Assembly (NCBI GenBank): GCA_043812955.1
Contig: JBDRLN010000066.1
Location: 64,885-128,884, forward strand
Length of the DNA stretch: 64,000 bases
Source: Candidatus Omnitrophota bacterium
Lineage (GTDB): Bacteria > Omnitrophota > Gorgyraeia > Gygaellales > Profunditerraquicolaceae
Reading direction: 5' to 3'
In this document: one piece after another, positions 1 to 64,000 of the stretch
Position numbering within the stretch: position 1 is the stretch's first letter
Layout of the letters: each line of letters opens with the position of its first letter
Notes under the pieces: model-generated
Seen by the model: only the letters and a program-made list of their open reading frames with translations
Told to the model about the DNA's origin: nothing
Database searches by the model: none
Position numbers and translations under genes: made by a program

Positions 1-917
1 CTAAAAATGAATTCCTGACCGACTTTGGAGTCCTTTTAGGAGAACAGATCTCCACACTGCTTCGTCCGACTTTAGAGCGCTTGGTCTTGGAGATAAACCG
101 GACTATCAGTTACTATGTAAAAACATTCAGGGGCGCCGTCATTGATGAGTTATATATAACCGGAGGAAGCTCACGGTTGAATAATATAGATAAATTCCTG
201 CTCTATAATCTTGAGGGTGTAAAAAAGGTTGAGCATTTAAACGTACTTAAATCGGTCAAAGGCTGGGATGATACAGGGGTGTTAAAGCAGGAGTTGGTAA
301 TAGAGCAGGCTGCGCCGCATTTAAGCGTAGCTTTTGGCCTTTGTTTTGGCAAGGGGGGCCGGGTTAACCTTCTGCCGGCAAAGGAAAAGTTGGAACAGAA
401 AACGATTTTTCTGGCTAACCTTATGGGTATATTTTTTCCCGTAATCCTGATTTTATGCTTAGTTTTCTATGGGTTTATTTACAAGGATTCATTAAAATAC
501 GAAGAGTTAAATCAAAAGTTGGACCAAGGGATCCGTAATTTGGAGCCTATTGCCCGTCGGGTCAGGGAATATATGAGCATCAAGTCAAGGCTAGAACAGC
601 GTAAAGATATCCTGGAGAAAGCCAGAGGAAAGCAACCTCCTTGGTGGGGCATATTGAAAGAATTGAGTAATATTACTCCCAAAGAGGTGATTCTCCGGCA
701 GGTAACCTTAGGCCAGGGAAAGAGCGATAAAGAGATTCTCTTGGTTGGCAAGATTTTTGCCAAATATACGATCGTTGATGTGGCGGTCTCCCAGTATCTT
801 ATGGCCCTGGAAGAATCTCCGTTTTTTATTAATGTCGAACTGGTCTCTGGTAAAACCGATATGTATTCAGCAATCCCGGCGGCGGATTTTAAAATTTCCT
901 GCCGGCTGGTTTATTAA
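1..917 (+). CDS. pilMN: Type IV pilus assembly protein, PilM C-terminal part fused in frame to a PilN-like domain (5'-partial; the frame is open to the window edge)
   Basis: The ORF continues upstream of position 1 with no stop. The PilM-like actin-fold C-terminus (ELYITGGSSRL) runs straight into an NLLP motif and a single TM helix typical of PilN. pilO/P/Q follow immediately. Confidence 0.8.
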   Translation, partial: KNEFLTDFGVLLGEQISTLLRPTLERLVLEINRTISYYVKTFRGAVIDELYITGGSSRLNNIDKFLLYNLEGVKKVEHLNVLKSVKGWDDTGVLKQELVIEQAAPHLSVAFGLCFGKGGRVNLLPAKEKLEQKTIFLANLMGIFFPVILILCLVFYGFIYKDSLKYEELNQKLDQGIRNLEPIARRVREYMSIKSRLEQRKDILEKARGKQPPWWGILKELSNITPKEVILRQVTLGQGKSDKEILLVGKIFAKYTIVDVAVSQYLMALEESPFFINVELVSGKTDMYSAIPAADFKISCRLVY

Positions 918-920
918 AAA

Positions 921-1532
921 ATGATTAAAGAAAAAGATAAGTTTATCCGTATCGCGGTGTATATTAGCGCTTCTTTAGGAATTCTGTTCCTGGTTTATTT
1001 TCTGGTGGGCAAGCCGGTTATTGGTTATTCTAATAGGTTAAAAAAAGAATTTAAATCCCGGCAGGCTAAGCTCAAAGAATCAGAGTCCTTGGTCAGGTCC
1101 ATGCCTAACCCGACTAAAGCCATTGAGGATATCGAAGATAGGGTTCAGGAGTTTAACGATATGGGGGTGAGTAGGCGGCAGTTGCCTAAACTTATCCAGA
1201 TCCTGGCAGGCCTAACTTCCAATAGTAACATCAACTTAATCTCTATCCGCCCCCGCGATGATATCCATTCCGGAAACGAAGACCTGCCTCCGGGGATAAG
1301 CAAGGTTTATGTTGAGATGATCATAAATTGCTCTTACCGGACCTTGGGGGAATATATAAAATCCCTGAATGAAAAGGCGGCATCTTTTTCTATCGAGTCT
1401 ATAACTATATATAGAAAAGAAAGCAATGTTGAAGCAGCCGAGGCAAAAAAATCTTCAGAAAAAACAGATGAAAAGCCGGTAAGTTTAGTGATTACCCTGC
1501 TTTTAAGTACTTATATGATTTGGGAGCTATAA
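921..1532 (+). CDS. pilO: Type IV pilus assembly protein PilO
   Basis: N-terminal TM helix, coiled coil and C-terminal domain. It sits between the pilN-like domain and pilP/pilQ, and is tightly coupled (4-nt gap). Confidence 0.7.
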   Translation: MIKEKDKFIRIAVYISASLGILFLVYFLVGKPVIGYSNRLKKEFKSRQAKLKESESLVRSMPNPTKAIEDIEDRVQEFNDMGVSRRQLPKLIQILAGLTSNSNINLISIRPRDDIHSGNEDLPPGISKVYVEMIINCSYRTLGEYIKSLNEKAASFSIESITIYRKESNVEAAEAKKSSEKTDEKPVSLVITLLLSTYMIWEL

Positions 1533-1538
1533 ATTATT

Positions 1539-1991
1539 ATGACAAAAGAGGTAAAGCAGTTTATTATGGTCGCGGTTTTGGTAATAGTTCTTATTTTCGT
1601 GATGCTGAGTAGTTTTAAGAAAAAACCAACTAAAAAGAAAGCCCCGATAGTTAAATCTCCTGCTGAATTGGCTGTTGATATAAAAGCATTATCGCCAGGC
1701 CCGGGCATTCTTTTGGATAATAAGGAAATTGCCTTGCAGAAGCAGAGGATGGACTTGGATTGGGGTAAGGATCCTTTTAACATGGCTATAGAAAAAGAGT
1801 TCCAGCTAGCTGACCTGAAATTAAAAGGAATATCTTATGGCGAGGGGAAAAAAGGTTATGCCTTTATTAATGATGAAATAGTAAAACCGGGGGATCGGGT
1901 CGGGGATTACGAAGTTGTTGAGGTGGAGAAAAATAAAGTCTTGCTGCAGAAGGCAGGCCAGAGTTTTTATCTTGCTTTTGAGCAGGAATGA
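1539..1991 (+). CDS. PilP-like pilus assembly protein (small, N-terminally anchored, Lys-rich linker, C-terminal beta domain)
   Basis: Size, N-terminal TM and linker, plus position directly upstream of the secretin gene. Confidence 0.5.
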   Translation: MTKEVKQFIMVAVLVIVLIFVMLSSFKKKPTKKKAPIVKSPAELAVDIKALSPGPGILLDNKEIALQKQRMDLDWGKDPFNMAIEKEFQLADLKLKGISYGEGKKGYAFINDEIVKPGDRVGDYEVVEVEKNKVLLQKAGQSFYLAFEQE

Positions 1992-2007
1992 AGCAATCAA
2001 AAACCTT

Positions 2008-2040
2008 ACACCCCGTAGGTGTAAGACACCTACGGGGTGT
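2008..2040 (+). promoter_or_regulatory. Perfect 15-bp-stem hairpin (ACACCCCGTAGGTGT-AAG-ACACCTACGGGGTGT) in the pilP-pilQ spacer
   Basis: Read directly: perfect inverted repeat with a 3-nt loop and no downstream T-run, lying between the pilP stop (1991) and the pilQ RBS. Confidence 0.6.
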
Positions 2041-2065
2041 ATACGGGTTAATTGAGGTGAAAAAT

Positions 2066-3490
2066 ATGAAAAGAAAGATAGTAATTTTTAGCCTGACATT
2101 TTTATTCCTCTTTAGTTTATCGCCGGGTAATCTTATTTTTCCCCAGGAGGATATTGAAAAACAGGTGATTGAATCCCTGGAATTCCGGGAAGTAGATATT
2201 AAGGATATCCTGAGGCAGCTGGCTAAACAATACAATCTCAATATCGTGTTTTCCGAGAACGTCAAAGGCCTGGTAACAGTGCAATTAAATATTGTCACTA
2301 TAGAACAGGCCATGGATTCTATAATTACGGTTAACGGGTTTTCTTATACCAAGAAGGAGAATGTGTATAAAGTTTCTACCCAGGAAGAGGCTTTACGCGA
2401 AGGAAAACAGACCAAACTTTTCAAATTGAATAACGCTGATGCCCTTAAGCTCAAAAATACCCTAGCTAAGGTTTTAACTGCCGAAGGCTCGATTGAAGCA
2501 GATAGCCGGTCTAATTCTATCCTGGTTACGGATTCAGTGAATGCGATCAATAAGATTGAGCAAATGATGTCGGTATTAGATGAGCTTACCCCTCAGGTTT
2601 TAATTGAGGCCAGGCTTATCGAAACCTCACTTACTAAAGCCGAAAATTTGGGTATTCAATGGGATACTACGATTGCAGCCAGTGGAGCGAAACGTCCGGT
2701 TACCTTTCCTTTTGATCCTTTAGGCGCTGGGACTGCTGACGCTAACCAGTGGTATAGGAACTATTTTCCTTCTTCCAACCCTACTGATACTAATTTTACC
2801 ACTACTTCAGGCCAGGCGTTTCCTTTTATTAACGCTACCAGTTTTACTTTTGGCACCCTGGATTTTTCTCAGTTGGCCGCGACATTTAAAATTCTTAAAA
2901 CCCGCGAAGATACCAAGCTTATCGCTAACCCCAGGATTGTAACTATCAATAATCAAAAAGCTACTATAAATGTAGGCAAGGTGATTCCAATAGCTACCTA
3001 TCAAATGGACTCAACTACCGGCCAATGGCTGGTTACCGGCTGGGAAAATATTAACGTGGGCATTAATCTGGAGGTTACTCCTCAGATTTCACCGGATGGG
3101 CATATCCGGTTAAAACTTAAGCCTGAGGTAAGCAGCGAGGTCGGCAGTATTGGTACGGGTGTAAACCAGAGGCCGATTATCACCACCCGCACTGCCGAGA
3201 CCGAAGTCCAGATCAGGGATGGCCAGACTGTAGTGATCGCCGGGTTAGTCAAAACCAAAGATTATACTCGAGTAAGCAAGATTCCTATTTTAGGCGATAT
3301 ACCTTTTTTGGGGTATTTATTTAAACGCAAGACCGAAGGCTCATCAGAACCTAATGAGAAAACCGATCTGATGATTTTTGTCACTGCCCGGATTATGAAA
3401 GATAATAAGGAGCCGCTGGTCGGCTGGGATACCAATATTTTAAGCTCTGTGCCCAGGCCGTTTAAATTAGAGAGCAGGGTCATTAAGTAA
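2066..3490 (+). CDS. pilQ: Type IV pilus secretin PilQ
   Basis: Signal peptide, then a secretin/GspD-PilQ C-terminal domain (IANPRIVTINNQKATINVG; ILGDIPFLGYLFKRK; VTARI). The ATG at 2066 has a GAGGTG RBS. The ORF track's start at 1988 overlaps the hairpin and is less likely. Confidence 0.85.
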   Translation: MKRKIVIFSLTFLFLFSLSPGNLIFPQEDIEKQVIESLEFREVDIKDILRQLAKQYNLNIVFSENVKGLVTVQLNIVTIEQAMDSIITVNGFSYTKKENVYKVSTQEEALREGKQTKLFKLNNADALKLKNTLAKVLTAEGSIEADSRSNSILVTDSVNAINKIEQMMSVLDELTPQVLIEARLIETSLTKAENLGIQWDTTIAASGAKRPVTFPFDPLGAGTADANQWYRNYFPSSNPTDTNFTTTSGQAFPFINATSFTFGTLDFSQLAATFKILKTREDTKLIANPRIVTINNQKATINVGKVIPIATYQMDSTTGQWLVTGWENINVGINLEVTPQISPDGHIRLKLKPEVSSEVGSIGTGVNQRPIITTRTAETEVQIRDGQTVVIAGLVKTKDYTRVSKIPILGDIPFLGYLFKRKTEGSSEPNEKTDLMIFVTARIMKDNKEPLVGWDTNILSSVPRPFKLESRVIK

Positions 3491-3491
3491 T

Positions 3492-3606
3492 GTTAAGTAA
3501 GTTAAGAAAGTTAAATAGGAAAAAAAGAGGTTGAGCGGATTGCCAAAGAATCAGTGTAACGCTTGTAACATTCTTAACGTCTTTAACCTTCTTAACTTCT
3601 TTTAGC
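3492..3606. repeat. Array of 9-bp-periodic GTTAAG / CTTAAC motifs arranged as a long imperfect inverted repeat
   Basis: Left side: gttaagtaa gttaagaaa gttaaatag. Right side: tgtaacgct tgtaacatt cttaacgtc tttaacctt cttaacttc. The outer arms are near reverse complements. Confidence 0.6.
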
Positions 3607-3629
3607 GTTATATATACGGAGGTTTAATA

Positions 3630-5051
3630 ATGAAAGATAAGAAGATGTTAATATTTATAATTTTTGTTTTGATTGCCGGATTTATATTTATTTATATCTC
3701 CCGGCCGATCCATAAACCCAAGTTGATCCTGCCCGGACAAACCAAGGGGGTCTTGGGATTAAACGATCAAATAGAACAGTTAAGAGGGGTGGTCCGCAGC
3801 CTTATTCAATTAGAGGGTGTTTTAAAGCAGCAGCTGGAAGAGCAAAAAATGAAGTTTGCCGACTTAGAAAAAAACTTTATGGGGGTAGTTTTCAATAACG
3901 AAGCTCTCAATAAAGAACTATCCTTGTTCAGGGCAGGCCTGGACTTCGCTAAACCTTTAAAACAGAGGCTGGTTTTAATAGAGGAGAAATTGGCTAATTT
4001 TGACTTTGCCCAAGGTAAAGAAAAGCAGATCATCAAACAACTTCAGGATATAAATAAATCTCTGGTTGCGGTTGATAATCAGATGCCCTGGTTTGTAAAT
4101 GAAGATAAATTATACCGCGTCAAGGCCCAAGCCCTGGAAAGCGAATTGGTCGGTATCAAACAGGACCTAAAGCAGGAGCAAATTAAAAGAGAGGCCTTGA
4201 GCCGGGAATTCAACGCTATAGACCTGGAGTTGAAAATGGCTAATAAGGCCAAGGCTTCTGCCGGTGAAAGAGCGGCAGCCCTGGAAAAGGAGACGGTTGA
4301 ACTTAAAAACAAAAATAGTTATTTAAACGAAGAAATAAAAAAAAGCGATCAGTCTTTAAAGGAGATTGCCAGGAGAGAGGCTCAGTTAATCCGGGATAAG
4401 GAAGGCCTGGCCAAAAATAAGCAAAAGCTGGAGGATGAGGTAGGCCGGCAATCCCAAGCTATAATCCCCTTAAAAGAAAAGAATAAGGAGTTAGCCGAAG
4501 AATTACTTAGCCTTAAGCGGGAACTGGATCAATTAAGCCGGGAGCGGCAGGTAATGCTCAAGGCGATGGATGAGGCCAAGGCGGCTATTTTAAATTATCA
4601 GAAGCTCCAGCAGGAGGTAGCGCGGCTGCAGACTCAGCTTGAGAAGGTAAATATTGATTACGCCGGCCTTAAAGAAGAATATAATTCGGCCCGGGAATCT
4701 ATTAAACAGGATAAACTGGAATTGGGTAGCCGGGCAGACCGGATATTGGTCCTGCAGGGAAAGACCGCTGATATAGATAATAAACTTATTGAACTGCAAT
4801 TAAAATATAAGGAGGCGGAGAAAGAATCCGTTTCCTTAAGAGAAGAGAATGTGGCTATTCAGCTGGAGAAGGAAGAGCTTGGCCTTGAGTTGAGCAGGAC
4901 AAAAGAAAAACTAGTTGAGCTGGATAGTAAGTTGCAACAGATCGGTAGTGTTTTTGGCGCAGGCCAAAGACTCGCTGAACCCATCGGGAAGAAGGTGGAT
5001 GTAAAATTAGTGCCGGAAGTCCAAATAAAATCAGCCGGAGAAGAAAAATGA
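3630..5051 (+). CDS. Membrane-anchored long coiled-coil protein (hypothetical)
   Basis: N-terminal TM helix followed by ~430 aa of heptad-like E/K/L/Q-rich sequence. No enzymatic motif recognised. Confidence 0.6.
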   Translation: MKDKKMLIFIIFVLIAGFIFIYISRPIHKPKLILPGQTKGVLGLNDQIEQLRGVVRSLIQLEGVLKQQLEEQKMKFADLEKNFMGVVFNNEALNKELSLFRAGLDFAKPLKQRLVLIEEKLANFDFAQGKEKQIIKQLQDINKSLVAVDNQMPWFVNEDKLYRVKAQALESELVGIKQDLKQEQIKREALSREFNAIDLELKMANKAKASAGERAAALEKETVELKNKNSYLNEEIKKSDQSLKEIARREAQLIRDKEGLAKNKQKLEDEVGRQSQAIIPLKEKNKELAEELLSLKRELDQLSRERQVMLKAMDEAKAAILNYQKLQQEVARLQTQLEKVNIDYAGLKEEYNSARESIKQDKLELGSRADRILVLQGKTADIDNKLIELQLKYKEAEKESVSLREENVAIQLEKEELGLELSRTKEKLVELDSKLQQIGSVFGAGQRLAEPIGKKVDVKLVPEVQIKSAGEEK

Positions 5052-5704
5052 TTATAAGAAAACTTTCAGGAATGTTTACGGGCGTTTTTTTATTTATAGG
5101 CGCGGGTTTAGTTTTTGCTCAAGGCCTGGATATCGGGTTATCTAAAGAAGAGAAAGTCAAGAAGGCCCGGGAGTATTATTCCTCCGGAAGAGAAATGTCC
5201 CGGCAGGGCAATTTTACCCAGGCCAATGAGGCGTTTAAAAAAGCCCAGCAGCTTTTAGGAAGGGAAAAACTTAAATCCGTTACAGCTTTAGCAGCTCCGG
5301 TTGGCAATGCTCCGGCCCAGGCTGCTTTAAGCCAGGCTGCCGCTAAGAAAGAAATAGAACCCCTGATTATTAAGGGAACCCCGGAGGAGATGTCTATCCA
5401 CTATTTAAGAGCAATTGAAAAATCTCCCAAGGATTCGAATTTATATTATAATTTAGGGGTGGAGTATCTTAGATCTAACCGTTTCAGCCTGGCGGCCGAA
5501 GCCTTTAATCAGGTTATCCGGTTAAACCCCAAGGACAAAGACGCTTATTATAACCTGGGGGCATTATGTGAAAGCTACTTTAACGATAAAAACCGGGCCG
5601 TTATTTTTTATAGCCAGTATCTTAAATTAGCCGATAATAATGACGACGCATCCCGGGTAAGGAGCTGGATCAAGCAGATAAAAAAAGAATCAGGCGATAA
5701 ATGA
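5048..5704 (+). CDS. Secreted TPR-repeat protein, candidate PilF/PilW/Tgl-like secretin pilotin
   Basis: Signal peptide and TPR repeats (YYNLGVEYLRSNRFSLAAEAFNQVIRLNPKDKDAYYNLG). ATGA-coupled to the coiled-coil gene and directly upstream of pilB. Confidence 0.6.
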   Translation: MIIRKLSGMFTGVFLFIGAGLVFAQGLDIGLSKEEKVKKAREYYSSGREMSRQGNFTQANEAFKKAQQLLGREKLKSVTALAAPVGNAPAQAALSQAAAKKEIEPLIIKGTPEEMSIHYLRAIEKSPKDSNLYYNLGVEYLRSNRFSLAAEAFNQVIRLNPKDKDAYYNLGALCESYFNDKNRAVIFYSQYLKLADNNDDASRVRSWIKQIKKESGDK

Positions 5705-7518
5705 CCGATAAAGAATTAGAGAATTTATTAATAAGGACTAAACTTTTAACCCAAGAAGAGCTTTTCCGGGCTGTTGATGAGATGAAAAAACTCAAGCGGC
5801 CTTTAGAAAAAGTTATTTTGGAAATATGTCTTCTCTCCCGTCCGGTGCTTTATGAGGCGATTGCCAAGCACCTGGGGTATGAATATATAAAACTTGAAGA
5901 GGTTGAGCCGGATCCGGAATTGATCAAAGTTATGCCTGAGGCCTTGGCCCGCCAGACCCAATCTGTCCCCATAAAAATAGAAAATAATACTCTGCATGTG
6001 GCGGTAACCGACCCCACTGACCTTTATTCCATTGACCAGATCCAGATGCATACCGGGATGGCTTTGGAGGTGGTTTTATCCAGTCCCCAGGAAATAGAGG
6101 ATAGGCAGAACAAGCTTTATGTAGATCACAGGGTTAACAAAGATTTCATGGAGGATCTGACTAGGGCGGTGTCTTCAGATGTCAAGATTGTATTTACCGA
6201 TGCAAGCTCTATAATTAAATTAGTTGACTTGATTGTTGCTCAGGCAGCGCATGACCGGGCCTCGGATATCCATATTGAGCCGGAACAAGAAATGACCCGG
6301 ATAAGGTTTCGGATCGACGGCATACTGCATGAAATACCGTCTCCCCCCAAGGAATGGGAACAGGCGATTGTCTCCAGGGTCAAGGTATTGGCAGGCATGG
6401 ATATCGCTGAAAGCCGGGTTCCCCAGGATGGGCATTTCCAGGCTAAGATAGAAGAAAGGATCATTGATTTTCGTGTTTCTACCGTGCCTACTATTTTCGG
6501 AGAAAATTTGGTTATGCGTTTATTGGATACGAATTCAGTAACCATCGGTTTGGAAAAATTAGGGTTTACTACTTATGATGAATTAAAAAGATATGAAGCT
6601 ATTATCTCTAGGCCTTACGGAATAATTTTATCAACTGGTCCTACGGGGAGCGGTAAAACCACCACTCTTTATTCAGCCTTGATGCGGATTAATACCATTG
6701 ATCGCAATATTATCACTATCGAAGACCCGGTTGAATACCGCCTCGGACTTATCCGGCAGATCCAGGTAAACCCTAAGGCCGGGATCACTTTTGCTAATGG
6801 GCTAAGGGCGATCCTGCGCCAGGATCCTGATGTTTTAATGGTCGGCGAGATCCGGGACCTGGAGACCGCCATAATCGCTATCCAGTCCGCCCTAACCGGA
6901 CATTTGGTCTTTTCCACCCTACATACTAATGATGCGCCTTCGGCAGTCACTCGTTTAGTCAATATGGGAGTTGAGCCTTTTTTGATCTCAGCTTGTTTGA
7001 TCGGAGTTATGGCCCAGCGCCTGATCCGGACCATCTGTGATAAGTGCAAAGAGTCTTACGAGCCATCTAAATCCCTAATAGAAAGATGGGGATTAAGCGA
7101 TAAAAAAGGAGTTGTTTTATACCGGGGTAAAGGATGTGATAATTGTAAAGGCACAGGTTTTCGGGGGCGCAGCGGGCTATTTGAATTAATGACAGTTGAT
7201 GATGAACTAAGAGAGATGATTATCTCGGAAAGCTCTACTGTTTTATTACGTAATAAATCCCGGGAAAAAGGCATGCGGGTTTTAAGCGAGGACGGGATCG
7301 CTAAGGCCCTGGCTGGCATCACTACTATTGAAGAAGTGGCCAGGGTATGCGAAGAGCGGGTGGAGATTAAAAAGACCGAAGAATCGGTAGTTAAGGTCGA
7401 GCCTTTTATTAAGACTGCGTCAACAGCTCAAAAATCCGGAGCTAAGCCTATAGAGGTTAAGGTCTCGGATTATGAAGAATACCAGAAGCGCATAGCTAAC
7501 TGGTTAAGCAATAAATAG
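5701..7518 (+). CDS. pilB: Type IV pilus assembly (extension) ATPase PilB/GspE family
   Basis: N-terminal T2SSE_N domain; Walker A GPTGSGKTTT; DPVEY; Walker B/His box (VGEIRD); tetra-Cys (CDKC...CDNC). It carries a ~60-aa C-terminal extension. Confidence 0.9.
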   Translation: MTDKELENLLIRTKLLTQEELFRAVDEMKKLKRPLEKVILEICLLSRPVLYEAIAKHLGYEYIKLEEVEPDPELIKVMPEALARQTQSVPIKIENNTLHVAVTDPTDLYSIDQIQMHTGMALEVVLSSPQEIEDRQNKLYVDHRVNKDFMEDLTRAVSSDVKIVFTDASSIIKLVDLIVAQAAHDRASDIHIEPEQEMTRIRFRIDGILHEIPSPPKEWEQAIVSRVKVLAGMDIAESRVPQDGHFQAKIEERIIDFRVSTVPTIFGENLVMRLLDTNSVTIGLEKLGFTTYDELKRYEAIISRPYGIILSTGPTGSGKTTTLYSALMRINTIDRNIITIEDPVEYRLGLIRQIQVNPKAGITFANGLRAILRQDPDVLMVGEIRDLETAIIAIQSALTGHLVFSTLHTNDAPSAVTRLVNMGVEPFLISACLIGVMAQRLIRTICDKCKESYEPSKSLIERWGLSDKKGVVLYRGKGCDNCKGTGFRGRSGLFELMTVDDELREMIISESSTVLLRNKSREKGMRVLSEDGIAKALAGITTIEEVARVCEERVEIKKTEESVVKVEPFIKTASTAQKSGAKPIEVKVSDYEEYQKRIANWLSNK

Positions 7519-7530
7519 GAATAGTAAATT

Positions 7531-8361
7531 ATGTATGAATCTTACTGGTGCCTTAAGGAAAAACCTTTTCAGAATACTCCCGACTCAAATTATTTATATT
7601 TATCCGGCCAGCATGAAGACGCGCTGATGAAGCTTAGTTATGTAGTGGCCCAGGATCTGGGGTGCGGCCTGCTTACCGGGGTATTTGGGTGCGGTAAGAC
7701 ATTGTTAGGCCGGGTAGTAGTTAATGGTCTGGGCAAAGACAGATACGCCTCGGCTTTTGTCAATTGCCTTACTGCGTCCGAGCCTGCGGAACTACTGCGC
7801 GCAATTGTCCGGAGTTTAAGCCCCCAATCTTTGCCGGAGAAGAAAACCGAGATAATGGCTGATTCCCTGCTGGAAAAACTGAATAATATATTATTGGATA
7901 ATATCCGCGACGGAAAACGCAATATAATAATAGTTGACGAGGCCCATACCATCGAAGACCCCCGGATATTCGAGCAATTGCGGATGATCCTGAATTTTCA
8001 GCAGGAGGATAAATTTCTGCTGACCCTCTTGATCTTCGGCCAGCCGGAGTTAAAAGATAAGGTTACTATCTCTAAACCCCTGGAACAGAGGATTGCGGTG
8101 CGCTGCCATTTAAACCCTTTTAGCGAAGAGGATGTTGGCAAATATATCCTGCACCGTTTAAAGATATCCGGAAGGCCTGATCCTTCGGCCGAGGTTTTTA
8201 CCAAGGAGGCGATAAAGTTTATCGCTAAATACTCCGGGGGCATCCCCCGCAGGATCAATACGCTTTGTGATCTGGTTTTAATGACCGGTTTTGCCAAGAA
8301 GGCCAACCAGATCGATCAGGACCTTGTGGAATTAGCGATCAAGGATTTTAACGTTACCTAA
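7531..8361 (+). CDS. ExeA/GspA-like AAA ATPase (AAA_22), short form without TM or peptidoglycan-binding region
   Basis: N-terminus MYESYWCLKEKPFQNTPDSNYLYLSGQHEDAL matches the ExeA signature. Walker A GVFGCGKT; Walker B IIIVDEAH. Confidence 0.75.
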   Translation: MYESYWCLKEKPFQNTPDSNYLYLSGQHEDALMKLSYVVAQDLGCGLLTGVFGCGKTLLGRVVVNGLGKDRYASAFVNCLTASEPAELLRAIVRSLSPQSLPEKKTEIMADSLLEKLNNILLDNIRDGKRNIIIVDEAHTIEDPRIFEQLRMILNFQQEDKFLLTLLIFGQPELKDKVTISKPLEQRIAVRCHLNPFSEEDVGKYILHRLKISGRPDPSAEVFTKEAIKFIAKYSGGIPRRINTLCDLVLMTGFAKKANQIDQDLVELAIKDFNVT

Positions 8362-8370
8362 AGGATAGGT

Positions 8371-9600
8371 ATGGGTATATACATTTATAAAGCGGTAGAT
8401 TCAAGCGGTAAAATGATCAAGGGTGAAATGGAAGCGGCCAGCGAGGTTGAGCTTACCACCCAATTGGCTAAAACAGGTTATTTAGCGGTAAGCATAAATT
8501 TTAAAAAACAAGTCTTACCAAGTAAATCTATTTTTGAAATAAATCTGTTTAACACAAAAAAAACCGTTAAACAGGAAGCGGTCGTTGTTTTTACCCGCCA
8601 GTTCGCCACCATTATCAAAGCGGCTATACCGATAATCGAGGGTTTAGGGGTTTTGGCTGAGCAGGCCGAAGATCCGGTTTTAAAAGAGGCCTTAAAGCAG
8701 ATCGTTCGGGATGTCGAGGGAGGCATTAGCCTCTCCCAGTCAATGGCTAAACACCCCGGAGTTTTCTCTCCACTCTACGTAAATACCGTGATCGCCGGAG
8801 AAAGCGGCGGTGTTTTGGATAAAGTGTTGCTGAAATTATCAAAAGTAATGGAGGATGATTTTGAGACCCGCACGAATATAATGGCTGCCCTGAGGTATCC
8901 GATAATGACGATAATCGCACTTGTAATCGCGATCGTTGTGCTTTCGGTTTTTGTCGTGCCTCAATTCGCCAAAGTATATTTAGACGCCAAAATGAATTTA
9001 CCTTTGCCTACCCAAGTAATGATCATGATCAGTAATGTACTGATTCATCAGTGGTACCTGGTGATCGGCGCAGCGGCAGGAGTATTTTTCGGGGTAAAAC
9101 AATACATTGCTACCAAGCCAGGAAGGTTCTTCTGGGACGGGCTTAAGTTTAAAATAATTATTTTTAATAAGGTCTACATCAAGATGACCATGCTGCGTTT
9201 CGCTTCAATGTTAAGCGTGCTTCATCAGGCCGGCCTGCCGGTGCTTAAGACTTTAGATATTGTTTCTTTAACTATAGGCAATGCCATATTAGCCAAAGAG
9301 GTAGAGGCGATAAAGCGCGATGTTTCCGACGGTAAGGGTATCTCCGGAGCTGTTTTAAACTCAAAATTCTTCCCCCGTTTAGTCGGTTATATGATCTCAG
9401 TCGGGGAAAAAAGCGGTTCGCTTCCAATGATGCTGGATTCCCTTTGCGATTATTTTGATCTGGAAGTTAAAAACGCGATTAAAAATTTGACTACGATGAT
9501 TGAACCGGTGATGACCGCTTTTCTCGGGGCCGCGGTCTTAGGCATGGCCCTGGCGATATTCCTGCCCATGTGGAGCATGATCCAGGTGCTCAAGAGATAG
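8371..9600 (+). CDS. pilC: Type IV pilus inner-membrane platform protein PilC/GspF family
   Basis: Two GspF repeats with three TM helices; typical ~400-aa layout. Position after pilB. Confidence 0.85.
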   Translation: MGIYIYKAVDSSGKMIKGEMEAASEVELTTQLAKTGYLAVSINFKKQVLPSKSIFEINLFNTKKTVKQEAVVVFTRQFATIIKAAIPIIEGLGVLAEQAEDPVLKEALKQIVRDVEGGISLSQSMAKHPGVFSPLYVNTVIAGESGGVLDKVLLKLSKVMEDDFETRTNIMAALRYPIMTIIALVIAIVVLSVFVVPQFAKVYLDAKMNLPLPTQVMIMISNVLIHQWYLVIGAAAGVFFGVKQYIATKPGRFFWDGLKFKIIIFNKVYIKMTMLRFASMLSVLHQAGLPVLKTLDIVSLTIGNAILAKEVEAIKRDVSDGKGISGAVLNSKFFPRLVGYMISVGEKSGSLPMMLDSLCDYFDLEVKNAIKNLTTMIEPVMTAFLGAAVLGMALAIFLPMWSMIQVLKR

Positions 9601-9603
9601 ATT

Positions 9604-10461
9604 ATGCTAAATTTATATTCCATTATAGCGGCAGGGGCGATTTTTATTCTCTACGCTATTTTTCTCAATAGTTATTGGAAGTCTAAGATCAAAGAGAAAT
9701 CCAGGCAGGTAAAGGAAGCCCAGGCCCAGGTTATCCAAATGGAGAAGATGTCATCAGTAGGCATAATGGCTTCCGGGATCGCCCATGAAATAAATAATCC
9801 CTTGGGTTTTTTGATTAGCAACTTGGATTCTTTAAAGCAAAATTCCCAGGATTTGGCGGGAGGCCTGCTTCCGGTGGATAAGAGCATAAAGATCCTGGAT
9901 GAAACAAAGTTAATGATTGAGGAATCCCTAGAGGGGGCGCTGAGGATCAAAAGGATAGTTTCGGACCTGAGGACTTTTTCCCGGCGCAGCGAATCCCAGG
10001 AGCTTCTCGTAGATATAAATCAGATTATGGAATTAGTTCTTTCAATTGTTTGGAATGAGATAAAATACAAAATCAGCCTGGACAAGGATTATAAGGCTTT
10101 TACAAATATCTTGGCCGATCCGACTCAGCTGACCCAGGTATTCTTAAATATTATCATCAATTCATCCCAAGCGATAGAGGGTAAGGGGAACATTAATATT
10201 TCTACTTACGAAGACGCAGGTTCTGTTTATGCTAAAATCAGCGATACAGGCTGCGGCATGCCTAAAGAGGTACTGCCTAAAATATTTGATCCTTTTTTTT
10301 CAACCAAAAAAACCACTGGACTGGGGCTATACGTAAGCTATAATATTATCAAGAACCACGGAGGCGATATAAAAGTAGAAAGTAAGGAATGCTTTGGGAC
10401 TACTTTTATTATCTGTCTGCCAAAAGAAAAAAAAGGAGGAGAGGATGAAAAAGACCTATAA
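9604..10461 (+). CDS. Sensor histidine kinase (one TM helix, HisKA + HATPase_c)
   Basis: H-box SGIAHEINNPLGF. N, G1 and G2 boxes present (NIIINSSQAIEG...DTGCGM...GLGL). Confidence 0.85.
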   Translation: MLNLYSIIAAGAIFILYAIFLNSYWKSKIKEKSRQVKEAQAQVIQMEKMSSVGIMASGIAHEINNPLGFLISNLDSLKQNSQDLAGGLLPVDKSIKILDETKLMIEESLEGALRIKRIVSDLRTFSRRSESQELLVDINQIMELVLSIVWNEIKYKISLDKDYKAFTNILADPTQLTQVFLNIIINSSQAIEGKGNINISTYEDAGSVYAKISDTGCGMPKEVLPKIFDPFFSTKKTTGLGLYVSYNIIKNHGGDIKVESKECFGTTFIICLPKEKKGGEDEKDL

Positions 10462-10660
10462 TTTAAGCGGCGATCTTTTTATCGCCGCGGCCTTTGTCCT
10501 TGTACCGGTAGGGATCTTTATGAAGCTTTTAGGGATTGATGTTTTATTTTGGGTGATTACCCCGTCCGCGATAATTAAATTAGCGGGTTTGAGCCTACTG
10601 TTTAGTATTACTTTGAATTTGCATGATTTAGTTGTTTTTGAAATTTGGAGCAAAAAATAA
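10445..10660 (+). CDS. Small hydrophobic membrane protein (hypothetical)
   Basis: ATG with an AAGGAGGAG RBS overlapping the kinase stop. Two predicted TM helices. Short ORF, so weak. Confidence 0.3.
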   Translation: MKKTYNLSGDLFIAAAFVLVPVGIFMKLLGIDVLFWVITPSAIIKLAGLSLLFSITLNLHDLVVFEIWSKK

Positions 10661-10874
10661 AGAACTGGATTGCGCTTTTTAAGACCATCCAGATTTACCG
10701 GCGATGTCTAAGTTTGGGCAATCAGAAGGTTTCTCTTTGGGTACGACCAAAAAAATCAAATTTCCCGAAGGAATATAATTGTTTTTAAGTTAGCTATAGA
10801 AAATGTTTGCTACAAAACCGGGAAAGTTTCCCTGACCCGGTTTCGACTTGACTTTTTTTATGTGAAAGGCGATT

Positions 10875-11249
10875 ATGGGCATTGAAGAAAGAAGAGAACA
10901 TAAACGGGTATACATAAGGTTTAAGGTTGAATGCCGGGGAAAAAAATATTGGCAATATGTAGACGCGATGAATATTTCCGCCGGGGGTATGTTTATATTC
11001 ACCGAAAAGCTGGAACCGTTGGAAACGAAATTAGAGGTTATGTTTGAATTCGGCGACGGGATCGGCAAACTGATCAAGGCGGATGCGGTTGTCGCTTGGG
11101 TCAGGGAGAAAACGATAGAAGATATTAATGGTGATATAATCAAGCCGGCGGGTATGGGGCTGAAGTTTACCAAAGTCAGTCCTTTAACGGCAAAAGAATA
11201 TATTAATCAAGTGGTAGCAGCATCTAATAAGGAGAGTGGTGGTGGATAA
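10875..11249 (+). CDS. PilZ-domain c-di-GMP-binding protein
   Basis: RxxxR (RREHKR) and D/NxSxGG (NISAGGMF) motifs of the PilZ domain. Confidence 0.75.
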   Translation: MGIEERREHKRVYIRFKVECRGKKYWQYVDAMNISAGGMFIFTEKLEPLETKLEVMFEFGDGIGKLIKADAVVAWVREKTIEDINGDIIKPAGMGLKFTKVSPLTAKEYINQVVAASNKESGGG

Positions 11250-11823
11250 GCATACGATCCTGCTTGTTGATGATGAAAAGAATATTTTAAATAGTATCTC
11301 CAGGTTATTGCAGGATGATAGCCGGGAGATAATCACGGCGGAGAATTCGCGGGAGGCCCTGGAGAAATTAAAAAGTATAGGCGGGGTGGACCTGGTTATC
11401 TCTGATAACCGGCTCCCAGATTTCTCGGGAATTGATTTTTTGATCAAGGTAAGACAGCTCTATCCGAATACGATCCGGGTACTTATTACCGGATATCCCG
11501 ACGTGGAATCAGTCATCCATGCCATCAATAAGGGCCAGGTCTACCGGTTTATTACCAAGCCCTGGGATAATGAAGAGATCAAGGTAATTGTAAAACAGGC
11601 CCTGGATTTTTATGACGTATTAAAGGATAACCGTTCGCTTCTTAAGATCGCCCGCCAGCAGGCAGATCTGTTAAAGAGCGTCAAACAGAAATATCCTGAT
11701 ATCTCCCAGGCTGAATTTGATAAGAGCAGCCTGTATATAATAGATGAAAAAGTGATCTCTGCGAACCTCTCGGGGTTTATGCAGAAATATTACAGTCAGG
11801 ATAATACAGAGGCCAAGGATTAA
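11236..11823 (+). CDS. Response regulator receiver protein with a C-terminal domain of unknown function
   Basis: LLVDDE...D55-equivalent (VISDNRLPD)...K (ITKPW) receiver signature. GTG start with an AAGGAGAG RBS. No DNA-binding or sigma54 domain. Confidence 0.75.
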   Translation: MVVDKHTILLVDDEKNILNSISRLLQDDSREIITAENSREALEKLKSIGGVDLVISDNRLPDFSGIDFLIKVRQLYPNTIRVLITGYPDVESVIHAINKGQVYRFITKPWDNEEIKVIVKQALDFYDVLKDNRSLLKIARQQADLLKSVKQKYPDISQAEFDKSSLYIIDEKVISANLSGFMQKYYSQDNTEAKD

Positions 11824-11824
11824 T

Positions 11825-12661
11825 ATGGAAGGACTGGAATCAAAACTTATTAATTGTGGGTTGATTACTACCCAACAGGCGCTGCAGGCTGAAAAAGAGG
11901 CGCTGGACTGTAGGAAGTCCTTAAGCGCTGCTCTGGTAAAATTAGGGTTCGTAACGGAAGAAGGGATGGCTATATTTTTTGCCGACGAATGTTCGATACC
12001 GTATGTCCGGGTTTCAGATTATGTTATTTCTAGGGAAGTACTTAAAATACTGGATGAGAGTTTCTGCCGGCAGTATATGGTTATTCCGGTATTTAAGATA
12101 GGAAAAAGTTTATTTGTAGCCATGAATAACCCGTTGGATACCGCTCTAACGGATAACCTGTTTAAAATAACCAGCCTGGATATCGAGCCTTTGATTGCCT
12201 CCGGGACAGAGATATTAAGAAATATAAACTTGTATTATGGGCCGCAGGAGAAGAATTTCGAGGTTGAGAAATTCATAATTAATCAAAATACCATTAAGTG
12301 TGTGCCTTTTCATCGGGAATCGGAGAGGCTGAATTTAAAAATCCCGGTCAGTTTAACCATAGATGATAAAAATCTTGCTTTGCGCGGACTTTCTTCGGTA
12401 GATGGGTTTACCCAGAATATATCCAATGGAGGGACGGCTATAGGCCTGGAGGTATTTTTTTTTCTTCCTAAGGGGGTTAATTTAATCCTAGAGTTTAAGC
12501 TCTTTCAAGACCTAAAATCTACGGAAGAAATAATCAAAGCCAAGGGCCAGGTGGTCCATTACTCTATGGGTAAAAATAAGAAATTTTTACTTGGGGTACA
12601 ACTTGCTGACCTAGATAGGTCAGATCGGAATAAGCTTTTAAAACTTGCCAGCCAAAGATAA
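11825..12661 (+). CDS. T2SSE_N (GspE N-terminal/MshEN-like) domain fused to a PilZ domain
   Basis: N-terminal ~140 aa match the GspII_E N-domain fold sequence (CGLITTQQALQA...VFKIGKSLFVAMNNPLD). C-terminal RESER...NISNGGTAIG matches PilZ motifs. Confidence 0.7.
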   Translation: MEGLESKLINCGLITTQQALQAEKEALDCRKSLSAALVKLGFVTEEGMAIFFADECSIPYVRVSDYVISREVLKILDESFCRQYMVIPVFKIGKSLFVAMNNPLDTALTDNLFKITSLDIEPLIASGTEILRNINLYYGPQEKNFEVEKFIINQNTIKCVPFHRESERLNLKIPVSLTIDDKNLALRGLSSVDGFTQNISNGGTAIGLEVFFFLPKGVNLILEFKLFQDLKSTEEIIKAKGQVVHYSMGKNKKFLLGVQLADLDRSDRNKLLKLASQR

Positions 12662-13031
12662 TCTTTCTTTGAAAATACCTAAAATCATATTATTCAATAT
12701 TGTAGTTATTGCCTGTCAGTTTATCGCTCCCGGGTTAAATTACGCCCAGACCAGCGAGATAGTTAGGGAATTGGCCCTGGAGAGGGCCAAAGAAAAAAAA
12801 CCTACCCTCGAGACAGTTAAGAAGGATCAAGTAAAAAAACCAGAAAAGCTAAAATTAGCCAAACCTTTGATAAAGACTAAGCAGCCCAAAGTTGAAGAGA
12901 TTAAGCCAGTCAGCCGTAAATCCAATATGGGCCTGGAAGAGCCCAGGATGGCCCAGGAATCCAACGCTCTGGATAAAGAGCTGAAGGATTGGTTGGGTAA
13001 GCTTAAAACCATAGAATCTGTTCTTCCATAA
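12645..13031 (+). CDS. Lys/Glu-rich secreted hypothetical protein
   Basis: ORF with a hydrophobic N-terminus and then a low-complexity K/E/P region. Start codon uncertain (TTG in the track). Confidence 0.4.
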   Translation: MPAKDNLSLKIPKIILFNIVVIACQFIAPGLNYAQTSEIVRELALERAKEKKPTLETVKKDQVKKPEKLKLAKPLIKTKQPKVEEIKPVSRKSNMGLEEPRMAQESNALDKELKDWLGKLKTIESVLP

Positions 13032-13150
13032 GGTCATCCCCCCCCAATGATTTCTAACTTGAAAAGCCGTACATATATGTTATACTTAAATCAGCAGAGT
13101 ATTTTATTAGTTTAAGCCTTTTCGAAGGGGGGGATGCGGATAAAAAAGGC

Positions 13151-13178
13151 TTGACAAAAATACTTATTATGCTAAAAT
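13151..13178 (+). promoter_or_regulatory. Sigma70-type promoter with extended -10 for pilA (TTGACA-N16-TGcTAAAAT)
   Basis: Read directly, 24 nt upstream of the AGGAGGTG RBS. Confidence 0.6.
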
Positions 13179-13201
13179 CATTTTCTAAGGAGGTGACTGA
13201 T

Positions 13202-13549
13202 ATGAAAAGACATGGTTTTACGTTAATCGAACTAGTTATGGTTATTGTCATCATAGGTATATTAGCGGCAATTGCTATACCCAGGTTTGTCAGCTTAAGG
13301 GAAGATGCTCTGAGGGCAGCTTGTGAGGCTAATGCTGGAGCGTTAAGGGCGGCTATTTCTAATTTTTACGCCAACGCTACACTGCATAATGTTAATGAAA
13401 CCGACGCTTGGCCGGCGGATATTAGCAACGCAACGTTTATAAGTGCTTACATGCAATCTGCACCAGCAGCCCCAGTTAATGGCACTTGGGCGGCAGCTTA
13501 TTCTAATACTACAGGTATATTAAACATGACTCAAGCTTGCGGAAGTTAG
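13202..13549 (+). CDS. pilA: Type IV major pilin (prepilin, class III signal peptide)
   Basis: MKRHGFTLIELVMVIVIIGILAAIAIP: the G/F cleavage-methylation site and Glu+5. 115 aa. Strong RBS. The track's ORF start at 13151 is upstream of the true start. Confidence 0.9.
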   Translation: MKRHGFTLIELVMVIVIIGILAAIAIPRFVSLREDALRAACEANAGALRAAISNFYANATLHNVNETDAWPADISNATFISAYMQSAPAAPVNGTWAAAYSNTTGILNMTQACGS

Positions 13550-13572
13550 GATAAGAGTAAATAACTAATAAA

Positions 13573-13606
13573 AAGGAGAGGTTTAAAAACCTCTCCTTTT
13601 TTTTAC
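13573..13606 (+). terminator. Rho-independent terminator of pilA
   Basis: GGAGAGGTTT-aaaa-ACCTCTCC followed by T9. Confidence 0.8.
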
Positions 13607-13612
13607 CAATGC

Positions 13613-13678
13613 AAAATGGGGTCAGAATTATTTTTTCCTTAATCTGCAGGCTCGAAAAAATAATTCTGACCCCATTTT
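13613..13678. terminator. Perfect 24-nt inverted repeat (AAAATGGGGTCAGAATTATTTTTT / 18-nt loop / revcomp), likely bidirectional terminator shared by pilA and the convergent GGDEF gene
   Basis: Read directly. It abuts the stop of the minus-strand gene at 13681. Confidence 0.6.
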
Positions 13679-13680
13679 AG

Positions 13681-14619
13681 TTAATAAAAGGGATAACTTT
13701 TCCTTCTTTCTTTGATGTAGGCGCTCTTTTCTAAATCGGCTTTGGCAAAATCTTTTATCTCGGATACGATCTGGATCGTCTGGGCAGGCGAGGTAAATTG
13801 GTAGGATTCATTAGTGGTTATTCCGATATGAATCTTAAGGATAGGTTTTTTTTCAAAATCACCCTTACGGTTTTTAAGCAGCACTCCATCCCTCTCCCGG
13901 TCCTCTCCATCATAAAAAGAAGCAATGCCTGCGTCAAAGTCATGGATTATTTTATCAGCAATTGAGTCAATGCTATCTGCCAGGCTTAAAAATATATAGT
14001 CGTCGTCTTGGGGATGAGAAAGAAAGTCTGATGGGGATCCGCGTTCTTTAAGCGCCCTCAAGATTATTGATCCGGCATACCGGATCACATCATCCCCGCG
14101 TTTAAATCCATAGCGCTGGTTAAAATCCCTTAATTTATCCATGTCCGCGTAATAAATAGCAAAGGGGTTCTTGCCGGCTATTCTTTTTTCTAATTCTTTA
14201 TATAGGCTGGATTGTCCGGGAAGTTTAGTTAAGGGATGGATGTCCTGCTGCCTGGCTATCCGGTATAAATTAAGTTTAACCTTTAATAATAGTTCATTTT
14301 CGACAGAGTTGCGGGAAATATAATCATCCGCTCCGGCATAGGTGATCCGGGCCTTATTTAAAAGATCGGAGTCAGAAAGGATGAATAATACCGGTATATA
14401 GCGGAAGAGAAAATTTTTCTTCAGGGCATTGCAGATCTCCAGGCCGTTTATATTCAAGGATTGGAATTCTGAAATGATCAGGTCGGGAAGTTCTTTTTCC
14501 AGGCCGGCGAGGGCAGCATCCTGGTCAGGGTAGACCTTGACCTCATAGTCTTCTCCTAAAAGCAGAAGGACAATCAGGTTTTGTAATGCAGGCTCGTTTG
14601 CTATTAGGCTTATTTTCAT
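13681..14619 (-). CDS. Receiver + GGDEF-family domain protein with a degenerate active-site motif (PQDDDY in place of GGDEF)
   Basis: N-terminal receiver (DLIISEF). GGDEF-domain landmarks LTKLPG, DMDKLRDFNQRYGFKRGD, IGITTN. The signature pentapeptide reads HPQDDDY. No RxxD I-site. Confidence 0.7.
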   Translation of the reverse strand: MKISLIANEPALQNLIVLLLLGEDYEVKVYPDQDAALAGLEKELPDLIISEFQSLNINGLEICNALKKNFLFRYIPVLFILSDSDLLNKARITYAGADDYISRNSVENELLLKVKLNLYRIARQQDIHPLTKLPGQSSLYKELEKRIAGKNPFAIYYADMDKLRDFNQRYGFKRGDDVIRYAGSIILRALKERGSPSDFLSHPQDDDYIFLSLADSIDSIADKIIHDFDAGIASFYDGEDRERDGVLLKNRKGDFEKKPILKIHIGITTNESYQFTSPAQTIQIVSEIKDFAKADLEKSAYIKERRKSYPFY

Positions 14620-14753
14620 TTATTTTAATATTTGTTATATTGTAGCATATTCTTAAGAAACTAACAGTTTTTTTATTAATTTTTTTTATCAAGAGCGAGG
14701 ATTTAGTTATTTCCCAAATTTGTAGCAAAAGGCAAAGATCTTGATTGCGCAGA

Positions 14754-14894
14754 TTTTTCCCGCCAAGCAAATATAACATCTGGCGGGATCCCGCTAGCTA
14801 TTTTAATTAACCTGGCGGGAAAGAGGATTACACAGATTCAAGGATGAGTTTTCAATCAATGAAATCTGTATTTTCCCGCAACGCGGGATCCCGG
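14754..14894. repeat. Two copies of the TTTCCCGC...GCGGGATCCCG palindromic repeat family (third locus of the family)
   Basis: ttttcccgccaagc...ctggcgggatcccgctag and ttttcccgcaacgcgggatcccggtag. GCGGGATCCCGC is a perfect 12-bp palindrome. Confidence 0.7.
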
Positions 14895-15038
14895 TAGATT
14901 TTTTTTATTTTGGTACGGGATAATCGGTGCAATCAGAGGTTAGCGGTGTGGTTTTTAAAAATTTTTCAGGCAACCTCGGTGATTTCTCTTGACATAATTC
15001 TTAAGTAATTTATAATTCTAATATAAGGAGTATGAAAA

Positions 15039-15422
15039 ATGGCGAGAGTTATGATAGTAGATGACGCGCTTTTTATGCGTAAAATGCTGACTAAGACCTT
15101 GACCGAAGCCGGCCATGAAGTCTTGGCTGAGGCAGGCAATGCCAAAGAAGCCGTAGAGAAATATAAAAAGTTCAAACCGGACCTGGTAACTATGGACATT
15201 GTAATGCCATTGATGGAAGAGATGGATGGCATTGGCGCGGTAAAAGAGATCATTAGGATTGACCCCAAGGCCAAAATCCTGGTTTGTTCGGTAATGGGCC
15301 AGCAGTCGCTGGTAGTGGAAGCTATTCGTTCCGGCGCCAAGGATTTTGTGATTAAGCCTATCAAGCCTGAGAGGCTGATCGAGGCGGTGAATAAGGCGCT
15401 GATGTCCCAAGATAAAAAATAA
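15039..15422 (+). CDS. cheY: Chemotaxis response regulator CheY
   Basis: Single receiver domain, 127 aa, with D-D...D (TMDIVMP)...K. A TTGACA-N16-TATAAT promoter lies ~50 nt upstream. Confidence 0.85.
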   Translation: MARVMIVDDALFMRKMLTKTLTEAGHEVLAEAGNAKEAVEKYKKFKPDLVTMDIVMPLMEEMDGIGAVKEIIRIDPKAKILVCSVMGQQSLVVEAIRSGAKDFVIKPIKPERLIEAVNKALMSQDKK

Positions 15423-15425
15423 ATA

Positions 15426-16034
15426 ATGGCTGATATTGTTTTCAGTGATTCCCAGAAGGACGCCTTGCAGGAGATTGGCAATATCTGCGCCGGTAATGCC
15501 GCTACCGCCCTTTCCCAATTACTCAATAAAAAAATAAATATAGTTGTCCCTCGTATCCTCCTGGTCCGCCTGGAAGATGTCCCTATGGTGGTTGGAGGGC
15601 CGGATACGTTAGTAGCCGGGCTGATACTTAAGGTTTTAGGGGACCTGCCCAGCCATATCCTTTTTATTTTTTCCCAAAGAGACGCACTTATCCTGGCTTC
15701 GTTGTTGACTGGTAAAAAAGTTACTGAGTCCGGTATACTAGGGAGATTAGAGACATCTGCCCTTAAGGAGATCGGGGTTATCTTAGCCAGCTCTTATTTA
15801 GGCGCCTTAGGCAATTTTTTGGGGATGGGGTTAGTTCCGGCGGTCCCGGAATTAATTGTGGATATGGCCGGTTCAATGATAGACTATATTTTGATCGAAT
15901 TAAGTTGTAATTCGGAATTTGCCTTACTGATTGAATCGGAATTCAAGGAGCCTCAAGCTTCGATAACCGGACATTTTTTTCTCATTCCTAATGTCAGCGC
16001 CTTAGACGCCATACTTAAAGCCATAAATAAATAA
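15426..16034 (+). CDS. cheC: CheC/CheX-family CheY-P phosphatase
   Basis: Two CheC motifs (EIGNICAGNAATALS and EIGVILASSYLGAL). Confidence 0.75.
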   Translation: MADIVFSDSQKDALQEIGNICAGNAATALSQLLNKKINIVVPRILLVRLEDVPMVVGGPDTLVAGLILKVLGDLPSHILFIFSQRDALILASLLTGKKVTESGILGRLETSALKEIGVILASSYLGALGNFLGMGLVPAVPELIVDMAGSMIDYILIELSCNSEFALLIESEFKEPQASITGHFFLIPNVSALDAILKAINK

Positions 16035-17974
16035 TGATTCAAGACAGTTACCGTGAATTATTTTTCTCCGAATCCCAAGAGTATCTAAACAGTATTAATA
16101 AATGTTTATTGCGGGTTGAAACTAATCCCGGGGATTTTGAGGCTATAAATGAGATATTCCGCTGTATGCATACCTTAAAAGGTATGTCTGCCACTATGGG
16201 ATATGATAAGCTCACCCAGCTTTCCCATCATACCGAGGATCTTTTGGATGAATTGCGCTCTAAGAAAAAACAGGTCAGCGCGGAGATCATTGATGTGCTC
16301 TTTAGTTGTGTAGATATTCTAGAAAAATTAATAGACGCGGCAAAAGCCAAGAAAGAGCCTGGAGTGGATATTTACGGGTATATTGATAAAATAAAAAAAA
16401 TCATAATTAGGGAAGGGCAATCTTCACCTCTGGAGCCTAGGACTCAAGGCCTAGAGTTTAGCCCGGAGGAAAACTCGAGGCTAAGGGAATTAAAGGCCAG
16501 CGGTTTAAATATATTTAAAATAAAGATTACCCTGATTAAAGATTGCACTATGAAAGAGGCCCGGGCCTTCCTTTTGCTGACCAGCCTTAAAAAAATAGGC
16601 GAATTAATTAAGTCCATTCCTTCGGTCGAGGCCTTGAAGGAGGGTAATTTTGATTTATCTTTTACCTTTATTTTAGCTCTCCAGAAAGATGACAAGGCAG
16701 TCCACCAGAAATTATTGGGCGTAGCTGAGGTAGATGAAGTATCTATTGAGCCTGTAGTGATAGAAGACAATGCCTCCGGAGATATTCAGCCGCAGGCAGC
16801 GACAACTTATACCAAGAAGATCCAGAGCATGCGTATTAGCGTTGATAGATTGGATAAGATTATGAATCTGATGGGGGAATTAGCCATTGCCAAGATCCAG
16901 CTGATCCAGATTGTCCAGTCTTTTAAAATCAAGGAATTGGAGGAAGTTAGTTTTACCCTGGAACATCTAACTTCTACGCTTCAGGATGAAATAATCCAGA
17001 CCAGGCTTCTGCCGTTAGCCTATATCCTGGATACTTTTCCCAGGTTGGCCAGGGATTTGGCCAAGAAACAGGGTAAGAATATTGATCTGGAGATTATCGG
17101 CAGTGAAATAGAATTGGACCGGGTGGTTTTGGATGAGATAGGCGATCCGTTAGTCCATCTTATCCGCAACGCCATTGACCACGGTATTGAAGATCCCGAA
17201 GAGAGAAAAAAAACCGGTAAACCTGAGCAGGGGAAGATTCTTATTAAGGTAAGCCGCCAGAAAGGGCAGATATTTATTGAAGTTATTGATGACGGCAGAG
17301 GGGTTAATTTTAATGAAGTAAAACGCCTAGCCATAAAAAAAGGGATTATCAGTGAAAAAGACGCCGGTGATTTAGATGAAAAAAGGGTTTTGGATCTGAT
17401 CGCTCTGCCGGGTTTTTCTACTGCCGGGAAAATTACGGATATTTCCGGCCGGGGTGTCGGGCTGGATGTGGTTAAAGCCAAGATGGAGGTTTTAGGCGGG
17501 AGGGTGGATTTTGAAACTAAACAGGGTTCAGGAAGCCGTTTTATCTTAATTATTCCTTTAACCCTGGCTATAATTAAGGCTATGCTGGTCCGGGTCAGGA
17601 ACGAGATATTCGCCGTTCCTTTGATGAGTATAAGAGAGACTATCAAGATTGAAGAGAAAGAAATCAAAGTTTTACAGAGTTTTGAAGTAACCCGGGTCAG
17701 GGATGAGATCATCCCGATAATCCGCCTGGAGAAGAGCATGGGCTTAGAAGGCCTGGTAGCGGATAAAAAAGAGATCGAAAGGCGTAAATCAGTAGTAATT
17801 ATTGAGCATGGTAAAAAAGTTTTAGGCTTAGTGGTAAGCCAGGTAATAGGTGAACAGGACATAGTGGTCAAGCCTTTAGGCTCTATTATTAAGAAGACTA
17901 AGGGTATTGCCGGAGCAACTGTGTTAGGGGATGGCCGGGTTGCTTTAATCCTGGATACTATGAGTTTAGTATAA
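16034..17974 (+). CDS. cheA: Chemotaxis histidine kinase CheA
   Basis: HPt (HTLKGMSATMGY), dimerisation, HATPase (GRGVGLDVV) and a C-terminal CheW-like domain. Confidence 0.9.
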   Translation: MIQDSYRELFFSESQEYLNSINKCLLRVETNPGDFEAINEIFRCMHTLKGMSATMGYDKLTQLSHHTEDLLDELRSKKKQVSAEIIDVLFSCVDILEKLIDAAKAKKEPGVDIYGYIDKIKKIIIREGQSSPLEPRTQGLEFSPEENSRLRELKASGLNIFKIKITLIKDCTMKEARAFLLLTSLKKIGELIKSIPSVEALKEGNFDLSFTFILALQKDDKAVHQKLLGVAEVDEVSIEPVVIEDNASGDIQPQAATTYTKKIQSMRISVDRLDKIMNLMGELAIAKIQLIQIVQSFKIKELEEVSFTLEHLTSTLQDEIIQTRLLPLAYILDTFPRLARDLAKKQGKNIDLEIIGSEIELDRVVLDEIGDPLVHLIRNAIDHGIEDPEERKKTGKPEQGKILIKVSRQKGQIFIEVIDDGRGVNFNEVKRLAIKKGIISEKDAGDLDEKRVLDLIALPGFSTAGKITDISGRGVGLDVVKAKMEVLGGRVDFETKQGSGSRFILIIPLTLAIIKAMLVRVRNEIFAVPLMSIRETIKIEEKEIKVLQSFEVTRVRDEIIPIIRLEKSMGLEGLVADKKEIERRKSVVIIEHGKKVLGLVVSQVIGEQDIVVKPLGSIIKKTKGIAGATVLGDGRVALILDTMSLV

Positions 17975-17982
17975 TATAAAAT

Positions 17983-20121
17983 ATGAAAGAGATATTCGCT
18001 TTAGATATCGGCACGCGCAAGGTTATGGGCATTATTGCCCGTAAAAACGAAGACATGATAGAGGTATTGGATGTTGAGGTTATAGAGCATTCTGCTCGGC
18101 CGATGTTTGACGGGCAGATCCATAGTATTGATGAAGTAGCCAAGATTGTCAAGTTGATCCGGGAGAGGCTGGAGTTGCGCCTAAATAAAAAATTAACTCA
18201 GGTGGGGATTGCGGTTGCCGGAAGAAATCTAGTGACTTACAAAAGCAGGGTCGGTAAGGCTTTCGATTCTAAGCAGGAGATAACCCAAGACCTGGTAAGG
18301 GAGCTGGAGCTTGAGGCGGTGGATAATATCGTATCTGATTCGGGTAAAGATCTCTCGGAGTTCTATTGTGTAGGCTATAGCCCGGTTTATTATGAATTAG
18401 ATTCAAACCGAATCTCCAATCTTATCGGCCATATTGCCTTGTCAATAGCGGCTGAGGTAATAGTTACATTCCTGCCGCGGTTGGTATTAGACAGCATGTT
18501 CTCGGTTTTAAAGAAAGTCGGCCTTGAGGCGACCAATATAACTTTAGAGCCTATCTCGGCTATTAACGTGATAATCCCCGCGGAGATGCGTAATCTAAAT
18601 ATAGTCTTGGTAGATATCGGCGCGGGCACTTCGGATCTGGCCTTGACTAAAGCCGGGGTTATATTCGCTTACGGCATGGTCCCAGAAGCCGGAGATGAAG
18701 TAACTGAGAGGATCTCGGAAGTCCTCCTGGTGGATTTTGCCACAGCCGAAAAAATAAAGAGGTCATTAAATACTTTAAATGAAATTGAATATGAGGATAT
18801 TTGGGGCAGGCTGCGCCACACCCACTCCGTAAGTTTAAAACAGTTTTTAATGCCATCAGTAAAAAGATTGGCTGAATTGATCGCCAAGGCCGGCCTGGAA
18901 TTAAATGGGGGTATCCCCCAGGCAGTAGTAGCGGTAGGCGGAGGCAGCCTTACTTTTAATTTAATGGAAGAACTGGCTTCGAGCTTTGGCCTGCCCTTAG
19001 ATAAAGTAGGCATCCGTCTTCCTCAGGCGATAAAGAATATCCAGGATGCCCATAAGAAATTAACCGGCCCGGAAGCGGTTACGCCCATCGGTATTGCCCA
19101 GATGACCGCTAATATCCAGGGGTTGCGTTTTATTGAAGTTGAAGTTAATGGTAAAAAGAACAAGATACTGGATTTTTATCAAAAAAAGGACGTCATGGGG
19201 GCGATTGCTATTTCCGGAGTGCTTAATAATAAAAAGTTGTATGCCCGGCCAGGGATGGCCTTGACCGTTAAGGTTAACGGCGAATTAAAAATTATTAAAG
19301 GAACAATGGGCGAACCAGCCAGAATATTTTTAAATAGCAGGTTGGTTGCTTCTTTATCCGAAAAGATAAACGACGCCGACAAGATTGAATTTCAGGGGGC
19401 TGTGGATGGCCTTGATGGCACAGCAATGATCAGGGACCTGGTGCAGATAGAACCCCTTGCCGTTATCTTTAACCAGGAGATCCTACATATTGTTGCCCCT
19501 ATAATTATGGACGGCGTTGAGGTAAGCTTAGGCGTTGCGGTCTATGACCGGGCGGAAGTTTTCCACTCAATATTAAAGGTAAAGGATATTTTAAAATTTA
19601 AGGATATAAAATTAGAGGATTTATCCCAGAGGCAGGTCCTGGTAAATATCAACGGGACGCCGAAGATCTTAACCCAGAGGAATTTTACCCTCCTAGTAAA
19701 TAATAATATTGCGGATTTAGATACTGAAGTTAAAGAAAATGATACGCTGGAGTTTATCTACCAAACACCTACTTTCTATAGGATAAAAGATATAATCGAC
19801 TTGCCCGAAGGGCCTAAAAAATTAAATATCAATGTTGATGGTAAAGACTTGGAGATAGCTGTAGAGCCGGTGCAGGTCTTTATGAACGGCCACCAGGTCA
19901 GTCCTGAGGAGTTTGTAATCGATGGGGCTGACATCCGGGTCTACTCTTTAAGGGAGCGCCAGATTTTACTTTCTGAGATATTCCGCTATATTGACTTTGA
20001 CCCCCAGAGGGCGGTAGGCAAAAGGATGAAAATATTAGTTAATGACCAGCCTGCAGGGTTTACCACTCTTTTAAAAGAGGGCTCAAGGGTGAATATTATT
20101 TTGGAAGATAGGGAGGAATAA
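17983..20121 (+). CDS. FtsA/PilM-like actin-fold ATPase fused to ~4 tandem ThiS/MoaD-like beta-grasp repeats (712 aa)
   Basis: N-terminus ALDIGTRKV...VDIGAGTSDLAL...AEKIKRSL follows the FtsA/ASKHA phosphate-1/2/adenosine motifs. The C-terminal 350 aa contain repeated V(K/N)(V/I)NG...(D/N)xD(K/T)(I/L)E(F/I) units. Confidence 0.6.
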   Translation: MKEIFALDIGTRKVMGIIARKNEDMIEVLDVEVIEHSARPMFDGQIHSIDEVAKIVKLIRERLELRLNKKLTQVGIAVAGRNLVTYKSRVGKAFDSKQEITQDLVRELELEAVDNIVSDSGKDLSEFYCVGYSPVYYELDSNRISNLIGHIALSIAAEVIVTFLPRLVLDSMFSVLKKVGLEATNITLEPISAINVIIPAEMRNLNIVLVDIGAGTSDLALTKAGVIFAYGMVPEAGDEVTERISEVLLVDFATAEKIKRSLNTLNEIEYEDIWGRLRHTHSVSLKQFLMPSVKRLAELIAKAGLELNGGIPQAVVAVGGGSLTFNLMEELASSFGLPLDKVGIRLPQAIKNIQDAHKKLTGPEAVTPIGIAQMTANIQGLRFIEVEVNGKKNKILDFYQKKDVMGAIAISGVLNNKKLYARPGMALTVKVNGELKIIKGTMGEPARIFLNSRLVASLSEKINDADKIEFQGAVDGLDGTAMIRDLVQIEPLAVIFNQEILHIVAPIIMDGVEVSLGVAVYDRAEVFHSILKVKDILKFKDIKLEDLSQRQVLVNINGTPKILTQRNFTLLVNNNIADLDTEVKENDTLEFIYQTPTFYRIKDIIDLPEGPKKLNINVDGKDLEIAVEPVQVFMNGHQVSPEEFVIDGADIRVYSLRERQILLSEIFRYIDFDPQRAVGKRMKILVNDQPAGFTTLLKEGSRVNIILEDREE

Positions 20122-20240
20122 AATATACTCATACTCCGCTACGTAAGCGCTGCCGAAATTATCTGCGATAATTTTGGCGCACTTCGCGGAGTCTCACTAA
20201 ATGCGCCTATGGCGCTAAATTGTGTTCGAGGAGGTTAGAG

Positions 20241-20504
20241 ATGCAGATCCATAATTATATGGAGGATATTGTCAGGGACGCATTGGAAGAATTGCTTGCT
20301 CAAAAAGATAATATTTGCAAGTGCCAGAAGTGCAAGCTGGATATGATGGTCTGGGCCTTAAACCGTATGCTCCCTAAATACTCAGTATCGGATAAAGGGA
20401 GATTTTTTACTAAATTAGGAGAAGAAGAAATTCAATCCAAGGTTGATGTAGTCAGGGAGCTGACCAAGGCTATTACGAATATCAGTAAGAACCCGCGGCA
20501 TTAA
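20241..20504 (+). CDS. ComFB-family small protein (4-Cys; family reported as cyclic-dinucleotide receptors)
   Basis: HNYMEDIVRDALEELL...ICKCQKCKLDMMVWALNRMLPKY matches the ComFB signature. ATG at 20241 behind a GAGGAGGT RBS; the track's start at 20220 is less likely. Confidence 0.65.
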   Translation: MQIHNYMEDIVRDALEELLAQKDNICKCQKCKLDMMVWALNRMLPKYSVSDKGRFFTKLGEEEIQSKVDVVRELTKAITNISKNPRH

Positions 20505-20516
20505 ATTAAATATTTT

Positions 20517-21356
20517 ATGGAAGAAGAAAAATTCACCGGCAGTGGTAATATAAAAGAGCTTGACTTAAAGAATGTCATTGAATATATCCGTACCAAAAGA
20601 GGCGTTGATCTATTGAATTCCTACCGGAGTACTTTTGTATTTCGCCGTCTGCGTATCCGGATGCGGGAAGTCAAGGCGTTAAATTATGCCGAATATACCG
20701 ATATAATTGAGAAAGACCCTAAAGAATTCAATAAGTTTTTGGATGTGTTATCGATTAATGTCACCGAATTTTTTCGCGATAAAGAGGTATTTGACGCCTT
20801 CAGGAATATTATCTTGCCCGGTATAATTAAGAATAAAGAAAGCAATAAAGAGAATATTATCCGGGTCTGGTCAGCAGGCTGCGCTTCAGGGCAAGAACCT
20901 TATTCACTGGCTATTATTTTAAAAGAGGCATTAGCGGATAAAAAAGATTTTTTAATCCGAATAACAGCCACAGATATAGATAGCTTGGCTTTAGAGAATG
21001 CCGATAAGGCAGAATATAACATCAGTGATTTTAAAGAGATAGATAATAAAATCCTTGAAAAATACTTTACCTTAGCTTATAATGGATGTTATAAGTTAAA
21101 TGACGAGATAAAGAATATGGTTTTATTCCGGCGGAATAACCTTATCAGCGAGCCGCCGTTGCATTTTATAGATGTGATATTCTGCCGGAATGTCCTGATT
21201 TATTTTAAACGTGAACAGCAGGACCTGATATTTCAAAAGTTTAACCAGGCGCTTAACCGGCAAGGATTCCTGGTGATCGGCAAGACTGAAATGATCTGGA
21301 GCAAGGATTTATTCGCTGCGGTAAATACCCGGCAGAAGATTTATCAGAAGTTATAA
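20517..21356 (+). CDS. cheR: Chemotaxis protein methyltransferase CheR
   Basis: SAM-binding VWSAGCASGQEPYSLAI plus the CheR N-domain. Confidence 0.9.
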   Translation: MEEEKFTGSGNIKELDLKNVIEYIRTKRGVDLLNSYRSTFVFRRLRIRMREVKALNYAEYTDIIEKDPKEFNKFLDVLSINVTEFFRDKEVFDAFRNIILPGIIKNKESNKENIIRVWSAGCASGQEPYSLAIILKEALADKKDFLIRITATDIDSLALENADKAEYNISDFKEIDNKILEKYFTLAYNGCYKLNDEIKNMVLFRRNNLISEPPLHFIDVIFCRNVLIYFKREQQDLIFQKFNQALNRQGFLVIGKTEMIWSKDLFAAVNTRQKIYQKL

Positions 21357-21391
21357 ATTTTAATGAATCTAACTAAAAGGAGGTAAGGGTT

Positions 21392-21763
21392 ATGGCAAAA
21401 GTATTAGTGGTAGATGACGCTTTATTTATGCGCAAGATGCTCTCGGATATCCTTAAAAAAGAAGGTATTGAGATTTGCGGAGAGGCGGAAAACGGAAAAG
21501 ACGCGATCGGAAAATACCAGCAGTTAAAACCCGATCTGGTAACTATGGATATAGTAATGCCGAAAGTAGAAGAGATCGACGGGATCGGCGCGGTCAAGGA
21601 GATTATCAAGATAGACCCTCAAGCCAAGATTATTATGGTCTCGGCTATGGGCCAGCATTCCTTGGTAGTTGAGGCGATCCAGGCCGGGGCAAAAGACTTT
21701 GTTACCAAGCCTTTTCAGCCCTCCCGGGTGGTGGAGGCGGTAAACCGGGTTCTGGGAGGATAG
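21392..21763 (+). CDS. cheY: Chemotaxis response regulator CheY (second copy, ~70% identical to the first)
   Basis: Receiver domain. Strong AAAGGAGGT RBS. Confidence 0.85.
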   Translation: MAKVLVVDDALFMRKMLSDILKKEGIEICGEAENGKDAIGKYQQLKPDLVTMDIVMPKVEEIDGIGAVKEIIKIDPQAKIIMVSAMGQHSLVVEAIQAGAKDFVTKPFQPSRVVEAVNRVLGG

Positions 21764-21770
21764 ATTCTTT

Positions 21771-22274
21771 ATGCAGGAAGAGATTATGGAAGATAAAATT
21801 ATAGAAGTTGAAATGGCCCAAATGGCCGTGGATAATGCCCCGGCAAGGTTAGTCACCCGGGGTTTAGGGTCTTGTTTAGGCATCACCATTTATGACCCGG
21901 TTAAAAAAATCGGCGGCATGGTCCACGCTATGCTTCCGGATATAGAAATAGCCAAGATTCGGACTAACCCGGCCCGTTTTGTTAATTCATCGATCAAGAA
22001 AATAGTTGAGGAGTTGGAAATAAGGGGTTGTTTAAGAAGGGGGTTGGTGGCTAAAGTGTTTGGCGGGGCGCATATGTTTAGTTTTATTGTTTCCGATGGA
22101 TCTTTGAATGTGGGTCTGAAAAATGTTGAAATGGCTGAATCCATTTTAAATGAAATGAAGATAAAGATTGCGGCCCAGGAGACCGGGGGGACATTTGGAA
22201 GGACTATTGAACTAAATTTGGATAACGGGAAGGTTTTGATTAAAACAGTCTCTTGGGGAGAAAAAGAGGTGTAA
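21771..22274 (+). CDS. cheD: Chemoreceptor glutamine deamidase CheD
   Basis: GLGSCLGITIYD...GGMVHAMLP, the CheD catalytic Cys/His region. Confidence 0.8.
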   Translation: MQEEIMEDKIIEVEMAQMAVDNAPARLVTRGLGSCLGITIYDPVKKIGGMVHAMLPDIEIAKIRTNPARFVNSSIKKIVEELEIRGCLRRGLVAKVFGGAHMFSFIVSDGSLNVGLKNVEMAESILNEMKIKIAAQETGGTFGRTIELNLDNGKVLIKTVSWGEKEV

Positions 22275-22297
22275 ATCAAAAAGAGGTGTAAATCGTA

Positions 22298-23332
22298 ATG
22301 GAAGAAAAGATTCGCGTATTAGTGGTTGATGATTCTTTTTTAATGCGCCGGGTTATATCGGACATGATAAATAATAGCCCGGGTTTTGAAGTCGTTGGCA
22401 AGGCTAAAGACGGTAAAGAGGCATTAGTTAAAGTGTATTCATTAAAGCCCGATATTGTAACCCTGGATATAAATATACCCTTGATGGACGGCCTCTGCGT
22501 ACTGGAAGAAATAATGAGGAAACAGCCCACTCGGGTTATTATGGTTTCAGCTTATACCCGCGCGGGTACCAGCGCGACCATCAAGGCCCTGGAGTTGGGG
22601 GCTATAGATTTCATAGCTAAGCCGTCAGGAGAAATATCCCTGGATTTAAATAAGCTCGAGCAAGAAATAATTTCTAAATTAAAGATGGCTTCCCGGGTTG
22701 ACTTGGATAAGTTTAGCGCTTTGGCTAAGCCGGTTAAGAAGCCAGGGGCCGTTATTAAGAAGATAGTGGTTATCGGAGCATCTACCGGCGGGCCAAAAGC
22801 GGTTTTAGATATAATGCAGTATATCCCTGTGGAAAACAATGCGGCATTTATTATAGTGCAGCATATGCCTAAGGGTTTTACCTTAAGTTTTGCCGAAAGG
22901 ATATCCTGGCAGACCGGGATCAAGACTAAAGAGGCTGAAGAAGGGGATGAGATTATGTCAGGTAAAGTCTATGTAGCCCCGGCGGGTTTCCACTTAGTTT
23001 TGGAAAAGGGCTATTCCGGCGTAAAGGTTAAATTCACCGAAGATCCTTTGGTAAATTTTGTCCGGCCTTCAATTGATGTAACTATGACTTCTGTAGCGGG
23101 TATATTCGGTAAAGATGTAATAGGGGTAATTTTGACTGGTATGGGTAAAGATGGAATGGAAGGGGCAAGGAGTATAAAGTCTAAGGGGGGCTATGTTGTT
23201 GTCCAGGATGAAAAGACTTCAGTTATCTGGGGGATGCCTAAGGCGGTTCATGATGCAGGCCTAGCGGATAAGGTTTTGCCGTTATCCCAGATCCCCAAGA
23301 TGATTATGGAGCGCATCGAGAGAGAGGAATAA
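22298..23332 (+). CDS. cheB: Chemotaxis response regulator protein-glutamate methylesterase CheB
   Basis: Receiver domain plus methylesterase domain (GASTGGPKAV; catalytic S/H/D context). Confidence 0.9.
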   Translation: MEEKIRVLVVDDSFLMRRVISDMINNSPGFEVVGKAKDGKEALVKVYSLKPDIVTLDINIPLMDGLCVLEEIMRKQPTRVIMVSAYTRAGTSATIKALELGAIDFIAKPSGEISLDLNKLEQEIISKLKMASRVDLDKFSALAKPVKKPGAVIKKIVVIGASTGGPKAVLDIMQYIPVENNAAFIIVQHMPKGFTLSFAERISWQTGIKTKEAEEGDEIMSGKVYVAPAGFHLVLEKGYSGVKVKFTEDPLVNFVRPSIDVTMTSVAGIFGKDVIGVILTGMGKDGMEGARSIKSKGGYVVVQDEKTSVIWGMPKAVHDAGLADKVLPLSQIPKMIMERIEREE

Positions 23333-23336
23333 ATAT

Positions 23337-23945
23337 ATGTATTCCAGGTTGAATTTGATCCAGATGGATGTATTAAAGGAGTTGAGCTCGATCGGTTCAG
23401 CTAACGCCGCTACCGCTCTTTCTTCGTTGGTTTCCAGTAGAGTTGAAATTACAGTGCCTCAGGTGAATCTGGTGCCTTTGGAGAATATATCCAGTTTGTT
23501 CGGGGGTATGGATAAGTTACTTTTTGTGCTGGATACGGAGTTAAAAGGCGATATATCGGGGAGGATATTTATATTCCTGTCTCTTGAAGACGCCAAGGGC
23601 CTGGGGGGGATGCTTCTGGGAAAATCTCCGGAAGAAGTGGATATCAGAGATGAGATGTTCCTTTCCTCGCTTAAAGAATCCGCCAATATACTGGGGGGTT
23701 CTTATATATCAGCCCTGGCTGAGATGACCAACATGCTCATACTTAACTCAACGCCTTCTTTAGCTATTGATATGGTGGGGGCGGTATTGGATTTTATCTT
23801 TATTAAGATCGCCCAATATTCCGAAGAGGTGCTTTTTATCAGGAATTCACTTCAGGTTCACGGCAAGAACCTGAACAGTTTAATAATGTTATTCCCGGAC
23901 AATGAATCACTTATCAAAATTTTTGAGACATTAAATGTAAAATAA
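23337..23945 (+). CDS. cheC: CheC/CheX-family phosphatase (second copy)
   Basis: ELSSIGSANAATALS and ESANILGGSYISALA motifs. Confidence 0.7.
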   Translation: MYSRLNLIQMDVLKELSSIGSANAATALSSLVSSRVEITVPQVNLVPLENISSLFGGMDKLLFVLDTELKGDISGRIFIFLSLEDAKGLGGMLLGKSPEEVDIRDEMFLSSLKESANILGGSYISALAEMTNMLILNSTPSLAIDMVGAVLDFIFIKIAQYSEEVLFIRNSLQVHGKNLNSLIMLFPDNESLIKIFETLNVK

Positions 23946-24051
23946 AGGAGCGCGTTCATATCCCGACTGCGTCGGGATCTCACTAAATGCCCGCCTGAGA
24001 GTGAGGCAGGCGCCAAAAAGCAGCGCAAAATTGTGTTCGAGGAGGTATAAG

Positions 24052-24552
24052 ATGGCTACGGAGAAATCCAAGGAATTTCAATTAGTTGTTTTTACTCTTG
24101 GCGATGAAGAATTTGGAGTGGACATTGCTCAGGTGAGGGAGATCGTAAGGCTGGTCCAGATCACCTATCTGCCTAAAGCCCCTTCTTTTATCGAGGGCGT
24201 GGTAAACTTAAGAGGGCAGGTCTTGGCGGTTATTGACCTTTCTAAAAGGTTAAACATCCCTTCTAAGACCCGGGGAGAACAATCCAGAATCATAGTGGTA
24301 GAGGTAAGCGATAATACTGTTGGTATGATCGTAGATTCTGTCTCTGAGGTATTACGTTTGTCTTCGGATAATGTAGAGGGGGTTCCTAGTTTAGTTGAGA
24401 CTGAGGTGGCGGAACACTATATACGGGGAGTGGGAAAATTAAAAGACAGGCTTTTGGTCCTTTTGGATTTGAACCGGGTCTTGAGCCAGGAAGAAGTCCA
24501 GCATGTGGATCAACATGTAAAAGTGGCCGTAAATAGCATAAAGCCTGAATAA
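24052..24552 (+). CDS. cheW: Chemotaxis coupling protein CheW
   Basis: Single CheW domain (FGVDIAQVREI...IEGVVNLRG). ATG at 24052 behind a GAGGAGGT RBS. The track's upstream extension covers the conserved leader. Confidence 0.85.
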   Translation: MATEKSKEFQLVVFTLGDEEFGVDIAQVREIVRLVQITYLPKAPSFIEGVVNLRGQVLAVIDLSKRLNIPSKTRGEQSRIIVVEVSDNTVGMIVDSVSEVLRLSSDNVEGVPSLVETEVAEHYIRGVGKLKDRLLVLLDLNRVLSQEEVQHVDQHVKVAVNSIKPE

Positions 24553-24652
24553 CTCTGTTATTTTATAGGGGATAATGATAATTAAGGGAAAGTTGTATAA
24601 TAATGATTAAATAGATTTATTAGTATTTTAGTGCTTTAGTACTAAGGAGGTC

Positions 24653-26314
24653 ATGATGAGATTAAATATACGGGTCAAGACTATTGGTCTATTTGTAGTT
24701 TTGTTTACGTTGGGCGTTTTATCCCTGACATTTTTTTCGGTTTTTCAGGTCAATAAGGGTTTTAAGAATGAGTTGAATATTAAAGCAGAGGTTATTGCCA
24801 AGAGTTTGAATTCAGCCTTAAACCAGCCTCTTTCTCTGGGCATGACCGCTACTATCAAATATCTACTTAATTCCGCCAAGGAGACCTCCGATGATTTGAT
24901 CTATGCCCACGTAATTGATGTTTCTGGATTATGTGTTGCCAGTACTGATAAAAGCCTTCCCGGTAAGGTGCTTAAAGAAAATCCATTTGAAAAGGCTGCC
25001 TTGGAAGTTAATGGGTTTAGCAGTGTAACTGTGCCAGACAAAATAAATCTCTTTGAGGTAAGGATACCGATCATATCCGAGGATATCGGTAAATTGGGTA
25101 TTTTGCGTATAGGTATGACTACTTCTATTATGAATAAGCTAATCTCTCAGATGACCAAGGTGATCATATTAATAGGTATAATTATACTTATAATAGGTGG
25201 GGTGATATTTAACTTTATTATAACCGGCGGAATAATAAAGCCTCTTAAGCAGGTAGTATTAATCTTAAAGACCATGGTAACTGGAGGGGGAGATCTGACC
25301 CAGCGTATAGTAGTTCAGACCAATGATGAAATCGAGGATATGGCTACCTTGTTCAATACTTATATAGAAACGCTGCATAATATGGTAGCCAAGATCAGGC
25401 TTACCGCGGGAAGCGTATCCGGTACAGCTGAACAGATGTCGTCTTCTACGCAGGAGATGAATGCTTCTACTCAGGAAGTCTCTAACGCGATAAATCAGGT
25501 TAGTAGGGGCGCGACTACTCAGGCCGGCAGGATCGAAGAAACTTTTGAAATCATGGAGAGATCAGCGATCAGCCTTAAACAGGTAGTTGCAAATGCCCAG
25601 AATACCAGTCAGGCTATCGGTCAAACTAGTGCTAAGGCTGAAAATGGCCGTATTGTAGCCCAGGAGGCAGTGGAGAAGATAGAGCGTTTAACCAATACCG
25701 TGGTTGAAACTACTAAGGTTATTCAGGACCTGGGCCAGATGTCTCAGCAGATAGGCGAGATTACCGAGACCATAACTTCTATAGCTGACCAGACTAATCT
25801 TTTGGCCCTTAACGCCGCTATTGAAGCTGCCCGCGCCGGTGAAGCTGGCAGGGGCTTTGCGGTTGTTGCCGAAGAGGTACGTAAACTTGCCGAAGGTTCA
25901 GCTGAGGCGGTAAGAAAGATAGGTGGCCTGATCAAGGCTATCCAGAGCGAGGCTAATAGGGCGGTAAACGCTATCGAAATTAGCTCTAAGGAGGTTCTGG
26001 AGGGTAAGGTTCAGATAATTAAAATCTCAGAAGTTTTATTCGAGATTAATAAATCGACCAAGGAAGCTAATAACCTAGCTAATCAGATCGCTTCAGCCGG
26101 CCAGGACCGCGTAGTAGAGATGGAGGGGGTGATTAAAACCTTTAATGAAGTAGCTAATATTGCCAAGGAATCAGCTACTACCGCTCAGGAAGTATCTTCA
26201 ACCACCGAAGAACAGACTGCTTCAATGGAAGAGATGTCTGCTTCTTCCCAGGAATTAGCCCGTCTGGCAGTGGATTTAAAAGAATTAGTAGGTAAGTTTA
26301 AATTGAAGGAATAA
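24653..26314 (+). CDS. Methyl-accepting chemotaxis protein (two TM helices, HAMP, MCP signalling domain)
   Basis: Highly conserved signalling hairpin [38 protein letters not shown]. Confidence 0.9.
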
Positions 26315-26319
26315 TAAGA

Positions 26320-27279
26320 TTAGTCTTTACGCCTATCTTTTACAAATGCACTTCCCCCTAAGGTTTTAGCGTAGGATTTTAGTTCTGTAGCAATCTGGAT
26401 TACTTCGCCGATGTGCGAGAATTTCGATTGTTCATTAGTGGCGATACCAATAGAAACGCTTAAAAGAGGGATTCGACAAAAATCTCCCCTTCTATTTTTA
26501 GCGATAATATATCCTTTTTCTTTGTCCTCTTCGTTGTAAAAAGAGCCAATAGTCTTGTCAAATTCATCTACAATATCCTGGGATATTTTTTCAATCAGCT
26601 CAGGTACGCAGATGAATACAAAATCATCGCCTCCGATATGGCCCAAAAAGTCCGTTGGCTTACCTATTTTCTCTAAGACATTCATTATGATCGATGCGGT
26701 ATGGTTAATGATCTGGTCGCCTTTATCAAAGCCGTAGCAATCATTAAACTCTTTGAATTTATTTAAGTCTAGGTATCCTATAGCTAACGGTGCGTTAGTT
26801 TTTATTCTCAATTCCAATTCTTTGAGTAGGGAGACATTCCCGGGCAGCTTAGTTAAAGCGTTTGCTTCTAAATCGCGGCCCAGGCGAACGAGTGAGGCCT
26901 TGATTCTTACCAGAAGTTCTCCGGCATCAATCGGGATTTCAATGTAATCGTCCGCTCCGGAGTAGATGCCTTTTATTTTATCCAGGGGATTTCTTTGGTC
27001 CATTACCAGAATGACAGAGATATGCCGGAATCGGAAATTACCGCGTATAAGTTTGCAGATTTCAATGCCGTTAATATAAGGGGCCTGAAAATCCGAGATT
27101 ATTAAATTGAATTGTTCCTTTTTAAGTAAGTCTAAGGCATCGGTCTGGGTGAGACAAATTTTTACATTATAGTTTTCTCCAGTCAAAAGCGCCAAGATGA
27201 ATTCCCGAACCTCGTCATCGTGGATTACGATCAAGATGTTGTTTTGGCCTGGCGTGTAGTTGCCGTTAATAAGGTCCAT
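26320..27279 (-). CDS. Receiver + GGDEF-family domain protein, paralog of 13681-14619, active-site motif GGDDF
   Basis: Same architecture and landmarks (LTKLPG, GFDKGD, IGIATN). Motif reads HIGGDDFVF, with Asp in place of the catalytic Glu. Confidence 0.7.
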
Positions 27280-27283
27280 CTTC

Positions 27284-27907
27284 TTATTTTAAGGATTCTA
27301 GCAATTTCTTGCAGCCATCCTGAATAAATTTAACTGATTCTGGGGTTAAGGCAAGATAGAATGAACCGTTTAAGGTATGTTCTTGTTCTTCAAAAATCGC
27401 CTCGATCAAAAGTACATACTCGGTTTTATTATCAGGGTTAAAGAGCATATTCAAGATTTGTTGAGCCGGGCCACTGATCATAGTGGGTATTGATGGGATA
27501 ATAATCATTCGCAGCATCATGCTTAATGCCCCTAAATAGGAGGATATGACTACATTGCCCACCTCTTTAATTAAGGATAGGCCCATTTCGGTTTGCCGGC
27601 CGCTTTTTTTACCATCTTCTATCAAATAGCATATGTCAATGAGTTTAAACGCGCTCTTCTCATCCATTAAAAAAAGAATGTTACCTTTGATTCCGGTTAA
27701 GATATCGCAGGATACGCTTATAACGATCTGGTCAATCAGCAGTTTATTCAAAACCATTCCTCCGGGTAAGAACTCTAGGGATGGGAGCGTAAGGCCGATC
27801 TTCTTGCCCAACATTTGTGAAAGCGCAATACTCCCCTGCCCGGCTGATATGCTGCCAACTTCTCTTAAAATATCCATTTCATCTTGCATATTTATCTCCT
27901 CTAGCAC
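27284..27907 (-). CDS. CheC/CheX-family phosphatase (third copy), co-directional with and 4 nt upstream of the GGDDF gene
   Basis: [16 protein letters not shown] and [16 protein letters not shown] motifs. Confidence 0.7.
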
Positions 27908-28061
27908 AAATATGTACCCTTAGGTGTATCGTTAAGTGCATATTGCGAAGCCCTGACCTTTTAGATATTTACTTAATATAGCTTTCCCAAAAGGGCGCAG
28001 TAAGCCCTATATTTGTATACCTATTTTATAGTATAATATCATAATTTATTGTAAGGTCAAT

Positions 28062-28130
28062 ATAAATTAGGGGACGTTTCTATTTTTACAAATTAAGGGC
28101 CGGAGAAAATAGAAACGTCCCCTAATTTAT
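28062..28130. repeat. Perfect 25-nt inverted repeat with 19-nt loop (ATAAATTAGGGGACGTTTCTATTTT ... revcomp) in a divergent intergenic region
   Basis: Read directly; flanked by AT-rich sequence. Confidence 0.6.
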
Positions 28131-28139
28131 ACAAAAAAC

Positions 28140-28168
28140 TTGACCCTGCAATAATGTTATGCTAAACT
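28140..28168 (+). promoter_or_regulatory. Sigma70-type promoter TTGACC-N17-TAAACT (extended TGc) for the sugar-binding protein operon
   Basis: Same TTGAC(A/C)...TTATGCTAAA shape as the pilA promoter. Confidence 0.5.
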
Positions 28169-28257
28169 TATTTGCTAATTCTATTTTACCTAAATAGGCT
28201 GGTTTGCTAGCCTTAAGCCCCAAAGCAAGGCAATAATAAATTATAAAAGGATTAATT

Positions 28258-29598
28258 ATGAGTCTTTTATCGCGTATCGTATTCATTATTCTTCTAACCT
28301 TAGGAATATCTGCCTGTACACCGGTAAAAAAAGCCAATAAACCAACCATAACCGTATGGCATTGGATGATTGATCGGGAAGCGGCACTCCGGGAATTAGC
28401 TAAAAGATATGAGGCTAATACCGGGATAAGGGTGAATTTTGAACTTTACGCCCCCTCTGATGTTTATTCCCAGAAGGTCCGGGCGGCAGCCCAGGGTAAT
28501 ACCTTGCCTGATATATTCGGTATATTAGGCGAAAAGAGAGATTTTAGTTCGTTTATTAAAGCCGGGTTTATCCTGGATTTAACGCCCTATATGGAAGAAA
28601 ATAGCGGTTTTTGGAAAAATAGTTTCTTTGCTACCGCGCTGGCAGTCAATGAATTTAGCGATGGCAATAGTTATGGAATAAAGCCGGGAATTTATGGCGT
28701 GCCCATAGATATTATGACTATTCAGATGCTTTATAATAAAGATTTATTTAAAAAATTAGGGTTAAATCCTGATAAATCGCCGGTTACCTTCCGGGAATTT
28801 TTAGATATCGGTGCCAAGATCAGGCTTGCGAATATGCAAGGGTTAGTTTCTGGCTGGACAGAACCTTGGATGATAGATTGTTTTGCCAATAATTATGCTT
28901 TTAATATTATGGGCAAGGATAAAGTTCTGGCTACCATTAAAGGCGAAGTCCTTTATACTGACCCGGACTGGATAAAGGTATTGACCATTTTTAAGGATAT
29001 GCAGGAATCCGGGGTCCTGGCCAGCGGACTGGTAACAATGGTGAATAAAACCGCAGAGCAGCTTTTTGCCAGCGGCAAGGCGGTATTTGCTTTTAATGGT
29101 TCCTGGTGCGTGAACGTGTATAAGGGGATGAACCCGGATTTAAATTACGCGGCCATGTTTCCACCAAAGGCCTCGGAGCAATTCCCCATGGCGATTTGGG
29201 GCGGAGCTGGCTCGTCTTTTATGGTCAACCCCCGTTCTAAGAACTTAGACGAAACAGTAAAATTCCTAAAATGGTTTACTGCTACCGGACAGCAGACCTA
29301 TTTCTCTGGGGCTACTAACAATCTGCCGGCGAACAAGCAGAGCGCGGCAAGTATGCCCGAGATCAATGCGGCGTTCGCTCGGGGCCTGGATTACGCGATT
29401 CATCCTAATGCCTGGGGCGTATCGGAGTTTTCAATGGTGATTGAGACTTGGGATAAGGGGATCCAATCGATTATCATGGGTGAGAAAACCCCTGAACAGG
29501 TAGCGGCCGAAACTCAAGCGGTTAAGGAGCGGGAAATGGCGCGCAAGCGAAAAATAGATGTCAATAAGAAAGGGGTAATTAGTGGAAAAAGCAGTTAG
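28258..29598 (+). CDS. ABC transporter extracellular solute-binding lipoprotein (family 1, carbohydrate type)
   Basis: Lipobox LGISAC. Size and composition typical of MalE/UgpB-like binding proteins. Confidence 0.75.
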   Translation: MSLLSRIVFIILLTLGISACTPVKKANKPTITVWHWMIDREAALRELAKRYEANTGIRVNFELYAPSDVYSQKVRAAAQGNTLPDIFGILGEKRDFSSFIKAGFILDLTPYMEENSGFWKNSFFATALAVNEFSDGNSYGIKPGIYGVPIDIMTIQMLYNKDLFKKLGLNPDKSPVTFREFLDIGAKIRLANMQGLVSGWTEPWMIDCFANNYAFNIMGKDKVLATIKGEVLYTDPDWIKVLTIFKDMQESGVLASGLVTMVNKTAEQLFASGKAVFAFNGSWCVNVYKGMNPDLNYAAMFPPKASEQFPMAIWGGAGSSFMVNPRSKNLDETVKFLKWFTATGQQTYFSGATNNLPANKQSAASMPEINAAFARGLDYAIHPNAWGVSEFSMVIETWDKGIQSIIMGEKTPEQVAAETQAVKEREMARKRKIDVNKKGVISGKSS

Positions 29599-31105
29599 CC
29601 AGCCTAAACAGCACGTAACAGCCAGCAAAGACCGCATTCCTTTTTTTCAAAAAGCTATATACAGCATAGGGGCATTTGCGAATACTGCTCAGGCTGCTTT
29701 TATTGGGCAGATGGTTATTGTTTTGAACCTCGGATTAGGCGTGAACCCGGCTTTAGTCGGCTTGGTGGGAGCCATTCCCCGTATCGTTGATGCCATATCA
29801 GATCCCATAACCGGGTACTATTCTGATAATCTGCGCTCCCGCTGGGGCAGACGTAAGCCGGTTATATTTTTGGGGGCGATTAGTGGGGGGATTTTATACG
29901 CATTGATGTTCCAGCTCTATAAGGGACATAGCGAAATGTATTATTTCTGGTATTTTTTAATATTCCAAATTTTCTATTTCATTGGATTCACCTGTTTTTC
30001 CATCCCCTGGATTGCGCTCGGCTATGAAATGACGCCTGATTATCATGAGCGGACCCGGTTGCAGGCGGCTAGCAATTTTGTCGGTCAATTACCCTGGCTT
30101 ATCGCACCCTGGTGCTGGGCCATTATGCACAACCGGGCGTGGTTCCTGGATATCGTTGTTGGCGGGCGAGTCCTGGCCGTCATCATCGGTGCCGTTATAA
30201 TCGGGTGCGGCATACTCCCGGCCATCTTCAATAAAGAATTCTTCCATACTTTGCCAAGACCTGATGTCAGGGGCGCTTGGAATGTGATGAAAGACTTCTT
30301 TAAAGGGGCCCTCATCACTCTTAAATGTAAGCCGTTCGTCAAGCTTTGCGTGGCCACCCTGCTGATCTTTGGCGGATTCATGTGTGCGTCAGCTTTTACC
30401 CTTTATGTTGTTTTCTTCTATGTCTTCAAGAACGCTCCCATGCTTGATCAAGCCTATGCAAAAGGCGGTTTATTACTCGGCCTCTTTGGAACATTCAGCG
30501 CTATCTGTACTCTGGGCGTCATTTCTTTAACCACATGGCTATCCAGAAAGCTCGGAAAAAGAAACACATTTTTTGTCACTATCCCTATTTCGATCCTAGG
30601 TTACGCCTTGAAATGGATAGGGTATAATCCTGATCATCCCTATTTGCTATTCATTGCCGCTCCATTTATCACCTTCGGCTTAGGGTCGCTTTTTACGCTG
30701 ATGAACTCTATGGTTGCCGATGTTTGCGATGTTGACGAACTTCAAACCTCCACCCGGCGCGAAGGTATGTTCAGTGCCGTGTATTGGTGGATGGTTAAAC
30801 TGGGAGTAGCGCTGTCATCACTTATCTCTGGATTACTTATCAACGCAACCGGTTTTCACCAAGAGTTGGGCTTGGCTCAAGCATCCGGAACTTTATTGTG
30901 GATGAGAATCTATGATATCGGTATTCCTATTGTGACCTCTATAGGCGCTATTTTCATTATCTGGACTTTTGACATATCGGAAGCGAGGGCGCATGAAGTT
31001 CGCATGCAAGTCGAAAGACGAAGAGAGGAAAGGCGAAAAACAGATGAGCTAGAAGCGCTGAGGCTGGAAGAAGAAAGGCGAAGAAGGGAAAGAAGGAAAG
31101 AGTAG
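29582..31105 (+). CDS. MFS transporter, glycoside-pentoside-hexuronide (MelB-like) family, with a highly charged Arg/Glu C-terminal tail
   Basis: 12 TM helices. GPH N-terminus (FFQKAIYSIGAFANTAQ) and the RWGRRKP loop. Tail reads ERRREERRK...EERRRRERRKE. GTG start uncertain. Confidence 0.7.
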   Translation: MEKAVSQPKQHVTASKDRIPFFQKAIYSIGAFANTAQAAFIGQMVIVLNLGLGVNPALVGLVGAIPRIVDAISDPITGYYSDNLRSRWGRRKPVIFLGAISGGILYALMFQLYKGHSEMYYFWYFLIFQIFYFIGFTCFSIPWIALGYEMTPDYHERTRLQAASNFVGQLPWLIAPWCWAIMHNRAWFLDIVVGGRVLAVIIGAVIIGCGILPAIFNKEFFHTLPRPDVRGAWNVMKDFFKGALITLKCKPFVKLCVATLLIFGGFMCASAFTLYVVFFYVFKNAPMLDQAYAKGGLLLGLFGTFSAICTLGVISLTTWLSRKLGKRNTFFVTIPISILGYALKWIGYNPDHPYLLFIAAPFITFGLGSLFTLMNSMVADVCDVDELQTSTRREGMFSAVYWWMVKLGVALSSLISGLLINATGFHQELGLAQASGTLLWMRIYDIGIPIVTSIGAIFIIWTFDISEARAHEVRMQVERRREERRKTDELEALRLEEERRRRERRKE

Positions 31106-31117
31106 GTTAGTGTTGCC

Positions 31118-32002
31118 ATGAAGATCAAAGATACTCTTGAAAATTACGTGTTCGTATTACCGGCAGTAATTATCTTTACGATTTTCTATATCGTCCCGTT
31201 TTTTTGGATTTTCCAGCTGGGGATGTTTGATTGGGATGGCATCCTCCCGACTAAGATTTTTATCGGCTTTGACAATTTTAAGGAGATTTTTACCCTTGAT
31301 AAAAGCTGGTGGCAGGCGATGGGGAATGCCGGATACATCACCCTGATCGCCCTGACCTTCCAGAACGCCATAGCTTTTTTACTAGCTTTAGCCTGCGACC
31401 GAGAAATCCGGATGAAGAACTGGTACAAGGTGATTTTCTTTATCCCGCCTATACTTTCAGAGATAGTGGTAGGTATGGCCTGGAGGTTTATCATCAGCGA
31501 TGTGGGAGGCGCTAACCTGGTCAACCGTTTTCTTATAGCTAGCGGGTTCCCGCAGCTCGTGCGCAACTGGCTCTCAGACCCTAAGACCGCCTTGACTACT
31601 GTCGCTATAGTGCACTGTTGGAAGGGTTTTGGTTTTGGATTTCTCATCTTTCTTGCCGGGCTACAAACCATCCCTAAAGAATTGTGCGAGGCCGCCCGGG
31701 TTGACGGGGCCAATGCCTGGCAATCGTTTTGGCGCATAACCCTGCCGCTAATGATGCCGGTGGCGGTGCTGGTTGCGATACTGACTATTTTGGGTACGAT
31801 GCAGGCATTCGTGCTGATCATCGGTTTGGTTGGCGGTGAAATGGCCGGCCATACCTCGGTGCCGGTCTTACGCATCCTGGCTTCGATGCGCGATTCATCC
31901 AGGTTCGGATACGCCTGCGCCCAGGGCATCACCTTCGGCGCGGTGCTAGTAGCGATCTCTTTCATGCAGCTCAGGTTATCGAGGAAGTACAGGAGTGCGT
32001 AG
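31118..32002 (+). CDS. ABC sugar transporter permease (MalF/UgpA-type)
   Basis: Six TM helices. EAA loop (ELCEAARVDGANAWQSFWRITLP). Confidence 0.85.
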   Translation: MKIKDTLENYVFVLPAVIIFTIFYIVPFFWIFQLGMFDWDGILPTKIFIGFDNFKEIFTLDKSWWQAMGNAGYITLIALTFQNAIAFLLALACDREIRMKNWYKVIFFIPPILSEIVVGMAWRFIISDVGGANLVNRFLIASGFPQLVRNWLSDPKTALTTVAIVHCWKGFGFGFLIFLAGLQTIPKELCEAARVDGANAWQSFWRITLPLMMPVAVLVAILTILGTMQAFVLIIGLVGGEMAGHTSVPVLRILASMRDSSRFGYACAQGITFGAVLVAISFMQLRLSRKYRSA

Positions 32003-32059
32003 GGAGTCAAAGAGTTCATAGTTCGTAGTGCGTAGTTAAAGCAAAAAGGTTTTAAGATC

Positions 32060-32908
32060 ATGAGAGTATTTGCATATTACACTACTAAAAAGGTCACTAT
32101 TAATCTGTTCATCCATTTATTCCTGTTCAGCGTGGCCTTGATTTGCCTTTATCCGCTTTTATGGATGGTCCTGGCGAGTTTAAAGACCCAGCAGACTATT
32201 TTTAGCGATATCTGGGTCATTCCGCGCCAATTCCATTTTGAGAATTATGTTAACGCTTGGAAAGAAGGCGGCTTCGGCCGCAATTTTTTAAACAGCATTT
32301 TTTACACAACCTTGGTGGTCGTGGGAATAGTGTTTATTTCCTCGCTGGCTGCCTATGCCTTTGCTCGGATGAGATTTCCCGGTAGGAACGTCCTGTTCAT
32401 AATCTTCATGGCGGCGATGATGATTCCTATTCCTGGCAGTTTTGTCGCCCTTTACGTACTTTTGAATAAACTGCATCTGCGTAACACGCCCGTAGGCTAT
32501 ATTCTATGCATGATCAATGTTGGTCTCTCCACCAGTATTTATCTGCTGAAGACATTCTTTGATAAGATGCCTCAGGAGTTTGAGGATGCCGCGCGTATTG
32601 ACGGTTGTTCCAAGATCGGGCTCTGGTGGCACGTTGCAATGCCATTGGCAAAACCGGCCTTGGCAGTTGTGGTCGTGTTCAACGCGCTCAATGTCTGGAA
32701 TGAATATATCCTGGCTATGATCATTTTTGATTCGCGTAAACTTATGCCGCTTCAGGTCGCCTTGAAGTCATTCCAGGGCGAGTTCGTCACCAATTACCCG
32801 CTTTTGATGGCCGGGCTGACCATTACCGCCATGCCGATTATAATAGTATATATATTAATGCAGAAATATATTATTAAAGGGGTTACTCAGGGAGCGTTAG
32901 TAGGATGA
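32060..32908 (+). CDS. ABC sugar transporter permease (MalG/UgpE-type)
   Basis: EAA loop (EFEDAARIDGCSKIGLWWHVAMP). Confidence 0.85.
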   Translation: MRVFAYYTTKKVTINLFIHLFLFSVALICLYPLLWMVLASLKTQQTIFSDIWVIPRQFHFENYVNAWKEGGFGRNFLNSIFYTTLVVVGIVFISSLAAYAFARMRFPGRNVLFIIFMAAMMIPIPGSFVALYVLLNKLHLRNTPVGYILCMINVGLSTSIYLLKTFFDKMPQEFEDAARIDGCSKIGLWWHVAMPLAKPALAVVVVFNALNVWNEYILAMIIFDSRKLMPLQVALKSFQGEFVTNYPLLMAGLTITAMPIIIVYILMQKYIIKGVTQGALVG

Positions 32909-35241
32909 TTAATTTAGTTATCGGTTATCGGTTGTCGGTTATCGGGTTAAAAAAGATTTTGAAAATTTCCTTACTGTTATTTATTACGGTTTACGGTTTA
33001 CAGTTTACAGCTTATAGCTTATTTGCTGAAGATAAGCCATCTTCCGGTGAATTGATCAGTAAATCCTGGGATGCCCACGGTAAAAAAGATATCGAGAATA
33101 CCTTTAAATATACCCAGCAATGTATAGATTTATATAAGGATATTGCTGATAGAGAGCAGGTTTCTTTAAGGGCCTTACCTAAGAATAAGGATGAGATTGA
33201 GAGGGTGAATATCTTAAATGATGTGGCTACGGCTTATTTTATCCAGGCCGAGTCTTATATGCGCCAGGGTAGGCCTGAGGAATCCAAAAAAATATTTAAG
33301 ATAATTATTGATAATTACTATTATGCCCAGGCCTGGGATCAGTTTGGTTGGTATTGGCAGGTAGCCGAGATAGCCAAAAAGAGTATTCAGAAGATAGAGA
33401 CCGGTTCTATCGAGATAGAAGAAAAGAAGAAAGAAGTCAGCCAGTTGGTTACAAAAATAATCCTTTATGATCCGGGCAAGGAATTTATCGTCAACTATGA
33501 CAAATATGGGGAATTCAGAGATATAGGGACTAAGGGTTACCGGTATATTATTAAAAACCAGGAAGGTTTGTCCCAAGCTGTTGGTGAAGCAATCTATCCC
33601 AATACTACATCTATAAGGTGGGACCCGGAGTTTAAAAAGGCTAATAAAGAAAAGAGGTTGCAAGGTAACCTTTGGGATTTTGTCTATTCTCCTGACCTGG
33701 AGGCTGCTTTTTTAAAATGGGCTATGTCTTCCGAGCCGCAAGGAGTAAAATTATTCTATACCGGGCTGATGCTTGAGAAATCCGGTTTGATAGAACAGGC
33801 TATTAAATGTTACTATGCTATAGTAGTACATTTCCCGGGATCTTATGGTTGGACTTATTTTAAGACTCCTTGGTATGTCGGCCAGGCTGCCATAGCAAAA
33901 ATAAATTTTTTATTACACCGTAATCCCCAATTAAGCTACAAATTAGTTGATGCCGATATCAATATAATCAATGGTTATGATAATGATGTGGCTAATGATA
34001 CTGTGATTACTAATCCGGGTAGATTTGTTAAGGTTAATCTTTTAGATAAAATCAGGCCTAAACCGGCTGTGGAGGATCTAAGTATTAAGAGGCGGTTAGG
34101 CAAGGGGAAGGTGAGACTTATCCAATACGAGACCGGCGACTGGCAGCTTTTAGTTGAAGATAAGCCGTTTGTGATCAAGGCAGTGACCTATGCTCCGACT
34201 ACAATAGGTCAATCTCCTCATGAGGGGACATTAGGCAATTGGATGGATGAGGATTCTAATCATAACGGAAAGATCGATGGGCCTTATGATGCCTTTTGGG
34301 ATAAGAATAAAAATAATATCCAGGATCCGGATGAACCGGCCTCCGGTGATTTTAAATTAATGCAGGATATGGGGGTTAATGCCGTCAGGTTGTATCATCA
34401 TCCCAACCGGGTCAATAAAGAACTTTTAAGAGACCTTTACAGAAATTATGGTATAATGGTGATAATGGGGGATTACCTGGGTGTTTACGCGCTTGGTTCA
34501 GGCGCGCCTTGGAATCCGGGCACGGATTATAATAACCCCGAGCATAAAAAGAACATGACTGAATCCGTGACCAATATGGTCATGGAGTTTAAGGATGAGC
34601 CGTATATATTATTCTGGCTTCTGGGAAATGAGAATGTCTATGGGGTGGCCTGTAATGCCAAGGCCAACCCGGATGCCTTTTATAAGTTTGCTGACGATAC
34701 GGCTAAGTTAATTAAATCTCTGGATCCCGAACATCCGGTAGCTCTTAGTAATGGAGATGTTTTTTATCTGGATAAATTTGCCAAGGATGCCCCGGATATT
34801 GATATCTTTGGGGCTAATGCCTATCGCGGGAATTACGGATTCGGGGCTTTATGGAGGCAGGTAAGGGTATTAACCGATCGACCGGCTTTTATTACCGAAT
34901 TCGGTTGTTCGGCTTTTGCCAAAGGTAAGTCCGAAGACGAATCTGAAATGCTTCAGGCTGAATATCACCGCGGCTCTTGGGAGGATATTCAGAATAATAT
35001 AGCTTTTGCTGGCGGTGCCGGTAATGCCTTAGGCGGTATCATCTTTGAATGGCTGGATGAGTGGTGGAAAGGCTATGAACCTTCGATCCATGATAAAAAA
35101 GGCTTGTGGATAGGGCCGTTTCCCGATGGTACTATGTATGAAGAGTGGCTTGGCCTTTGCAGTCAAGGTGAAGGTAAGCTTAGCCCTTTTTTGCGCCAGT
35201 TAAGAAAGTCTTATTTTATGTATAAAGAAATGTGGAAGTAA
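32905..35241 (+). CDS. Secreted multi-domain glycoside hydrolase, clan GH-A TIM barrel (GH5/GH2-like) with an N-terminal TPR-like region
   Basis: NAVRLYHH, WLLGNENVYG (acid/base NE), FITEFGC (nucleophile E). ATGA-coupled to the permease gene. Confidence 0.7.
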   Translation: MINLVIGYRLSVIGLKKILKISLLLFITVYGLQFTAYSLFAEDKPSSGELISKSWDAHGKKDIENTFKYTQQCIDLYKDIADREQVSLRALPKNKDEIERVNILNDVATAYFIQAESYMRQGRPEESKKIFKIIIDNYYYAQAWDQFGWYWQVAEIAKKSIQKIETGSIEIEEKKKEVSQLVTKIILYDPGKEFIVNYDKYGEFRDIGTKGYRYIIKNQEGLSQAVGEAIYPNTTSIRWDPEFKKANKEKRLQGNLWDFVYSPDLEAAFLKWAMSSEPQGVKLFYTGLMLEKSGLIEQAIKCYYAIVVHFPGSYGWTYFKTPWYVGQAAIAKINFLLHRNPQLSYKLVDADINIINGYDNDVANDTVITNPGRFVKVNLLDKIRPKPAVEDLSIKRRLGKGKVRLIQYETGDWQLLVEDKPFVIKAVTYAPTTIGQSPHEGTLGNWMDEDSNHNGKIDGPYDAFWDKNKNNIQDPDEPASGDFKLMQDMGVNAVRLYHHPNRVNKELLRDLYRNYGIMVIMGDYLGVYALGSGAPWNPGTDYNNPEHKKNMTESVTNMVMEFKDEPYILFWLLGNENVYGVACNAKANPDAFYKFADDTAKLIKSLDPEHPVALSNGDVFYLDKFAKDAPDIDIFGANAYRGNYGFGALWRQVRVLTDRPAFITEFGCSAFAKGKSEDESEMLQAEYHRGSWEDIQNNIAFAGGAGNALGGIIFEWLDEWWKGYEPSIHDKKGLWIGPFPDGTMYEEWLGLCSQGEGKLSPFLRQLRKSYFMYKEMWK

Positions 35242-35451
35242 GTGAGCGCATTAGGATTGGGATATTTGGGCTATAACAGCGCACCTTTTTATATTAAGAT
35301 TTTGACTTGAGAAGCACGAATAAATAAAAGGTGCTGAGTTATCTGCTCGTTGGAGGTAGAAAGGAGGCGGTAGGCAGGATTTTCTCTGCTTGAAATATAA
35401 ATTTTAATTATATAGCATAATCAAAATTACCTTAAAAGGAGGCGGTTAAAA

Positions 35452-36612
35452 ATGAAAAAAATCATATTAGCGCTAATTGTAGTGTTTGCTTGCTTAGGCG
35501 TAAGTCTTGCCCAGAACAGGGCTACTGCCGAAACAAAGGAGTTTACGGTTTACAAGGATAAAAATGCCAAAGAGAATCATTATGCCCCGTCGGGCTGGAT
35601 GGGCGATTATAATGACGTAAAACTGAATGACCAATCTGCGGATAATCCTCATTCCGGGGTCAGCTGTATACAGTTTATTTATACTGCCAAGAAATCGCAA
35701 GGCCAGGGTTGGGCCGGGGTATATTGGCAGAATCCGGCTAATAATTGGGGCGATAAAAAGGGTGGTTTTGACTTGACCGGAATGACCAAGCTGACTTTTT
35801 GGGCCAGGGGCGCTAAGGGTGGTGAGGTAATCCAGAAATTCAAAATCGGCGGGATGGGGATTGAATCTGGGAAGACCTATCCGGATTCAACCCAGGTGGA
35901 ATTTGGTCCAATCGAATTGACTAATAACTGGAAGCAATACACCATTAATCTGGCCGGAAAAGACCTTTCTTATATTAATGGGGCCTTTTCTTGGACTACC
36001 ACTGTTGATTTAAATCCCGAAGGAGCGATCTTTTATATCGATGATATTAAGTTTGAGGCTGATGCGTCGATGAAGATTGAAGGCCGCAAGCAGCAGAACA
36101 TGCCTTTTTACGTTTTTGCTGACAGGTCGTCGATCAATAATCATTTTGTTTCTTCAGGGTATATGGGCGATTACGGCGATTTAAGGTATGACGGCGCTTC
36201 CAAGGAGGATGCTTATTTAGGTGATACTTGTATTAAGATAATTTATACCGGAAAGGCTACTCAGGGTGCGCGTTGGGCAGGTATATACTGGCAGCAACCG
36301 GCTAATAACTGGGGTACTATTGATGCCGGATATGATTTATCCAAAGCCACCAAGCTTACCTTTTGGGCCCATGGGGCCAAGGGTGGGGAGCGGATTGAGG
36401 AGTTTAAGGTCGGCGGATTAATGGGCGAGTATTCTGACTCCGACACGGCAAGCGTAGGCCCAGTTATCCTGAACAAAGAGTGGACTCAGTATACGATTGA
36501 CCTTAAGGGTAAAGACATGTCCTATATTATCGGCGGATTTTGTTGGGCAACTAATAGCGACATGAATCCCGAAGGAGCTACTTTCTACCTTGATGAGATT
36601 AGATACGAATAA
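35452..36612 (+). CDS. Secreted protein made of two ~170-aa tandem repeats, putative carbohydrate-binding module pair
   Basis: Signal peptide. Internal duplication (WAGVYWQNPANNWG...KLTFWARGAKGG // WAGIYWQQPANNWG...KLTFWAHGAKGG). Confidence 0.6.
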   Translation: MKKIILALIVVFACLGVSLAQNRATAETKEFTVYKDKNAKENHYAPSGWMGDYNDVKLNDQSADNPHSGVSCIQFIYTAKKSQGQGWAGVYWQNPANNWGDKKGGFDLTGMTKLTFWARGAKGGEVIQKFKIGGMGIESGKTYPDSTQVEFGPIELTNNWKQYTINLAGKDLSYINGAFSWTTTVDLNPEGAIFYIDDIKFEADASMKIEGRKQQNMPFYVFADRSSINNHFVSSGYMGDYGDLRYDGASKEDAYLGDTCIKIIYTGKATQGARWAGIYWQQPANNWGTIDAGYDLSKATKLTFWAHGAKGGERIEEFKVGGLMGEYSDSDTASVGPVILNKEWTQYTIDLKGKDMSYIIGGFCWATNSDMNPEGATFYLDEIRYE

Positions 36613-37933
36613 GCCTAAAAATAGACCTACAGGTAAAGTCCATCATAAGGGCGCCAGGCCTAAAAACCTGGTGCCCTTATATCTTGGTTTAGGCCTGTGT
36701 TTTTTATTTTTGTTTATCCTTTGGGCAGCCTCTTTCAAACCTAGCCCTAAGGTTTATATTCAAAAACTCGCCGATGGCCAGTATCGTTTAATCGTCAATT
36801 CTAAGCCTTATGTGGTAAAAGGTGTTTGCTATAGCCCCGTGCCCATAGGCCAGAATCACCAGTATGACTGGTGGTCCAGCCCGTATAAACCCTGGATTGT
36901 TGACGGTAAATTGATGAAAGAGATGGGAGTTAATACAGTGCGGTTCTATCAACCCGGAGAAAATCCGGAGGCAGTTAAAAAAGTGATTCAGGATTTATAT
37001 GATAAGTATGGTATAAGGACTATCCTTGGCCACTGGTTGGGTTTTTGGGAGTATCCTTGTCCGTTTTACGGAGACGCCGATTTCCAGGATAAGGTTAAAA
37101 AAGATGTCCTGGAAATGGTTAAGAATTTAAAGGATGAGCCGGGAATCCTGATGTGGGTTTTAGGTAATGAGAATAATTATTCTTGTCTGGGTACAGTTAA
37201 TCCCTGGTCAACTGAAGAGATAGAAAAAGAGCGTGACCCCCAGAAACAAAAGGCGATGCGGGCCAAGATTTATTATTCTTTCATTAATGAATTAACCAAA
37301 GAGATTCATAAAATAGACGTTAACCATCCTGTGGCATTAGGCAATGGAGAGTTAATAGGGTTGGAATATGCTAAAGAATTCGCTTCCGATGTCGACCTGA
37401 TAGCTTGTATCATCTACCGGGGCAAGACATTCGGTAATTTGTTCAAGTCCCTGAAGGCGACTTTTGATAAACCGGTAATGTTAAGTGAATTTGGCGCAGA
37501 TAGCTACGATGCCTACCTTAAGAAAGAGGACCAGAATATGCAGGCCTTTTTCTTAGAATCACAGTGGCGTCAGATTTATCAGAATCTAGCCGGCAATAAA
37601 GATGGCGCGGGGAATTGCCTGGGCGGGGCGATGTTTGAATGGACAGATGAATGGTGGAAACATAATGAGGCTTCTACGGATGGCTGGAAGATCCATGATA
37701 CTGAATCTAACTGGTCTAACGGCAGTTATTATTTTGATATTAAAGCCGAAGATAATAAGAATATGAACGAAGAATGGTTTGGTATTGTAGCTTTGTCCGA
37801 ATCTCAAAAAGAAAGCGGCTTAAATAAGCGTATACCCCGTAAGGCCTATTATGTAATCCGCGATTTCTGGAAGAATCCGGATACCAATAACCGGAATAAA
37901 ATAACCGGAATAAAAATAAAAAAAACTAAATGA
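36590..37933 (+). CDS. Glycoside hydrolase, clan GH-A TIM barrel, paralogous to the catalytic part of 32905-35241
   Basis: NTVRFYQPG, WVLGNENNYS, MLSEFGADSY. N-terminal signal anchor. Start approximate. Confidence 0.7.
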   Translation: MMRLDTNKPKNRPTGKVHHKGARPKNLVPLYLGLGLCFLFLFILWAASFKPSPKVYIQKLADGQYRLIVNSKPYVVKGVCYSPVPIGQNHQYDWWSSPYKPWIVDGKLMKEMGVNTVRFYQPGENPEAVKKVIQDLYDKYGIRTILGHWLGFWEYPCPFYGDADFQDKVKKDVLEMVKNLKDEPGILMWVLGNENNYSCLGTVNPWSTEEIEKERDPQKQKAMRAKIYYSFINELTKEIHKIDVNHPVALGNGELIGLEYAKEFASDVDLIACIIYRGKTFGNLFKSLKATFDKPVMLSEFGADSYDAYLKKEDQNMQAFFLESQWRQIYQNLAGNKDGAGNCLGGAMFEWTDEWWKHNEASTDGWKIHDTESNWSNGSYYFDIKAEDNKNMNEEWFGIVALSESQKESGLNKRIPRKAYYVIRDFWKNPDTNNRNKITGIKIKKTK

Positions 37934-37945
37934 GGCAGGAATAAT

Positions 37946-39547
37946 ATGAGGTTAGTAAAGGCTATATTGTTGTTGTTCTTTATCACGTATCTCTTATATC
38001 TTAATCCTTCATTTTCCCAGGATTCAAGTGATATTATTGGGAGAATAATTGCCTGTGGCAAGGCGGATGCCTGTTATTCTGAATTAGAGCAGCTTAAGGA
38101 CTTGAATTTTAAAAATAATAGTTACGCCCAGTTTATCCAGACCTTAAAGAATATCTCCCGGAGGAAGAAATCCCTGGAACATTATTGCGCTTATTTTATA
38201 GCCCTCGCCCGCTATCAGCAACTTAAGTATTTAGAAAGTAGCCAGATCTGGGATGAGTATTTTGGCAAAGGCGATGAGTACAGGAAAGAGTTGTCAGCGA
38301 ATCTACTAGAAGCGTTGGAAATGGTTTCGCCCGGAGAAAAAACCTATCTTTATAGCCGTCTGCTTAGGTGGCAGTTCTTTAAGGACCAGCAGGATCCGAA
38401 AGAAGAGAGGGCGTTTAATGATCTGATCAAAGCCGTAAATGAATATTCCAAAGTTTCTCAAGAAACCCAGCCGCTTAAGGATATTGGAGATAAGCTTTTA
38501 GCTTACGGTTATAAAGGCAAGTCTAAAGAAATCTACCGTCTATATGTGGAGAAAATAACTACTTCTAATATTAAAGATGAAGCGCTCTATGATATAGCTG
38601 CGGTTTTTTTTAAGGAAGGCAACCTGGAGCTGGCCCAAATAATCTATGATGTTTATATCGAAAGGATTATCAAGGCGTTACCTAAAGACCAGGCAATATC
38701 CATTCTATTTAAAATCGCCGGTGAGTTTGCTTATAAGGACACCGGCCTTAACGATGCCGTTTATGCTGAAAAGATATTTAAGAGGATAGAAAAATTAGCC
38801 GGTTTAAGCTACTTTAGCCAGGAGATGATGTATTTAAGGGCTTTTAACCTGGAAAAGTCCAAGGATTACGCAGGAGCTAAATTGGCCTATCAGGATTATA
38901 TTCAAGCCTATCCTGCCGGCAGCCGGCATAATGAGGCTGTTTTTAAATTAGGGATTATTTCTGCTTACATCTTCCGGGATATTGCCGGCGCAAAGAGTTA
39001 TTTGGAAAAGATACTGGGCTCTGTAGTAGTTAATTCTTATACTATTTCAGCCCTATACCAATTAGGGTTGCTTAATCAATGGCAGGGTGATTTGATTAAG
39101 GCCAAAGAATATTATAATAGATTAATCGAAATATCTAAGGGTAATAGTATTTTTAAGAAAGAAGCGGATTCAGCACAAGAAAGATTAAAGGAGATTGAAA
39201 ACGGCAAGCCCTTAAGCTATAATTTGAATATTCTTCTGGATGTTTCTTTGAAAGATGAATATGCTATGTTGGATACGTCCAGCTCGAGTTTAAAATCTTC
39301 TTCTTATAACCTTAAGCCGGAAGCGCAGGTCAGTCTGAATCTGGGTACCTATAAACAGGAGAGTGGCTGTAGCCCGGTAACCCTGCAATACATCTGGTCA
39401 GGAGATACAGGTAAAACTCCTCCGAATTTAGAATCAGTAGTTTTTGACACATCGTATCTTACCGCAGGAACTAAGTTTATCGGCGTAGTAATAGTCGGCC
39501 CCAGCGGTGTCATCGGCAGGAACATTGATATGATTGATGTAGAGTAG
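37946..39547 (+). CDS. Secreted TPR-repeat protein (hypothetical)
   Basis: Signal peptide and multiple TPR-like helical repeats. Confidence 0.6.
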   Translation: MRLVKAILLLFFITYLLYLNPSFSQDSSDIIGRIIACGKADACYSELEQLKDLNFKNNSYAQFIQTLKNISRRKKSLEHYCAYFIALARYQQLKYLESSQIWDEYFGKGDEYRKELSANLLEALEMVSPGEKTYLYSRLLRWQFFKDQQDPKEERAFNDLIKAVNEYSKVSQETQPLKDIGDKLLAYGYKGKSKEIYRLYVEKITTSNIKDEALYDIAAVFFKEGNLELAQIIYDVYIERIIKALPKDQAISILFKIAGEFAYKDTGLNDAVYAEKIFKRIEKLAGLSYFSQEMMYLRAFNLEKSKDYAGAKLAYQDYIQAYPAGSRHNEAVFKLGIISAYIFRDIAGAKSYLEKILGSVVVNSYTISALYQLGLLNQWQGDLIKAKEYYNRLIEISKGNSIFKKEADSAQERLKEIENGKPLSYNLNILLDVSLKDEYAMLDTSSSSLKSSSYNLKPEAQVSLNLGTYKQESGCSPVTLQYIWSGDTGKTPPNLESVVFDTSYLTAGTKFIGVVIVGPSGVIGRNIDMIDVE

Positions 39548-40030
39548 GCTAGAGAACTAGGAACAACTAGGGGTCAGGTCCCTTCTATATAACCAATTGC
39601 AGTATATACCAGTTACACACAGTCGCTTTGCACTTTTTACTATCGCTGTCTTTAATGCTTAAAATGCAACTGTCGAGCTGCTCGTTCAGTGAGTTATTTT
39701 AGGGTTTTGCGCTCCGCGTGCTGAATATTTTTGCCGTCTGCTGCGGTTTATGGCTCACTCCCGACAACCGTATGCTGTTAAGAGAGTCTCCGTTCGCCGT
39801 AATTCCTTGTAGACTTTTGCCAAAAATGTTCTAATGCACGTTCCGGCAAACCCCTAAAATTGTCTAGAATAATATTCATTCACATCTCGCCAGCCGCATT
39901 TTTATATATGCTCTAGCAAAACCGCTAAAATTTCTGCAGGTGATATTCGCTCAAAAACCCGCCAGGGTTCATCTCTTTTGAATTAATTTAATTGCGCAAC
40001 CTACTAGTTGAGTTATAATTAGCTAAAGGA
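39548..40030. other. ~480-bp ORF-free island with distinct composition and three copies of a 16-mer (GCAAAACCSCTAAAAT, one inverted)
   Basis: No ORF of 60 aa or longer on either strand. Motif copies at about 39697 (inverted), 39846 and 39918. Confidence 0.5.
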
Positions 40031-40036
40031 GTGATC

Positions 40037-40441
40037 ATGGAGAAAAAAATTTCGGTTGTAATTATAACGATTGCCATAGTAGATTTTATTCTTGCTTTTA
40101 ATTTGCTATTTATGTTTTTTAACTTTGGCATGGGTAGTCAAGTAGCGAATATCAGCAGTAATTTGCGTCATCCACTAATCCCATTTCTTTACGGTTTTTG
40201 TCTTTCATTGCCTGTTCTTATCGCTGCTGTTTCAACAATTAAATTTAGACGGCTTGGCAGAAGGCTAAACATCTATATTTTTGTTTTAGGTGTTTTACTG
40301 TCTCTTGCGCCGTGTCTTGGTGGTGGGATGCGTTATTTAATAGAAGGACGATGGTTTCAATATGAGTTTGTCCGGTTATTGTTTTCCGTAGCAATTCTTG
40401 TATTTCTTTTCCTCCCTAAAGTAAAGGAGCAGTTTAAGTGA
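40037..40441 (+). CDS. Small polytopic membrane protein (4 TM helices, hypothetical)
   Basis: Hydrophobicity pattern. AAAGGAG RBS. Confidence 0.55.
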   Translation: MEKKISVVIITIAIVDFILAFNLLFMFFNFGMGSQVANISSNLRHPLIPFLYGFCLSLPVLIAAVSTIKFRRLGRRLNIYIFVLGVLLSLAPCLGGGMRYLIEGRWFQYEFVRLLFSVAILVFLFLPKVKEQFK

Positions 40442-40584
40442 ATAAAAAACAATTGATAGTTGCCTTGGCGCTCTTAGTATTTCTGTGTGGGTGCGATAAG
40501 TTTGCCGTCAAAAACGGCAAGGCCGGATTCACTATTCCTTTTGATTTACCCCAGAACAAATCTAACACAGATAAAATTAAGTGA
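40438..40584 (+). CDS. Small lipoprotein (48 aa, hypothetical)
   Basis: The GTG start overlaps the upstream stop (GTGA), and its own stop overlaps the next GTG start. Lipobox LFLCGC. Confidence 0.35.
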   Translation: MNKKQLIVALALLVFLCGCDKFAVKNGKAGFTIPFDLPQNKSNTDKIK

Positions 40585-41120
40585 AATTATCTTTCCTTTT
40601 ATTGTTATTGCTGGCTCCGATAGTATTATTCGTCGGAATTCTATCCCTTCCGCGGAATATCCTGGAGAAAGCCCCCTTTTATTCTAAGCCTCTTATAATA
40701 AATACAATTTGGTTGGCAAAAGAAATAAAAGAAATTTCTACAGATAAGAAGGGAAATAAGGTTTACGAGTTGATCCTAAATCAAGGAGAGCGACTAAAAC
40801 TAGAAAGAGACAAGGATGAAGGTTTATTCTCGTTTCAGACCGAAGAAAGCGAAGATAAATCCTTTTTTGTATTGACTAATAGGGTTGCCACAGACAAAGA
40901 GATTAAAAAGATTATGGGTATAATAAACAACAGGTTCTCAAACTCTTATTCTAGAAAAGAAATGGAAGCTAAATTAATTATTCCTGAAGGCTATAAACAA
41001 GATTTAGGTGTTAAATTTAATGATGTAGACTACACTTTATGCGTTTTATTTGCTATCTTCTGCCTACTAATGTATTTTCCAATTATAATAGCGATTATTA
41101 AACATTTAAGAAAAAGCTAA
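40581..41120 (+). CDS. Hypothetical membrane protein with TM helices at both termini
   Basis: ORF with hydrophobic ends and a charged middle. Confidence 0.5.
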   Translation: MKLSFLLLLLLAPIVLFVGILSLPRNILEKAPFYSKPLIINTIWLAKEIKEISTDKKGNKVYELILNQGERLKLERDKDEGLFSFQTEESEDKSFFVLTNRVATDKEIKKIMGIINNRFSNSYSRKEMEAKLIIPEGYKQDLGVKFNDVDYTLCVLFAIFCLLMYFPIIIAIIKHLRKS

Positions 41121-41143
41121 TAATTTAAAAAAGAGGTATTATT

Positions 41144-41176
41144 AAAAAACCGCCAATTGCTTGGCGGTTTTTTTAG
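41144..41176. terminator. Bidirectional rho-independent terminator (A-run, AACCGCCAA-ttgc-TTGGCGGTT, T-run)
   Basis: Read directly. Confidence 0.75.
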
Positions 41177-41181
41177 GTTAA

Positions 41182-41380
41182 TTGCGAGGAGAGGACCTTC
41201 CCGCTTAAATCATTTTATTATCTGAAGCGGGATCCCGACTATACAATGGTGGATACGGCGAGAACCTTTCTATTAATATATTGCGGGGGCATGATTTTCC
41301 CGCCAACATGATCTATAATCATAGCGGGATCTCGACTGTTCAATGGTGGAAATCGGGAGAACATGCCTATTTTAAATTAT
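41182..41380. repeat. Two tandem ~100-bp units of the GCGGGATCCCGAC repeat family, each starting with a degenerate copy of the tRNA-fMet 3' end
   Basis: ttgcgaggagagga (41182) and ttgcgggggcatga (41281) against the tRNA 3' end ttgcggggagagga (41381). Units share TTTCCCGC-N24-GCGGGATC(C/T)CGACT-N4-CAATGGTGGA-N5-G(C/G)GAGAAC. Confidence 0.75.
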
Positions 41381-41454
41381 TTGCGGGGAGAGGATTTGAA
41401 CCTCTGACCTCAAGGTTATGAGCCTTGCGAGCTACCAGGCTGCTCCACCCCGCG
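41381..41454 (-). tRNA. tRNA-fMet (anticodon CAU, initiator-type; CCA not encoded)
   Basis: Cloverleaf folds. CGCGGGGUGGAGCAGCCUGGUAGCUCG...GGUUCAAAUCC...CCCCGCAA closely follows the bacterial initiator tRNA. C1.A72 mismatch. Confidence 0.8.
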
Positions 41455-41519
41455 AAATTTCTACCCAAACAAAGAACAACGTAAACGTATTATAACTCAA
41501 AAAAATAAATAATCCAGGT

Positions 41520-41792
41520 TTATTCTTTTCCTCCGACTACCCTGACCGGGATTTCGTCTTTTCGGACTACTCCCATTTTTTCCCGCAGAATTCTCTCCTG
41601 ATATACCGGATCGTTCTCAATACGCCTAAGCTGCTCTTCTAAAAGTTTATTTTCTTTGCCCAAGGCTATATTTTTGTTAAATAAATCCCGGTTTCTATCC
41701 CGCAGTTCTTGGATCTTTGTGTAAGTAGGAAGAAATATGATTAAAAGCAAAATTGCTGCAGCAAAAAACAAAAAGATTTTTCTAAGAATCAT
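41520..41792 (-). CDS. ftsB: Cell division protein FtsB/DivIC-like (septum formation initiator)
   Basis: One TM helix plus a coiled coil. Conserved eno-ftsB synteny with a TAATG overlap. Confidence 0.7.
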   Translation of the reverse strand: MILRKIFLFFAAAILLLIIFLPTYTKIQELRDRNRDLFNKNIALGKENKLLEEQLRRIENDPVYQERILREKMGVVRKDEIPVRVVGGKE

Positions 41793-43057
41793 TATTTTTT
41801 CAATAATTTACCGGCGTAAATCGCCTTTTTACCTAATTCTTCCTCTATCCTTAAAAGCTCGTTATATTTGCAGATTCTGTCGGTGCGGGATAAAGAACCG
41901 GTTTTAATCTGACCGCATCCGGATGAAACAGCTAAATGGGCTATGGTCGTGTCTTCAGTCTCTCCGCTGCGGTGAGAAATAATCGCTTTGTATTTATTTT
42001 TATGGGCGATAGCAATAGTTTTTAAGGTTTCGGATAATGAGCCTATCTGGTTGACTTTTATTAGGATAGCATTGCCGATCCCATCTTGAATGCCTTTCTC
42101 GAAGATCTTGGGATTAGTAACGAATACATCATCGCCAACTAATTGTAATTTGGAGCCTAATTTACGGGTCATCTTTTGCCATCCATCGGCGTCGTGCTCG
42201 GAAAGCCCATCTTCTATAGATAGGATGGGGTATTTATTGATCCATCCAGCATAAATATCGATAAGGCCGTTGGAATCCCTTCGGGAATTATCAAAGGAAT
42301 AAATACCTTCTTTACAAAAAGAACTGGCTGCGCAATCTAAGGCCAGATAGACGTCTTTGCCGGGTTTATAGCCTGTTTTTTCAATTGCCTGTAAAATTAA
42401 CCCTAACGCTTCTTCATTAGATTGCAAGTTAGGAGCAAAACCGCCTTCATCACCTACTGAAGTAGAGAGGCTTTTGGATTTTAGAATAGATTTTAAATTG
42501 TGAAATACCTCAGTTGCCATCCGGATAGCCTCGCTAAAGCTTGGGGCGCCTACCGGCATGATCATAAATTCCTGGATATCCAGATTGTTATCTGCATGTA
42601 AACCGCCGTTTAAGATGTTCATCAAAGGCACGGGAAGGATTCTAGCTTTAACGCCACCTAGGAATTTGTATAAGGGTTGTTTTTTAGCTAGCGCAGCTGC
42701 TTTAGCCACTGCCATAGATACTCCTAAAATAGCATTGGCACCCAGCTTGGATTTGTTTTCGGTTCCGTCCAGGTCGATCATGATCTTATCTATCTTTTCG
42801 AAATCCGGCTCCAATCCCTTTATTTCAGAGGCAATTACAGTATTGACATTGTTTACCGCGTTTAAAACCCCCTTACCTAAATATTTAGCTTTATCCCCAT
42901 CACGCATCTCCAGGGCTTCATTATCACCGGTAGACGCCCCTGAAGGCACAGCCGCCCTTCCCAGAATGCCGTTATTTAAAATAACATCAACCTCTACGGT
43001 AGGGTTACCCCGGGAATCTAAAATCTGTCTGCCCTGAATCTTTTTGATCTTGCTCAT
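41792..43057 (-). CDS. eno: Enolase (phosphopyruvate hydratase)
   Basis: [14 protein letters not shown]; [13 protein letters not shown]; full length. A TTGACT-N16-TATAAT promoter lies at about 43095-43125 on the minus strand. Confidence 0.95.
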
Positions 43058-43139
43058 TTATTGTTTTCTCCTTAGGTTATTGATTTAGGGGTGAAAGTAC
43101 ATTATACATACCAAACTACTACAGTCAAACAATATTTAT

Positions 43140-43245
43140 GGCAGGTAGGTAGCGGGTCCTGCCCGAAGGAGACGGCTCTTGGGCCCCTCCGCCCGGTGTG
43201 GATCCTCCCAAATCGCCGCCATCCTTCGGTCACCCGCTGTTCTTG
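43140..43245. ncRNA. GC-rich (~65%) ~100-nt extended imperfect hairpin between the divergent eno and ftsH promoters; candidate small structured RNA or protein-binding element
   Basis: 5' GCGGGT..CCGAAGGA..GACGGC pairs with 3' GCCGCC..TCCTTCGG..ACCCGC. No plausible ORF. The ftsH promoter (43278-43306) lies downstream of it. Confidence 0.35.
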
Positions 43246-43332
43246 TTATAATAGTAGTGCAATTTTTAAAAGAAGAATTGACTTTTGAAGGCTAATGTGA
43301 TAATTTAAAGTTCTATGAAAGGAGCAAGCCCC

Positions 43333-45027
43333 ATGAATTGGCGAAAAACCAAGGTGTTTTTTAAACTGCACTGGTTAGGTATCAGCGGTTCGATTGTTGT
43401 CATTGCCATAGCTATATCTTTCGTGTATTTCGTAAGCAGCGCTGTAAATGCCTGGATTACATCCGAGTCTTATTTCAAAAAATCACTTCTCGCCCAGAAT
43501 GCGATTTTCTTCTATATATTCCTGGTTTTGAATTTAATCACCCTGCCGTTAAGCGGTTTACTCTGGATATGGGTTATGAGGGGCGGGCATATGAAGTTTT
43601 CCCAGATAGGCAAAAAAGCGGTAAAGGGTAAAGAAATAAAAATACATTGGCAGGATGTTATCGGTATGGAAGAAGCCAAGGAAGAGGCGATGGAAGTGGT
43701 GCGTTTAGTTTCTGACCGGGCTAAACTGCAGGCAATCGGGGGCCAGATTTTAAGGGGGATATTAATGATCGGCCCTCCGGGCTGCGGCAAGACCTATTTA
43801 GCCAAAGCTATTGCTACCGAAGCAAATATGCCTTTTATTTCAATGTCCGGCTCAGAATTTATCGAGATGTTTGTGGGAGTAGGGGCCAGCCGGATCCGCA
43901 AACTTTTCAAACAGGCTCGGCAATTAGCCTATACAGACGGCGGCTGTATAATTTTTATTGATGAACTTGATGCGGTTGGGGCCCAGCGTTCAGTGGACCG
44001 GGGTTTTGGCGGCCAGACAGAATCCAACACTACTTTAAACCAATTGCTTATAGAAATGGATGGTTTAAAGGAAAAAGAACAAAACGTGATTATAATCGGG
44101 GCGACCAATGCGCCAGAAGGTTTCCTGGATCCTGCTTTGATAAGGCCGGGAAGATTTGACCGTAAAATTTATGTTAATCAGCCTAACCTGGAAGAGCGGG
44201 AGAAGCTATTTGAGTATTACATGAAAGAAGTCAAATGCGATGATACAGTAGACCGCCAGCGCATGGCCAGGCTAACCGTTGGCAATAGCCCTGCGGATAT
44301 CTCTAATCTTATCCGGGAAGCGGCTTTAATTGCCGTCAGAAACAGGAAAGAGCTGATTTCTATGAAAGAAATTTCTGAGGCCTATGATCGGGTGGAGATG
44401 GGCATAAAACATAAAATAGTCTTTGCCCAGAGCGACAGGGAGAAGATCGCTTATCATGAAGCCGGACATGCCATAGCTATGTATTTTCTGGCCCCTCATA
44501 AAGATGTTTTTAAGGCTACAATACTTGCCAGGGGCGGGGCCTTAGGGTTTGTTATGCCCCACCCGCGGGAAGAAATACATGTGCGCACTAAAGATCAATA
44601 CCTGGGGGATATTAAGGTCAGCCTGGGTTCTTATGCCGCAGAGAAATTAAAGCTTAAAATTACTACTTCCGGCGTGAGCCAGGATTTTACTAGTGCCATG
44701 CGGATTGCCCATCAGATGGTTTGGAATTGGGGTATGGGTAATTCCGGGTTAGTAGGTAATTACGGTTTATTGGCTTCTATGAACCAGGGGATGGGTGTAT
44801 TTAAAGGGGAAAATGTTTCTTATATTTCGGAAAAACTTAAAGAACAACTAAATAATGACGTCCAACAGATTATCAACGGATGTTTAAAAGAGGTGGATGA
44901 TCTTTTAAAACAGGAATCCGCTCTTCTTGAGCGTTTTGCCAAGGAACTGCTGGCCAAAGACGAATTAAATTATGATGAGATTGAAGCTATATTTAAAGAA
45001 TTCCATAAAGCCCGCCCTCCTATTTAA
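43333..45027 (+). CDS. FtsH-family ATP-dependent zinc metalloprotease, minimal form (two TM helices, no periplasmic domain)
   Basis: Walker A GPPGCGKT; Walker B IIFIDELD; SRH/arginine fingers; zinc motif HEAGHAI. The ATG at 43333 has a GGAG RBS; the track's start at 43315 lacks one. Confidence 0.8.
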
Positions 45028-45850
45028 TCTGATATTAATATTTTCGCTTTTTTTATCCGGCTGCGATAGTTCGATAAAGCCCACTTATAAAGAAGAAGAT
45101 ATCCCATTTCTGGTAAAGAAAATCTGTAAAGAAGAATATAAGCTGGATGTAATTACTAAAAGAAATCCTACTGCGCTATGGATTTATGCTCCTTTACAAA
45201 AGATCCTGCATAATGAATATGGTATCAAAGAAGGAAAGTTTTTTGATGAAGAGATTATGGAGAAAATGCGCAATATATTGACTACGGTAGGCAGGGTATT
45301 GATTAGTTCCGATAATGCCCCAGAATTCTTTGCCTTGTTGGCCTCGGATATTAATATCGGTATAGATTATACTATAATTAGCAGCGTTTTGGATTTAAAG
45401 AAATCTTATGCGGGATTTATCCCCTGGACCGAGGCTAACCGTAGGTATGTGGTTAGGTTGAAAGAAAACTCCGAGGCAATAAATGATAAGACTGGCCAGC
45501 ATCTAATAGCCGAAAAGATAGTTTTGCCTGATTTTTTGGCCGAGCAGATAGCCGGGAGGATAGGCAGCCATTTTCAGGGAGAAGCTTTAAAGGGGAGTTT
45601 TAAGGTAGATAAAGTAGATGGAGTTTTTGAAATTGATAGGTTTATATTTGAATATTCCATAAACCAGACTCAAGCCTTAAAAAATAAGATAGATCTGCAG
45701 AATGAGATAATAAAGATAGCGGCTTATTGTATCAAGACTTATGAGTTTAAGGATTTTTCAGCGGTGGAGTTAAAGGATTTGTTTACTAACGAGGAAACTG
45801 TAGTTGGTAAGGATTTTATCTGGTCCAGCCCGGTTAATGAGAGATTCTGA
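44972..45850 (+). CDS. Hypothetical lipoprotein
   Basis: Lipobox FLSGC. The start overlaps the ftsH end by 56 nt, so the start is uncertain. Confidence 0.5.
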   Translation: MMRLKLYLKNSIKPALLFNLILIFSLFLSGCDSSIKPTYKEEDIPFLVKKICKEEYKLDVITKRNPTALWIYAPLQKILHNEYGIKEGKFFDEEIMEKMRNILTTVGRVLISSDNAPEFFALLASDINIGIDYTIISSVLDLKKSYAGFIPWTEANRRYVVRLKENSEAINDKTGQHLIAEKIVLPDFLAEQIAGRIGSHFQGEALKGSFKVDKVDGVFEIDRFIFEYSINQTQALKNKIDLQNEIIKIAAYCIKTYEFKDFSAVELKDLFTNEETVVGKDFIWSSPVNERF

Positions 45851-46415
45851 TTCTTCTTCCTTTTAAGGAGAGCTTGCCGTCCAAAAATAATTTTATAGCC
45901 TTAGGATAGATCCCGTGTTCGATTTGATGAATTTTTTCCTCTAGAGAGCGGATAGTGTCGAACATATCTATTTTTACAGCCTCCTGAAGGATTATCGGGC
46001 CATGGTCTATTAATTCATCTACGAAATGAACGGTTACTCCGGTAATCCTGACTCCGTAATCAAGGGCATCTTTTATGCCCTGCCTTCCTTTAAAAGAAGG
46101 CAGGAGGCTGGGGTGGATATTGATGATCCGGTTTTTATGTTTTCGGATAAATTCCTTACTTAAGACCCGCATAAAACCAGCCAGGATAATTAAATGTACT
46201 TTTTCTTTCTTGATATATCCGGCGATTTTTGCTTCATTTGATTCCAGGATAACTTTTATACCCATATTTTTAGCCTTACTGATCACTGCTGCTTCTGGGT
46301 TATCGCAGACTAAAAGCGCGAGTCTGCATTTTAGTCTCCCCTTTTTAATTTCTTTAGCTATCGCTAAAAAATTGCTCCCCCGGCCTGAAGCGAATACCGC
46401 TATATTTTTATTCAT
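45834..46415 (-). CDS. purN: Phosphoribosylglycinamide formyltransferase
   Basis: FASGRGSN...HPSLLPSFKG...VHFVDE...D, the PurN motifs. Confidence 0.85.
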   Translation of the reverse strand: MNKNIAVFASGRGSNFLAIAKEIKKGRLKCRLALLVCDNPEAAVISKAKNMGIKVILESNEAKIAGYIKKEKVHLIILAGFMRVLSKEFIRKHKNRIINIHPSLLPSFKGRQGIKDALDYGVRITGVTVHFVDELIDHGPIILQEAVKIDMFDTIRSLEEKIHQIEHGIYPKAIKLFLDGKLSLKGRRIRISH

Positions 46416-46474
46416 ATCATCGCCTTTACTTTACCTATACCTCTACCTATACAAAATATTGCCGAGTTTATTTA

Positions 46475-47260
46475 TTACCTAATTCGAATTGTCTTCGCGG
46501 GGCATACCTTAACGCAATCCCCGCAGGAAATGCATTTATTATAGTTTATAATTGCCAAATTATCAACTATATGTATCGCGTCGTACTTGCAGGTTTTTTC
46601 GCAAATCCGGCAGGCAATGCATCCCACAGAACAGACTATCCTGGTATCTTTTCCTGGATCGCGGGAACTACAGGCAACATATACAGATGAAGAATAAGGC
46701 CCAAGAAAAAAAAGTTTTTTAGGGCATACTTCTACGCATTTATTGCAGGCAAGGCATTTTTGACTATCTATTACCGGTAGAAATTCCTTCGACATCTTAA
46801 TTGCCCCAAAAGGGCAAACCCTAGAGCAATCACCAAACCCTAAACACCCGAAAAAACATTCTTTTTGCCCGCCCAGAGCGAGGATAGCCTCCGAGCAGTT
46901 TATAAGGCCGGTATAGGAAAATTTATCTTTTACTTTTATACCACCATTGCAGCGCAGGATAGCGTTAAGCCGTATCTTTTTGTCCAGTTTCTGCCCTAAT
47001 ACTTTAGCAATTTCTTGTTTATTATTGTCCGTGTTTACTTTACACTTTTGAATATCTATCTCTCCGGATAGCAGGCCTTCCGCAAAACCTAAGCAACCGG
47101 CTTTGCCGCAGGCGCCGCAGTTAGCTCCTGGCAGAAGGGTCAATATCTTATCGAGCCGGGGGTCGCCAGTAACAGAAAACTTTTTTGAGGCTAGGATTAA
47201 ACCTATGCCAAATGCTAATCCCAGCCCGCCCAATATTAATGCGGGTATTATTATATCCAT
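46475..47260 (-). CDS. rnfB: Rnf/ion-translocating ferredoxin:NAD+ oxidoreductase subunit B
   Basis: N-terminal TM helix, CGAC...C cluster and two 4Fe-4S ferredoxin motifs. Confidence 0.85.
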   Translation of the reverse strand: MDIIIPALILGGLGLAFGIGLILASKKFSVTGDPRLDKILTLLPGANCGACGKAGCLGFAEGLLSGEIDIQKCKVNTDNNKQEIAKVLGQKLDKKIRLNAILRCNGGIKVKDKFSYTGLINCSEAILALGGQKECFFGCLGFGDCSRVCPFGAIKMSKEFLPVIDSQKCLACNKCVEVCPKKLFFLGPYSSSVYVACSSRDPGKDTRIVCSVGCIACRICEKTCKYDAIHIVDNLAIINYNKCISCGDCVKVCPAKTIRIR

Positions 47261-47384
47261 AGTTAGCGTAAAGTGTAAAACGCCTGAAAATGGGAACAGG
47301 ATTATTTTTCTTTATTCTGCTTGCTCGTAAAAAATAATTCCGATCCCATTAGCGCTCTAAGCTTATTCTTAATTCTCATTTTTC

Positions 47385-47993
47385 CTAGAATCTAAACCCA
47401 TTGAATCCCATAAAACTCAAGCTCATAATCGAAGCAATAATAAAGGCAATGGGGAATTCTTTTAAAGCCTTAGGCACATAGCAATAGTCAAGCCTTTCTC
47501 TTATGCCGGACATCAGTAACATTGCCAGTGCATAACCTAAGCCTACCGAGATACCCTGAAAAACAGAATAGGCAAAGCTTCCCGGCACAGCAATATTTTT
47601 TAGAAAGAACATTTCTGAGTTTAAAACTGCCACTCCCATGACAGCGCAATTACAGGTTATCAAGGGTAGGTATATTCCGAAAGCCCTGTAAATTGCTGGG
47701 TTGGCCCTTTTAATCACGATTTCCACTAACTGAACAAAAGCGGCAATCACCAGGATAAATGATACAGTGCGTAAATAGGTTATGTCAAAAGGGATGAGTA
47801 AGTATCTATAAATAACCCAGGTTATAGCTGAAGACATTGTTGTAACAAACATAACTGCCAGGCTCATGGCCAATGCCGGTTTGGTTTCTTTGGAGATGGC
47901 GATAAAAGGGCATAATCCTAGAAAGCGCGAGAGGATTACATTGTAAATAAAAACGCTTGAAATAAATATGTTAAGGAATTGAGAGGGGTTCAT
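47385..47993 (-). CDS. rnfA: Rnf complex subunit A
   Basis: RnfA/NqrE-type six-TM protein. Confidence 0.85.
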   Translation of the reverse strand: MNPSQFLNIFISSVFIYNVILSRFLGLCPFIAISKETKPALAMSLAVMFVTTMSSAITWVIYRYLLIPFDITYLRTVSFILVIAAFVQLVEIVIKRANPAIYRAFGIYLPLITCNCAVMGVAVLNSEMFFLKNIAVPGSFAYSVFQGISVGLGYALAMLLMSGIRERLDYCYVPKALKEFPIAFIIASIMSLSFMGFNGFRF

Positions 47994-48069
47994 CCCGCAC
48001 CTTCCTTTTTATTTATAATTCTAAAACCATTTGTTTTAAAGTCATTTAATCTTTTGGAAGGTGCGGGAT
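47994..48069. repeat. 76-nt intergenic element IE1 (TCCCGCACCTTCC-N50-GGAAGGTGCGGGA) between rnfE and rnfA
   Basis: ~80% identical to the element at 50138-50213. The terminal 13-nt arms are perfect inverted repeats. Confidence 0.7.
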
Positions 48070-48663
48070 TCATGCTTTCCTGTTCTTTAAAAGGTTAAAA
48101 AAACCCAGTAATAAACCAATCACTAATAATGCGCCCGAAGGCATAGCTATTAATGATATTGGTTCAAAGCCCTTGATCAGGCTATAGCCCATAATCTGGC
48201 CGGCGCCTAATAATTCCCGTATAGCTGAAATTAGAATCAAGGCCAAGGTAAAACCAATACCCATGCCTAAGCCGTCCAGCAGGCAATTTAATAATCTATT
48301 TTTACTGGCAAAGGCTTCAGCCCGGCCCAGGACAATGCAATTTACCACGATCAGGGGGACATAAATCCCCAATGCCCGGTTAAGCGCCGGGCTATAAGCT
48401 TTCATTAACAATTCGGTAATGGTAACAAAGGTAGCGATCACTACTACGAAACAAGGGATACGTATTTTATTTGGGATAAAGTTTTTGATTAAAGAGATGA
48501 TTATGTTTGAGCCCAAAAGGACAAAAGTCGAAGCAATGCCCATGCCTATCCCGTTAATTACCGATACTGACACTGCCAGGGTCGGGCATAGCCCCAGGGC
48601 CAGGACAAAGGTCGGGTTCTCCTTAATAATTCCTTTTATAAATTCCCTATAAGAATTATTCAT
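48070..48663 (-). CDS. rnfE: Rnf complex subunit E
   Basis: RnfE/NqrD-type membrane protein. Confidence 0.85.
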   Translation of the reverse strand: MNNSYREFIKGIIKENPTFVLALGLCPTLAVSVSVINGIGMGIASTFVLLGSNIIISLIKNFIPNKIRIPCFVVVIATFVTITELLMKAYSPALNRALGIYVPLIVVNCIVLGRAEAFASKNRLLNCLLDGLGMGIGFTLALILISAIRELLGAGQIMGYSLIKGFEPISLIAMPSGALLVIGLLLGFFNLLKNRKA

Positions 48664-49623
48664 TTATTTAGTTCCATAAATCCTGCTCTTAGTATATCTA
48701 TCAATAATCGGCGCTGCCGCGTTCATTATCAATATGGAATAGCATACGCCTTCGGCAGAACCGCCCCATAACCGGATAATTATAGTGAACAGCCCGCAGC
48801 CGATGCCGAAAAATATTTGTCCTTTGCGGGTCAATGGAGAAGTAACATAATCTGTAGCCATAAAAAAAGCGCCCAGAATAAGCCCGCCGGATAAAATATG
48901 GAATAACCAGTCTCCGCTAAAATAACCTTTTGGCCCGAATACATAAGCCAATAAACCCACGGTTATTATATAAGGAATAGGGATGTGCCAGGATATATAA
49001 CCTTTAAGTAAAAGAAATATCGCGCCTAAAATAAGGGCTAGTATAAATATCTCGCCGATACAACCTGCTTTATTTCCCAGGAACAAATCTAGGTAGGATA
49101 GGTTATTTAGGGTTCCGCCTTCTTTTATTAAGGTCAGGGGGGTTGCCTGGGTTATGGCATCATAATTAAACCCAGCCCCTGCGTGCAGGGGCTGGGTAAA
49201 AGCTGTCATGTATTTTGGCCAGGAGGCAACCAAAAAAGCCCTTCCGACTAATGCTGGATTGAATATATTCTGGCCTAAACCTCCAAAAACAAACTTGCCT
49301 ATTGCGATAGCGAAAAAGGAACCGGCAATCGGTAGCCAAAAAGGGGTGTTGGGAGGCAGGTTATAACTTAAAAGTAACCCGGTTAAAAAAGCGCTTCCGT
49401 CAAAAATAGCAATTTTTCTTTTGAAGAGTTTTTGTAAGAATAATTCACTGAGTAAGGCAGAGGTTATTCCCAGGATAATCGTCCAAAGCGCGCTGAGACC
49501 GAAAATATATATTCCGAAAAGACCTGTCGGGATCAAGCTGATAATTACCAGCCACATTATTTTGTTAGTGGATTCCCGGGTGTGGATGTGGGGCGAAGAA
49601 GATACAATTAGCTTATTTGGCAT
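48664..49623 (-). CDS. rnfD: Rnf complex subunit D
   Basis: NqrB/RnfD-type polytopic membrane protein. Confidence 0.8.
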   Translation of the reverse strand: MPNKLIVSSSPHIHTRESTNKIMWLVIISLIPTGLFGIYIFGLSALWTIILGITSALLSELFLQKLFKRKIAIFDGSAFLTGLLLSYNLPPNTPFWLPIAGSFFAIAIGKFVFGGLGQNIFNPALVGRAFLVASWPKYMTAFTQPLHAGAGFNYDAITQATPLTLIKEGGTLNNLSYLDLFLGNKAGCIGEIFILALILGAIFLLLKGYISWHIPIPYIITVGLLAYVFGPKGYFSGDWLFHILSGGLILGAFFMATDYVTSPLTRKGQIFFGIGCGLFTIIIRLWGGSAEGVCYSILIMNAAAPIIDRYTKSRIYGTK

Positions 49624-50137
49624 TTTTTAATAACTCCGTAATTTCAGAAGCCTTATTTTTAACAGAATCAATAACTGCCTTGGAAGATATAGTTGCTCCG
49701 GTAATAGCCTGGATATCGCTCATCTCAGACACGGACCTATCAATAAACCGTCCTGTAAAATTTGGCTCGTTTATTTGACTGCCTAATCCGGGAGTCTCGC
49801 TATGGTTTAAGATCTTGATTGCGGTAATTTTGTTTTTGGTGTTCATGCCTACGAGGGTAGTAATAGTTCCGGAATAACCCTGGATTACGGCTTTAAAGGC
49901 GATACCGACAAGTTTTATGTTTTTATCTACGGCTTTGTAATAAACTGTTTCATTATTTAATTTCATTGGTTCAAAAGAGATGCCTTCAGGCAGGACTTCT
50001 TTTAAGCTGCTTTCCTCTTTCAAAGTTTCCTGGGCCATGATTTTTGAGATGGTAAAAAAATTTACTAAAGCTAATAATCCGGCAGCCAAAAAGCAGATCA
50101 GGCTTAAGGTAAGGCTACAACGCAAAGATTCTTTCAC
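49613..50137 (-). CDS. rnfG: Rnf complex subunit G (FMN-binding)
   Basis: N-terminal TM helix and FMN_bind motif (ITGATISS). GTG start next to IE2. Confidence 0.8.
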   Translation of the reverse strand: MKESLRCSLTLSLICFLAAGLLALVNFFTISKIMAQETLKEESSLKEVLPEGISFEPMKLNNETVYYKAVDKNIKLVGIAFKAVIQGYSGTITTLVGMNTKNKITAIKILNHSETPGLGSQINEPNFTGRFIDRSVSEMSDIQAITGATISSKAVIDSVKNKASEITELLKNAK

Positions 50138-50213
50138 CCCGCACCTTCTTTCTTATTCATAATACTAAAACTATTTGTCTTAAAATGATTTAATATTTTA
50201 GATGGTGCGGGGT
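50138..50213. repeat. 76-nt intergenic element IE2 between rnfC and rnfG, a copy of IE1
   Basis: CCCCGCACCTTC...GATGGTGCGGGG. Same length and internal sequence as IE1. Confidence 0.7.
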
Positions 50214-51503
50214 TCATAGTAATTCCTTTTTTGCTCTTTTTATGGATTGAACCAAGTTACGATTTGCCGGGCAGACGAAACTACATATCCCGCATTCAAT
50301 ACAGTCTAATGCGCCGTTTAATTTAGTTTGTTCCCAGAGTTGTTTTTCCGAAGCCAGGTTTATCAAGCAGGGCATTAAGCCCATCGGGCATTCCCGGATA
50401 CAGGCTCCGCAGCGGATACAGAAATCCTCTTCGTACGGCTTAGCCTCTTTTTCATTAAGCAGGATGACCCCGGAGGTAGTTTTAATAGCCGGGACTGTAT
50501 CGGTATATTGGGTAATACCCATCATCGGTCCTCCGATTATTATTTTTGCCGGTTTTTCTTTTACCGGAACGCAGAAATCAATCAGGTTTTTTATAGGAGT
50601 ACCGATCCTGGTGAGAATATTCTTGGGGCTGGTAAGGCAACTGCCAGTTACAGTAATAACCCTTTCATATAAAGGTTTCTTTAGATAAACTGCTTCATAA
50701 ATCGCGAATACCGTAGCAATATTTTGAATTATTACCCCTAAATCAAAAGGGAGTTTATTTCGGGGTATTTCCTTACCTAATATATTTTTTATAAGTTGTT
50801 TTTCGCTGCCTTGCGGGTAAGCGCTTTTTAATACTTTTACTGTGAACTGTGAACTGTGAGCTGTGAACTTATCAATGGCTTCAGGTTTATTATCCTCAAT
50901 AGCGATATACATATTTTTCACCCCTAGGCATTTAGCGGTTAATTCTATGCCTAGGAGTATTTCTTGGGTTTTCTCAATCATCAGACTATAGTCGGCGCTA
51001 AGATATGGTTCGCATTCCGCGGCATTAATAATTAGGGTTTCTATCTGCTTTGGAGGATTAAGTTTGATATGGGTGGGAAATCCTGCTCCACCCATGCCTA
51101 CGATACCGGCCTCGAATATAATATCCCGGATTTGTTGGGGAGTTAGCTGATCCAGCAAGGAAGGCGCCCGGTGTCCGGTGTCCTGGTGTCCTGGTGCCTT
51201 GGTGTCGGATAAATCCTTAAAATTATTTTCAATGACTATTGCCTGTGAGCGGCCAAGGGTTGGATGCGGCCAATTCTTTATATCAATAACCGTTCCCGAA
51301 ACAGAAGAATGGATAGGCGCGTATACCTGCGCTTGAACATCAGCGATTTTTTGTCCTAGGGTTACCTCTTCACCAATTTTTACTAAAGGCAGACAGGGTT
51401 TACCGATGTGCTGACTCAAAGGTATATAAACTTTAGATGGCGAAGGCGCTGGTTGGGTAGTGATGTTTTTTGTCCTATCTTTATTTTCGGTTAATCTAAC
51501 CAT
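50214..51503 (-). CDS. rnfC: Rnf complex subunit C
   Basis: NADH-binding region and two ferredoxin motifs (CIRCGACIRECP; CIECGICSFVCP). Carries two internal tandem-repeat insertions. Confidence 0.85.
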   Translation of the reverse strand: MVRLTENKDRTKNITTQPAPSPSKVYIPLSQHIGKPCLPLVKIGEEVTLGQKIADVQAQVYAPIHSSVSGTVIDIKNWPHPTLGRSQAIVIENNFKDLSDTKAPGHQDTGHRAPSLLDQLTPQQIRDIIFEAGIVGMGGAGFPTHIKLNPPKQIETLIINAAECEPYLSADYSLMIEKTQEILLGIELTAKCLGVKNMYIAIEDNKPEAIDKFTAHSSQFTVKVLKSAYPQGSEKQLIKNILGKEIPRNKLPFDLGVIIQNIATVFAIYEAVYLKKPLYERVITVTGSCLTSPKNILTRIGTPIKNLIDFCVPVKEKPAKIIIGGPMMGITQYTDTVPAIKTTSGVILLNEKEAKPYEEDFCIRCGACIRECPMGLMPCLINLASEKQLWEQTKLNGALDCIECGICSFVCPANRNLVQSIKRAKKELL

Positions 51504-52747
51504 GAGAGCTTGTGATTGATAATAAAATTAATTAATCCTAGAACGCTGATTATGCTGCCTACGGCAGTAAGTATGAATAATGGGGGTATTTTATCAGCGA
51601 GTATGCTGCTGATGAACATAAAAATCAGGAAACCCAGGTGCATTACTATTTCCATCGAGCTGAAGATCTTGCCCATCATATGATTAACGCTAGCCCTATG
51701 AATAATAGTGTTTGAGGCTATCATGATAGGGGCTGTCGTCAGGCCCAGAGTCAACGAGAGGATGATTGCCAGCGAAAAGTGCGGGTAATGATTTATTCCT
51801 GAGGCAAAGACAATCAGCATTATTCCGGTTAAGGTAAGCGAGGTGAATATTGTCTTGTATTGGGATAGCTTTTGGCCAAAACGGCCATAGGCCAAAGACC
51901 CCAAGAGCAGGCCTAAGCCTAAGAACATAGCCAGCAACCCTAAGTCTTTAGTCGCTGAATGCAGGCTTTTCTGGACAAAGACTATTATTACCACATATAC
52001 TGCGCCTAATGCTGACCAAAGAGTGAATATTATCCCGGTAGTGAACCTAATGTTTTTATTTCTGATAAAATACAACGTCCCTTCTTTTATCTCGGCAAAT
52101 ACCGATTTCTTGATCACATCAACGATCTCTTTGCCTACTTCTTTAAGGCTAATCTGGGAGCTCGCTCTTTTAGCGATCGAGAATATCAATAATCCTGAGA
52201 CCAGGAAACTTAATGAGTCTAAATAAAATCCGCTTTTAGCTCCTACCCATTCCACTATTACGCCGCTGATACCAAATCCTAAAATAGCCGCGATCATCCC
52301 GGTGATATTGACCAGTGAATTAGCTATAAGTAAGTCTTTTTTTTCCACCAGGTCGGGGATTATGGAAAGTTTTGCCAGGACAAAAAATCTGCCGATTGAA
52401 AAAACCAAGAATATAATCAGGTAGATTACCCAGGTCAGGCTTTTACTGTAGAATAAAAATAAAGGGATAGTCAAGACTAGGGCTGCCCGTAATAAATCGC
52501 ACGTATACATAACCTTGCGTCTGTTCCACCGGTCAACGTATACGCCAGCTATAGGGCCAATGATAAAAACCGGGATTATGGTAAAAGAGAGTATTTTAGC
52601 GATTTCGATCGCTGAACCAGGAGTTCGGGAATAAACAAAAGCGATTAAAGCCATCTGGTCCAGCCGGTCGCCCAGCTGGGATATGATCTGGCCTATCCAG
52701 AGGAGAAAGAAATTCCTGTTTTTTAATATTTTTCTGAATTGGGACAT
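51491..52747 (-). CDS. MFS transporter (12 TM helices)
   Basis: Hydropathy. Loop GDRLDQ and D-RWNRR motifs between TM2 and TM3. Confidence 0.75.
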   Translation of the reverse strand: MSQFRKILKNRNFFLLWIGQIISQLGDRLDQMALIAFVYSRTPGSAIEIAKILSFTIIPVFIIGPIAGVYVDRWNRRKVMYTCDLLRAALVLTIPLFLFYSKSLTWVIYLIIFLVFSIGRFFVLAKLSIIPDLVEKKDLLIANSLVNITGMIAAILGFGISGVIVEWVGAKSGFYLDSLSFLVSGLLIFSIAKRASSQISLKEVGKEIVDVIKKSVFAEIKEGTLYFIRNKNIRFTTGIIFTLWSALGAVYVVIIVFVQKSLHSATKDLGLLAMFLGLGLLLGSLAYGRFGQKLSQYKTIFTSLTLTGIMLIVFASGINHYPHFSLAIILSLTLGLTTAPIMIASNTIIHRASVNHMMGKIFSSMEIVMHLGFLIFMFISSILADKIPPLFILTAVGSIISVLGLINFIINHKLSWLD

Positions 52748-52750
52748 TTG

Positions 52751-52956
52751 AATATTTTTCTGGAACCGATGAGTGGAATTTCCCGCTGATTAGCCGTAAT
52801 TGTCAAGCGGGATCCCGACCGAGCAATATAAATGTCGGGAGAACCACTGGTTATTTAAAGCCGGCGGGGGGAGTTTCCCGCCCTCAGTTCTCAAAAAGTA
52901 GGCGGGATCCCGACTATGCAATAGTGAGTCTCGGGAGAACCCTCCTAATATTTTTC
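52751..52956. repeat. 30-bp direct repeat of the tRNA-Thr 3' end (52751-52780, 29/30 identical to 52947-52976) followed by two tandem ~95-bp units of the GCGGGATCCCGAC repeat family
   Basis: aatatttttctggaaccgatgagtggaatt against aatatttttctggagccgatgagtggaatt. The units match those at 41182-41380. Confidence 0.8.
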
Positions 52957-53032
52957 TGGAGCCGATGAGTGGAATTGAACCACCGACCTTGACTTTACGA
53001 AAGTCCTGCTCTACCAACTGAGCTACATCGGC
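52957..53032 (-). tRNA. tRNA-Thr (anticodon CGU; CCA encoded)
   Basis: 7-bp acceptor stem GCCGATG/CATCGGC. D, anticodon (UUCGUAA loop) and T arms fold. Confidence 0.8.
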
Positions 53033-53261
53033 AAAATTTTTTGACTTGCGAATCCTATACCGTTATAATACTTGTTCTCAAGGCTTAGCAGGTGAGCTAC
53101 GCCGGCAACCTGAATTACTGCATTAATTTTAATTATAACAATTTTTACCCAATAGTCAATCTAAGAAGGAGGTAATATAGGGCAGATAATTATATTGCGC
53201 TTATGCTTAATACTATATATAATACACCTATAAATAATTCTAAAAAGACCGGAGGAAAAAT

Positions 53262-53870
53262 ATGGCTAAAAAATTTCTAATTTTATTATCTTTTATATTT
53301 CTTTCTATCCCGTTTGCTTTTGCCGACGAATCCATAACCCTGGCTACCTATTATCCTTCACCTTATGGAAGCTATTATAATTTCTCATCTTCTAATAATG
53401 TTACCTTGGCTAATGTTGTCGGAAGCAGGGTCGGCATCGGAACGTTGGCTCCGGGTGAAAAACTTGAAGTTAATGGGGCGATTAAATTTACCGTGGACGC
53501 CAGCGTTATTTCTAAAGCGCCTCGAGTGATTTATACGCCGGATAATAGGGCAGGATGCCCTCCGGCCGCAGCCGCCAATACTGATCTATACGGGCAAACT
53601 TTTACACTAGCCCGTAGCGCAACTGTAGTTGTCGCAGTAGATACGATAACAACTTATACCACACGTACAGATACAGCTCTTTATGTTGATGGTGTATCAA
53701 GGCGAAGCACACTAACAGATACAACAAGTGCTTCGTGGAAGCCAGTTCATATAATTTGGGGTGGAACGTTAGCGGCTGGTGCACATACTGTGTCGATTCG
53801 ATCTTCGATTGCAAATACCGTTGGTTGTGGCACGACTTGGGGAGGAATTACAACGACAATCTATGAATAG
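53262..53870 (+). CDS. Secreted Thr/Gly-rich protein with a tail-fibre-like VGIGTxxPxEKLxVNG motif (hypothetical)
   Basis: Signal peptide. The motif RVGIGTLAPGEKLEVNGAIKF is common in fibre and adhesin-like proteins. A TTGACT-N17-TATAAT promoter lies at about 53040. Confidence 0.55.
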   Translation: MAKKFLILLSFIFLSIPFAFADESITLATYYPSPYGSYYNFSSSNNVTLANVVGSRVGIGTLAPGEKLEVNGAIKFTVDASVISKAPRVIYTPDNRAGCPPAAAANTDLYGQTFTLARSATVVVAVDTITTYTTRTDTALYVDGVSRRSTLTDTTSASWKPVHIIWGGTLAAGAHTVSIRSSIANTVGCGTTWGGITTTIYE

Positions 53871-54031
53871 GTAAAAAGAAAATAAAATTAGAGTACATTT
53901 TTATTTTCTTAGATTTACCCTCCCTTACGTCAATTGATAGTAAAGAGGAGGGTTTTTTTTGATAAATTGTCGTTGAAGAACGGCGTATTTAGTAGTAAAA
54001 TACAAAAAATGAACGAATTTATTTGGAACGT

Positions 54032-55975
54032 ATGCCGATAAATAAAGAAGAGCTCTTAGCCGAATTCCTTAAAAGTTTCAAGATAGCTATTAATGGTGCG
54101 CTGCTTTATACTAAATCCCACCCTTTTTTCATGCGCTATATTGAAGATCTGAAACTAAAAATCGATCCGCTTTTTGGTTTTTTAAACCCCTTAAGAATCG
54201 TTGTAACCCCCAATTCGCTGATAATAAGTGATAAAAGTTTTTCCAAAACCAGCTGGTATGACGAACTGATAAAAATCCTCCACCGCCGGAAAATAAAAAG
54301 CATTGAATTTAAAAAAGGTATAACTATCCAAGAATTGGCAATTCTTTTAGACCGAATATCTCTTCCCCCGCAGGAGATCTTAAAACGAGGAGGAGTAGAT
54401 AAGATCTTCAGCGCCGAGGAGAACGCGCATTTTGCAATTGAGGAGCTGGATTACTCCTCATTATTAACCGATAAAGAAGGCCAGGGGTATAATGAGGCCT
54501 GGTTTGGCCTGGTAGAAAGTTCAATAAACCGAAATGATATCAGGAAGATCAATGAATTTGCTGACAACTTTCAGATCATCATGGCTAAACTCAATGTTAA
54601 GGACCTGGTAAATGACCAAAGGCTGCAGAAGAGCATGCACGACTTTTTGAATTACCTAAAAACTTATCAAAAGGAGAAGTTTAATAAATGCTGCCAGATA
54701 ATGCTGGAAACAACCCTAAAATACAGCGGGGATCTTAATCAGACGCAGCTTACCAGCCTTCAGAGTTTTTTTATGGAGTTAGACGATAAATACCTGGCTG
54801 ATGTTCTTTGGAACAAGTTATCCATTGATGATGATTTCGGGCCGGTCGGCCTGAGGTTATTTTCCCAGCTTACCAATCAGGATAAGCATAAGACAATAAT
54901 CTCCAATATCTTTAATAAGACCAGAGATGTTGCGTCGGCCGGTGGGGCATCTAAGATAAAGGATAAGATAGAAAAATTGTTTTCCTCTTCGGATAATATC
55001 AAGATCCCGGAGATCTATCAGAATATGCTTTCTGCCCTGCGGGAAAATAGCGCCTCTGAAGATAAGATCGGCTTTGATCGGGATCAGGTTGAGTTTAATT
55101 ACCGCCGGATCATTTTAAACCTTATAATGGAGGAAAAGAATAATGACGCGCTTCTGATGTTTTTAAATAAGGTGATGGAAGTCTGGGATGTGATCGTTGC
55201 CAGACAGGATTTTGAGTATCTTAAGAATTTAACGGAAGTCTCAAGGCGCAAGGTCCAAGAAGATCCATCCTGCAAGCGCGTTTTTAAAGAATTAGATAGC
55301 CAGATCGTAAGTTTTGTGGAAAAAGCGGTATTTGAACAGCCGTTTAATCAGGGTATCAAGCCGTTGATCCAGGGCATCGAAAAAAGTTCGTCCGGCTATG
55401 AATTTTATCTGGACAAAATATTTAAAGAGAGAAAATTTAACCAGTTTGCCTTAAGCCTGTTTTTCAGGTTTTTCCCCGGGGACCTGGAAAAATTCTGTAA
55501 TAAATTAGAGCAGAGTAAATCCGACATAGATTTATTGGTCAATCTGATAGAGGATTTAAAACAGGTTAATTCCTCGGTATCCCTAGATGTGTTGAAATAT
55601 TTATATTTTTCCTGCAACGAATACATAAAAATAGAGGCGCTGCGGGCAATGCAGGAATGCTCAAATTATAATAAAGAGTTCCTTTTATCAATTATTGCCA
55701 AGGAAAACGCTGCCTTAAAGAAAGTGGCCCTGCAGGTTATAATGCGGGATAAAGAACTGGTGAAAGAGGCGTTAAGTGAGCTTCTGGATATCCCCAGCCC
55801 TTTTGGCAAAAACAACGGCGTTCTTATAGAGAATATTTCAGTGGTTGAAGATATTGAATTAAAAGAGGCAGGTGTTTTCCTCGCTAGCTTCTCCAAAAAA
55901 AGGTTTTTTTGGAATAGGGCTTTAAGGATAAAAGCGAAAGAAGTCCTGCAAAAGTGGAATGTTGGAAAAAATTGA
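54032..55975 (+). CDS. Large cytoplasmic protein with a DUF3391-like N-terminal domain (paralog of the N-terminus of the next gene)
   Basis: N-terminus ...ALLYTKSHPFFMRYIEDL parallels ...VIKLYTAAHPRFRKFLDK of the downstream gene. No catalytic motif recognised. The start could be the TTG at 54023. Confidence 0.55.
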   Translation: MPINKEELLAEFLKSFKIAINGALLYTKSHPFFMRYIEDLKLKIDPLFGFLNPLRIVVTPNSLIISDKSFSKTSWYDELIKILHRRKIKSIEFKKGITIQELAILLDRISLPPQEILKRGGVDKIFSAEENAHFAIEELDYSSLLTDKEGQGYNEAWFGLVESSINRNDIRKINEFADNFQIIMAKLNVKDLVNDQRLQKSMHDFLNYLKTYQKEKFNKCCQIMLETTLKYSGDLNQTQLTSLQSFFMELDDKYLADVLWNKLSIDDDFGPVGLRLFSQLTNQDKHKTIISNIFNKTRDVASAGGASKIKDKIEKLFSSSDNIKIPEIYQNMLSALRENSASEDKIGFDRDQVEFNYRRIILNLIMEEKNNDALLMFLNKVMEVWDVIVARQDFEYLKNLTEVSRRKVQEDPSCKRVFKELDSQIVSFVEKAVFEQPFNQGIKPLIQGIEKSSSGYEFYLDKIFKERKFNQFALSLFFRFFPGDLEKFCNKLEQSKSDIDLLVNLIEDLKQVNSSVSLDVLKYLYFSCNEYIKIEALRAMQECSNYNKEFLLSIIAKENAALKKVALQVIMRDKELVKEALSELLDIPSPFGKNNGVLIENISVVEDIELKEAGVFLASFSKKRFFWNRALRIKAKEVLQKWNVGKN

Positions 55976-57311
55976 AAACGCGTTAAAGGATCTGGTATCT
56001 TTGTTGCAGGTAATAAAGCTTTACACTGCCGCCCACCCCCGTTTTAGAAAATTTCTGGATAAGTCCTTTGAAAGCCTAAAAAATATATTTATTAATCAGC
56101 AGGAAGTAGTGATCGGTATTGTGGGGGATGAGTTTGTTTTTGAAAAAGAAATCTTTTTTGAGTTCAGCAAGATAGCTAAACCGATAATCGACTATTTAAG
56201 AGCTAGGGGAGTGGAGAAGATTATTTTCTCCAGCGGCGTACAGAAAGAAGAACTGGAAAAATTTGTTGAGTTTTTAGCGATTGATCTTGATAAGGAAGAA
56301 ACGAGGAAGAACTCGCAGGAGGCGTTGTATCTGGCAGGGGTGAGGAATATAGCTTTAGGTAAACTTGGTTCATCCGGGGCCGGCGATACCATCAGCGCGG
56401 CGGCGGAAAAATCAATCAGTTACCTTAGCCTTTATGAGAGTTCCCTGGGCCAGGTAACGGATTCTTTGGATAGTGTTCTGGGTGAGCAGAATATTAATTA
56501 CCTGTCTTTGAGATTCGCGATAAACAATATCGCGGAAAATATGGCTGTTAGATATAACGAGATACTAAAACTTATCACCATCAAGCGTTATGATGCCGGG
56601 ACATTTATTCACCTTCTAAATGTTTCTATTCTGTCGATGTATTTTTCAACCAGGTTGGGTTTCTCTAGGGAAGATGTGTTGGATGTCGGCACGGCCGCGT
56701 TATTCCATGATATCGGTAAACTCTTTATTTCCCGTAAAATCATTAAGAAGACAGATAAGCTTACTGAAGATGAATTTAAAAATATAAGGAGTCATTCGTT
56801 TCTGGGCGCCCGTCTTCTTTTAAGGCAAGCTGAAACTATTGGGATACTGCCGGTAATCGTCGCTTTTGAGCATCATATGAGGCAGGACGCGAAAAGCTAC
56901 CCTAAGCCTTATTTTCCCTATGTGCCGCACATTGCCTCTGTGATTGTATCCATCTGCGATGTATATGATGCCTTGGCCCAGAGAAGGAGCTACAAAGCGG
57001 ATTATTCGCCGGATGTTATTTATGACCTGATGAATAAAGATAAGAATAGATTTTTCCAGCCCAAGTTGGTAAGCAAGTTTTTTTCTATAATGGGAGTCTG
57101 GCCGGTAGGAACAATAGTTACTTTAAATGGCGGCAGGATTGCTATAGTCAGAGAGGAGAATGAAGACAATGCCTCTTTGCCTAAAGTCGAGGTCATGTAT
57201 CCTCCTTCAAAAAGAGGTCTTATGGATCTAAGCTTAAATCAGGAAAGCGATTGGATAGAGTCTTTTGTGAATCCTTTAAGGCAGGGAAAAGATTTTTTAA
57301 ACATGGTCTAG
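55959..57311 (+). CDS. DUF3391-like N-domain + HD-GYP-family domain with a degenerate signature (HHMRQDAKSYP)
   Basis: HD motif (LFHDIGK), then EHHMRQDAKSYP where HD-GYP enzymes have HHExxDGxGYP. Confidence 0.65.
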   Translation: MLEKIENALKDLVSLLQVIKLYTAAHPRFRKFLDKSFESLKNIFINQQEVVIGIVGDEFVFEKEIFFEFSKIAKPIIDYLRARGVEKIIFSSGVQKEELEKFVEFLAIDLDKEETRKNSQEALYLAGVRNIALGKLGSSGAGDTISAAAEKSISYLSLYESSLGQVTDSLDSVLGEQNINYLSLRFAINNIAENMAVRYNEILKLITIKRYDAGTFIHLLNVSILSMYFSTRLGFSREDVLDVGTAALFHDIGKLFISRKIIKKTDKLTEDEFKNIRSHSFLGARLLLRQAETIGILPVIVAFEHHMRQDAKSYPKPYFPYVPHIASVIVSICDVYDALAQRRSYKADYSPDVIYDLMNKDKNRFFQPKLVSKFFSIMGVWPVGTIVTLNGGRIAIVREENEDNASLPKVEVMYPPSKRGLMDLSLNQESDWIESFVNPLRQGKDFLNMV

Positions 57312-57400
57312 TAAACATGCGGTTTGAAAAAACCTTGACTTATAATGCTATTGTTGGTAGTATAATTTAAAATAAATCCACCAGAAAGGCGTAAAAGATA

Positions 57401-58636
57401 ATGCATGATTTGAATTTTCAAAAAGAGGATTTTTCCGAGAAAGAAAGGCGTAATATCGATATACTGGAGATACTTAGAAGGCGCGGGCCTATAAGCCGGC
57501 CGGATATCTCTAAAGAGATAGGTATCAATGTGGTGACCATCTCTAATTATATAGATGATTTTATTAAACATAACTTTGTTCATGAGAAAGAGTTAGATCG
57601 TTCAGAAGGTGGAAGGCGGCCGACGCTCTTAGATTTAAATCCCCAGGGTGGTTATGTTATTGGGATTGGTTTAAACCTGATGAATATGGTCGGGCTTTTG
57701 GTGGATTTAAAAGGGAATATCATTACTAAAACTCAGATTGCTAGGCCTCGGGCTTCAGTTAATGAAATTGCCGAGTGCCTCCTGGAGCTTATTCGGGAGA
57801 TCTTGAGGCGTTCCAAGGAATACGCGGCTAATATTAAAGGTATAGGCGTAGGCATGGCCGGTCTTATTAATAAGGAAGATGGTTCCATACATTGGCCGCA
57901 AAAAATGGATCATTATTATACTTACGCCTCAGTTGATTTATCGTTTAGGGAATTAATCGAAAGGGAATTTAACCTACCCACCTTAATTGAAAATGACGCT
58001 ACCAGCGCCTGTTTCGGCGAGCACTGGTTCAGCATGGATTCCAATATTAAAGATCTTATTTATATGTTTTCCGGGGTAGGCTGCGGCATGATGATCAATG
58101 GTCAGATCTACCGGGGCGCCCAGGGTTACGCGGGCGAGGTAGCTATTTATAATTATAAGGAGCAGGATCTTTTTAGCTGTTCAAGCGGAAATCCCTGTTT
58201 TATTAAACGCTGGGAGATGGATTTGGGTATAGTTGAACACGCGAAGAAGATACTGGCTATAGATAAAGAGGCGGCAGAAAGTTTTTTTAAACTAACTTCT
58301 TCTAATATTGAAAATGTTGATCTAAAAAGCGTATTTATCGCTAACCGCGCTAAAAATGAGATCGCGATTTCTGCTTTAGACGCCGCGGCCAAGAGGTTAG
58401 GTATAAAAGTAGCTTCTTTAGTAAATATGCTTAATCCTCAGATTGTAGTTATCGGTGGCGGGCTAGAAGACGCCGGGGATGATTTTTTAAATAAACTAAC
58501 CCTGGTGGTAAAAGACTGGTCATTCAGGGAGATTACTGAAGGTTTAAAGATTGTTTATTCCCAACTCAGGGAGAATGCTGTCGCTTTAGGAGCCGCCGGA
58601 TTGGTGATGCAGAGGGTATTCGCTCAAATGGAATAA
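57401..58636 (+). CDS. ROK-family transcriptional regulator (winged-HTH + ROK sugar-kinase fold)
   Basis: N-terminal HTH (ILEILRRRGPISRPDISKEIGINVVTISNYI). ROK motifs, including the Cys-rich CFGEHWF...GCGMMING region. Confidence 0.8.
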   Translation: MHDLNFQKEDFSEKERRNIDILEILRRRGPISRPDISKEIGINVVTISNYIDDFIKHNFVHEKELDRSEGGRRPTLLDLNPQGGYVIGIGLNLMNMVGLLVDLKGNIITKTQIARPRASVNEIAECLLELIREILRRSKEYAANIKGIGVGMAGLINKEDGSIHWPQKMDHYYTYASVDLSFRELIEREFNLPTLIENDATSACFGEHWFSMDSNIKDLIYMFSGVGCGMMINGQIYRGAQGYAGEVAIYNYKEQDLFSCSSGNPCFIKRWEMDLGIVEHAKKILAIDKEAAESFFKLTSSNIENVDLKSVFIANRAKNEIAISALDAAAKRLGIKVASLVNMLNPQIVVIGGGLEDAGDDFLNKLTLVVKDWSFREITEGLKIVYSQLRENAVALGAAGLVMQRVFAQME

Positions 58637-58655
58637 GAAAGGGAGGTTTTATATT

Positions 58656-59816
58656 ATGCCACAGAAAATAAAATTTATTATAATCGGTCTGGCGGTTATA
58701 TTAGTGATCAGTCTTTTTATTAATCTGCAGGTTATGGTTTCCAAACAGACGGTAGAACGCGATAGGGATGTTTTACAAAATGAGAAGGCCGGTCTGCTTA
58801 CTAAGATCGATAGCACCTTAAAGGATAATAAACGTCTGGAAGATAAGATTAACCTTATGAATAAAGATATGGAAAAACTTGTCCGGGATTTAGATAGGGC
58901 CGCAAAGGATAAATCCGATGTCCAGAGAAGATATGATAATTTAAGCAAGGAAAGAGATGCCTTGGCGGAGCAGTTAAAGAGTCGTCCCGTGGAGGTAGAA
59001 CAAAGGGAAATCAAAGAAGAAGTGTTCAGGCCGGTTTCTACTACCGCTACTACCGAAGATACATATTGGGCGGGGATATTAAAGGCCAAGGCCGATTTAG
59101 AGCTAAAATTAAATAATCTGCGTAATGAATTAAGAATCGATAAGATTACCAATGAAAAACTGCAAAGGGAAAAAAGTTCTTTAAGTCTGGAATTGAAAAA
59201 CCTAGAAATGCAAAATACCGATATTAAGCGCCAGCTTGAATATAACTATCAGGTAACAGACGCCCTGACCCAGGAGTTAGTCAGGGAGAAAAATGATAAG
59301 ATTAAGATTCAGGAAGAAATAAAGGTTTTAAGGAGCGATAGCGCAAGTTTGCGTCGTCAGATAGAGGGAGTTTCTGTGCGCAAATCCAGGTTGGAAGAAA
59401 AAGTGGCCGAGTTAGAGGTAAAAAATAGCGAGCTTGAGCGTAGTTTGAATAAAACTCAAAGCCAGCAGTCAGTCCAGGCAGATGTATTAAAGCAGCAGAT
59501 AGGCCAGGATAAGCAGGAAAGAAGAGAGTCAGTAGAATTGCCGCCGATAGTAGTGCGCCCGCAAAAAGAGGTTTCTTTATCGTTGGTAAATAATATCCAA
59601 AATGGCAAGATCTCCTTAGTTAATAGAGAAAATAAATTTGTGATCATGAGTTTGGGCGAAGAGTCAGGGGTTAAGGTTGGTGATGTATTTAAGGTATATA
59701 GGGCAAATAAGGAGATCGCCACTATCGAAGCGATCAGGGTTCGCCAAGATATAACTGCCTGTGATATTAAAAATGAATCCACGCCTATCGCCATAGGTGA
59801 TATAGTTTTAAGGTAA
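58656..59816 (+). CDS. Membrane-anchored coiled-coil protein with a small C-terminal beta domain (hypothetical)
   Basis: TM helix, ~280 aa of coiled coil, then a C-terminal ~70-aa beta-rich domain. Confidence 0.55.
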   Translation: MPQKIKFIIIGLAVILVISLFINLQVMVSKQTVERDRDVLQNEKAGLLTKIDSTLKDNKRLEDKINLMNKDMEKLVRDLDRAAKDKSDVQRRYDNLSKERDALAEQLKSRPVEVEQREIKEEVFRPVSTTATTEDTYWAGILKAKADLELKLNNLRNELRIDKITNEKLQREKSSLSLELKNLEMQNTDIKRQLEYNYQVTDALTQELVREKNDKIKIQEEIKVLRSDSASLRRQIEGVSVRKSRLEEKVAELEVKNSELERSLNKTQSQQSVQADVLKQQIGQDKQERRESVELPPIVVRPQKEVSLSLVNNIQNGKISLVNRENKFVIMSLGEESGVKVGDVFKVYRANKEIATIEAIRVRQDITACDIKNESTPIAIGDIVLR

Positions 59817-60838
59817 TGACCCGGCCAAAAAAAACTAATTCTAAAAATACCTCGATCAAAGATGTTGCCCGTTTATCCGGAGTATCTATTAGCACAGTCT
59901 CGCGGGTAATTAATAAATTCCCTTCAGTTAAAGAGAAACACCGGATCAAGGTCCTGGAGGCAGTAAGTGAGCTTAAATTCCAGCCATCGGTTTTTGCCCA
60001 GCGCCTAGCAACCGGCAGGAGCAATGTTGTAGCCCTGGTAATACCGCGCTATGAAGGAATGTTTTATTCTTTTTATGTCCTCGAATTGATCCGCGGCATC
60101 GGGACCCTCTGTGAGGCGTTAAAATTAGATTTATTATTGCATATTATTGATAGCAAACTGTCTTTTAACTTCAAAGGCATAGGAGGGATAATTTTCGCGG
60201 ATATTATCGCTAACCGGCATCAGGTTGAGGAGGCCTTAGATAGTTCAATACCTCTAGTGGTAATTAATAATAATGTTTTAGATTTAGAAGTAACTTGTCT
60301 GTCTTTGGATAATCAGGGGGGGGCTTTAAAGGCAGTTGAGTATTTGATAGGTCTGGGGCATAAGAAAATCGCCCATATTTCGGGAGATATGATTACCCAG
60401 GCCGCGGTCCAGCGCCTAGATGGATATAAGCAGGCTTTAAAAAAGAGTAAAATTTCACTTTCGGATGATTATATAATCAAGACTGATTATTCCCGGGGCC
60501 AGGCAAGAACGGCCGCGGAAAAATTGATCACAATGCAGGAACGGCCGACAGCGGTCTTTGTAGCTTCAGATTCTATGGCCCTTGAGGTAATGACGGTAGC
60601 CATGGAAGCGGGTCTGAAGATTCCGGCGGATTTATCAGTAGTTGGTTTTGATGATAACCCGTCAGGGCTCTATGGTCCGGTATCCCTTACTACTGTGAGG
60701 CAGCCTCTAGTAAAGATGGCCCAGGACGCAGTAAAGGAATTAAATATTCTTATTGATCCCAAGCAAGAGCATAAAGTAAAAAAAATTGTGATACCTACGG
60801 AATTGGTGATCCGTGAATCTTGTAGTACGTTAAAATAA
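59816..60838 (+). CDS. LacI-family transcriptional regulator
   Basis: HTH (TSIKDVARLSGVSISTVSRVIN) plus a periplasmic-binding-fold effector domain. Confidence 0.85.
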   Translation: MTRPKKTNSKNTSIKDVARLSGVSISTVSRVINKFPSVKEKHRIKVLEAVSELKFQPSVFAQRLATGRSNVVALVIPRYEGMFYSFYVLELIRGIGTLCEALKLDLLLHIIDSKLSFNFKGIGGIIFADIIANRHQVEEALDSSIPLVVINNNVLDLEVTCLSLDNQGGALKAVEYLIGLGHKKIAHISGDMITQAAVQRLDGYKQALKKSKISLSDDYIIKTDYSRGQARTAAEKLITMQERPTAVFVASDSMALEVMTVAMEAGLKIPADLSVVGFDDNPSGLYGPVSLTTVRQPLVKMAQDAVKELNILIDPKQEHKVKKIVIPTELVIRESCSTLK

Positions 60839-60876
60839 TTTGCCTTTCCAATAGCCTCTCTTCTTTAGAGGCTTTT

Positions 60877-60923
60877 ATACAATTTATAGTGCCCCTCGTG
60901 GAAAAATATACCATATATTGTAT
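60877..60923. promoter_or_regulatory. Two putative NrdR boxes (ATACAATTTATAGTGC and ATACCATATATTGTAT) spaced 31 bp centre to centre, overlapping the nrdJ promoter (TTGACA 60931, TATACT 60954)
   Basis: Each matches 13/16 positions of the NrdR-box consensus acaCwAtATaTwGtgt. The tandem spacing is typical. Confidence 0.5.
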
Positions 60924-61020
60924 TTTCTTATTGACAAGTCTTGGTCTTGAGGTTATACTTAGTTTTCGTAAGTAGGATAATTTTTTTAATCTGTTTTTAT
61001 TTTTTTATGGAGGTAAGATA

Positions 61021-63312
61021 ATGTCGCTTAAACTTTCCGAGAATTCCCTCAAAGTTTTAGAGAGAAGGTACTTAAAAAGAGATGCTAATGGCTTGGTCGT
61101 AGAAACCGCCGAAGATATGTTTAGAAGAGTCGCTCAGGCAATAGCCGAAGCCGATAGAAAATATGACTTAAAAGAAGAAGAGATTTCTAAAATTGCTGAT
61201 GATTTTTACCGGGTTATGATCGCCTTGGAATTTATCCCAAATTCTCCCTGTCTTATGAATGCTGGAAGAGAGCTAGGCCAGTTGAGTGCCTGTTTTACTT
61301 TGCCGATCTGCGATTCAATGGAATCGATATTTGAGACCTTAAAAGCGACCGCCATGATCCACAAGTCCGGCGGAGGAACAGGATTTTCCTTTTCTCGGAT
61401 CCGGCCTAAGAATTCAGTAGTGAAATCTACCGGCGGTGTCGCCTCAGGCCCGGTTTCTTTTATGAAGGTTTATGACGCGGCTACTGAAGCAGTTAAGCAG
61501 GGTGGCACGCGCAGGGGCGCGAATATGGGGATCTTAAGAGTAGACCACCCCGATGTTTTAGAGTTTGTAACCTGTAAGGAGAGCAATAAAGAGATTAATA
61601 ATTTTAATATTTCGGTCGCGATCACCGATGATTTTATGAAGAGATTAGAGAATAACCAGGAACACGATTTAGTGGACCCTCATTCCAATGAATTAGTTAA
61701 AAGGGTGCGGGCCCGGGAGGTTTTTGACCTAATCGTTAAACAGGCGCATAAAAACGGGGAACCTGGAGTTTTGTTTATTGATAAGGTTAATCAGGATAAC
61801 CCTACTCCTAAATTAGGCAAGATCGAAAGCACCAACCCTTGCGGCGAACAGCCGCTTTTGCCTTATGAGAGCTGCGATCTGGGTTCAATAAATCTGGACC
61901 GGATGTATAAAAAAGCAGGCTTAAATTATGAGATTGATTGGGAGAAATTAAAAGAAGTAACCCATTTGGCAGTGCATTTCCTGGATAACATAATAGATGT
62001 AAACAGATATCCTATACCGGAGATCGAAAAAGCGACTAAGCTGACCCGTAAGATCGGATTAGGGGTAATGGGCTGGTCTAGCCTTTTAATCCGGATGGGC
62101 GTACCTTATAATAGTAATGAGGCAGTGTATTTAGGCGAGAAGGTAATGTCTTTTATTCTTAACGAGGCTTTTTCTGAGTCTGAAAGTTTAGCCGGGAAAA
62201 AAGGCGTATTCCCGGCTTTTAAAGGAAGTATTTATGATAAAAAAGATGCAGGAAGGAAGCTGCGTAATGCTACTCTGACTACTATAGCACCTACCGGAAC
62301 CATCAGTATTATTGCCGGTCCTTGCTCTTCAGGGATTGAACCTTTGTTTGCTATAGTTTATTACCGCAATGTAATGGATAACGATAAGCTGGTAGAGATA
62401 GATCCTTTTTTTGAAGAGATAGCCAAAGAGAGAGGGTTTTATAGCCGGGAATTAATGGAGAAGATCGCTGAAACAGGCTCAGTTAAAGATATTGAAGGCG
62501 TTCCTGAGGATGTAAAGAAGGTATTTGTCACCGCCCATGATATAGCCCCGGAATGGCATGTTAAGATGCAGGCGGCATTTCAGAAATATGTGCATAATGC
62601 CGTATCTAAAACTGTTAATTTCCATCATGATGCTACTATAGAAGAAGTCAGAAAGTCTTATCTTTTAGCTTACGAGTTGGGGTGCAAAGGTATTACTATA
62701 TACCGCGACCGCAGCCGTGAAGAGCAAGTATTAAATATTGCCCACAAAGATAAAAAAGAAGTCAAAGAAATAGTTTTGCCTATTAATGAAATTGCCCCCC
62801 GTCCGCGCCCGGAAGTTATTATCGGTACCACGACCAAGGTTGCCACTGGATGTGGAAATCTTTATGTTACCATAAACATTGATGAAGAAGGCAATCCCTT
62901 TGAGTTGTTTACCCAGATGGGCAAGGCTGGCGGCTGCGCCGCTTCTCAGCTTGAGGCGATCGGCAGGCTGGTATCTTTGGGTTTTCGTTCTGGCATAGAA
63001 GTAAAATCGATTATTGAGCAGTTACGTAATATCCGTTGCCCTTCCCCATCTTGGGAGAAGGGCCAGCGTATCTTCTCTTGTGCTGACGCTATTGCCCGCG
63101 TAGTTGAGAAGAGGCTGATAAATAGACAAGTCATACCTTCCGCCATAACAGTCGCTGAGCTGGCAATGAAGCATTCCCATAATGAAGAAGTTGTCCTGGA
63201 TAAAGCAGTCCATGGCGGGGATATCGTCGGAGTATGCCCGGATTGCGGCGGCGCGCTGCGTCATGAAGAAGGCTGCGTTAAGTGCCAGGCCTGCGGATAT
63301 TCCAAATGTTAG
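61021..63312 (+). CDS. nrdJ: Class II (adenosylcobalamin-dependent) ribonucleotide reductase
   Basis: TNPCGEQPL active-site loop; C-terminal Zn ribbon CPDCGG...CVKCQACG; 763 aa. Confidence 0.9.
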   Translation: MSLKLSENSLKVLERRYLKRDANGLVVETAEDMFRRVAQAIAEADRKYDLKEEEISKIADDFYRVMIALEFIPNSPCLMNAGRELGQLSACFTLPICDSMESIFETLKATAMIHKSGGGTGFSFSRIRPKNSVVKSTGGVASGPVSFMKVYDAATEAVKQGGTRRGANMGILRVDHPDVLEFVTCKESNKEINNFNISVAITDDFMKRLENNQEHDLVDPHSNELVKRVRAREVFDLIVKQAHKNGEPGVLFIDKVNQDNPTPKLGKIESTNPCGEQPLLPYESCDLGSINLDRMYKKAGLNYEIDWEKLKEVTHLAVHFLDNIIDVNRYPIPEIEKATKLTRKIGLGVMGWSSLLIRMGVPYNSNEAVYLGEKVMSFILNEAFSESESLAGKKGVFPAFKGSIYDKKDAGRKLRNATLTTIAPTGTISIIAGPCSSGIEPLFAIVYYRNVMDNDKLVEIDPFFEEIAKERGFYSRELMEKIAETGSVKDIEGVPEDVKKVFVTAHDIAPEWHVKMQAAFQKYVHNAVSKTVNFHHDATIEEVRKSYLLAYELGCKGITIYRDRSREEQVLNIAHKDKKEVKEIVLPINEIAPRPRPEVIIGTTTKVATGCGNLYVTINIDEEGNPFELFTQMGKAGGCAASQLEAIGRLVSLGFRSGIEVKSIIEQLRNIRCPSPSWEKGQRIFSCADAIARVVEKRLINRQVIPSAITVAELAMKHSHNEEVVLDKAVHGGDIVGVCPDCGGALRHEEGCVKCQACGYSKC

Positions 63313-63323
63313 CCTAGGGCCAA

Positions 63324-64000
63324 TTGAAAAAGATATTATACATAATCTTAGACGGCTTAGGTGATCTGCCTATCAAAGAACTAGGCAAGAGAACTCCGCT
63401 TGAAGCAGCATTAACTCCCAACTTAGACCGTTTGGCTCAAACCGGAATAACCGGTATTGTTTATCCCTTGGGTAAAGATATTGCTCCCGAATCTGATGCC
63501 GCGGTAATCAGCCTTTTAGGTTACGATGTCTTAAAATATTATACCGGAAGAGGGCCTTTAGAGGCCTTTGCTGAGGGCTTAAGTATTGTTGATGGAAATT
63601 TAGCCCTAAGAGTTAATTTTGCTACCGCGGTTGACGGCGGTTTAACTATTAAAGACCGCAGGGTAGGCCGAAGTTTAACCCCAGAGGAAGCTGATAACTT
63701 AACCAAAGAGATAAATTCTAAAGTCATCCTCTCCAATGCTACTTTTGAATTCAAAAATACTGTCGGGCATAGAGGGGTATTGGTAATCAGGGGAATGCAT
63801 TCAAGTTTATCCGGATATATCACTAATACCGATCCTGCTTATGCCAGGGATAATTTATTCGGGCAGGCCTTAGATAAATTCCAGGATGTTATCCAGGAAT
63901 CCAAGCCTATGCCGGGGTATGAGAATTCATTGGAAGCAATTGAGGCGGCCGGACTTTTAAATGAATTTACTCAGAAATCCCATCAGGTTTTAAATAATTC
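63324..64000 (+). CDS. Cofactor-independent phosphoglycerate mutase, archaeal-type ApgM-like metalloenzyme (3'-partial)
   Basis: TTG start. N-terminus KKILYIILDGLGDLPIKELGKRTPLEAALTPNLDRLA is the ApgM-family signature. Open to the window end. Confidence 0.6.
   Translation, partial: MKKILYIILDGLGDLPIKELGKRTPLEAALTPNLDRLAQTGITGIVYPLGKDIAPESDAAVISLLGYDVLKYYTGRGPLEAFAEGLSIVDGNLALRVNFATAVDGGLTIKDRRVGRSLTPEEADNLTKEINSKVILSNATFEFKNTVGHRGVLVIRGMHSSLSGYITNTDPAYARDNLFGQALDKFQDVIQESKPMPGYENSLEAIEAAGLLNEFTQKSHQVLNN

Follow-up and report, generated by a model that had tools for sequence, protein, structure and literature searches.

Gene organization of the pilus locus

The window, a 64-kb stretch of an Omnitrophota contig, encodes an MSH-like pilus gene set with a PilN-like ORF, putative PilO and PilP-like ORFs, a secretin, a TPR protein (MshN-like), an MshE-like ATPase (B1 in Table 1), an ExeA/MshM-like ATPase, the platform protein MshG/PilC, and a pilin. 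Pfam recognized all of these types except for PilO/P, sister loci kept the gene order, and the GspE and PilB models scored equally. The interval from pilC to the pilin gene contains genes for a membrane histidine kinase without a sensor domain, a PilZ protein of 124 aa (PilZ124), a receiver of 195 aa (REC195), and a protein of 278 aa in which an MshEN (T2SSE_N) domain is fused to a PilZ domain, hereafter the fusion. The last three genes occupy positions 10875–12661, and the kinase gene is located just upstream of this range. All of the genes named in the original prediction were found on the plus strand with domains far above the Pfam gathering thresholds, which confirmed the gene order and domain assignments of this interval.

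Table 1. Genes and sequence features of the pilus locus, in window coordinates
Feature	Position	Strand	Evidence or remarks
Pilus extension ATPase, PilB/MshE-like (B1)	5701..7518	+	T2SSE 456 bits, 7e-137; MshEN 77 bits, 1e-21
ExeA/MshM-like AAA ATPase	7531..8361	+	AAA_22 3.4e-19; typical of MSH-type pilus loci
Platform protein PilC/MshG	8371..9600	+	T2SSF 206 bits, 1.5e-61, two repeats
Minimal membrane-anchored histidine kinase	9604..10461	+	HisKA + HATPase_c; H61 box
Conserved 71-aa protein, two predicted TM helices	10445..10660	+	RBS AAGGAGGAGAGG then ATG 10445
Stand-alone canonical PilZ protein, 124 aa (PilZ124)	10875..11249	+	PilZ 41.4 bits, 2e-10; TIGR02266 2.9e-13
Single-domain receiver, 195 aa (REC195)	11236..11823	+	Response_reg 73.6 bits, 1.8e-20
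MshEN+PilZ fusion, 278 aa	11825..12661	+	MshEN 66.5 bits, residues 57-142; PilZ 37.8 bits, residues 164-274
Fusion residues 1-142, PilB-N1D/MshEN-fold domain	11825..12250	+	Four-helix bundle + alpha/beta ND1
Fusion motif 1, GLESKLINCGLITTQQALQAEKEA	11831-11902	+	Degenerate MshEN repeat
Fusion motif 2, SLSAALVKLGFVTEEGMAIFFADE	11918-11989	+	Degenerate MshEN repeat
Fusion residues 142-165, interdomain linker	12248..12319	+	Disordered in model; ends at RxxxR
Fusion residues 164-278, canonical PilZ domain	12314..12661	+	PilZ 2.5e-9, above gathering threshold
Fusion R164-E-S-E-R168	12314-12328	+	PilZ RxxxR motif
Fusion N198-I-S-N-G-G203	12416-12433	+	PilZ (D/N)xSxxG motif
Major pilin gene	13202..13549	+	N_methyl 3e-9; prepilin cleavage G|FTLIELV
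Hairpin, 14-bp stem	13570..13601		Between pilin gene and convergent REC-GGDEF-like gene

The histidine kinase possesses one N-terminal transmembrane helix (residues 5–24) and no sensor domain, and its best NCBIfam match was the T2SS_HK subfamily (1e-64, under the cutoff of the family). The gene for the 71-aa protein starts ahead of the kinase stop codon, with an overlap of 17 nt; its product matched no Pfam family and was detected by tblastn in 13 of 20 sister loci at 39–72% identity, always between the PilC/HK and PilZ/REC/fusion genes. The receiver has a complete phospho-acceptor set (D12/D13/D57/T85/K108) and a helical tail of ~70 aa. It resembles the REC and linker portion of REC-HD-GYP (RpfG/NosR-type) regulators and lacks the HD-GYP domain, with residues 8–151 aligned to profile positions 1–143 of 422 in NF053512 (1.1e-52). 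The receiver gene overlaps the PilZ124 gene by 14 nt and ends 1 nt before the fusion ATG, and this spacing (-14 and +1 nt) indicated co-translation of PilZ124, the receiver, and the fusion.

The pilin ORF is open from 13151, and the ATG at 13202 is its probable true start; a promoter-like site at 13151–13178 (TTGACA-16-TAAAAT, 11 of 12 positions matched) precedes the gene. The hairpin listed in Table 1 likely marks the end of the operon. A 128-aa ORF with a TTG start (12645–13031) was left out of the system, being kept in the closest relative only and matching no family. In agreement with the original prediction that pilT is absent from the window, the 64 kb yielded no further T2SSE ATPase (E ≤ 1e-3) in a tblastn search with PilB as the query; the PilB core itself fits the PilT family model at 1e-50. 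The other window ORFs of at least 110 aa were assigned by Pfam to chemotaxis, transport, or housekeeping genes or had no match, and none encoded PilT.

Domain architecture of the fusion

Both domains of the fusion scored well above their Pfam gathering scores, with 66.5 bits against 23.1 for PF05157, which places the N-terminal half in the MshEN/T2SSE_N fold, and 37.8 bits against 22.5 for PF07238 (PilZ). A phmmer search of the PDB extended the homology to PilB N-domains beyond the Pfam-matched stretch to residues 5–143, with matches to M. xanthus PilB (3.6e-15), the X. citri PilB N-domain (2.2e-11), and MshE (1.7e-7). The T2SSE ATPase domain (PF00437) was not matched by the fusion, and the PilB model TIGR02538 covered residues 4–144 only. 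Profile searches assigned the N-terminal half to MshEN and found no PilZN/YcgR family match.

The AF2 model of the fusion (mean pLDDT 82.8, pTM 0.78) consisted of a four-helix bundle, an α/β subdomain, a disordered linker, and a β-barrel with a C-terminal helix. The linker (residues 142–165) showed pLDDT values <50, and its residue F145 was invariant in an alignment of 20 sequences. The pTM value, obtained despite the 24 disordered residues, suggested that the two domains could adopt a defined arrangement. In the model, the flexible stretch between the domains ended at R164, the start of the RxxxR motif; an RxxxR in the linker is a feature of YcgR-type proteins. Foldseek searches retrieved the MshEN structure 5htl as the best match of the N-terminal half (E 1e-8, TM 0.78), and the C-terminal half matched PilZ domains of cellulose synthase, MotI, VCA0042, Alg44, and PP4397, some of them c-di-GMP-bound (structures including 4i86, 5vx6, 3kyg, 4rt1, and 2rde).

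Degenerate c-di-GMP motif in the MshEN-fold domain

The original prediction had envisaged two c-di-GMP-binding folds in this polypeptide. We compared the N-terminal half with the relaxed MshEN motif (Wang et al. 2016, PMC5013675), [RKPN]hGxxhhxx[GAS]hhxxxxhxxxhxx[QNKRYWST], which occurs as two tandem 24-residue repeats separated by a 5-residue spacer, and with the NCBIfam model NF053729 'c-di-GMP_motif', for which the curated cutoff is 38 bits. In the fusion, the spacer was kept, and the relaxed motif was fitted at 7 of its 11 positions by motif 1 and at 8 by motif 2; both repeats failed at positions 1 (Arg), 3 (Gly), and 24 (Gln), and position 21 in the Leu cluster of motif 1 was charged. E5 and S34 (Glu and Trp in the family consensus) stand at the two Gly positions, which in MshEN contact the c-di-GMP guanines through their backbone amides. 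The N-terminus is acidic, with E2 and E5 nearly invariant, whereas MshE has a basic patch there. NF053729 scored 18.1 bits for the whole fusion, 21.0 bits for residues 1–90, and 23.8 bits for a relative, against 65.8 and 65.0 bits for canonical PilBs of sister genomes used as positive controls. A regex search with the relaxed motif matched none of 46 fusion-family proteins, and the second PilB of sister genomes matched once or twice. Thus, the prediction of two folds was upheld by Pfam and Foldseek, but the second binding site was not supported: the N-domain has the MshEN fold and no canonical MshEN c-di-GMP site.

These motif rules are not absolute. GSPII-B of T. thermophilus PilF binds c-di-GMP at 6 nM with Lys and Leu replacing the two Arg residues (PMC11731258), and weak or non-canonical binding by the fusion N-domain may, by analogy, occur. 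The predicted loss of binding is supported by experiments on less degenerate domains: c-di-GMP binding is absent both in GSPII-A of PilF, where one of the two repeats is good and the other degenerate (PMC11731258), and in XpsE, which carries G11V, R38G, G40L, and related changes (PMC5013675). A Pfam 'MshEN' match alone is therefore no proof of a c-di-GMP receptor, and the motif has to be checked.

The adjacent PilB had been noted for a T2SSE_N domain of its own. The fold was evident (77 bits), but this domain scored only 21.5–25.5 bits with NF053729, and the relaxed motif was found neither in the window PilB nor in 10 orthologues (11 proteins); its N-domain thus has the MshEN fold without the c-di-GMP motif. 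The N-domains of the fusion and of this PilB shared 22% identity. In three sister loci (L004, L010, and L011), the fusion N-domain was nearer to a second, canonical PilB (69–85 bits, 28–33% identity) than to the adjacent one (42–46 bits), suggesting that the fusion might target a machine other than the adjacent one. A recent duplication of the N-terminus of the adjacent PilB was rejected as the origin of the fusion on the basis of the 22% identity and the closer second PilB.

Conservation of the PilZ domain

In contrast to the MshEN motif, the PilZ modules proved canonical and not degenerate. The refuting condition named in the original prediction, which called for failure of both modules, held for the N-domain and not for PilZ. 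In the 20-sequence alignment, R164, R168, I199, S200, and G203 of the fusion were invariant, and the conserved C-terminal helix bears LLKLA. The AF2 model showed a full barrel, with strands across residues 168–261 and a helix at 265–276. A strict PilZ-motif regex matched 39 of the 46 family proteins, representatives at 50% identity included. PilZ124 carries R7xxxR11 and N33-I-S-A-G-G. The invariance of RxxxR and (D/N)xSxxG among fusions of 40–90% identity pointed to selection on nucleotide binding; PilZ proteins that do not bind c-di-GMP typically lack these motifs (Galperin & Chou; SSN preprint). The fusion PilZ domain is thus predicted to hold one intact c-di-GMP site with canonical motifs. 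A Type II PilZ (PA2960/XAC1133) of the PilB-binding kind, which loses both motifs and has a truncated barrel, was rejected for the fusion, which has kept the two motifs along with a complete barrel.

Distribution and genomic context of the fusion family

A word-indexed search for the two-domain architecture returned 20 clusters, and an HMM scan covering the full set of 1.84 billion representatives returned about 30 short-form clusters along with a long form described below. A scan of GTDB genomes identified 20 species-level loci with full-length fusion matches, labelled Omnitrophota or binned as 'uncultured Planctomycetia/Planctomycetales' or 'uncultured bacterium'. The family was almost confined to Omnitrophota; a divergent GC-rich member, from Omnitrophica, adjoins PilS/PilR-like genes and two pilin genes.

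In all 20 loci, the fusion gene resided in the same MSH-like pilus cluster immediately downstream of PilC, with or without intervening HK, small ORF, PilZ, and REC genes, a constancy that bears out the predicted dedication to the pilus. The pilin gene directly followed the fusion in L013, L014, L017, L018, and L020, and three loci (L012–L014) carried just PilC, the fusion, and the pilin gene, without signalling partners. The receiver gene was found in 16 of the 20 loci, and the PilZ124 and kinase genes in 13 each; the kinase, receiver, and extra PilZ are thus optional, and the fusion is the constant part. Given its persistence without REC (4/20) or the kinase (7/20), the core function cannot depend on this input. 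The ExeA/MshM-like ATPase shared 62–91% identity in the sister loci bearing it, and no match to it was found between PilB and PilC in L010, L011, and L003. Five sister loci contained a second secretin/PilB/PilC cluster 2–9 kb downstream of the fusion.

No paper was found for 'MshEN-PilZ' and its variants in the searched literature. The MshEN fusions of Wang et al. (PMC5013675) involve REC, HD-GYP, CheA, CheX, cyclase, kinase, glycosyltransferase, and ATPase domains, with no PilZ fusion in the text or supplement, and neither Galperin & Chou nor the SSN preprint mentions the architecture in surveying PilZ proteins. With the fusion, the PilZ repertoire gains an output domain not described before.

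Comparison with known c-di-GMP systems

The route of c-di-GMP to pilus motors varies, from MshEN in cis in Vibrio and Myxococcus to FimX/PilZ adaptors in Xanthomonas. The X. citri PilB-PilZ-FimX system likewise pairs a motif-less ND0+ND1 with a PilZ fold and supplies the c-di-GMP input of the motor in trans: residues 12–163 of X. citri PilB, also without the motif, bind the PilZ fold through ND1 (Llontop et al. 2021, PMC8389850; PDB 7LKO/7LKM). X. citri PilB ND1 was the best PDB sequence match of the fusion ND1 (4.2e-9). The two share a P[LV]FK signature (PLFK in the fusion) and a hydrophobic pocket of about six residues, in which L72/F77/L100/F101/F108/I134 of the fusion correspond to V61/Y66/V89/F90/F97/L123. 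Unlike in X. citri, the N1D-like and PilZ domains of the fusion form one polypeptide separate from the ATPase, and its PilZ is canonical and a predicted c-di-GMP binder, whereas X. citri PilZ is a non-binder relying on the FimX EAL domain; no FimX-like protein was found at the window pilus locus. Conservation does not extend to the X. citri salt-bridge residue R103 (I92). Considering this loss and the non-canonical type of X. citri PilZ, the docking analogy may not carry over.

The fusion also resembles YcgR, PlzD (VCA0042), PP4397, and MotI in its order of an N-terminal target-binding domain, an RxxxR linker, and a PilZ barrel, and would be expected to undergo the same c-di-GMP-driven domain re-orientation. 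It differs from these receptors in having a PilB-N1D/MshEN domain instead of PilZN/YcgR_N and a genomic link to a type IV pilus instead of the flagellar motor. The N-domain fold is shared with V. cholerae MshE, M. xanthus PilB, C. perfringens PilB2, and GSPII-B/C of T. thermophilus PilF, and the secretin, TPR protein, ExeA-like ATPase, and MshE/G-like genes of the locus recall the MSH system. However, MshE-type domains bind c-di-GMP via two intact 24-residue repeats inside the ATPase, whereas the repeats are degenerate in both the fusion and its cognate ATPase. In this respect, the fusion resembles T. thermophilus GSPII-A and X. campestris XpsE-N, which combine the MshEN fold with a degenerate motif; these are parts of ATPases, whereas the fusion N-domain is detached from any ATPase and joined to PilZ. 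By analogy, the fusion is best read as the Xanthomonas PilB(N)-PilZ complex in covalent form, with a YcgR-like build.

Proposed function of the fusion

We consider it probable that the fusion is a PilZ-type c-di-GMP receptor for the adjacent MSH-like pilus, with a copy of the PilB N1D (ND0+ND1) that is blind to c-di-GMP as its output module; most likely, it serves as a signal-controlled adaptor for pilus assembly. C-di-GMP would bind to RxxxR, where the flexible linker ends, and change how the N1D-like domain is oriented towards the PilZ barrel, as in YcgR/PlzD-type two-domain proteins. The N1D-like domain could in turn bind to, or be released from, a surface whose usual partner is the PilB N1D, with the PilM/PilN-like platform, the N-domain ring of PilB itself, and a PilZ fold as candidates. 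Motor docking, and hence pilus extension, would be gated in this manner, and c-di-GMP sensing would have passed from the ATPase, where it occurs in cis in Vibrio MshE, to a PilZ adaptor acting in trans. PilZ124 and the receiver, whose genes are translationally coupled, may provide optional c-di-GMP and phosphorylation inputs, as may the sensor-less kinase with its 71-aa membrane partner.

Several other readings were weighed against this proposal. Both folds of the fusion are genuine, and a dual-site sensor, in which the MshEN-fold and PilZ domains both bind c-di-GMP as a two-threshold or cooperative switch, would fit the retained spacer and most hydrophobic scaffold positions (7/11 and 8/11), the dispensability of Arg in PilF GSPII-B (PMC11731258), and the long-form Omnitrophota paralogue of the same architecture that passes the motif model at 58.5 bits. 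We regard it as quite unlikely, given that neither Gly position is kept (E5; S34, with Trp in the majority of relatives), the terminal Gln is missing from both repeats, motif 1 is charged at position 21, the N-terminus is acidic, and no family member (0/46) matches the relaxed motif, with 18–24 bits against the cutoff of 38 while controls pass; less degenerate domains (PilF GSPII-A and XpsE) already fail to bind in experiments. A constitutive cofactor or chaperone that stabilizes or localizes PilB or the platform regardless of c-di-GMP, its PilZ motifs being vestigial, is similarly improbable: Xanthomonas and Pseudomonas PilZ are needed for piliation without c-di-GMP binding and stabilize the PilB N-domain (PMC11656802), and L012–L014 indicate function without signalling partners, but non-binding PilZ proteins characteristically lose the very motifs that the fusions keep invariant at 40–90% identity.

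The similarity of the fusion N-domain to the second PilB in L004, L010, and L011, together with the second cluster in five sister loci, would suit a cross-talk arbiter whose N1D-like domain mimics the second, canonical T4aP PilB and which acts there or picks the active motor. This possibility appears unlikely, as the fusion gene is in every locus part of the MSH-like cluster and often has PilC and the pilin gene of that cluster as its direct neighbours, the 64-kb window contains no second PilB, and the similarity may merely reflect evolutionary origin. Finally, phosphorylated REC195 could be the primary signal, binding the MshEN-like domain with c-di-GMP secondary; the single nucleotide between the REC stop and the fusion ATG, the presence of REC in 16/20 loci, its intact phospho-acceptor set, and REC+MshEN fusions elsewhere (P0021; Wang et al., PMC5013675), a Rosetta-stone hint, are in line with such two-component output. 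The absence of REC from 4/20 loci and of the kinase from 7/20, where the fusion persists, makes it very unlikely.

The roles of PilB N1D and its PilZ partners are still debated (review PMC11656802). A natural fusion of an N1D-like domain with a canonical PilZ, as proposed here for a c-di-GMP-controlled adaptor, provides a Rosetta-stone argument for N1D-PilZ pairing as an old, general regulatory interface. The argument is strengthened by the fixation of the gene in a pilus operon whose ATPase appears to have lost the MshEN site, by an apparent reach of the interface beyond gammaproteobacteria, and by the predicted capacity of a canonical PilZ to feed c-di-GMP directly into it. As a small, soluble protein with a single predicted c-di-GMP site and a detachable N1D, the fusion could be a handy in vitro tool for finding N1D targets.

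Long-form paralogues

The long-form MshEN+PilZ paralogues (e.g., P0163, P0170, and P0204) are proteins of 340–640 aa that contain a coiled coil and are anchored by an N-terminal TM segment. They were mostly from Omnitrophota, and two were labelled as Deltaproteobacteria MAGs. Their two-domain core is the same as that of the fusion and could be aligned over its full length, but MshEN motif 1 is near-canonical, and one Omnitrophota paralogue passes NF053729 (58.5 bits). No long form was found beside pilus genes in the one large contig examined, and the long form was absent from 80 retrieved loci.

A doubtful but conceivable extension is that Omnitrophota keep two stages of a hand-over of c-di-GMP sensing. 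The long form would be a two-receptor, ancestor-like protein with a working MshEN motif; the short form would have lost MshEN binding, its emptied N1D becoming a c-di-GMP-gated docking decoy that may select which of two pilus motors engages the platform. The selector idea was suggested by the greater resemblance of the fusion N-domain to the second, canonical PilB than to its neighbour. If true, the fusion would act through domain mimicry as a clutch or selector, a 'YcgR for pili'.

Organization of the pilus locus

The 278-aa protein that joins an MshEN (T2SSE_N) domain to a PilZ domain (hereafter, the fusion) is a genuine and conserved regulator dedicated to the pilus, and its domain combination is new. 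It is encoded in a type IV pilus cluster whose gene set is MSH-like. Every particular of the genes that the original prediction had described from PilC to the pilin gene, including a sensor-less histidine kinase, a stand-alone PilZ protein (PilZ124), a receiver (REC195), and the fusion, was confirmed. The genes for PilZ124 and the receiver overlap by 14 nt, the fusion gene follows at a spacing of 1 nt, and the three are preceded by a 214-nt gap and a promoter-like site, so that they look like a single translationally coupled unit. The predicted absence of PilT also held, as neither PilT nor any second T2SSE-type ATPase was found within the 64-kb window, the remainder of which contains a complete chemosensory cluster, transporters, Rnf, FtsH, enolase, and RNR genes.

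Features of the window and of sister loci (L-numbers)
Feature	Locus	Position	Strand	Remarks
Type IV pilus cluster	window	~80 to 13,550	+	MSH-like gene set
PilN-domain protein, two small ORFs	window	start of pilus cluster; PilN-domain protein at 81-917	+	upstream of secretin
Secretin	window	1988-3490	+	
Coiled-coil protein, TPR protein	window	between secretin and PilB	+	
PilB	window	5701-7518	+	
ExeA/MshM-like AAA ATPase	window	7531-8361	+	
PilC	window	8371-9600	+	
Histidine kinase	window	9604-10461	+	285 aa; TM anchor, HisKA, HATPase_c only
Membrane ORF	window	10445-10660	+	71 aa
PilZ124	window	10875-11249	+	124 aa
Receiver REC195	window	11236-11823	+	195 aa
Fusion	window	11825-12661	+	278 aa; Pfam MshEN residues 57-142, 66.5 bits; PilZ residues 164-274, 37.8 bits
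Lys-rich ORF	window	12645-13031	+	128 aa
Pilin gene	window	probable start 13202	+	beyond the poorly conserved ORF; then strong hairpin
REC-GGDEF-like proteins	window	13681-14619, 26320-27279	-	
Chemosensory system	window	15039-26314; 27284-27907	+; -	
Actin-fold protein	window	17983-20121	+	712 aa
ORFs of 386, 447, 136, 179, 202, 650 aa	window	35452-37933, 40031-41120, 53262-55975	+	
HD-GYP-type protein	window	55959-57311	+	450 aa
Second secretin/PilB/PilC cluster	L004	12275-20326		
	L006	7109-13864		
	L010	14050-20826		
	L011	14036-20801		
	L012	2332-9149		
Long-form paralogue	L081	8001-9062		

The 71-aa ORF, with a strong RBS and two predicted TM helices, has a 17-nt overlap with the kinase gene at the stop codon of the latter and belongs to no Pfam family. 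Among the 20 sister loci, 13 contain it (39–72% identity), invariably between PilC or the kinase and the PilZ, receiver, and fusion genes; it may be the partner that provides the "sensor" lacking in the kinase. The Lys-rich ORF between the fusion and pilin genes starts with TTG, would encode a signal-peptide-like N-terminus, and is uncertain as a coding sequence; its conservation is limited to the closest relative (L001, 60%), and elsewhere the pilin gene lies directly 3' of the fusion.

Distribution and genomic context of the fusion family

The family is small: 5.8 billion proteins yielded 20 clusters at 90% identity, and an HMM scan of 1.84 billion representatives yielded approximately 30 at 50% identity. 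The window derives from Candidatus Omnitrophota, and each of the closest relatives of the fusion carries an annotation as an Omnitrophota/Omnitrophica MAG protein. When one genome per GTDB species was scanned, 20 loci gave a full-length match; these belonged to Omnitrophota or to bins designated uncultured Planctomycetia/Planctomycetales or "uncultured bacterium", and all other hits were ordinary PilB N-domains from other phyla.

The fusion gene was strictly linked to the pilus cluster: in all 20 loci, it lay inside the same cluster, immediately 3' of PilC plus any intervening regulators. Its companions varied, with the receiver present in 16 loci and the kinase, the 71-aa membrane ORF, and PilZ124 in 13 each. 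Minimal gene orders were PilC-fusion (L012), PilC-smallORF-fusion-pilin (L013 and L014), and PilC-smallORF-REC-fusion-pilin (L017, L018, and L020). The fusion is thus the invariable component dedicated to the pilus, with the two-component pair and the additional PilZ protein as accessories. A divergent GC-rich member adjoins PilS/PilR-like genes and two pilin genes.

Public annotation names the fusion only as a "PilZ domain-containing protein". Both domains belong to known families, and the locus is recognizable as a pilus cluster; the combination of domains is new. The MshEN-PilZ pairing is not among the fusions in Wang et al. (PMC5013675) or in two PilZ surveys, and its obvious names retrieved no paper from the searched literature. 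Because that literature lacks many papers from subscription journals, the architecture is only provisionally undescribed.

Motifs of the PilZ and MshEN domains

The PilZ domain of the fusion contains R164-E-S-E-R168 and N198-I-S-N-G-G203, of which R164, R168, I199, S200, and G203 are invariant in relatives down to 40% identity. PilZ124 also possesses RxxxR and NxSxxG, and by these motifs both PilZ domains are canonical. An AlphaFold2 model of the fusion, computed with 20 family sequences (pLDDT 82.8, pTM 0.78), showed a full barrel with a C-terminal helix in the C-terminal half, matching c-di-GMP-bound PilZ structures, and a four-helix bundle with an alpha/beta subdomain in the N-terminal half. 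[quoted passage not shown]

Binding of c-di-GMP by MshEN requires two 24-residue repeats, RLGxx(L/V/I)(L/V/I)xxG(L/I/F)(L/V/I)xxxxLxxxLxxQ, separated by a 5-residue spacer (Wang et al., PMC5013675). Read in register with M. xanthus PilB, the fusion repeats are GLESKLINCGLITTQQALQAEKEA (residues 3–26) and SLSAALVKLGFVTEEGMAIFFADE (residues 32–55). They keep the spacer and most scaffold hydrophobics and have lost Arg at position 1, Gly at position 3, whose backbone amide contacts guanine (Wang et al., PMC5013675), and Gln at position 24, in both copies. Repeat 1 also has Glu at its position 21, which belongs to the Leu cluster. Glu at the first Gly position (E5) is nearly invariant across the family, most members have Trp at the second, and the N-terminus is acidic, in contrast to the basic patch of MshE.

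None of 46 family proteins, 50%-identity representatives included, matched even a relaxed motif. With the dedicated c-di-GMP motif model NF053729 (NCBIfam; cutoff, 38 bits), the window fusion scored 18.1–21.0 bits, one family relative 23.8 bits, and the window PilB 25.5 bits; the motif was absent from this cognate PilB and ten orthologues. Five sister loci carry another secretin/PilB/PilC set 2–9 kb downstream of the fusion, whose PilB has a canonical tandem motif (65–66 bits). Two such second PilBs scored 65.8 and 65.0 bits, and the test thus discriminates inside Omnitrophota. The GSPII-A domain of PilF, in which one repeat is good and the other degenerate (PMC11731258), and XpsE-N with G11V/R38G/G40L-type changes (PMC5013675) do not bind c-di-GMP. 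The fusion N-domain is therefore very unlikely, by motif, to be a canonical c-di-GMP site, although binding would keep a residual probability because the Arg residues alone are dispensable in PilF GSPII-B (PMC11731258).

The original prediction had placed two c-di-GMP-binding folds in one polypeptide and named, as what would speak against it, loss of the contacting residues in the N-domain together with degenerate PilZ motifs; with the N-domain failing and the PilZ domains passing, the outcome is split, and only the PilZ site stands. The protein appears to combine one intact c-di-GMP site with an N1D-like (ND0+ND1) domain predicted to be c-di-GMP-blind, and the cognate motor is predicted to be blind as well. 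A model in which both domains of the fusion bind the nucleotide is disfavored by this evidence. The better candidates for two receptors per chain are members of a larger paralogous family of the same phylum, detected by HMM scan (340–640 aa; P0160–P0232), with a TM anchor, coiled coil, MshEN, and PilZ; in this long form, repeat 1 is near-canonical, NF053729 is passed (58.5 bits), and the PilZ motifs are intact. At one locus (L081), a long-form gene lies among housekeeping genes beside a prophage-like region.

Possible mode of action

We propose that the fusion delivers c-di-GMP control to the MSH-like pilus in trans. The interdomain linker of YcgR/PlzD-type proteins carries RxxxR, and their N-terminal target-binding domain is re-oriented when the nucleotide binds; similarly, RxxxR of the fusion terminates a 24-residue interdomain linker, disordered in the model. 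In X. citri, the PilB N-domain, which lacks the motif, binds a PilZ fold via ND1, another face of which is proposed to bind PilM (PMC8389850). This ND1 was the best PDB sequence match of the fusion ND1 (4.2e-9), and a gapless alignment showed that its PilZ-binding pocket is kept (L72→V61, F77→Y66, L100→V89, F101→F90, F108→F97, and I134→L123), with Y66, F90, and L123 invariant in the family, whereas the salt-bridge Arg103 is lost. Part of the pocket is a P[LV]FK signature shared by the fusion and X. citri PilB but not by the cognate PilB (PIKI), the long-form paralogue (PIDK), or M. xanthus and Geobacter PilBs (PVNR). Both the pocket and the pTM (0.78) would fit an intramolecular contact between ND1 and PilZ, which c-di-GMP could make or break. 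The N1D surface would thereby be exposed or hidden, and might compete or cooperate with PilB's own N1D at the platform; either activation or inhibition might result. The central mechanistic idea of the original prediction, a nucleotide-gated pilus switch, was half right. The fusion offers a natural Rosetta stone for the N1D–PilZ interface and a tractable in vitro system.

The fusion might instead act on the second, canonical pilus motor, to whose PilB its N-domain is nearer (28–33% identity, 69–85 bits) than to that of its neighbor (22–26%, 42–46 bits); however, its invariant position within the MSH-like cluster favors the local machine. The invariance of the nucleotide-binding motifs speaks against a constitutive chaperone role like that of Pseudomonas/Xanthomonas PilZ.

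The receiver is similar to the REC and linker of RpfG/NosR-type REC-HD-GYP proteins (1e-52) but lacks the catalytic domain; it has the appearance of an RpfG-type regulator whose phosphodiesterase domain was lost or never present. Given this likeness and the occurrence of REC-MshEN fusions elsewhere, a phosphorylation input onto the N1D-like domain, dispensable in some lineages, is plausible. The receiver ends after a helical tail of approximately 70 aa.

Other genes in the window

The complete chemosensory system directly 3' of the pilus locus, encoding CheY, CheC, CheA, CheR, CheY, CheD, CheB, CheC, CheW, one MCP, and a CheC-like protein, occupies the place of the second secretin/PilB/PilC cluster of sister genomes and may control pilus-based motility. 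Within its operon, a 712-aa protein with an FtsA/MreB/PilM-like actin-fold N-terminal half and a weak ThiS-like region (85% identity in L001) is unusual for a chemotaxis cluster. Flanking the che cluster are two paralogous REC-GGDEF-like proteins (43% identical), in which QDDDY and GGDDF replace GG(D/E)EF and the GGDEF profile matched in the first half only; they are unlikely to be cyclases and might serve as receptors or adaptors. Six further ORFs of 136–650 aa had no Pfam family at the thresholds used. A possible c-di-GMP phosphodiesterase of 450 aa is encoded at a distance of approximately 43 kb from the pilus cluster; it combines HD and HD_5 (HD-GYP-type) domains with a 214-aa N-terminus that has no assignment.

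Follow-up and report, generated by a model that had tools for sequence, protein, structure and literature searches.

The protein encoded between cheA and comFB in the chemotaxis operon of the window (the whole stretch of 64,000 nucleotides analysed here, from an uncultured Candidatus Omnitrophota bacterium) is a cytoplasmic, single-chain protein made of two modules. The head is an actin-fold nucleotide-binding domain of the FtsA/PilM class with an SHS2 1C subdomain, and in the tail beta-grasp domains of the ThiS type follow one another as in polyubiquitin, with four full repeats and two flanking half-repeats. The family to which it belongs is large, uncharacterised and constant in its architecture. 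The protein is neither divisome FtsA, nor pilus PilM, nor a sulfur carrier. Since its gene recurs beside cheA in one archaeal genus and in several phyla of bacteria, some chemosensory systems probably include it as an optional component that has so far escaped recognition.

Actin-fold head and beta-grasp tail

The ORF of 712 aa starts with ATG and was judged to be real (Table 1). An identical protein in NCBI is named 'MAG: cell division FtsA domain-containing protein [Candidatus Omnitrophota bacterium]' (P0001), and full-length homologues match at E = 0.

Table 1. Coordinates of the ATPase gene, its modules, the che operon and the neighbouring pilus cluster in the window
Feature	Coordinates	Strand	Evidence
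Type IV pilus cluster (MSHA/T2SS-like)	81..13549	+	Pfam, NCBIfam
PilM-like/PilN protein of pilus cluster	81-917	+	Pfam, NCBIfam
Promoter-like site TTGACA-16-TATAAT, 12/12, 22 nt 5' of first che gene	14989..15016	+	match to consensus only
cheY, upstream of ATPase gene	15039-15422	+	Pfam
cheC, upstream of ATPase gene	15426-16034	+	Pfam
cheA (Hpt-P2-dimerisation-HATPase-CheW), upstream of ATPase gene	16034-17974	+	Pfam
Whole gene: FtsA/PilM-like actin-fold ATPase with C-terminal tandem beta-grasp array	17983..20121	+	ORF, homologues
Actin-fold (ASKHA) domain, FtsA/PilM class, residues 1-376	17983..19110	+	Pfam, NCBIfam, PDB profile search, Foldseek
U0, half-unit, beta1-beta2 hairpin 'IEVEVNGKK' and helix, residues 378-424	19114..19254	+	hhalign, DSSP
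U1, full ThiS-like repeat, residues 425-489	19255..19449	+	hhalign 1e-14 to 1e-16 vs U2-U4
U2, full repeat, residues 490-545	19450..19617	+	hhalign 5e-16 to 5e-17 vs U3, U4
U3, full repeat, residues 546-608	19618..19806	+	hhalign 8.5e-18 vs U4; Pfam ThiS
U4, full repeat, residues 609-676	19807..20010	+	hhalign
U5, C-terminal half-unit, beta3-beta5, 'KILVNDQPAGFTT...SRVNIILE', residues 677-712	20011..20118	+	hhalign
comFB	ATG 20241 (alternative TTG 20220) to 20504	+	Pfam ComFB 2.7e-22; start and ribosome-binding site inspected
cheR	20517-21356	+	Pfam
cheY (second)	21392-21763	+	Pfam
cheD	21771-22274	+	Pfam
cheB	22298-23332	+	Pfam
cheC/X	23337-23945	+	Pfam
cheW	24001-24552	+	Pfam
mcp	24653-26314	+	Pfam

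Sequence profiles and structure comparison placed the head in the FtsA/PilM class. Pfam FtsA (PF14450) matched at 3.3e-12, the NCBIfam model TIGR01174 (ftsA) matched at 6.9e-27 with residues 4-370 aligned to model positions 2-367 of 371, and a profile search of PDB sequences found FtsA at 9e-20 over residues 5-357. With the AF2 model of the protein (pLDDT 87.8), Foldseek ranked FtsA structures first for the head (E ~1e-27, TM ~0.72, identity ~19%), followed by PilM (~1e-18) and then by MreB, EutJ and DnaK. The secondary structure of this model contains a beta-alpha-beta-beta insertion at about residues 84-165, which is an SHS2-type 1C subdomain, and the head has the arrangement characteristic of FtsA, an actin fold with 1C (SHS2) instead of 1B. 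Moreover, the phosphate-1 (D8-G10-T11), phosphate-2 (D211-G213-G215-T216) and adenosine (G319-G321) motifs are each at least 85% conserved among 78 family members from different phyla. The initial annotation, which was made from the letters of the DNA, had proposed an FtsA/PilM-type fold from the landmarks LDIGTRKV, DIGAGTSDLAL and AEKIKRSL; all three are present in the protein as quoted, and the searches confirm the assignment. A chaperone of the EutJ/Hsp70 type was rejected, with scores of 29.4 against 182 for NF011660 and 24.4 against 152 for TIGR02529, and with Foldseek matches far below those of FtsA and PilM.

The tail (residues 378-712) consists of ThiS-like beta-grasp units throughout. 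It has both the beta-grasp fold and the sequence signature of the ThiS family, and Pfam ThiS (PF02597) matched it with 27.5 bits against a cutoff of 22.5, the best stretch being residues 535-592. The four full units are mutually homologous in profile-profile comparison (probability 98-99%, E 1e-14 to 1e-18). BLAST self-comparison of the tail did not detect the repeats, which are revealed by profiles and structure alone, and Pfam scans of single units were mostly negative, with weak ThiS matches for U3 and U5 only; U3 is the best single match, at 5.6e-4 when scanned alone. Of the half-units, U0 matched the first hairpin of the full units weakly (E ~5e-5), and U5 matched the second halves of U1-U4 at E 1e-11 to 1e-13 and, together with the preceding helix, aligned to positions 24-70 of Pfam ThiS. 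Hence, the tandem ThiS/MoaD-like tail of the initial annotation stands; the unit length of about 45 aa has to be revised to 56-68 aa.

The best structural matches of the tail are ThiS, MoaD, SAMP1, RnfH and linear tetra-ubiquitin, the last of which Foldseek ranked first (7e-8). In the predicted models the relative arrangement of the repeats is moderately defined (pTM 0.57-0.66). Gly-Gly was found neither at the C terminus of the protein, which ends EDREE, nor at any repeat boundary, and the units are thus built-in domains rather than conjugatable modifiers.

This architecture is nearly invariant in the family, which comprises 452 clusters at 50% identity. Head and tail are almost always fused, and across these clusters the C-terminal module is confined, with few exceptions, to about residues 380-715 of proteins of about 700-730 aa. 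Longer members (744-796 aa) were checked for added domains and have none; they carry internal low-complexity inserts or N-terminal extensions, and the extensions may be mis-called starts. Database names across the family include FtsA, PilM, MreB and 'rod shape-determining protein', all of which are misnomers. The initial annotation did not recognise the architecture from characterised chemotaxis systems, and our literature searches agree with this: no description of an actin-fold/beta-grasp protein was found in the chemotaxis or beta-grasp literature, publications on Methanolobus chemotaxis and on chemosensory systems, type IV pili, CheC and PilM contained nothing on this protein, and a 2007 survey of beta-grasp proteins does not mention an FtsA fusion. 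The combination of an FtsA-like head with about five beta-grasp domains is therefore one for which we found no description.

Linkage to che genes across taxa

The che operon has 12 genes, the ATPase gene among them, and the gene order in the initial annotation, with cheA upstream and comFB and then cheR downstream, was borne out by Pfam. The gene starts 8 nt after the cheA stop codon (17974), and the gap contains neither promoter-like nor terminator-like sites; this tight spacing and the lack of such sites indicate that the gene is a member of the operon. It would be co-transcribed with cheA, and the two genes are probably translationally coupled. No Rfam family of structured RNA matched in the operon.

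The context was surveyed for the best 80 of at least 595 family loci in GTDB species genomes, and loci L081-L085 were examined additionally. Of these 80 loci, 20 show the order cheA-(cheC-like)-gene, and frequently the stop codon of one gene overlaps or directly adjoins the start codon of the next. These che-linked loci belong to Omnitrophota, PVC, Goldbacteria, Spirochaetia, unclassified bacteria and Methanosarcinaceae. The same order occurs in an Elusimicrobia MAG and in the cultured Methanolobus tindarius. Adjacency to cheA is thus conserved across distant taxa, in these 20 loci and in L081-L085.

In Methanolobus the gene lies exactly between cheC and cheR, whereas in Methanohalobium evestigatum and Methanomethylovorans an otherwise collinear che cluster does without it. 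The gene is therefore an accessory and not a core chemotaxis component, which would be present in all orthologous che clusters. Furthermore, that a single gene was gained or lost at exactly this position is an argument that selection favoured its co-expression with CheA/CheC.

The initial annotation expected the gene to be conserved with che genes and the protein to be a dedicated partner of the chemosensory array. The first expectation holds for the 20 che-linked loci of the 80, including Methanolobus, but about 58 of the 80 encode the same full-length architecture without che genes nearby. These loci are found in Bacilli, Clostridia, one Thermotogae MAG and a few unclassified MAGs; in Bacilli a lone gene lies between aroA and ytxH/ytxG/murC, and in Clostridia the gene lies between nth and a GAF-GGDEF gene. 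A che-specific subfamily seemed plausible in a first NJ tree but did not hold in NJ bootstrapping, in which the che-linked set was recovered in 14 of 100 replicates and hence is not a supported clade. Identities among family members are about 35-38% in all directions, and head and tail are equally conserved in che-linked and other members. With most loci che-free and no supported split in the tree, a dedicated Che partner is not demonstrable, and the basic activity of the family is probably not Che-specific.

These observations bear on an alternative which we consider possible but rather unlikely, namely an actin-like protein of general cytoskeletal or scaffolding use, whose core role (in envelope, division or polarity, for example) lies outside chemotaxis and whose che linkage in some lineages reflects secondary recruitment or a favourable expression site. 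It would fit the sampled members, most of which are Bacillota genes without che neighbours, the tree and the even conservation of both modules, and also the sister archaea that manage without the gene. However, it does not readily account for a tightly spaced cheA-(cheC)-gene arrangement that recurs in one archaeal genus and at least five lineages of bacteria, and the single gene placed between cheC and cheR in Methanolobus would be difficult to understand if no functional link existed. A general scaffold and a Che accessory can both be true, as a generic scaffold may be used by Che systems in some taxa. With about 58 of 80 sampled loci che-free, the che role may be one use of such a scaffold.

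Proposed role in the chemosensory system

In Che systems outside E. coli and B. subtilis, accessory proteins determine the location of arrays and the output that is controlled, and the crosstalk between Che systems and type IV pili is poorly understood except in Pseudomonas and cyanobacteria. Type IV pilus genes adjoin the che operon here: besides its PilM-like/PilN protein, the cluster encodes a pilin, a secretin, the platform protein PilC/GspF, an MshEN-containing PilB/GspE ATPase and an AAA protein resembling ExeA, and further HK/RR, PilZ and MshEN-PilZ proteins. This cluster is likely to be the output of the che system. Pilus genes lie directly 5' of the che cluster in the window and in L002, L003, L008, L011, L060, L082, L084 and L085. 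The idea in the initial annotation of an adaptor to the adjacent pilus has this recurrence as circumstantial support; on the other hand, no pilus genes adjoin the che cluster in Methanolobus or in L083, another omnitrophotal locus. The setting of the gene is also rich in c-di-GMP components (ComFB, PilZ, MshEN and REC-GGDEF).

With middling confidence, we propose that the protein is an optional accessory subunit of the chemosensory machinery, which would serve the CheA/CheC complex as a scaffold or adaptor in an ATP-dependent way and possibly connect it to the pilus. Its head would bind ATP, and by analogy with FtsA and PilM the head probably self-associates, grips a short cytoplasmic peptide belonging to a partner anchored in the membrane, or does both. 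The beta-grasp arm may serve as a multivalent protein-binding arm or as a spacer that engages the complex of CheA and the CheY-P phosphatase CheC. The net effect would be anchoring, organising or coupling of the Che pathway to its output, for which the type IV pilus machine encoded nearby is the most plausible candidate in bacterial members.

More tentatively, the protein might be an unrecognised actin-like chemosensory component, common to several bacterial phyla and to an archaeal genus that would have acquired it as a single gene. It might assemble at the membrane in an ATP-dependent manner, with the arm tethering the CheA/CheC baseplate, and either position the array or act as a switch-complex adaptor; such an adaptor would pass CheY-P and c-di-GMP (ComFB) signals to the type IV pilus motor. 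If true, a conserved actin-fold ATPase in cheA-cheC operons would represent a novel class of Che accessory proteins. The role is open to experiment, as cultured carriers exist (Methanolobus tindarius, M. vulcani, Lysinibacillus, Brevibacillus, Sporosarcina and Ruminiclostridium) and Methanolobus can be compared with Methanohalobium and Methanomethylovorans as natural plus/minus pairs.

Comparison with known systems

PilM (PDB 2YCH, 5EOU) shares the FtsA-like actin-fold subclass with the head. PilM clamps the N-terminal peptide of PilN, and this peptide clamp is a plausible working model, by analogy, for the head. That the protein itself serves as a structural subunit of the PilM type in the cytoplasmic ring of the neighbouring type IV pilus, and is encoded in the che operon by chance, is improbable. 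The closeness of the folds, weak matches to PilM_2 and TIGR01175, some database entries named 'pilus assembly protein PilM' and the pilus genes that adjoin many che-linked loci would favour it. However, both matches are below their cutoffs (22.3 against 27 for PilM_2, PF11104; 36.2 against 133 for TIGR01175), FtsA is the better match in Foldseek and in the PDB profile search, and PilM has no beta-grasp tail. Moreover, the gene lies between cheA and comFB with no adjoining pilN or pilO, pilus clusters already have PilM-like genes of their own (81-917 in the window; a 586-aa PilM together with PilO in L082), and the protein is present without nearby pilus genes in L083, Methanolobus and Bacilli.

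FtsA (PDB 1E4F, 4A2A, 7Q6D) is the best match of residues 1-376 in sequence and in structure, sharing the actin fold with its unusual SHS2 1C subdomain over residues 4-370, and the ATP-binding motifs are conserved in our protein. A true divisome FtsA, as many database names state, is nevertheless very improbable, with 94.5 bits against 175.85 for TIGR01174 and 55.7 against 409 for NF007009, and with the low identity to solved FtsA structures given above. Where FtsA has its C-terminal amphipathic membrane-targeting helix, the protein has beta-grasp repeats of about 340 aa in total, ending NIILEDREE, and the gene is in a che operon and not beside ftsZ/ftsQ (dcw/ftsQAZ). The protein also occurs in Methanolobus, and archaea are not known to use FtsA.

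A role as a polyprotein or carrier that supplies ThiS/MoaD- or ubiquitin-like modifiers for sulfur transfer, bacterial ubiquitin-like conjugation or defence would agree with the above-cutoff Pfam ThiS match but is scarcely credible, given the missing Gly-Gly ends, the lack of an E1 (ThiF/MoeB), MoaE, ThiG, JAB or E2-like gene among the ORFs of window positions 1-35241, and the lack of a PADLOC defence match. An anti-phage defence or bacterial ubiquitin-like (Bub) system was likewise rejected, PADLOC giving a chance-level 15-bit match only. Compared with ThiS, MoaD, SAMP and RnfH, the units here are fused in tandem, the internal ones pass from the first hairpin to beta3 without an intervening helix, and the protein has neither a C-terminal Gly-Gly nor an activating-enzyme partner. 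Linear polyubiquitin and the bacterial 'multi-ubiquitin domain' proteins (PDB 7YUI, 9CD2, 9D5B) show identities of only 8-10%, lack an actin-fold head and differ in operon context (Bub-type ubiquitin-like systems there, che genes here).

Finally, ParC/ParP and PpfA belong to ParA-type positioning systems of chemoreceptor arrays and have the ParA/MinD P-loop fold. The fold of our protein is actin-like and unrelated to theirs, and Pfam finds no ParA domain in it, but an analogy, proposed in the initial annotation for a cytoskeletal or positioning partner, can be drawn: like ParC and PpfA, it is a putative nucleotide-binding accessory encoded in che operons, and it could organise or position arrays.

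Position of the gene in the che operon

The gene next to cheA begins with ATG and encodes 712 aa identical to P0001, an NCBI protein titled 'MAG: cell division FtsA domain-containing protein [Candidatus Omnitrophota bacterium]'; an NCBI protein search gave >100 full-length relatives with 55–94% identity, mostly labelled Omnitrophota. It belongs to the operon, being embedded in a che gene set that is entirely co-directional, and its start lies 8 nt after the cheA stop. Consensus scanning found no terminator-like or promoter-like site at this junction; by the same scan, the sole perfect sigma-70-type match in 12.5 kb (TTGACA-16-TATAAT, 12/12) lies at 14989–15016, 22 nt upstream of the first cheY. 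For comFB, the ORF list gave TTG 20220, and ATG 20241, with GAGGAGG 7 nt upstream, is the probable start.

Genes of the che set with their window positions
Gene	Position	Strand	Remark
cheY	15039	+	first che gene of operon
cheC	15426	+	che operon
cheA	16034–17974	+	directly 5′ of the gene under study
gene under study	17983–20121	+	between cheA and comFB
comFB	about 20241–20504	+	3′ of the gene under study
cheR	20517	+	che operon
cheY (second)	21392	+	che operon
cheD	21771	+	che operon
cheB	22298	+	che operon
cheC/X	23337	+	che operon
cheW	24001	+	che operon
mcp	24653–26314	+	last gene of che set

The spacer preceding comFB (20122–20240, ~120 nt) contains a long imperfect hairpin at 20133–20193 (MFE −41.3 kcal/mol, z −3.4 vs shuffles) without Rfam family match. 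A classical terminator is ruled out by the absence of a T-run; the hairpin may serve in mRNA processing or stability, or fix the stoichiometry of the operon half upstream of it relative to the half downstream. An extra CheC-like gene lies on the minus strand at 27284–27907.

An actin-fold head joined to beta-grasp repeats

Residues 1–376 (the head) match Pfam FtsA (PF14450, 3.3e-12), with sub-threshold MreB and PilM matches, and the NCBIfam ftsA model aligns end to end with residues 4–370 (6.9e-27), scoring only 94.5 bits where the cutoff is 175.85; the models for PilM, EutJ and MreB score far lower. A profile of 44 homologues found FtsA chains in the PDB (9e-20 over residues 5–357), followed by PilM and MreB at ~1e-6. 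In Foldseek searches with a confident AlphaFold2 model (mean pLDDT 87.8), FtsA structures were best (E ~1e-27, TM ~0.72), then PilM (~1e-18), and then MreB, EutJ and DnaK. The model also contains, at residues ~84–165, the SHS2-type 1C insertion that sets FtsA and PilM apart from other actin-fold proteins. Because phosphate-1, phosphate-2 and adenosine motifs are ≥85% conserved among 78 family members from distant taxa, the head very likely still binds nucleotide.

BLAST self-comparison detected no repeats in residues 378–712 (the tail). When sub-alignments of the 78 family members were compared by hhalign, four mutually homologous units emerged at 425–489, 490–545, 546–608 and 609–676 (probability 98–99%, E 1e-14 to 1e-18). 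Residues 677–712 form a final half-unit matching the second half of a unit only (E about 1e-12), and residues 378–424 a first half-unit matching, weakly, the first hairpin only. Each unit runs from a hairpin, h-x-V-x-V-N-G-x-x-h-x-h, through h-h-h-N-G-x-x-V ... D-G-D-x-h-E-h to a short helix, which is the ThiS pattern but without the beta2–beta3 helix of ThiS. Pfam ThiS exceeds its cutoff on the whole protein (27.5 vs 22.5), and single units are weak. In Foldseek, linear tetra- and tri-ubiquitin and an E. coli multi-ubiquitin domain protein rank first for the tail (7e-8 to 2e-5), with the poor global TM expected for beads on a string. Thus, sequence profiles and predicted structures of both halves agree with the initial annotation, which had proposed an FtsA/PilM-like N-terminal half and tandem ThiS/MoaD-like repeats; its unit length of ~45 aa is corrected to 56–68 aa.

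Head and tail are an almost obligatory pair. A tail-only search of 1.84 billion representatives (E up to 1e-3) found 452 clusters carrying the module, and its position is near-constant in the best 150 matches, nearly all of which have it at ~380–715 of ~700–730-aa proteins. Shorter matches look like fragments or variants short of one or two repeats, and in long members the extra length consists only of inserts or N-terminal extensions, without further domains. Counting one genome per GTDB species, relatives are encoded at 595 loci at least. The best 80 of them come from Omnitrophota, PVC, Goldbacteria, Spirochaetia, unclassified bacteria, Methanosarcinaceae, one Thermotogae MAG and many Bacillota, including Lysinibacillus, Brevibacillus, Sporosarcina, Terribacillus, Ruminiclostridium, Caloramator and Thermoanaerobacterium. 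The family is abundant and already in databases, where its names are inconsistent and either generic or wrong (FtsA, PilM, rod shape-determining protein, actin-like ATPase, SHS2 domain protein).

Che, pilus and c-di-GMP contexts of the family

The initial annotation had made conservation with che genes a test of its proposal. When tblastn with the window's Che proteins was applied around homologues in these best 80 loci, che genes were present in 20; cheA is always upstream there, and in many cases the stop and start codons abut or overlap. About 58 loci had none nearby; the linkage holds for part of the family only. A CheC-like gene of ~150–206 aa usually separates cheA from the homologue (L001, L002, L004–L006, L008, L009 and L083–L085, the last being three more Omnitrophota loci with the che arrangement on Pfam-annotated contigs); it is absent there in the window and L003. 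Downstream, comFB-cheR-cheY-cheD-cheB-cheC is common to the Omnitrophota-like L001–L009, and is not found in L010. An Elusimicrobia MAG (L082) has PilM-PilO-secretin-CheW-CheR-CheY-CheB-CheA-gene-CheC-CheC-CheD-CheY, and the cultured archaeon Methanolobus tindarius DSM 2278 (L081) CheY-CheB-CheA-CheC-gene-CheR-CheC-CheC-CheD.

The loci without che genes are from Bacillota, one Thermotogae MAG and a few unclassified MAGs. In Bacilli, the genes flanking the homologue are on the opposite strand: on one side aroA (DAHP synthase/chorismate mutase), before which come ccpA and acuABC, and on the other ytxH, DUF948 (ytxG-like) and murC. One group of Clostridia has the homologue between nth and a GAF-GGDEF gene encoded on the same strand. 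Most che-linked members grouped in an initial NJ tree; a separate che-linked subfamily had no bootstrap support (14/100, best Jaccard 0.9). In all directions, mean identities are near-equal (archaeal vs Omnitrophota 38%, archaeal vs non-che 37%, Omnitrophota vs non-che 35%). We therefore regard these sequences as a single family serving in two contexts.

The cheA beside the Methanolobus gene has 58–65% identical orthologues in Methanomethylovorans and Methanohalobium, whose collinear clusters (CheY-CheB-CheA-CheC-CheR-CheC...) do not contain the gene. Outside its clade, the nearest relatives of the Methanolobus protein are bacterial (~40% identity; unclassified bacteria, Elusimicrobia, Omnitrophota). 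The simplest reading is that one gene was gained precisely behind cheC, or was lost from that spot in the sister genera. The gene is thus an accessory, dispensable for the core pathway, and such an event also points to selection for its joint expression with cheA and cheC. In Methanosarcinaceae che clusters, conserved ORFs of ~331–343, 147–175, 208 and 201 aa downstream of cheD or cheC (L081 14765–18260; L086 12290–14123; L087 12822–15940) have no Pfam match and may encode archaeal Che accessory proteins.

Type IV pilus genes frequently lie directly upstream of the che cluster (window, 81–13549; L002, L003, L008, L011, L060, L082, L084 and L085), and none were found beside it in L083 or Methanolobus. 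Those of the window encode a PilM-like/PilN protein, PilQ-like secretin, PilB/GspE ATPase with MshEN, ExeA-like AAA protein, PilC/GspF, PilZ proteins and pilin; no flagellar genes were found among ORFs scanned in the window. In the first pilus ORF (81–917), a match to the middle of the Amuc_1101-family PilM-like pilus protein (model 268–465 of 608) is followed by a terminal PilN domain. The ORF resembles a PilM-PilN (MshI-like) fusion; its 5′ part may precede the window, or its start may be mis-called.

A dense c-di-GMP toolkit flanks the che operon (13681–14619 and 26320–27279, both minus strand; 10875–11249, 11825–12661 and 5701–7518), comprising two REC-GGDEF genes, in which the match covers only the first half of the GGDEF domain, a PilZ protein, an MshEN-PilZ protein and the MshEN-bearing pilus ATPase. 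This theme recurs around the gene, with ComFB, PilZ, MshEN and REC-GGDEF in Omnitrophota and GAF-GGDEF in Clostridia. ComFB proteins form an established family of c-di-NMP receptors, and the comFB-cheR adjacency in the window, L001–L009 and L083–L085 matches the ComFB-CheR fusions reported in Omnitrophota (PMC12448109).

Sizeable ORFs at 921–1991, 3630–5051, 12645–13031, 35452–37933, 44972–45850 and 54023–55975 have no Pfam match, 3630–5051 showing only weak coiled-coil-type (SMC) matches. Regions 28258–35241 and 41792–63312 are ordinary housekeeping context (sugar-binding protein, MFS transporter, ABC permeases, GH2 enzyme, enolase, FtsH, RnfC, a second MFS transporter, ribonucleotide reductase with TSCPD domain).

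Possible roles and comparison with known proteins

We rate the protein as an FtsA/PilM-class actin-fold protein whose tail is new, and as a hitherto unrecognised, optional accessory to chemosensory operons. It might equally well be, or not be, a Che-associated ATP-dependent scaffold or adaptor. FtsA binds a short cytoplasmic peptide of the membrane protein FtsN, and PilM one of PilN. The head would bind ATP and, by analogy with these closest structural relatives, self-associate, clamp such a peptide, or both. The beta-grasp chain would serve as a multivalent binding arm or spacer for the CheA/CheC complex. The protein could then anchor, organise or couple the Che pathway to its output, in bacterial members probably the neighbouring pilus.

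We consider it rather less probable that the protein is a generic scaffold whose che linkage is only secondary; this reading overlaps with the Che-associated one. The roughly 58 of 80 sampled loci without che genes favour it, and the recurrent cheA/cheC adjacency speaks against it. A pilus PilM is improbable: pilus clusters already encode their own PilM-like protein, so the gene does not just take the place of an absent PilM, its scores are below cutoffs, and pilNO context is absent. A true FtsA (below cutoff, no membrane helix, no dcw context) and a sulfur-carrier or ubiquitin-like polyprotein (no unit ending in Gly-Gly, terminus EDREE, no E1-like partner among the ORFs of window 1–35241) are both hardly credible. 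The scores also speak against EutJ/Hsp70, and PADLOC gave no match to a defence ubiquitin-like system.

The initial annotation did not recognise this architecture from characterised chemotaxis systems, and no paper describing it or its che linkage was found in literature outside subscription journals, an absence that is not proof. The architecture and the che synteny across domains are surprising, and testable in cultured organisms. ParA-type proteins position chemoreceptor arrays; the present protein would be analogous to them, but its fold is unrelated, the head being most like FtsA or PilM and the tail resembling linear polyubiquitin.

Follow-up and report, generated by a model that had tools for sequence, protein, structure and literature searches.

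The DNA analysed here (the window) is a stretch of 64,000 nucleotides from a Candidatus Omnitrophota bacterium (GenBank assembly GCA_043812955.1, contig JBDRLN010000066.1, positions 64,885 to 128,884). Two minus-strand genes encoding a receiver plus a GGDEF-type domain, designated RGA and RGB, are located around a plus-strand che operon, an arrangement already described in a first-pass annotation of the sequence and with which open reading frames, strands and Pfam matches agree. The following features are considered:

5701..12661, plus strand: part of an MSHA-like type IV pilus cluster (Pfam)
5701-7518, plus strand: MshEN domain on a T2SSE ATPase (Pfam)
10875-11249, plus strand: PilZ (Pfam)
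11825-12661, plus strand: MshEN-PilZ (Pfam)
13681..14619, minus strand: RGB, degenerate paralogue of 312 aa, with PQDDDY at nt 13996-14013 (residues 203-208)
15039..26314, plus strand: che operon, between RGB and RGA (Pfam)
26320..27279, minus strand: RGA, response regulator of 319 aa with a receiver and an H-x-GGDDF GGDEF domain, probable diguanylate cyclase
26338..26859, minus strand: GGDEF-type domain of RGA, residues 141-314 (alignment to PleD, DgcB and DosC)
26620..26634, minus strand: codons of the GGDDF pentapeptide of RGA, residues 216-220
26902..27237, minus strand: receiver domain of RGA, residues 15-126 (Pfam alignment)
27284..27889, minus strand: CheC3, CheC-fold protein of 201 aa
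28033..28060, minus strand: candidate promoter for CheC3-RGA, a sigma-70-like match (TTGACC-16-TATTAT) with TG extension

RGA and RGB share 43% identity. Directly before RGA lies CheC3, which had been recognized as a third CheC/CheX-like gene and is confirmed as such by a Pfam CheC score of 33.7 bits (cut-off 22) as well as by its AF2 model (pLDDT 78.8), whose best Foldseek match is CheC of T. maritima (1XKR, TM 0.78). While the gene had been read from a GTG at 27907, it actually begins with the ATG at 27889, which follows an AGGAG by 8 nt, and the resulting 201 aa are identical to database protein P0227. RGA follows downstream after 4 nt, a gap which favors the co-transcription proposed for both genes but is no proof of it. 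The candidate promoter, a weak one obtained by consensus scan only, matches 10 of 12 consensus positions about 145 nt upstream of CheC3.

The che operon comprises genes for CheY1, CheC1, CheA, a 712-aa FtsA/PilM-like protein, CheR, CheY2, CheD, CheB, CheC2, CheW and an MCP. Together with CheC3, the window thus holds three CheC paralogues (the other two at 15426-16034 and 23337-23945), each with one intact site. CheA (16034-17974) displays the P1-P5 order (Hpt-P2-dimerisation-HATPase-CheW) and no receiver; it includes a P2 domain, is served by two CheYs of its own and shows no specific tie to RGA. CheR, with 279 aa, carries no TPR. Membership in the Wsp pathway, with its hybrid CheA-receiver WspE, the CheR-TPR protein WspC and WspR as sole output, is ruled out by this operon composition (non-hybrid CheA, plain CheR, two CheYs, CheD and CheC paralogues). 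An HD-GYP-like gene is also present in the window, and in another locus (L043) the same MSHA-like pilus cluster adjoins RGB.

RGA matches Response_reg with 55 bits (cut-off 30.2), GGDEF (PF00990) with 53.1 bits (cut-off 23.8; aligned over HMM positions 5-88 of 161, the first half only) and TIGR00254 with 48.5 bits (cut-off 37.4; HMM positions 24-160). In three independent HMMER alignments, its GGDDF falls into the same columns as the GGEEF/GGDEF of PleD, DgcB and DosC, which excludes a frame or alignment artefact masking a canonical GG(D/E)EF; hence, no canonical motif has been overlooked. The altered pentapeptides GGDDF and PQDDDY, as first reported for RGA and RGB, therefore stand when aligned to active cyclases, no displaced GG(D/E)EF being present. 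The same holds for the reported absence of an RxxD I-site, as KPTD in RGA and SPSD in RGB are found at its position, the first residue of which is N, S, T, G, A, E or K across the family and never a conserved R. With RxxD absent, a function of RGA as I-site c-di-GMP receptor is ruled out.

The AF2 model of RGA (pLDDT 87.9) gives WspR (3BRE), PleD, DgcR, DgcB and DosC as top Foldseek PDB matches, with E-values from 1e-20 to 1e-10. GGDD is also the motif of Cas10 cyclases. Kinship to Cas10, mCpol or GTP cyclohydrolase III was rejected as primary assignment, since scores are far under the cut-offs (Cas10-Cmr2_palm2 16.9 bits against 27, E=0.007; GCH_III 12.9 bits against 21.3) and the 50 Foldseek matches listed, all of them diguanylate cyclases or receiver domains, include none of these structures. 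Identity as a Hypr (cGAMP) GGDEF domain was dismissed as well because the Hypr signature, a Ser or Thr at the position of PleD D344 (GacA S348), is absent and the corresponding Asp188 is invariant in the Omnitrophota family.

Landmarks of the GGDEF domain of RGA are D171 (metal), K176, N179 and D188 (guanine), H214, G216-G217-D218-D219-F220, R263, K301, K305 and R317; according to the alignments, D171, K176, N179, D188 and K305 include the equivalents of PleD D327, K332, N335, D344 and K442. The motif GGDDF lies outside the canonical [G/A/S]G[D/E]E[F/Y]; the Asp that binds metal in PleD (D327) is present as D171, and the third motif position holds a carboxylate, D218. The fourth residue of the motif acts as cross-dimer general base (PMC6456294), a task which Asp, being a carboxylate, can fulfil as well. 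The cross-dimer Arg in DxLTGLxNR (PleD R300), found in 94% of cyclases (PMC6456294), is replaced by Asn148 in RGA and by Asn in 149/151 sequences of subfamilies A and C, two of the three subfamilies that the family comprises. Position R366 of PleD is occupied by His214, and among the phosphate ligands K176 and K305 are conserved, while Gly or Lys is found at the position of R446. Here, the family-invariant K301, located one helical turn before K305, may make up for the missing R446 equivalent. Throughout subfamilies A and C, D171, N179, D188, D219, R263, K301, K305 and R317 are invariant (151/151), K176, H214 and D218 are each kept in 150 of the 151 sequences, and GGDD[F/Y] in 149. Strong purifying selection has fixed the GGDDF of RGA, as it has all residues that bind substrate.

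Conservation of RGB is of a different kind. The protein is still matched by Response_reg (42.1 bits) and GGDEF (36.4 bits, cut-off 23.8), PQDDDY occupies the position of GGDDF in RGA, and its pseudo-receiver displays Glu51 at the acceptor and N8-E9 in the acidic pocket. Among 77 orthologues, 46 motif variants occur, and variation affects the acceptor Asp as well as the metal Asp, D188 and the K305 position: at the D171 position, 62 sequences have D, 10 have E and 5 have Q, S or G, and the acceptor is D in 40/77 and E in 31/77 (40%). H214, R263, R317 and D210 (RGA numbering) are kept in this family. Thus, of the initial view that both paralogues are degenerate, the part concerning RGB stands in light of its 46 motif variants, whereas the part concerning RGA, with GGDDF and substrate ligands fixed, does not. 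RGB is truly degenerate, with the catalytic residues lost, and a receptor or adaptor role is reasonable for it. Since its fold and a small number of Arg and His residues specific to the family are retained, RGB is probably a nucleotide-binding or heterodimerising regulatory subunit at the junction of che and pilus genes. In this respect it resembles PopA, PelD, SgmT and the GGDEF domain of CC3396, which have kept the fold without the catalytic motif, and PopA also joins receiver domains to a dead GGDEF domain. In contrast to these proteins, which bind c-di-GMP via RxxD or GTP via an A-site that is preserved, RGB is without RxxD, and its A-site is not conserved.

Using the GGDEF domain of RGA alone as query, at least 722 clusters at 50% identity were retrieved (E<=1e-30). 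H-x-GGDDF is kept in 147/150 of the best 150 of these at least 722 clusters, and each of the landmark residues listed above in at least 141/150 of the same representatives. The clade includes REC-, GAF-, CHASE3/TM-HAMP- and HK-REC-REC- architectures as well as EAL and HD-GYP fusions, many architectures being devoid of another output domain. Within this wider clade, Ser at the PleD-D344 position is restricted to five TM-HAMP representatives. The only GGDDF-motif GGDEF domain with reported activity is the Hypr enzyme GSU1937 of Geobacter sulfurreducens (PMC8835794), and the literature on HIGGDDF/GGDDF yielded nothing besides this source. The TM-HAMP members agree with its published description in GGDDF, in Ser at the D344 position and in having no other catalytic domain, and we infer from this comparison by description only that GSU1937 belongs to the H-x-GGDDF clade. 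It differs from RGA in its TM-HAMP N-terminus, which is a receiver in RGA, and in the Ser at the specificity position; as RGA has Asp there, c-di-GMP is expected as product rather than cGAMP. Based on the invariant ligands, the large clade with enzyme-like architectures and the published active GGDDF enzyme, RGA is probably an active, GTP-specific diguanylate cyclase.

Two other readings of the GGDDF domain have to be weighed against this assignment. RGA might be no enzyme at all, its GGDDF domain instead binding GTP or c-di-GMP as a sensor or adaptor in the manner of CC3396 (GEDEF) or PopA, which we consider unlikely; this corresponds to the nucleotide receptor mentioned as an option in the first pass. 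A motif off the [G/A/S]G[D/E]E[F/Y] pattern and the missing equivalents of the cross-dimer Arg, R366 and R446 would fit such a role, as would the fusions of clade members to EAL or HD-GYP, a context in which regulatory GGDEF domains are known (PMC8835794). CC3396 and PA3258 are cited as GTP-sensing regulatory GGDEF domains, and for PA3258, a GGDDF-EAL protein, a cyclase phenotype was absent (PMC8835794); by analogy, the EAL-fused GGDDF domains of the clade could be GTP-sensing regulators, too. Yet both metal carboxylates, both Gly residues and all base and phosphate ligands are strictly invariant across hundreds of clusters, as catalysis demands, and exactly those positions drift in the relaxed paralogue RGB. 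Moreover, many architectures go without a further output domain, c-di-GMP binding lacks its RxxD, and an active GGDDF domain has been published. Improbable is the reading that the domain is active but forms cGAMP, linear pppGpG or another oligonucleotide instead of c-di-GMP. It draws on the GGDD shared with Cas10 and the weak Cas10-Cmr2_palm2 hit, on a cross-dimer position that is not Arg, like in Hypr enzymes, and on the TM-HAMP members with Ser, which fit the published cGAMP synthase GSU1937. The guanine-specific pair Asp188 and Asn179 is kept in RGA, however, and an S348D exchange turns Hypr enzymes into pure diguanylate cyclases; the Cas10 score stays below its cut-off with diguanylate cyclases as top structural matches throughout, and both the EAL/HD-GYP fusions and the neighboring MshEN and PilZ genes favor c-di-GMP.

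Concerning the partner protein, CheC3 is additionally matched by NCBIfam CheC_Thtogales (E=6e-23), and its Foldseek matches 1XKR, 2F9Z and 4HYN reach TM values of 0.75-0.78. Its site 2 is intact (S-x3-E-x2-N-x22-P, read as S-L-I-K-E-V-G-N...P; consensus D/S-x3-E-x2-N-x22-P), while site 1 is degraded to D-x3-E-x2-S. In 120 homologues, the Glu of site 2 is kept in 119 and the Asn in 97, and the Asn of site 1 is changed to Ser in 105. With its CheC fold and single complete site, the latter as in CheX, CheC3 is similar to the CheY~P phosphatases CheC, CheX and FliY (comparison structures: T. maritima CheC 1XKR and B. burgdorferi CheX-CheY3 3HZH). It differs from them in being tied to a cyclase response regulator instead of CheD, CheY or the flagellar switch. 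DifG of Myxococcus is a CheC homologue in a non-motility Che pathway.

The pairing of a CheC-like gene with a receiver-GGDEF gene, noted in the first pass, is conserved well beyond the window: CheC3 lies directly upstream of RGA in 31/37 subfamily-A loci (median gap 3 nt; range -17 to +21 nt, one broken ORF excepted). These 31 loci are at species level and cover identities of about 45-85%. In the other six loci, a CheR-like gene is found upstream of RGA instead. The pair is found flanked by V-ATPase and housekeeping genes as well, with no che gene anywhere near, so that CheC3-RGA is best described, on the evidence of gene order, as a translationally coupled module which is kept together even outside che contexts. 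No CheC neighbor was found beside four sampled REC-GGDDF representatives outside subfamily A, whose neighbors include an HDOD gene, a trp/his operon and a 570-aa gene of unknown kind; hence, the pairing looks specific for subfamily A. The literature search turned up no report of a CheC-family gene paired with a GGDEF response regulator, and nothing on c-di-GMP and chemotaxis in Omnitrophota.

The receiver of RGA has retained the acceptor Asp63 and the acidic pocket D21/D22, but is remodelled elsewhere, with Met93 at the position of CheY T87, Asp94 at T+1 and Ile115 at the position of CheY K109. Across subfamilies A and C, the acceptor is D in 137/151 sequences (about 91%), and the K109 position is K in 100/151 (about 70% in subfamily A) and I in the clade of the window. 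The T87 position is M, I, V or L throughout subfamily A; subfamily C differs, combining the same HIGGDDF domain with a receiver that is canonical throughout (DD, D, T, K). Two loci were available for subfamily C (L039 and L040); in both, the gene lies directly downstream of a histidine-kinase gene, with a CheY-like gene in between in L039, as is usual for the output enzyme of a two-component system. Phosphotransfer from CheA to each of the two receivers had been envisaged. This cannot apply to RGB with its acceptor Glu51 and N-E pocket, whereas for RGA, owing to the remodelling (T87M, K109I), it is plausible but unproven; in view of Met93, Asp94 and Ile115, RGA may even escape phosphorylation altogether. 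Three subfamily-A orthologues (L026, L027 and L029) display Glu at the acceptor, and their CheC3 proteins keep an intact site 2, so the catalytic target of CheC3 need not be RGA. In the 31 paired loci, alignments inspected by eye showed no association of K109 loss or D57E in RGA with a lost active site in CheC3.

These observations lend themselves to an explanation, rather unlikely in our estimate, in which CheC3 and RGA form a phosphorylation-independent complex: the remodelled receiver would dock CheC3 as a pseudo-substrate, the real substrate of CheC3 would be CheY1~P or CheY2~P, and CheY~P occupancy would set cyclase activity, a logic resembling that by which CheC, CheD and CheY~P bring about adaptation in Bacillus and Thermotoga. 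The receiver changes in the window's clade (T87M, K109 loss and Asp at T+1) fit this picture, as do the intact site 2 next to Glu-acceptor orthologues, the movement of the pair as a unit away from che operons, and the ability of the CheC fold to bind non-CheY partners such as CheD in 2F9Z, a top structural match. Asp63, conserved in most orthologues, and the acidic pocket nevertheless suggest that phosphoryl chemistry is still used. Very improbable, finally, is an adjacency without mechanism, with CheC3 as a third CheY~P phosphatase sharing merely a promoter with an unrelated RGA. Three CheC paralogues with one intact site each and the CheR-like gene in six RGA loci would be compatible with it, but the close spacing (about 3 nt) or overlap of the two genes, seen in 31 loci at species level, and the persistence of the pair in non-che contexts speak against it. 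Furthermore, the CheC3 family obtained with the window protein (166 clusters, E<=1e-5) and subfamily A (134 sequences collected) are of the same order of size, and REC-GGDDF proteins of other lineages have other neighbors.

Among known systems, RGA is closest to WspR of the Pseudomonas Wsp system, DgcR of Leptospira and PleD of Caulobacter, which share the REC and GGDEF architecture (WspR and DgcR also about the same size) and whose structures 3BRE, 6ZXB and 1W25 are its best structural matches. As RGA is located beside a chemosensory operon like WspR, routing of Che-type signals into c-di-GMP already has a precedent. In contrast to these three proteins, RGA carries GGDDF instead of GG[D/E]EF, no RxxD, Asn for the cross-dimer Arg and His at R366, its receiver is devoid of the conserved Thr and, here, of the conserved Lys, and it has a dedicated CheC-family partner, for which there is no counterpart in WspR, DgcR or PleD.

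The reading we prefer, though tentatively and at somewhat less than an even chance, is that of RGA as an H-x-GGDDF cyclase with CheC3 as obligate partner, driven by the Che system and read out by the pilus, RGB being a dead duplicate with a regulatory role. RGA would use Asp instead of Glu as fourth-position general base, as would its whole clade, and would be free of product feedback since RxxD is absent. Its remodelled receiver would be phosphorylated at Asp63, the neighboring CheA being the obvious donor, and phosphorylation would favor the dimer required for cyclase activity. CheC3 would remove the phosphate by means of its one intact active site, so that c-di-GMP output would closely track Che kinase activity. 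The MshEN and PilZ genes nearby suggest that RGA output controls the MSHA-like pilus, and the MshEN and PilZ proteins of the adjacent cluster, domain kinds known to bind c-di-GMP, are candidate readers of the product. RGB, in turn, would be an old duplicate in which catalysis and phospho-acceptance have both been lost.

A bolder proposal, unlikely as it stands, is that CheC3 was recruited as obligate regulatory subunit of a second-messenger cyclase and that the chemistry of the clade departs from the textbook. CheC3 would then be either an auxiliary phosphatase dedicated to a GGDEF response regulator, the first of its kind, or a switch which senses CheY~P and docks on the phosphorylation-blind pseudo-receiver of RGA. 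With Asp as base, no cross-dimer Arg and no I-site, the H-x-GGDDF clade might differ in product or kinetics.

Genome censuses of c-di-GMP signalling usually count motifs outside GG[D/E]EF as inactive. If the H-x-GGDDF clade, with its at least 722 clusters at 50% identity, is active, a sizeable set of cyclases has been miscounted, with the greatest consequences for little-studied phyla like the Omnitrophota, whose c-di-GMP may stem mainly from this family. The pair of active and dead paralogues, RGA and RGB, would constitute a natural experiment separating catalytic residues from otherwise conserved ones. The CheC3-RGA module, a compact and testable two-protein system, would give the CheC/CheX phosphatase family a role outside CheY and motility, in controlling an enzyme of second-messenger synthesis.

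Two receiver-GGDEF genes on the reverse strand, RGA and RGB, flank a forward-strand che operon, and a CheC-family gene, CheC3, adjoins RGA, an anatomy which the first-pass annotation had described correctly.

Features of the region (window positions)
81-13549 (+), MSHA-like type IV pilus cluster, upstream of RGB
13681-14619 (-), RGB, 312 aa, second receiver-GGDEF protein
between RGB and RGA (+), che operon: CheY1, CheC1, CheA, 712-aa FtsA/PilM-like protein, CheR, CheY2, CheD, CheB, CheC2, CheW, MCP
15426-16034, CheC1, site 1 intact, site 2 Asn replaced by Val
23337-23945, CheC2, site 2 intact
26320-27279 (-), RGA, 319 aa, receiver (residues 15-126) and GGDEF domain, each above its curated cut-off
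27284-27889 (-), CheC3, 201 aa from an ATG start, 4 nt upstream of RGA
54023-55975, 650-aa ORF without Pfam match, upstream of and overlapping the following gene
55959-57311 (+), HD/HD_5 (HD-GYP-type) protein with the signature HHMRQDAKSYP, not HHExxDGxGYP

RGA and CheC3 (with corrected start) each have a 100% identical database protein labelled Candidatus Omnitrophota, hence the window is attributed to a MAG of this group. A mechanical ORF list starts CheC3 at a GTG at 27907; since the ATG at 27889 is preceded by AGGAG and used by the orthologues and the database protein, a product of 201 aa results. RGA and RGB share 43% identity.

In HMMER alignments to PleD, DgcB and DosC, RGA residues G216-G217-D218-D219-F220 align exactly on GGEEF/GGDEF (RGA numbering is used unless another protein is named), RGB has P-Q-D-D-D-Y at this place, and the I-site position reads KPTD in RGA and SPSD in RGB. 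No displaced canonical GG(D/E)EF, named beforehand as a refutation, was found in these alignments, and the observation of altered motifs stands. The conclusion that both paralogues are degenerate is borne out for RGB but does not hold for RGA. Pooling of 226 database homologues with RGA and RGB yielded three subfamilies. GGDD[F/Y] is kept in 132 of the 134 members of subfamily A, which includes RGA, and in all 17 of subfamily C, where the receiver attached to it is fully canonical (DD, D57, T87 and K109 in CheY numbering); in both loci available (L039, L040), a histidine-kinase gene directly precedes the subfamily C gene, a CheY-like gene intervening in L039. D171, N179, D188, D219, R263, K301, K305 and R317 are invariant in all 151 sequences of subfamilies A and C, and K176, H214, G217 and D218 each deviate in a single one. 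The PleD equivalents are D327 for D171 (metal), N335 and D344 for N179 and D188 (guanine), K332 for K176 and K442 for K305. Additionally, an 11-residue stretch is invariant among the 120 best RGA homologues (55-100% identity). In contrast, subfamily B (n = 77, RGB included) displays 46 different motif variants, with GG retained in about one third; at the D171 position 62 sequences have D, 10 have E and 5 another residue, K305 is replaced by Gln in 40, and the receiver's acceptor position holds Asp in 40 sequences and Glu in 31. H214, R263, R317 and D210 remain conserved. Because the drift in subfamily B falls exactly on the catalytic positions that are invariant in A and C, this pattern is the signature of catalysis that A and C have retained and B has lost. 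RGB itself is very probably inactive.

The GGDEF domain of RGA alone, searched against 1.84 billion representatives, returned 722 clusters at E<=1e-30, and H-x-GGDDF with the same invariant residue set is kept in 147 of the best 150 of these. N-termini in this clade include REC-, REC-REC-REC-, GAF-, CHASE3/TM-HAMP- and HK-REC-REC-, and some members are fused to EAL or to REC-HD-GYP; such architectures are also found in ordinary c-di-GMP enzymes. In cyclases, the general base that acts across the dimer is the fourth residue of the motif, and Mg2+ is held by the third (PMC6456294); an Asp as fourth residue keeps this general-base chemistry. The cross-dimer Arg of DxLTGLxNR, found in 94% of cyclases (PMC6456294), corresponds to Asn148 in RGA. 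As this N148 for R300 (PleD numbering for the replaced residues) is accompanied by H214 for R366, F184 for H340 and G/K for R446, the clade differs from textbook cyclases at several positions in a coordinated manner; K301, R263 and R317 are additional residues relative to the latter. An AF2 model of RGA (pLDDT 87.9) best matches WspR, PleD and DgcR. Weak Pfam matches of RGA to the Cas10 palm and GTP cyclohydrolase III were far under threshold and were rejected as primary assignment. The Geobacter 'Hypr GGDDF' enzyme GSU1937 combines TM-HAMP, the signature Ser and GGDDF without other catalytic domain; its domain produced cGAMP and c-di-GMP in vivo, a GADDF mutant neither (PMC8835794). Five TM-HAMP representatives of the clade carry Ser at the PleD D344 position and match this description, from which we infer that GSU1937 belongs to the H-x-GGDDF clade. 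Overall, RGA is probably catalytically active and, given activity, c-di-GMP would very probably be its product.

The gene upstream was scored for 37 subfamily-A genes with readable upstream DNA in 51 species-level loci of the GTDB collection (MAGs labelled Omnitrophota and a few with other labels). A CheC3 orthologue is immediately upstream in 31 and a CheR-like gene in 6. The median gap from the CheC3 stop to the RGA start is 3 nt, with a range of -17 to +21 nt once one disrupted ORF is set aside. In one sub-lineage (L015, L016, L018, L020) no che gene is within reach of the pair, which in L018 sits between V-type ATPase genes and housekeeping genes. Given the adjacency, the short gap and the persistence away from che genes, the pair moves as a unit; functional coupling of CheC3 and RGA is likely. 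Sampled REC-GGDDF proteins outside subfamily A have different neighbours, e.g., HDOD or biosynthetic operons. In another lineage, an HDOD-domain gene precedes the REC-GGDDF gene with a gap of 4 nt (L081 4157-5942; L082 463-2248, P0349), which suggests that the clade is paired with different small partner proteins by lineage. In six Omnitrophota species (L009-L013, L050), the place of CheC3 is taken by a CheR-like gene of considerable length (about 370-540 aa), some 100-370 nt before the RGA orthologue, and a pilin-like gene lies farther upstream; the CheR-like partner recalls CheR-TPR proteins of alternative-function chemosensory pathways. In the window, a perfect 18-bp inverted repeat (28069-28123; AGGGGACGTTTCTATTTT ... 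AAAATAGAAACGTCCCCT; spacer 19 nt; single occurrence) is located in the intergenic region from which CheC3-RGA and sugar-transport genes (SBP, MFS, ABC permeases) diverge. It immediately precedes the best promoter-like match of CheC3 and might serve as an operator or as a bidirectional terminator.

CheC3 has the CheC fold (TM 0.78 to 1XKR) and a conserved site 2, S-x3-E-x2-N-x22-P (E in 119 and N in 97 of 120 homologues); site 1 lacks the Asn, with Ser in 105 of 120. One site is intact per CheC paralogue in the window, site 1 in CheC1 and site 2 in CheC2 and CheC3, the site 1 Asn being Ser or Thr in the latter two. A fourth, fully degenerate CheC-like gene lies between CheA and the FtsA-like gene in L038, L042, L043 and L048. 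The simplest reading of the module would be phosphorylation of RGA by CheA and dephosphorylation by CheC3. RGA keeps the acceptor Asp63 and the acidic pocket, and among the 151 sequences of subfamilies A and C the acceptor is Asp in 137 and Glu in 12. At the CheY-T87 position, subfamily A has Met, Ile, Val or Leu throughout, usually followed by an acidic or polar residue, and about 70% of sequences have Lys at the CheY-K109 position, which is Ile115 in the window's clade. Three subfamily-A orthologues have an acceptor Glu, and CheC3 with intact site 2 is nonetheless present. Given this altered receiver and the Glu-acceptor orthologues still carrying an intact-site CheC3, the CheA-RGA-CheC3 reading is not secure: CheC3 may be a phosphatase acting on RGA, albeit with some doubt, and CheA can be put forward as phosphodonor only tentatively. 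RGB, with Glu51 at the acceptor and N-E in the acidic pocket, consequently cannot accept a phosphoryl group. A Glu at the acceptor serves experimentally as an activating mimic in WspR (D70E; cited in PMC8835794).

The pilus cluster encodes PilN, a secretin, a TPR protein, a T2SSE ATPase with MshEN, an AAA_22 protein, T2SSF, a histidine kinase, PilZ, a receiver, MshEN-PilZ and a pilin, and is conserved beside RGB in L043. It contains three c-di-GMP-receptor-type domains (MshEN on the ATPase, stand-alone PilZ, MshEN-PilZ fusion) and its own two-component genes (histidine kinase, 9604-10461; receiver, 11236-11823). Between CheA and CheR, the 712-aa FtsA/MreB/PilM-like actin-fold protein (17983-20121, +), with a weak ThiS-like match, occupies the same che-operon position in Omnitrophota loci L001, L038, L042, L043 and L048; this unusual che-operon component might link Che signalling to pilus machinery. 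A Rnf-type complex (45834-52747, -; RnfC, D, G-like, E, A and ferredoxin-like RnfB, then formyltransferase; enolase and FtsH nearby) is ordinary metabolic context with no relation to RGA/CheC3.

In the proposed mechanism, RGA would be an active and GTP-specific diguanylate cyclase that is free of feedback inhibition and is controlled by its own receiver together with CheC3, most likely through Asp63 phosphorylation with CheA as candidate donor and CheC3 opposing. MshEN and PilZ proteins of the adjacent pilus would be the readers of the c-di-GMP, which could be degraded by the HD-GYP-like protein at 55959-57311, possibly a variant c-di-GMP phosphodiesterase. RGB would be a catalytically dead, phospho-blind paralogue, probably binding nucleotide or heterodimerising with RGA.

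Response-regulator cyclases coupled to chemosensory pathways (WspR) and degenerate GGDEF paralogues are known already, and a literature search found no published precedent for pairing of a CheC-family protein with a cyclase response regulator. What is new is the conserved, translationally coupled CheC-family partner of such a regulator, and the placement of RGA in a large, essentially uncharacterised H-x-GGDDF clade which standard motif rules score as inactive. Also new is that subfamilies A, B and C allow constraints on catalytic and on non-catalytic residues to be compared cleanly in a natural setting.
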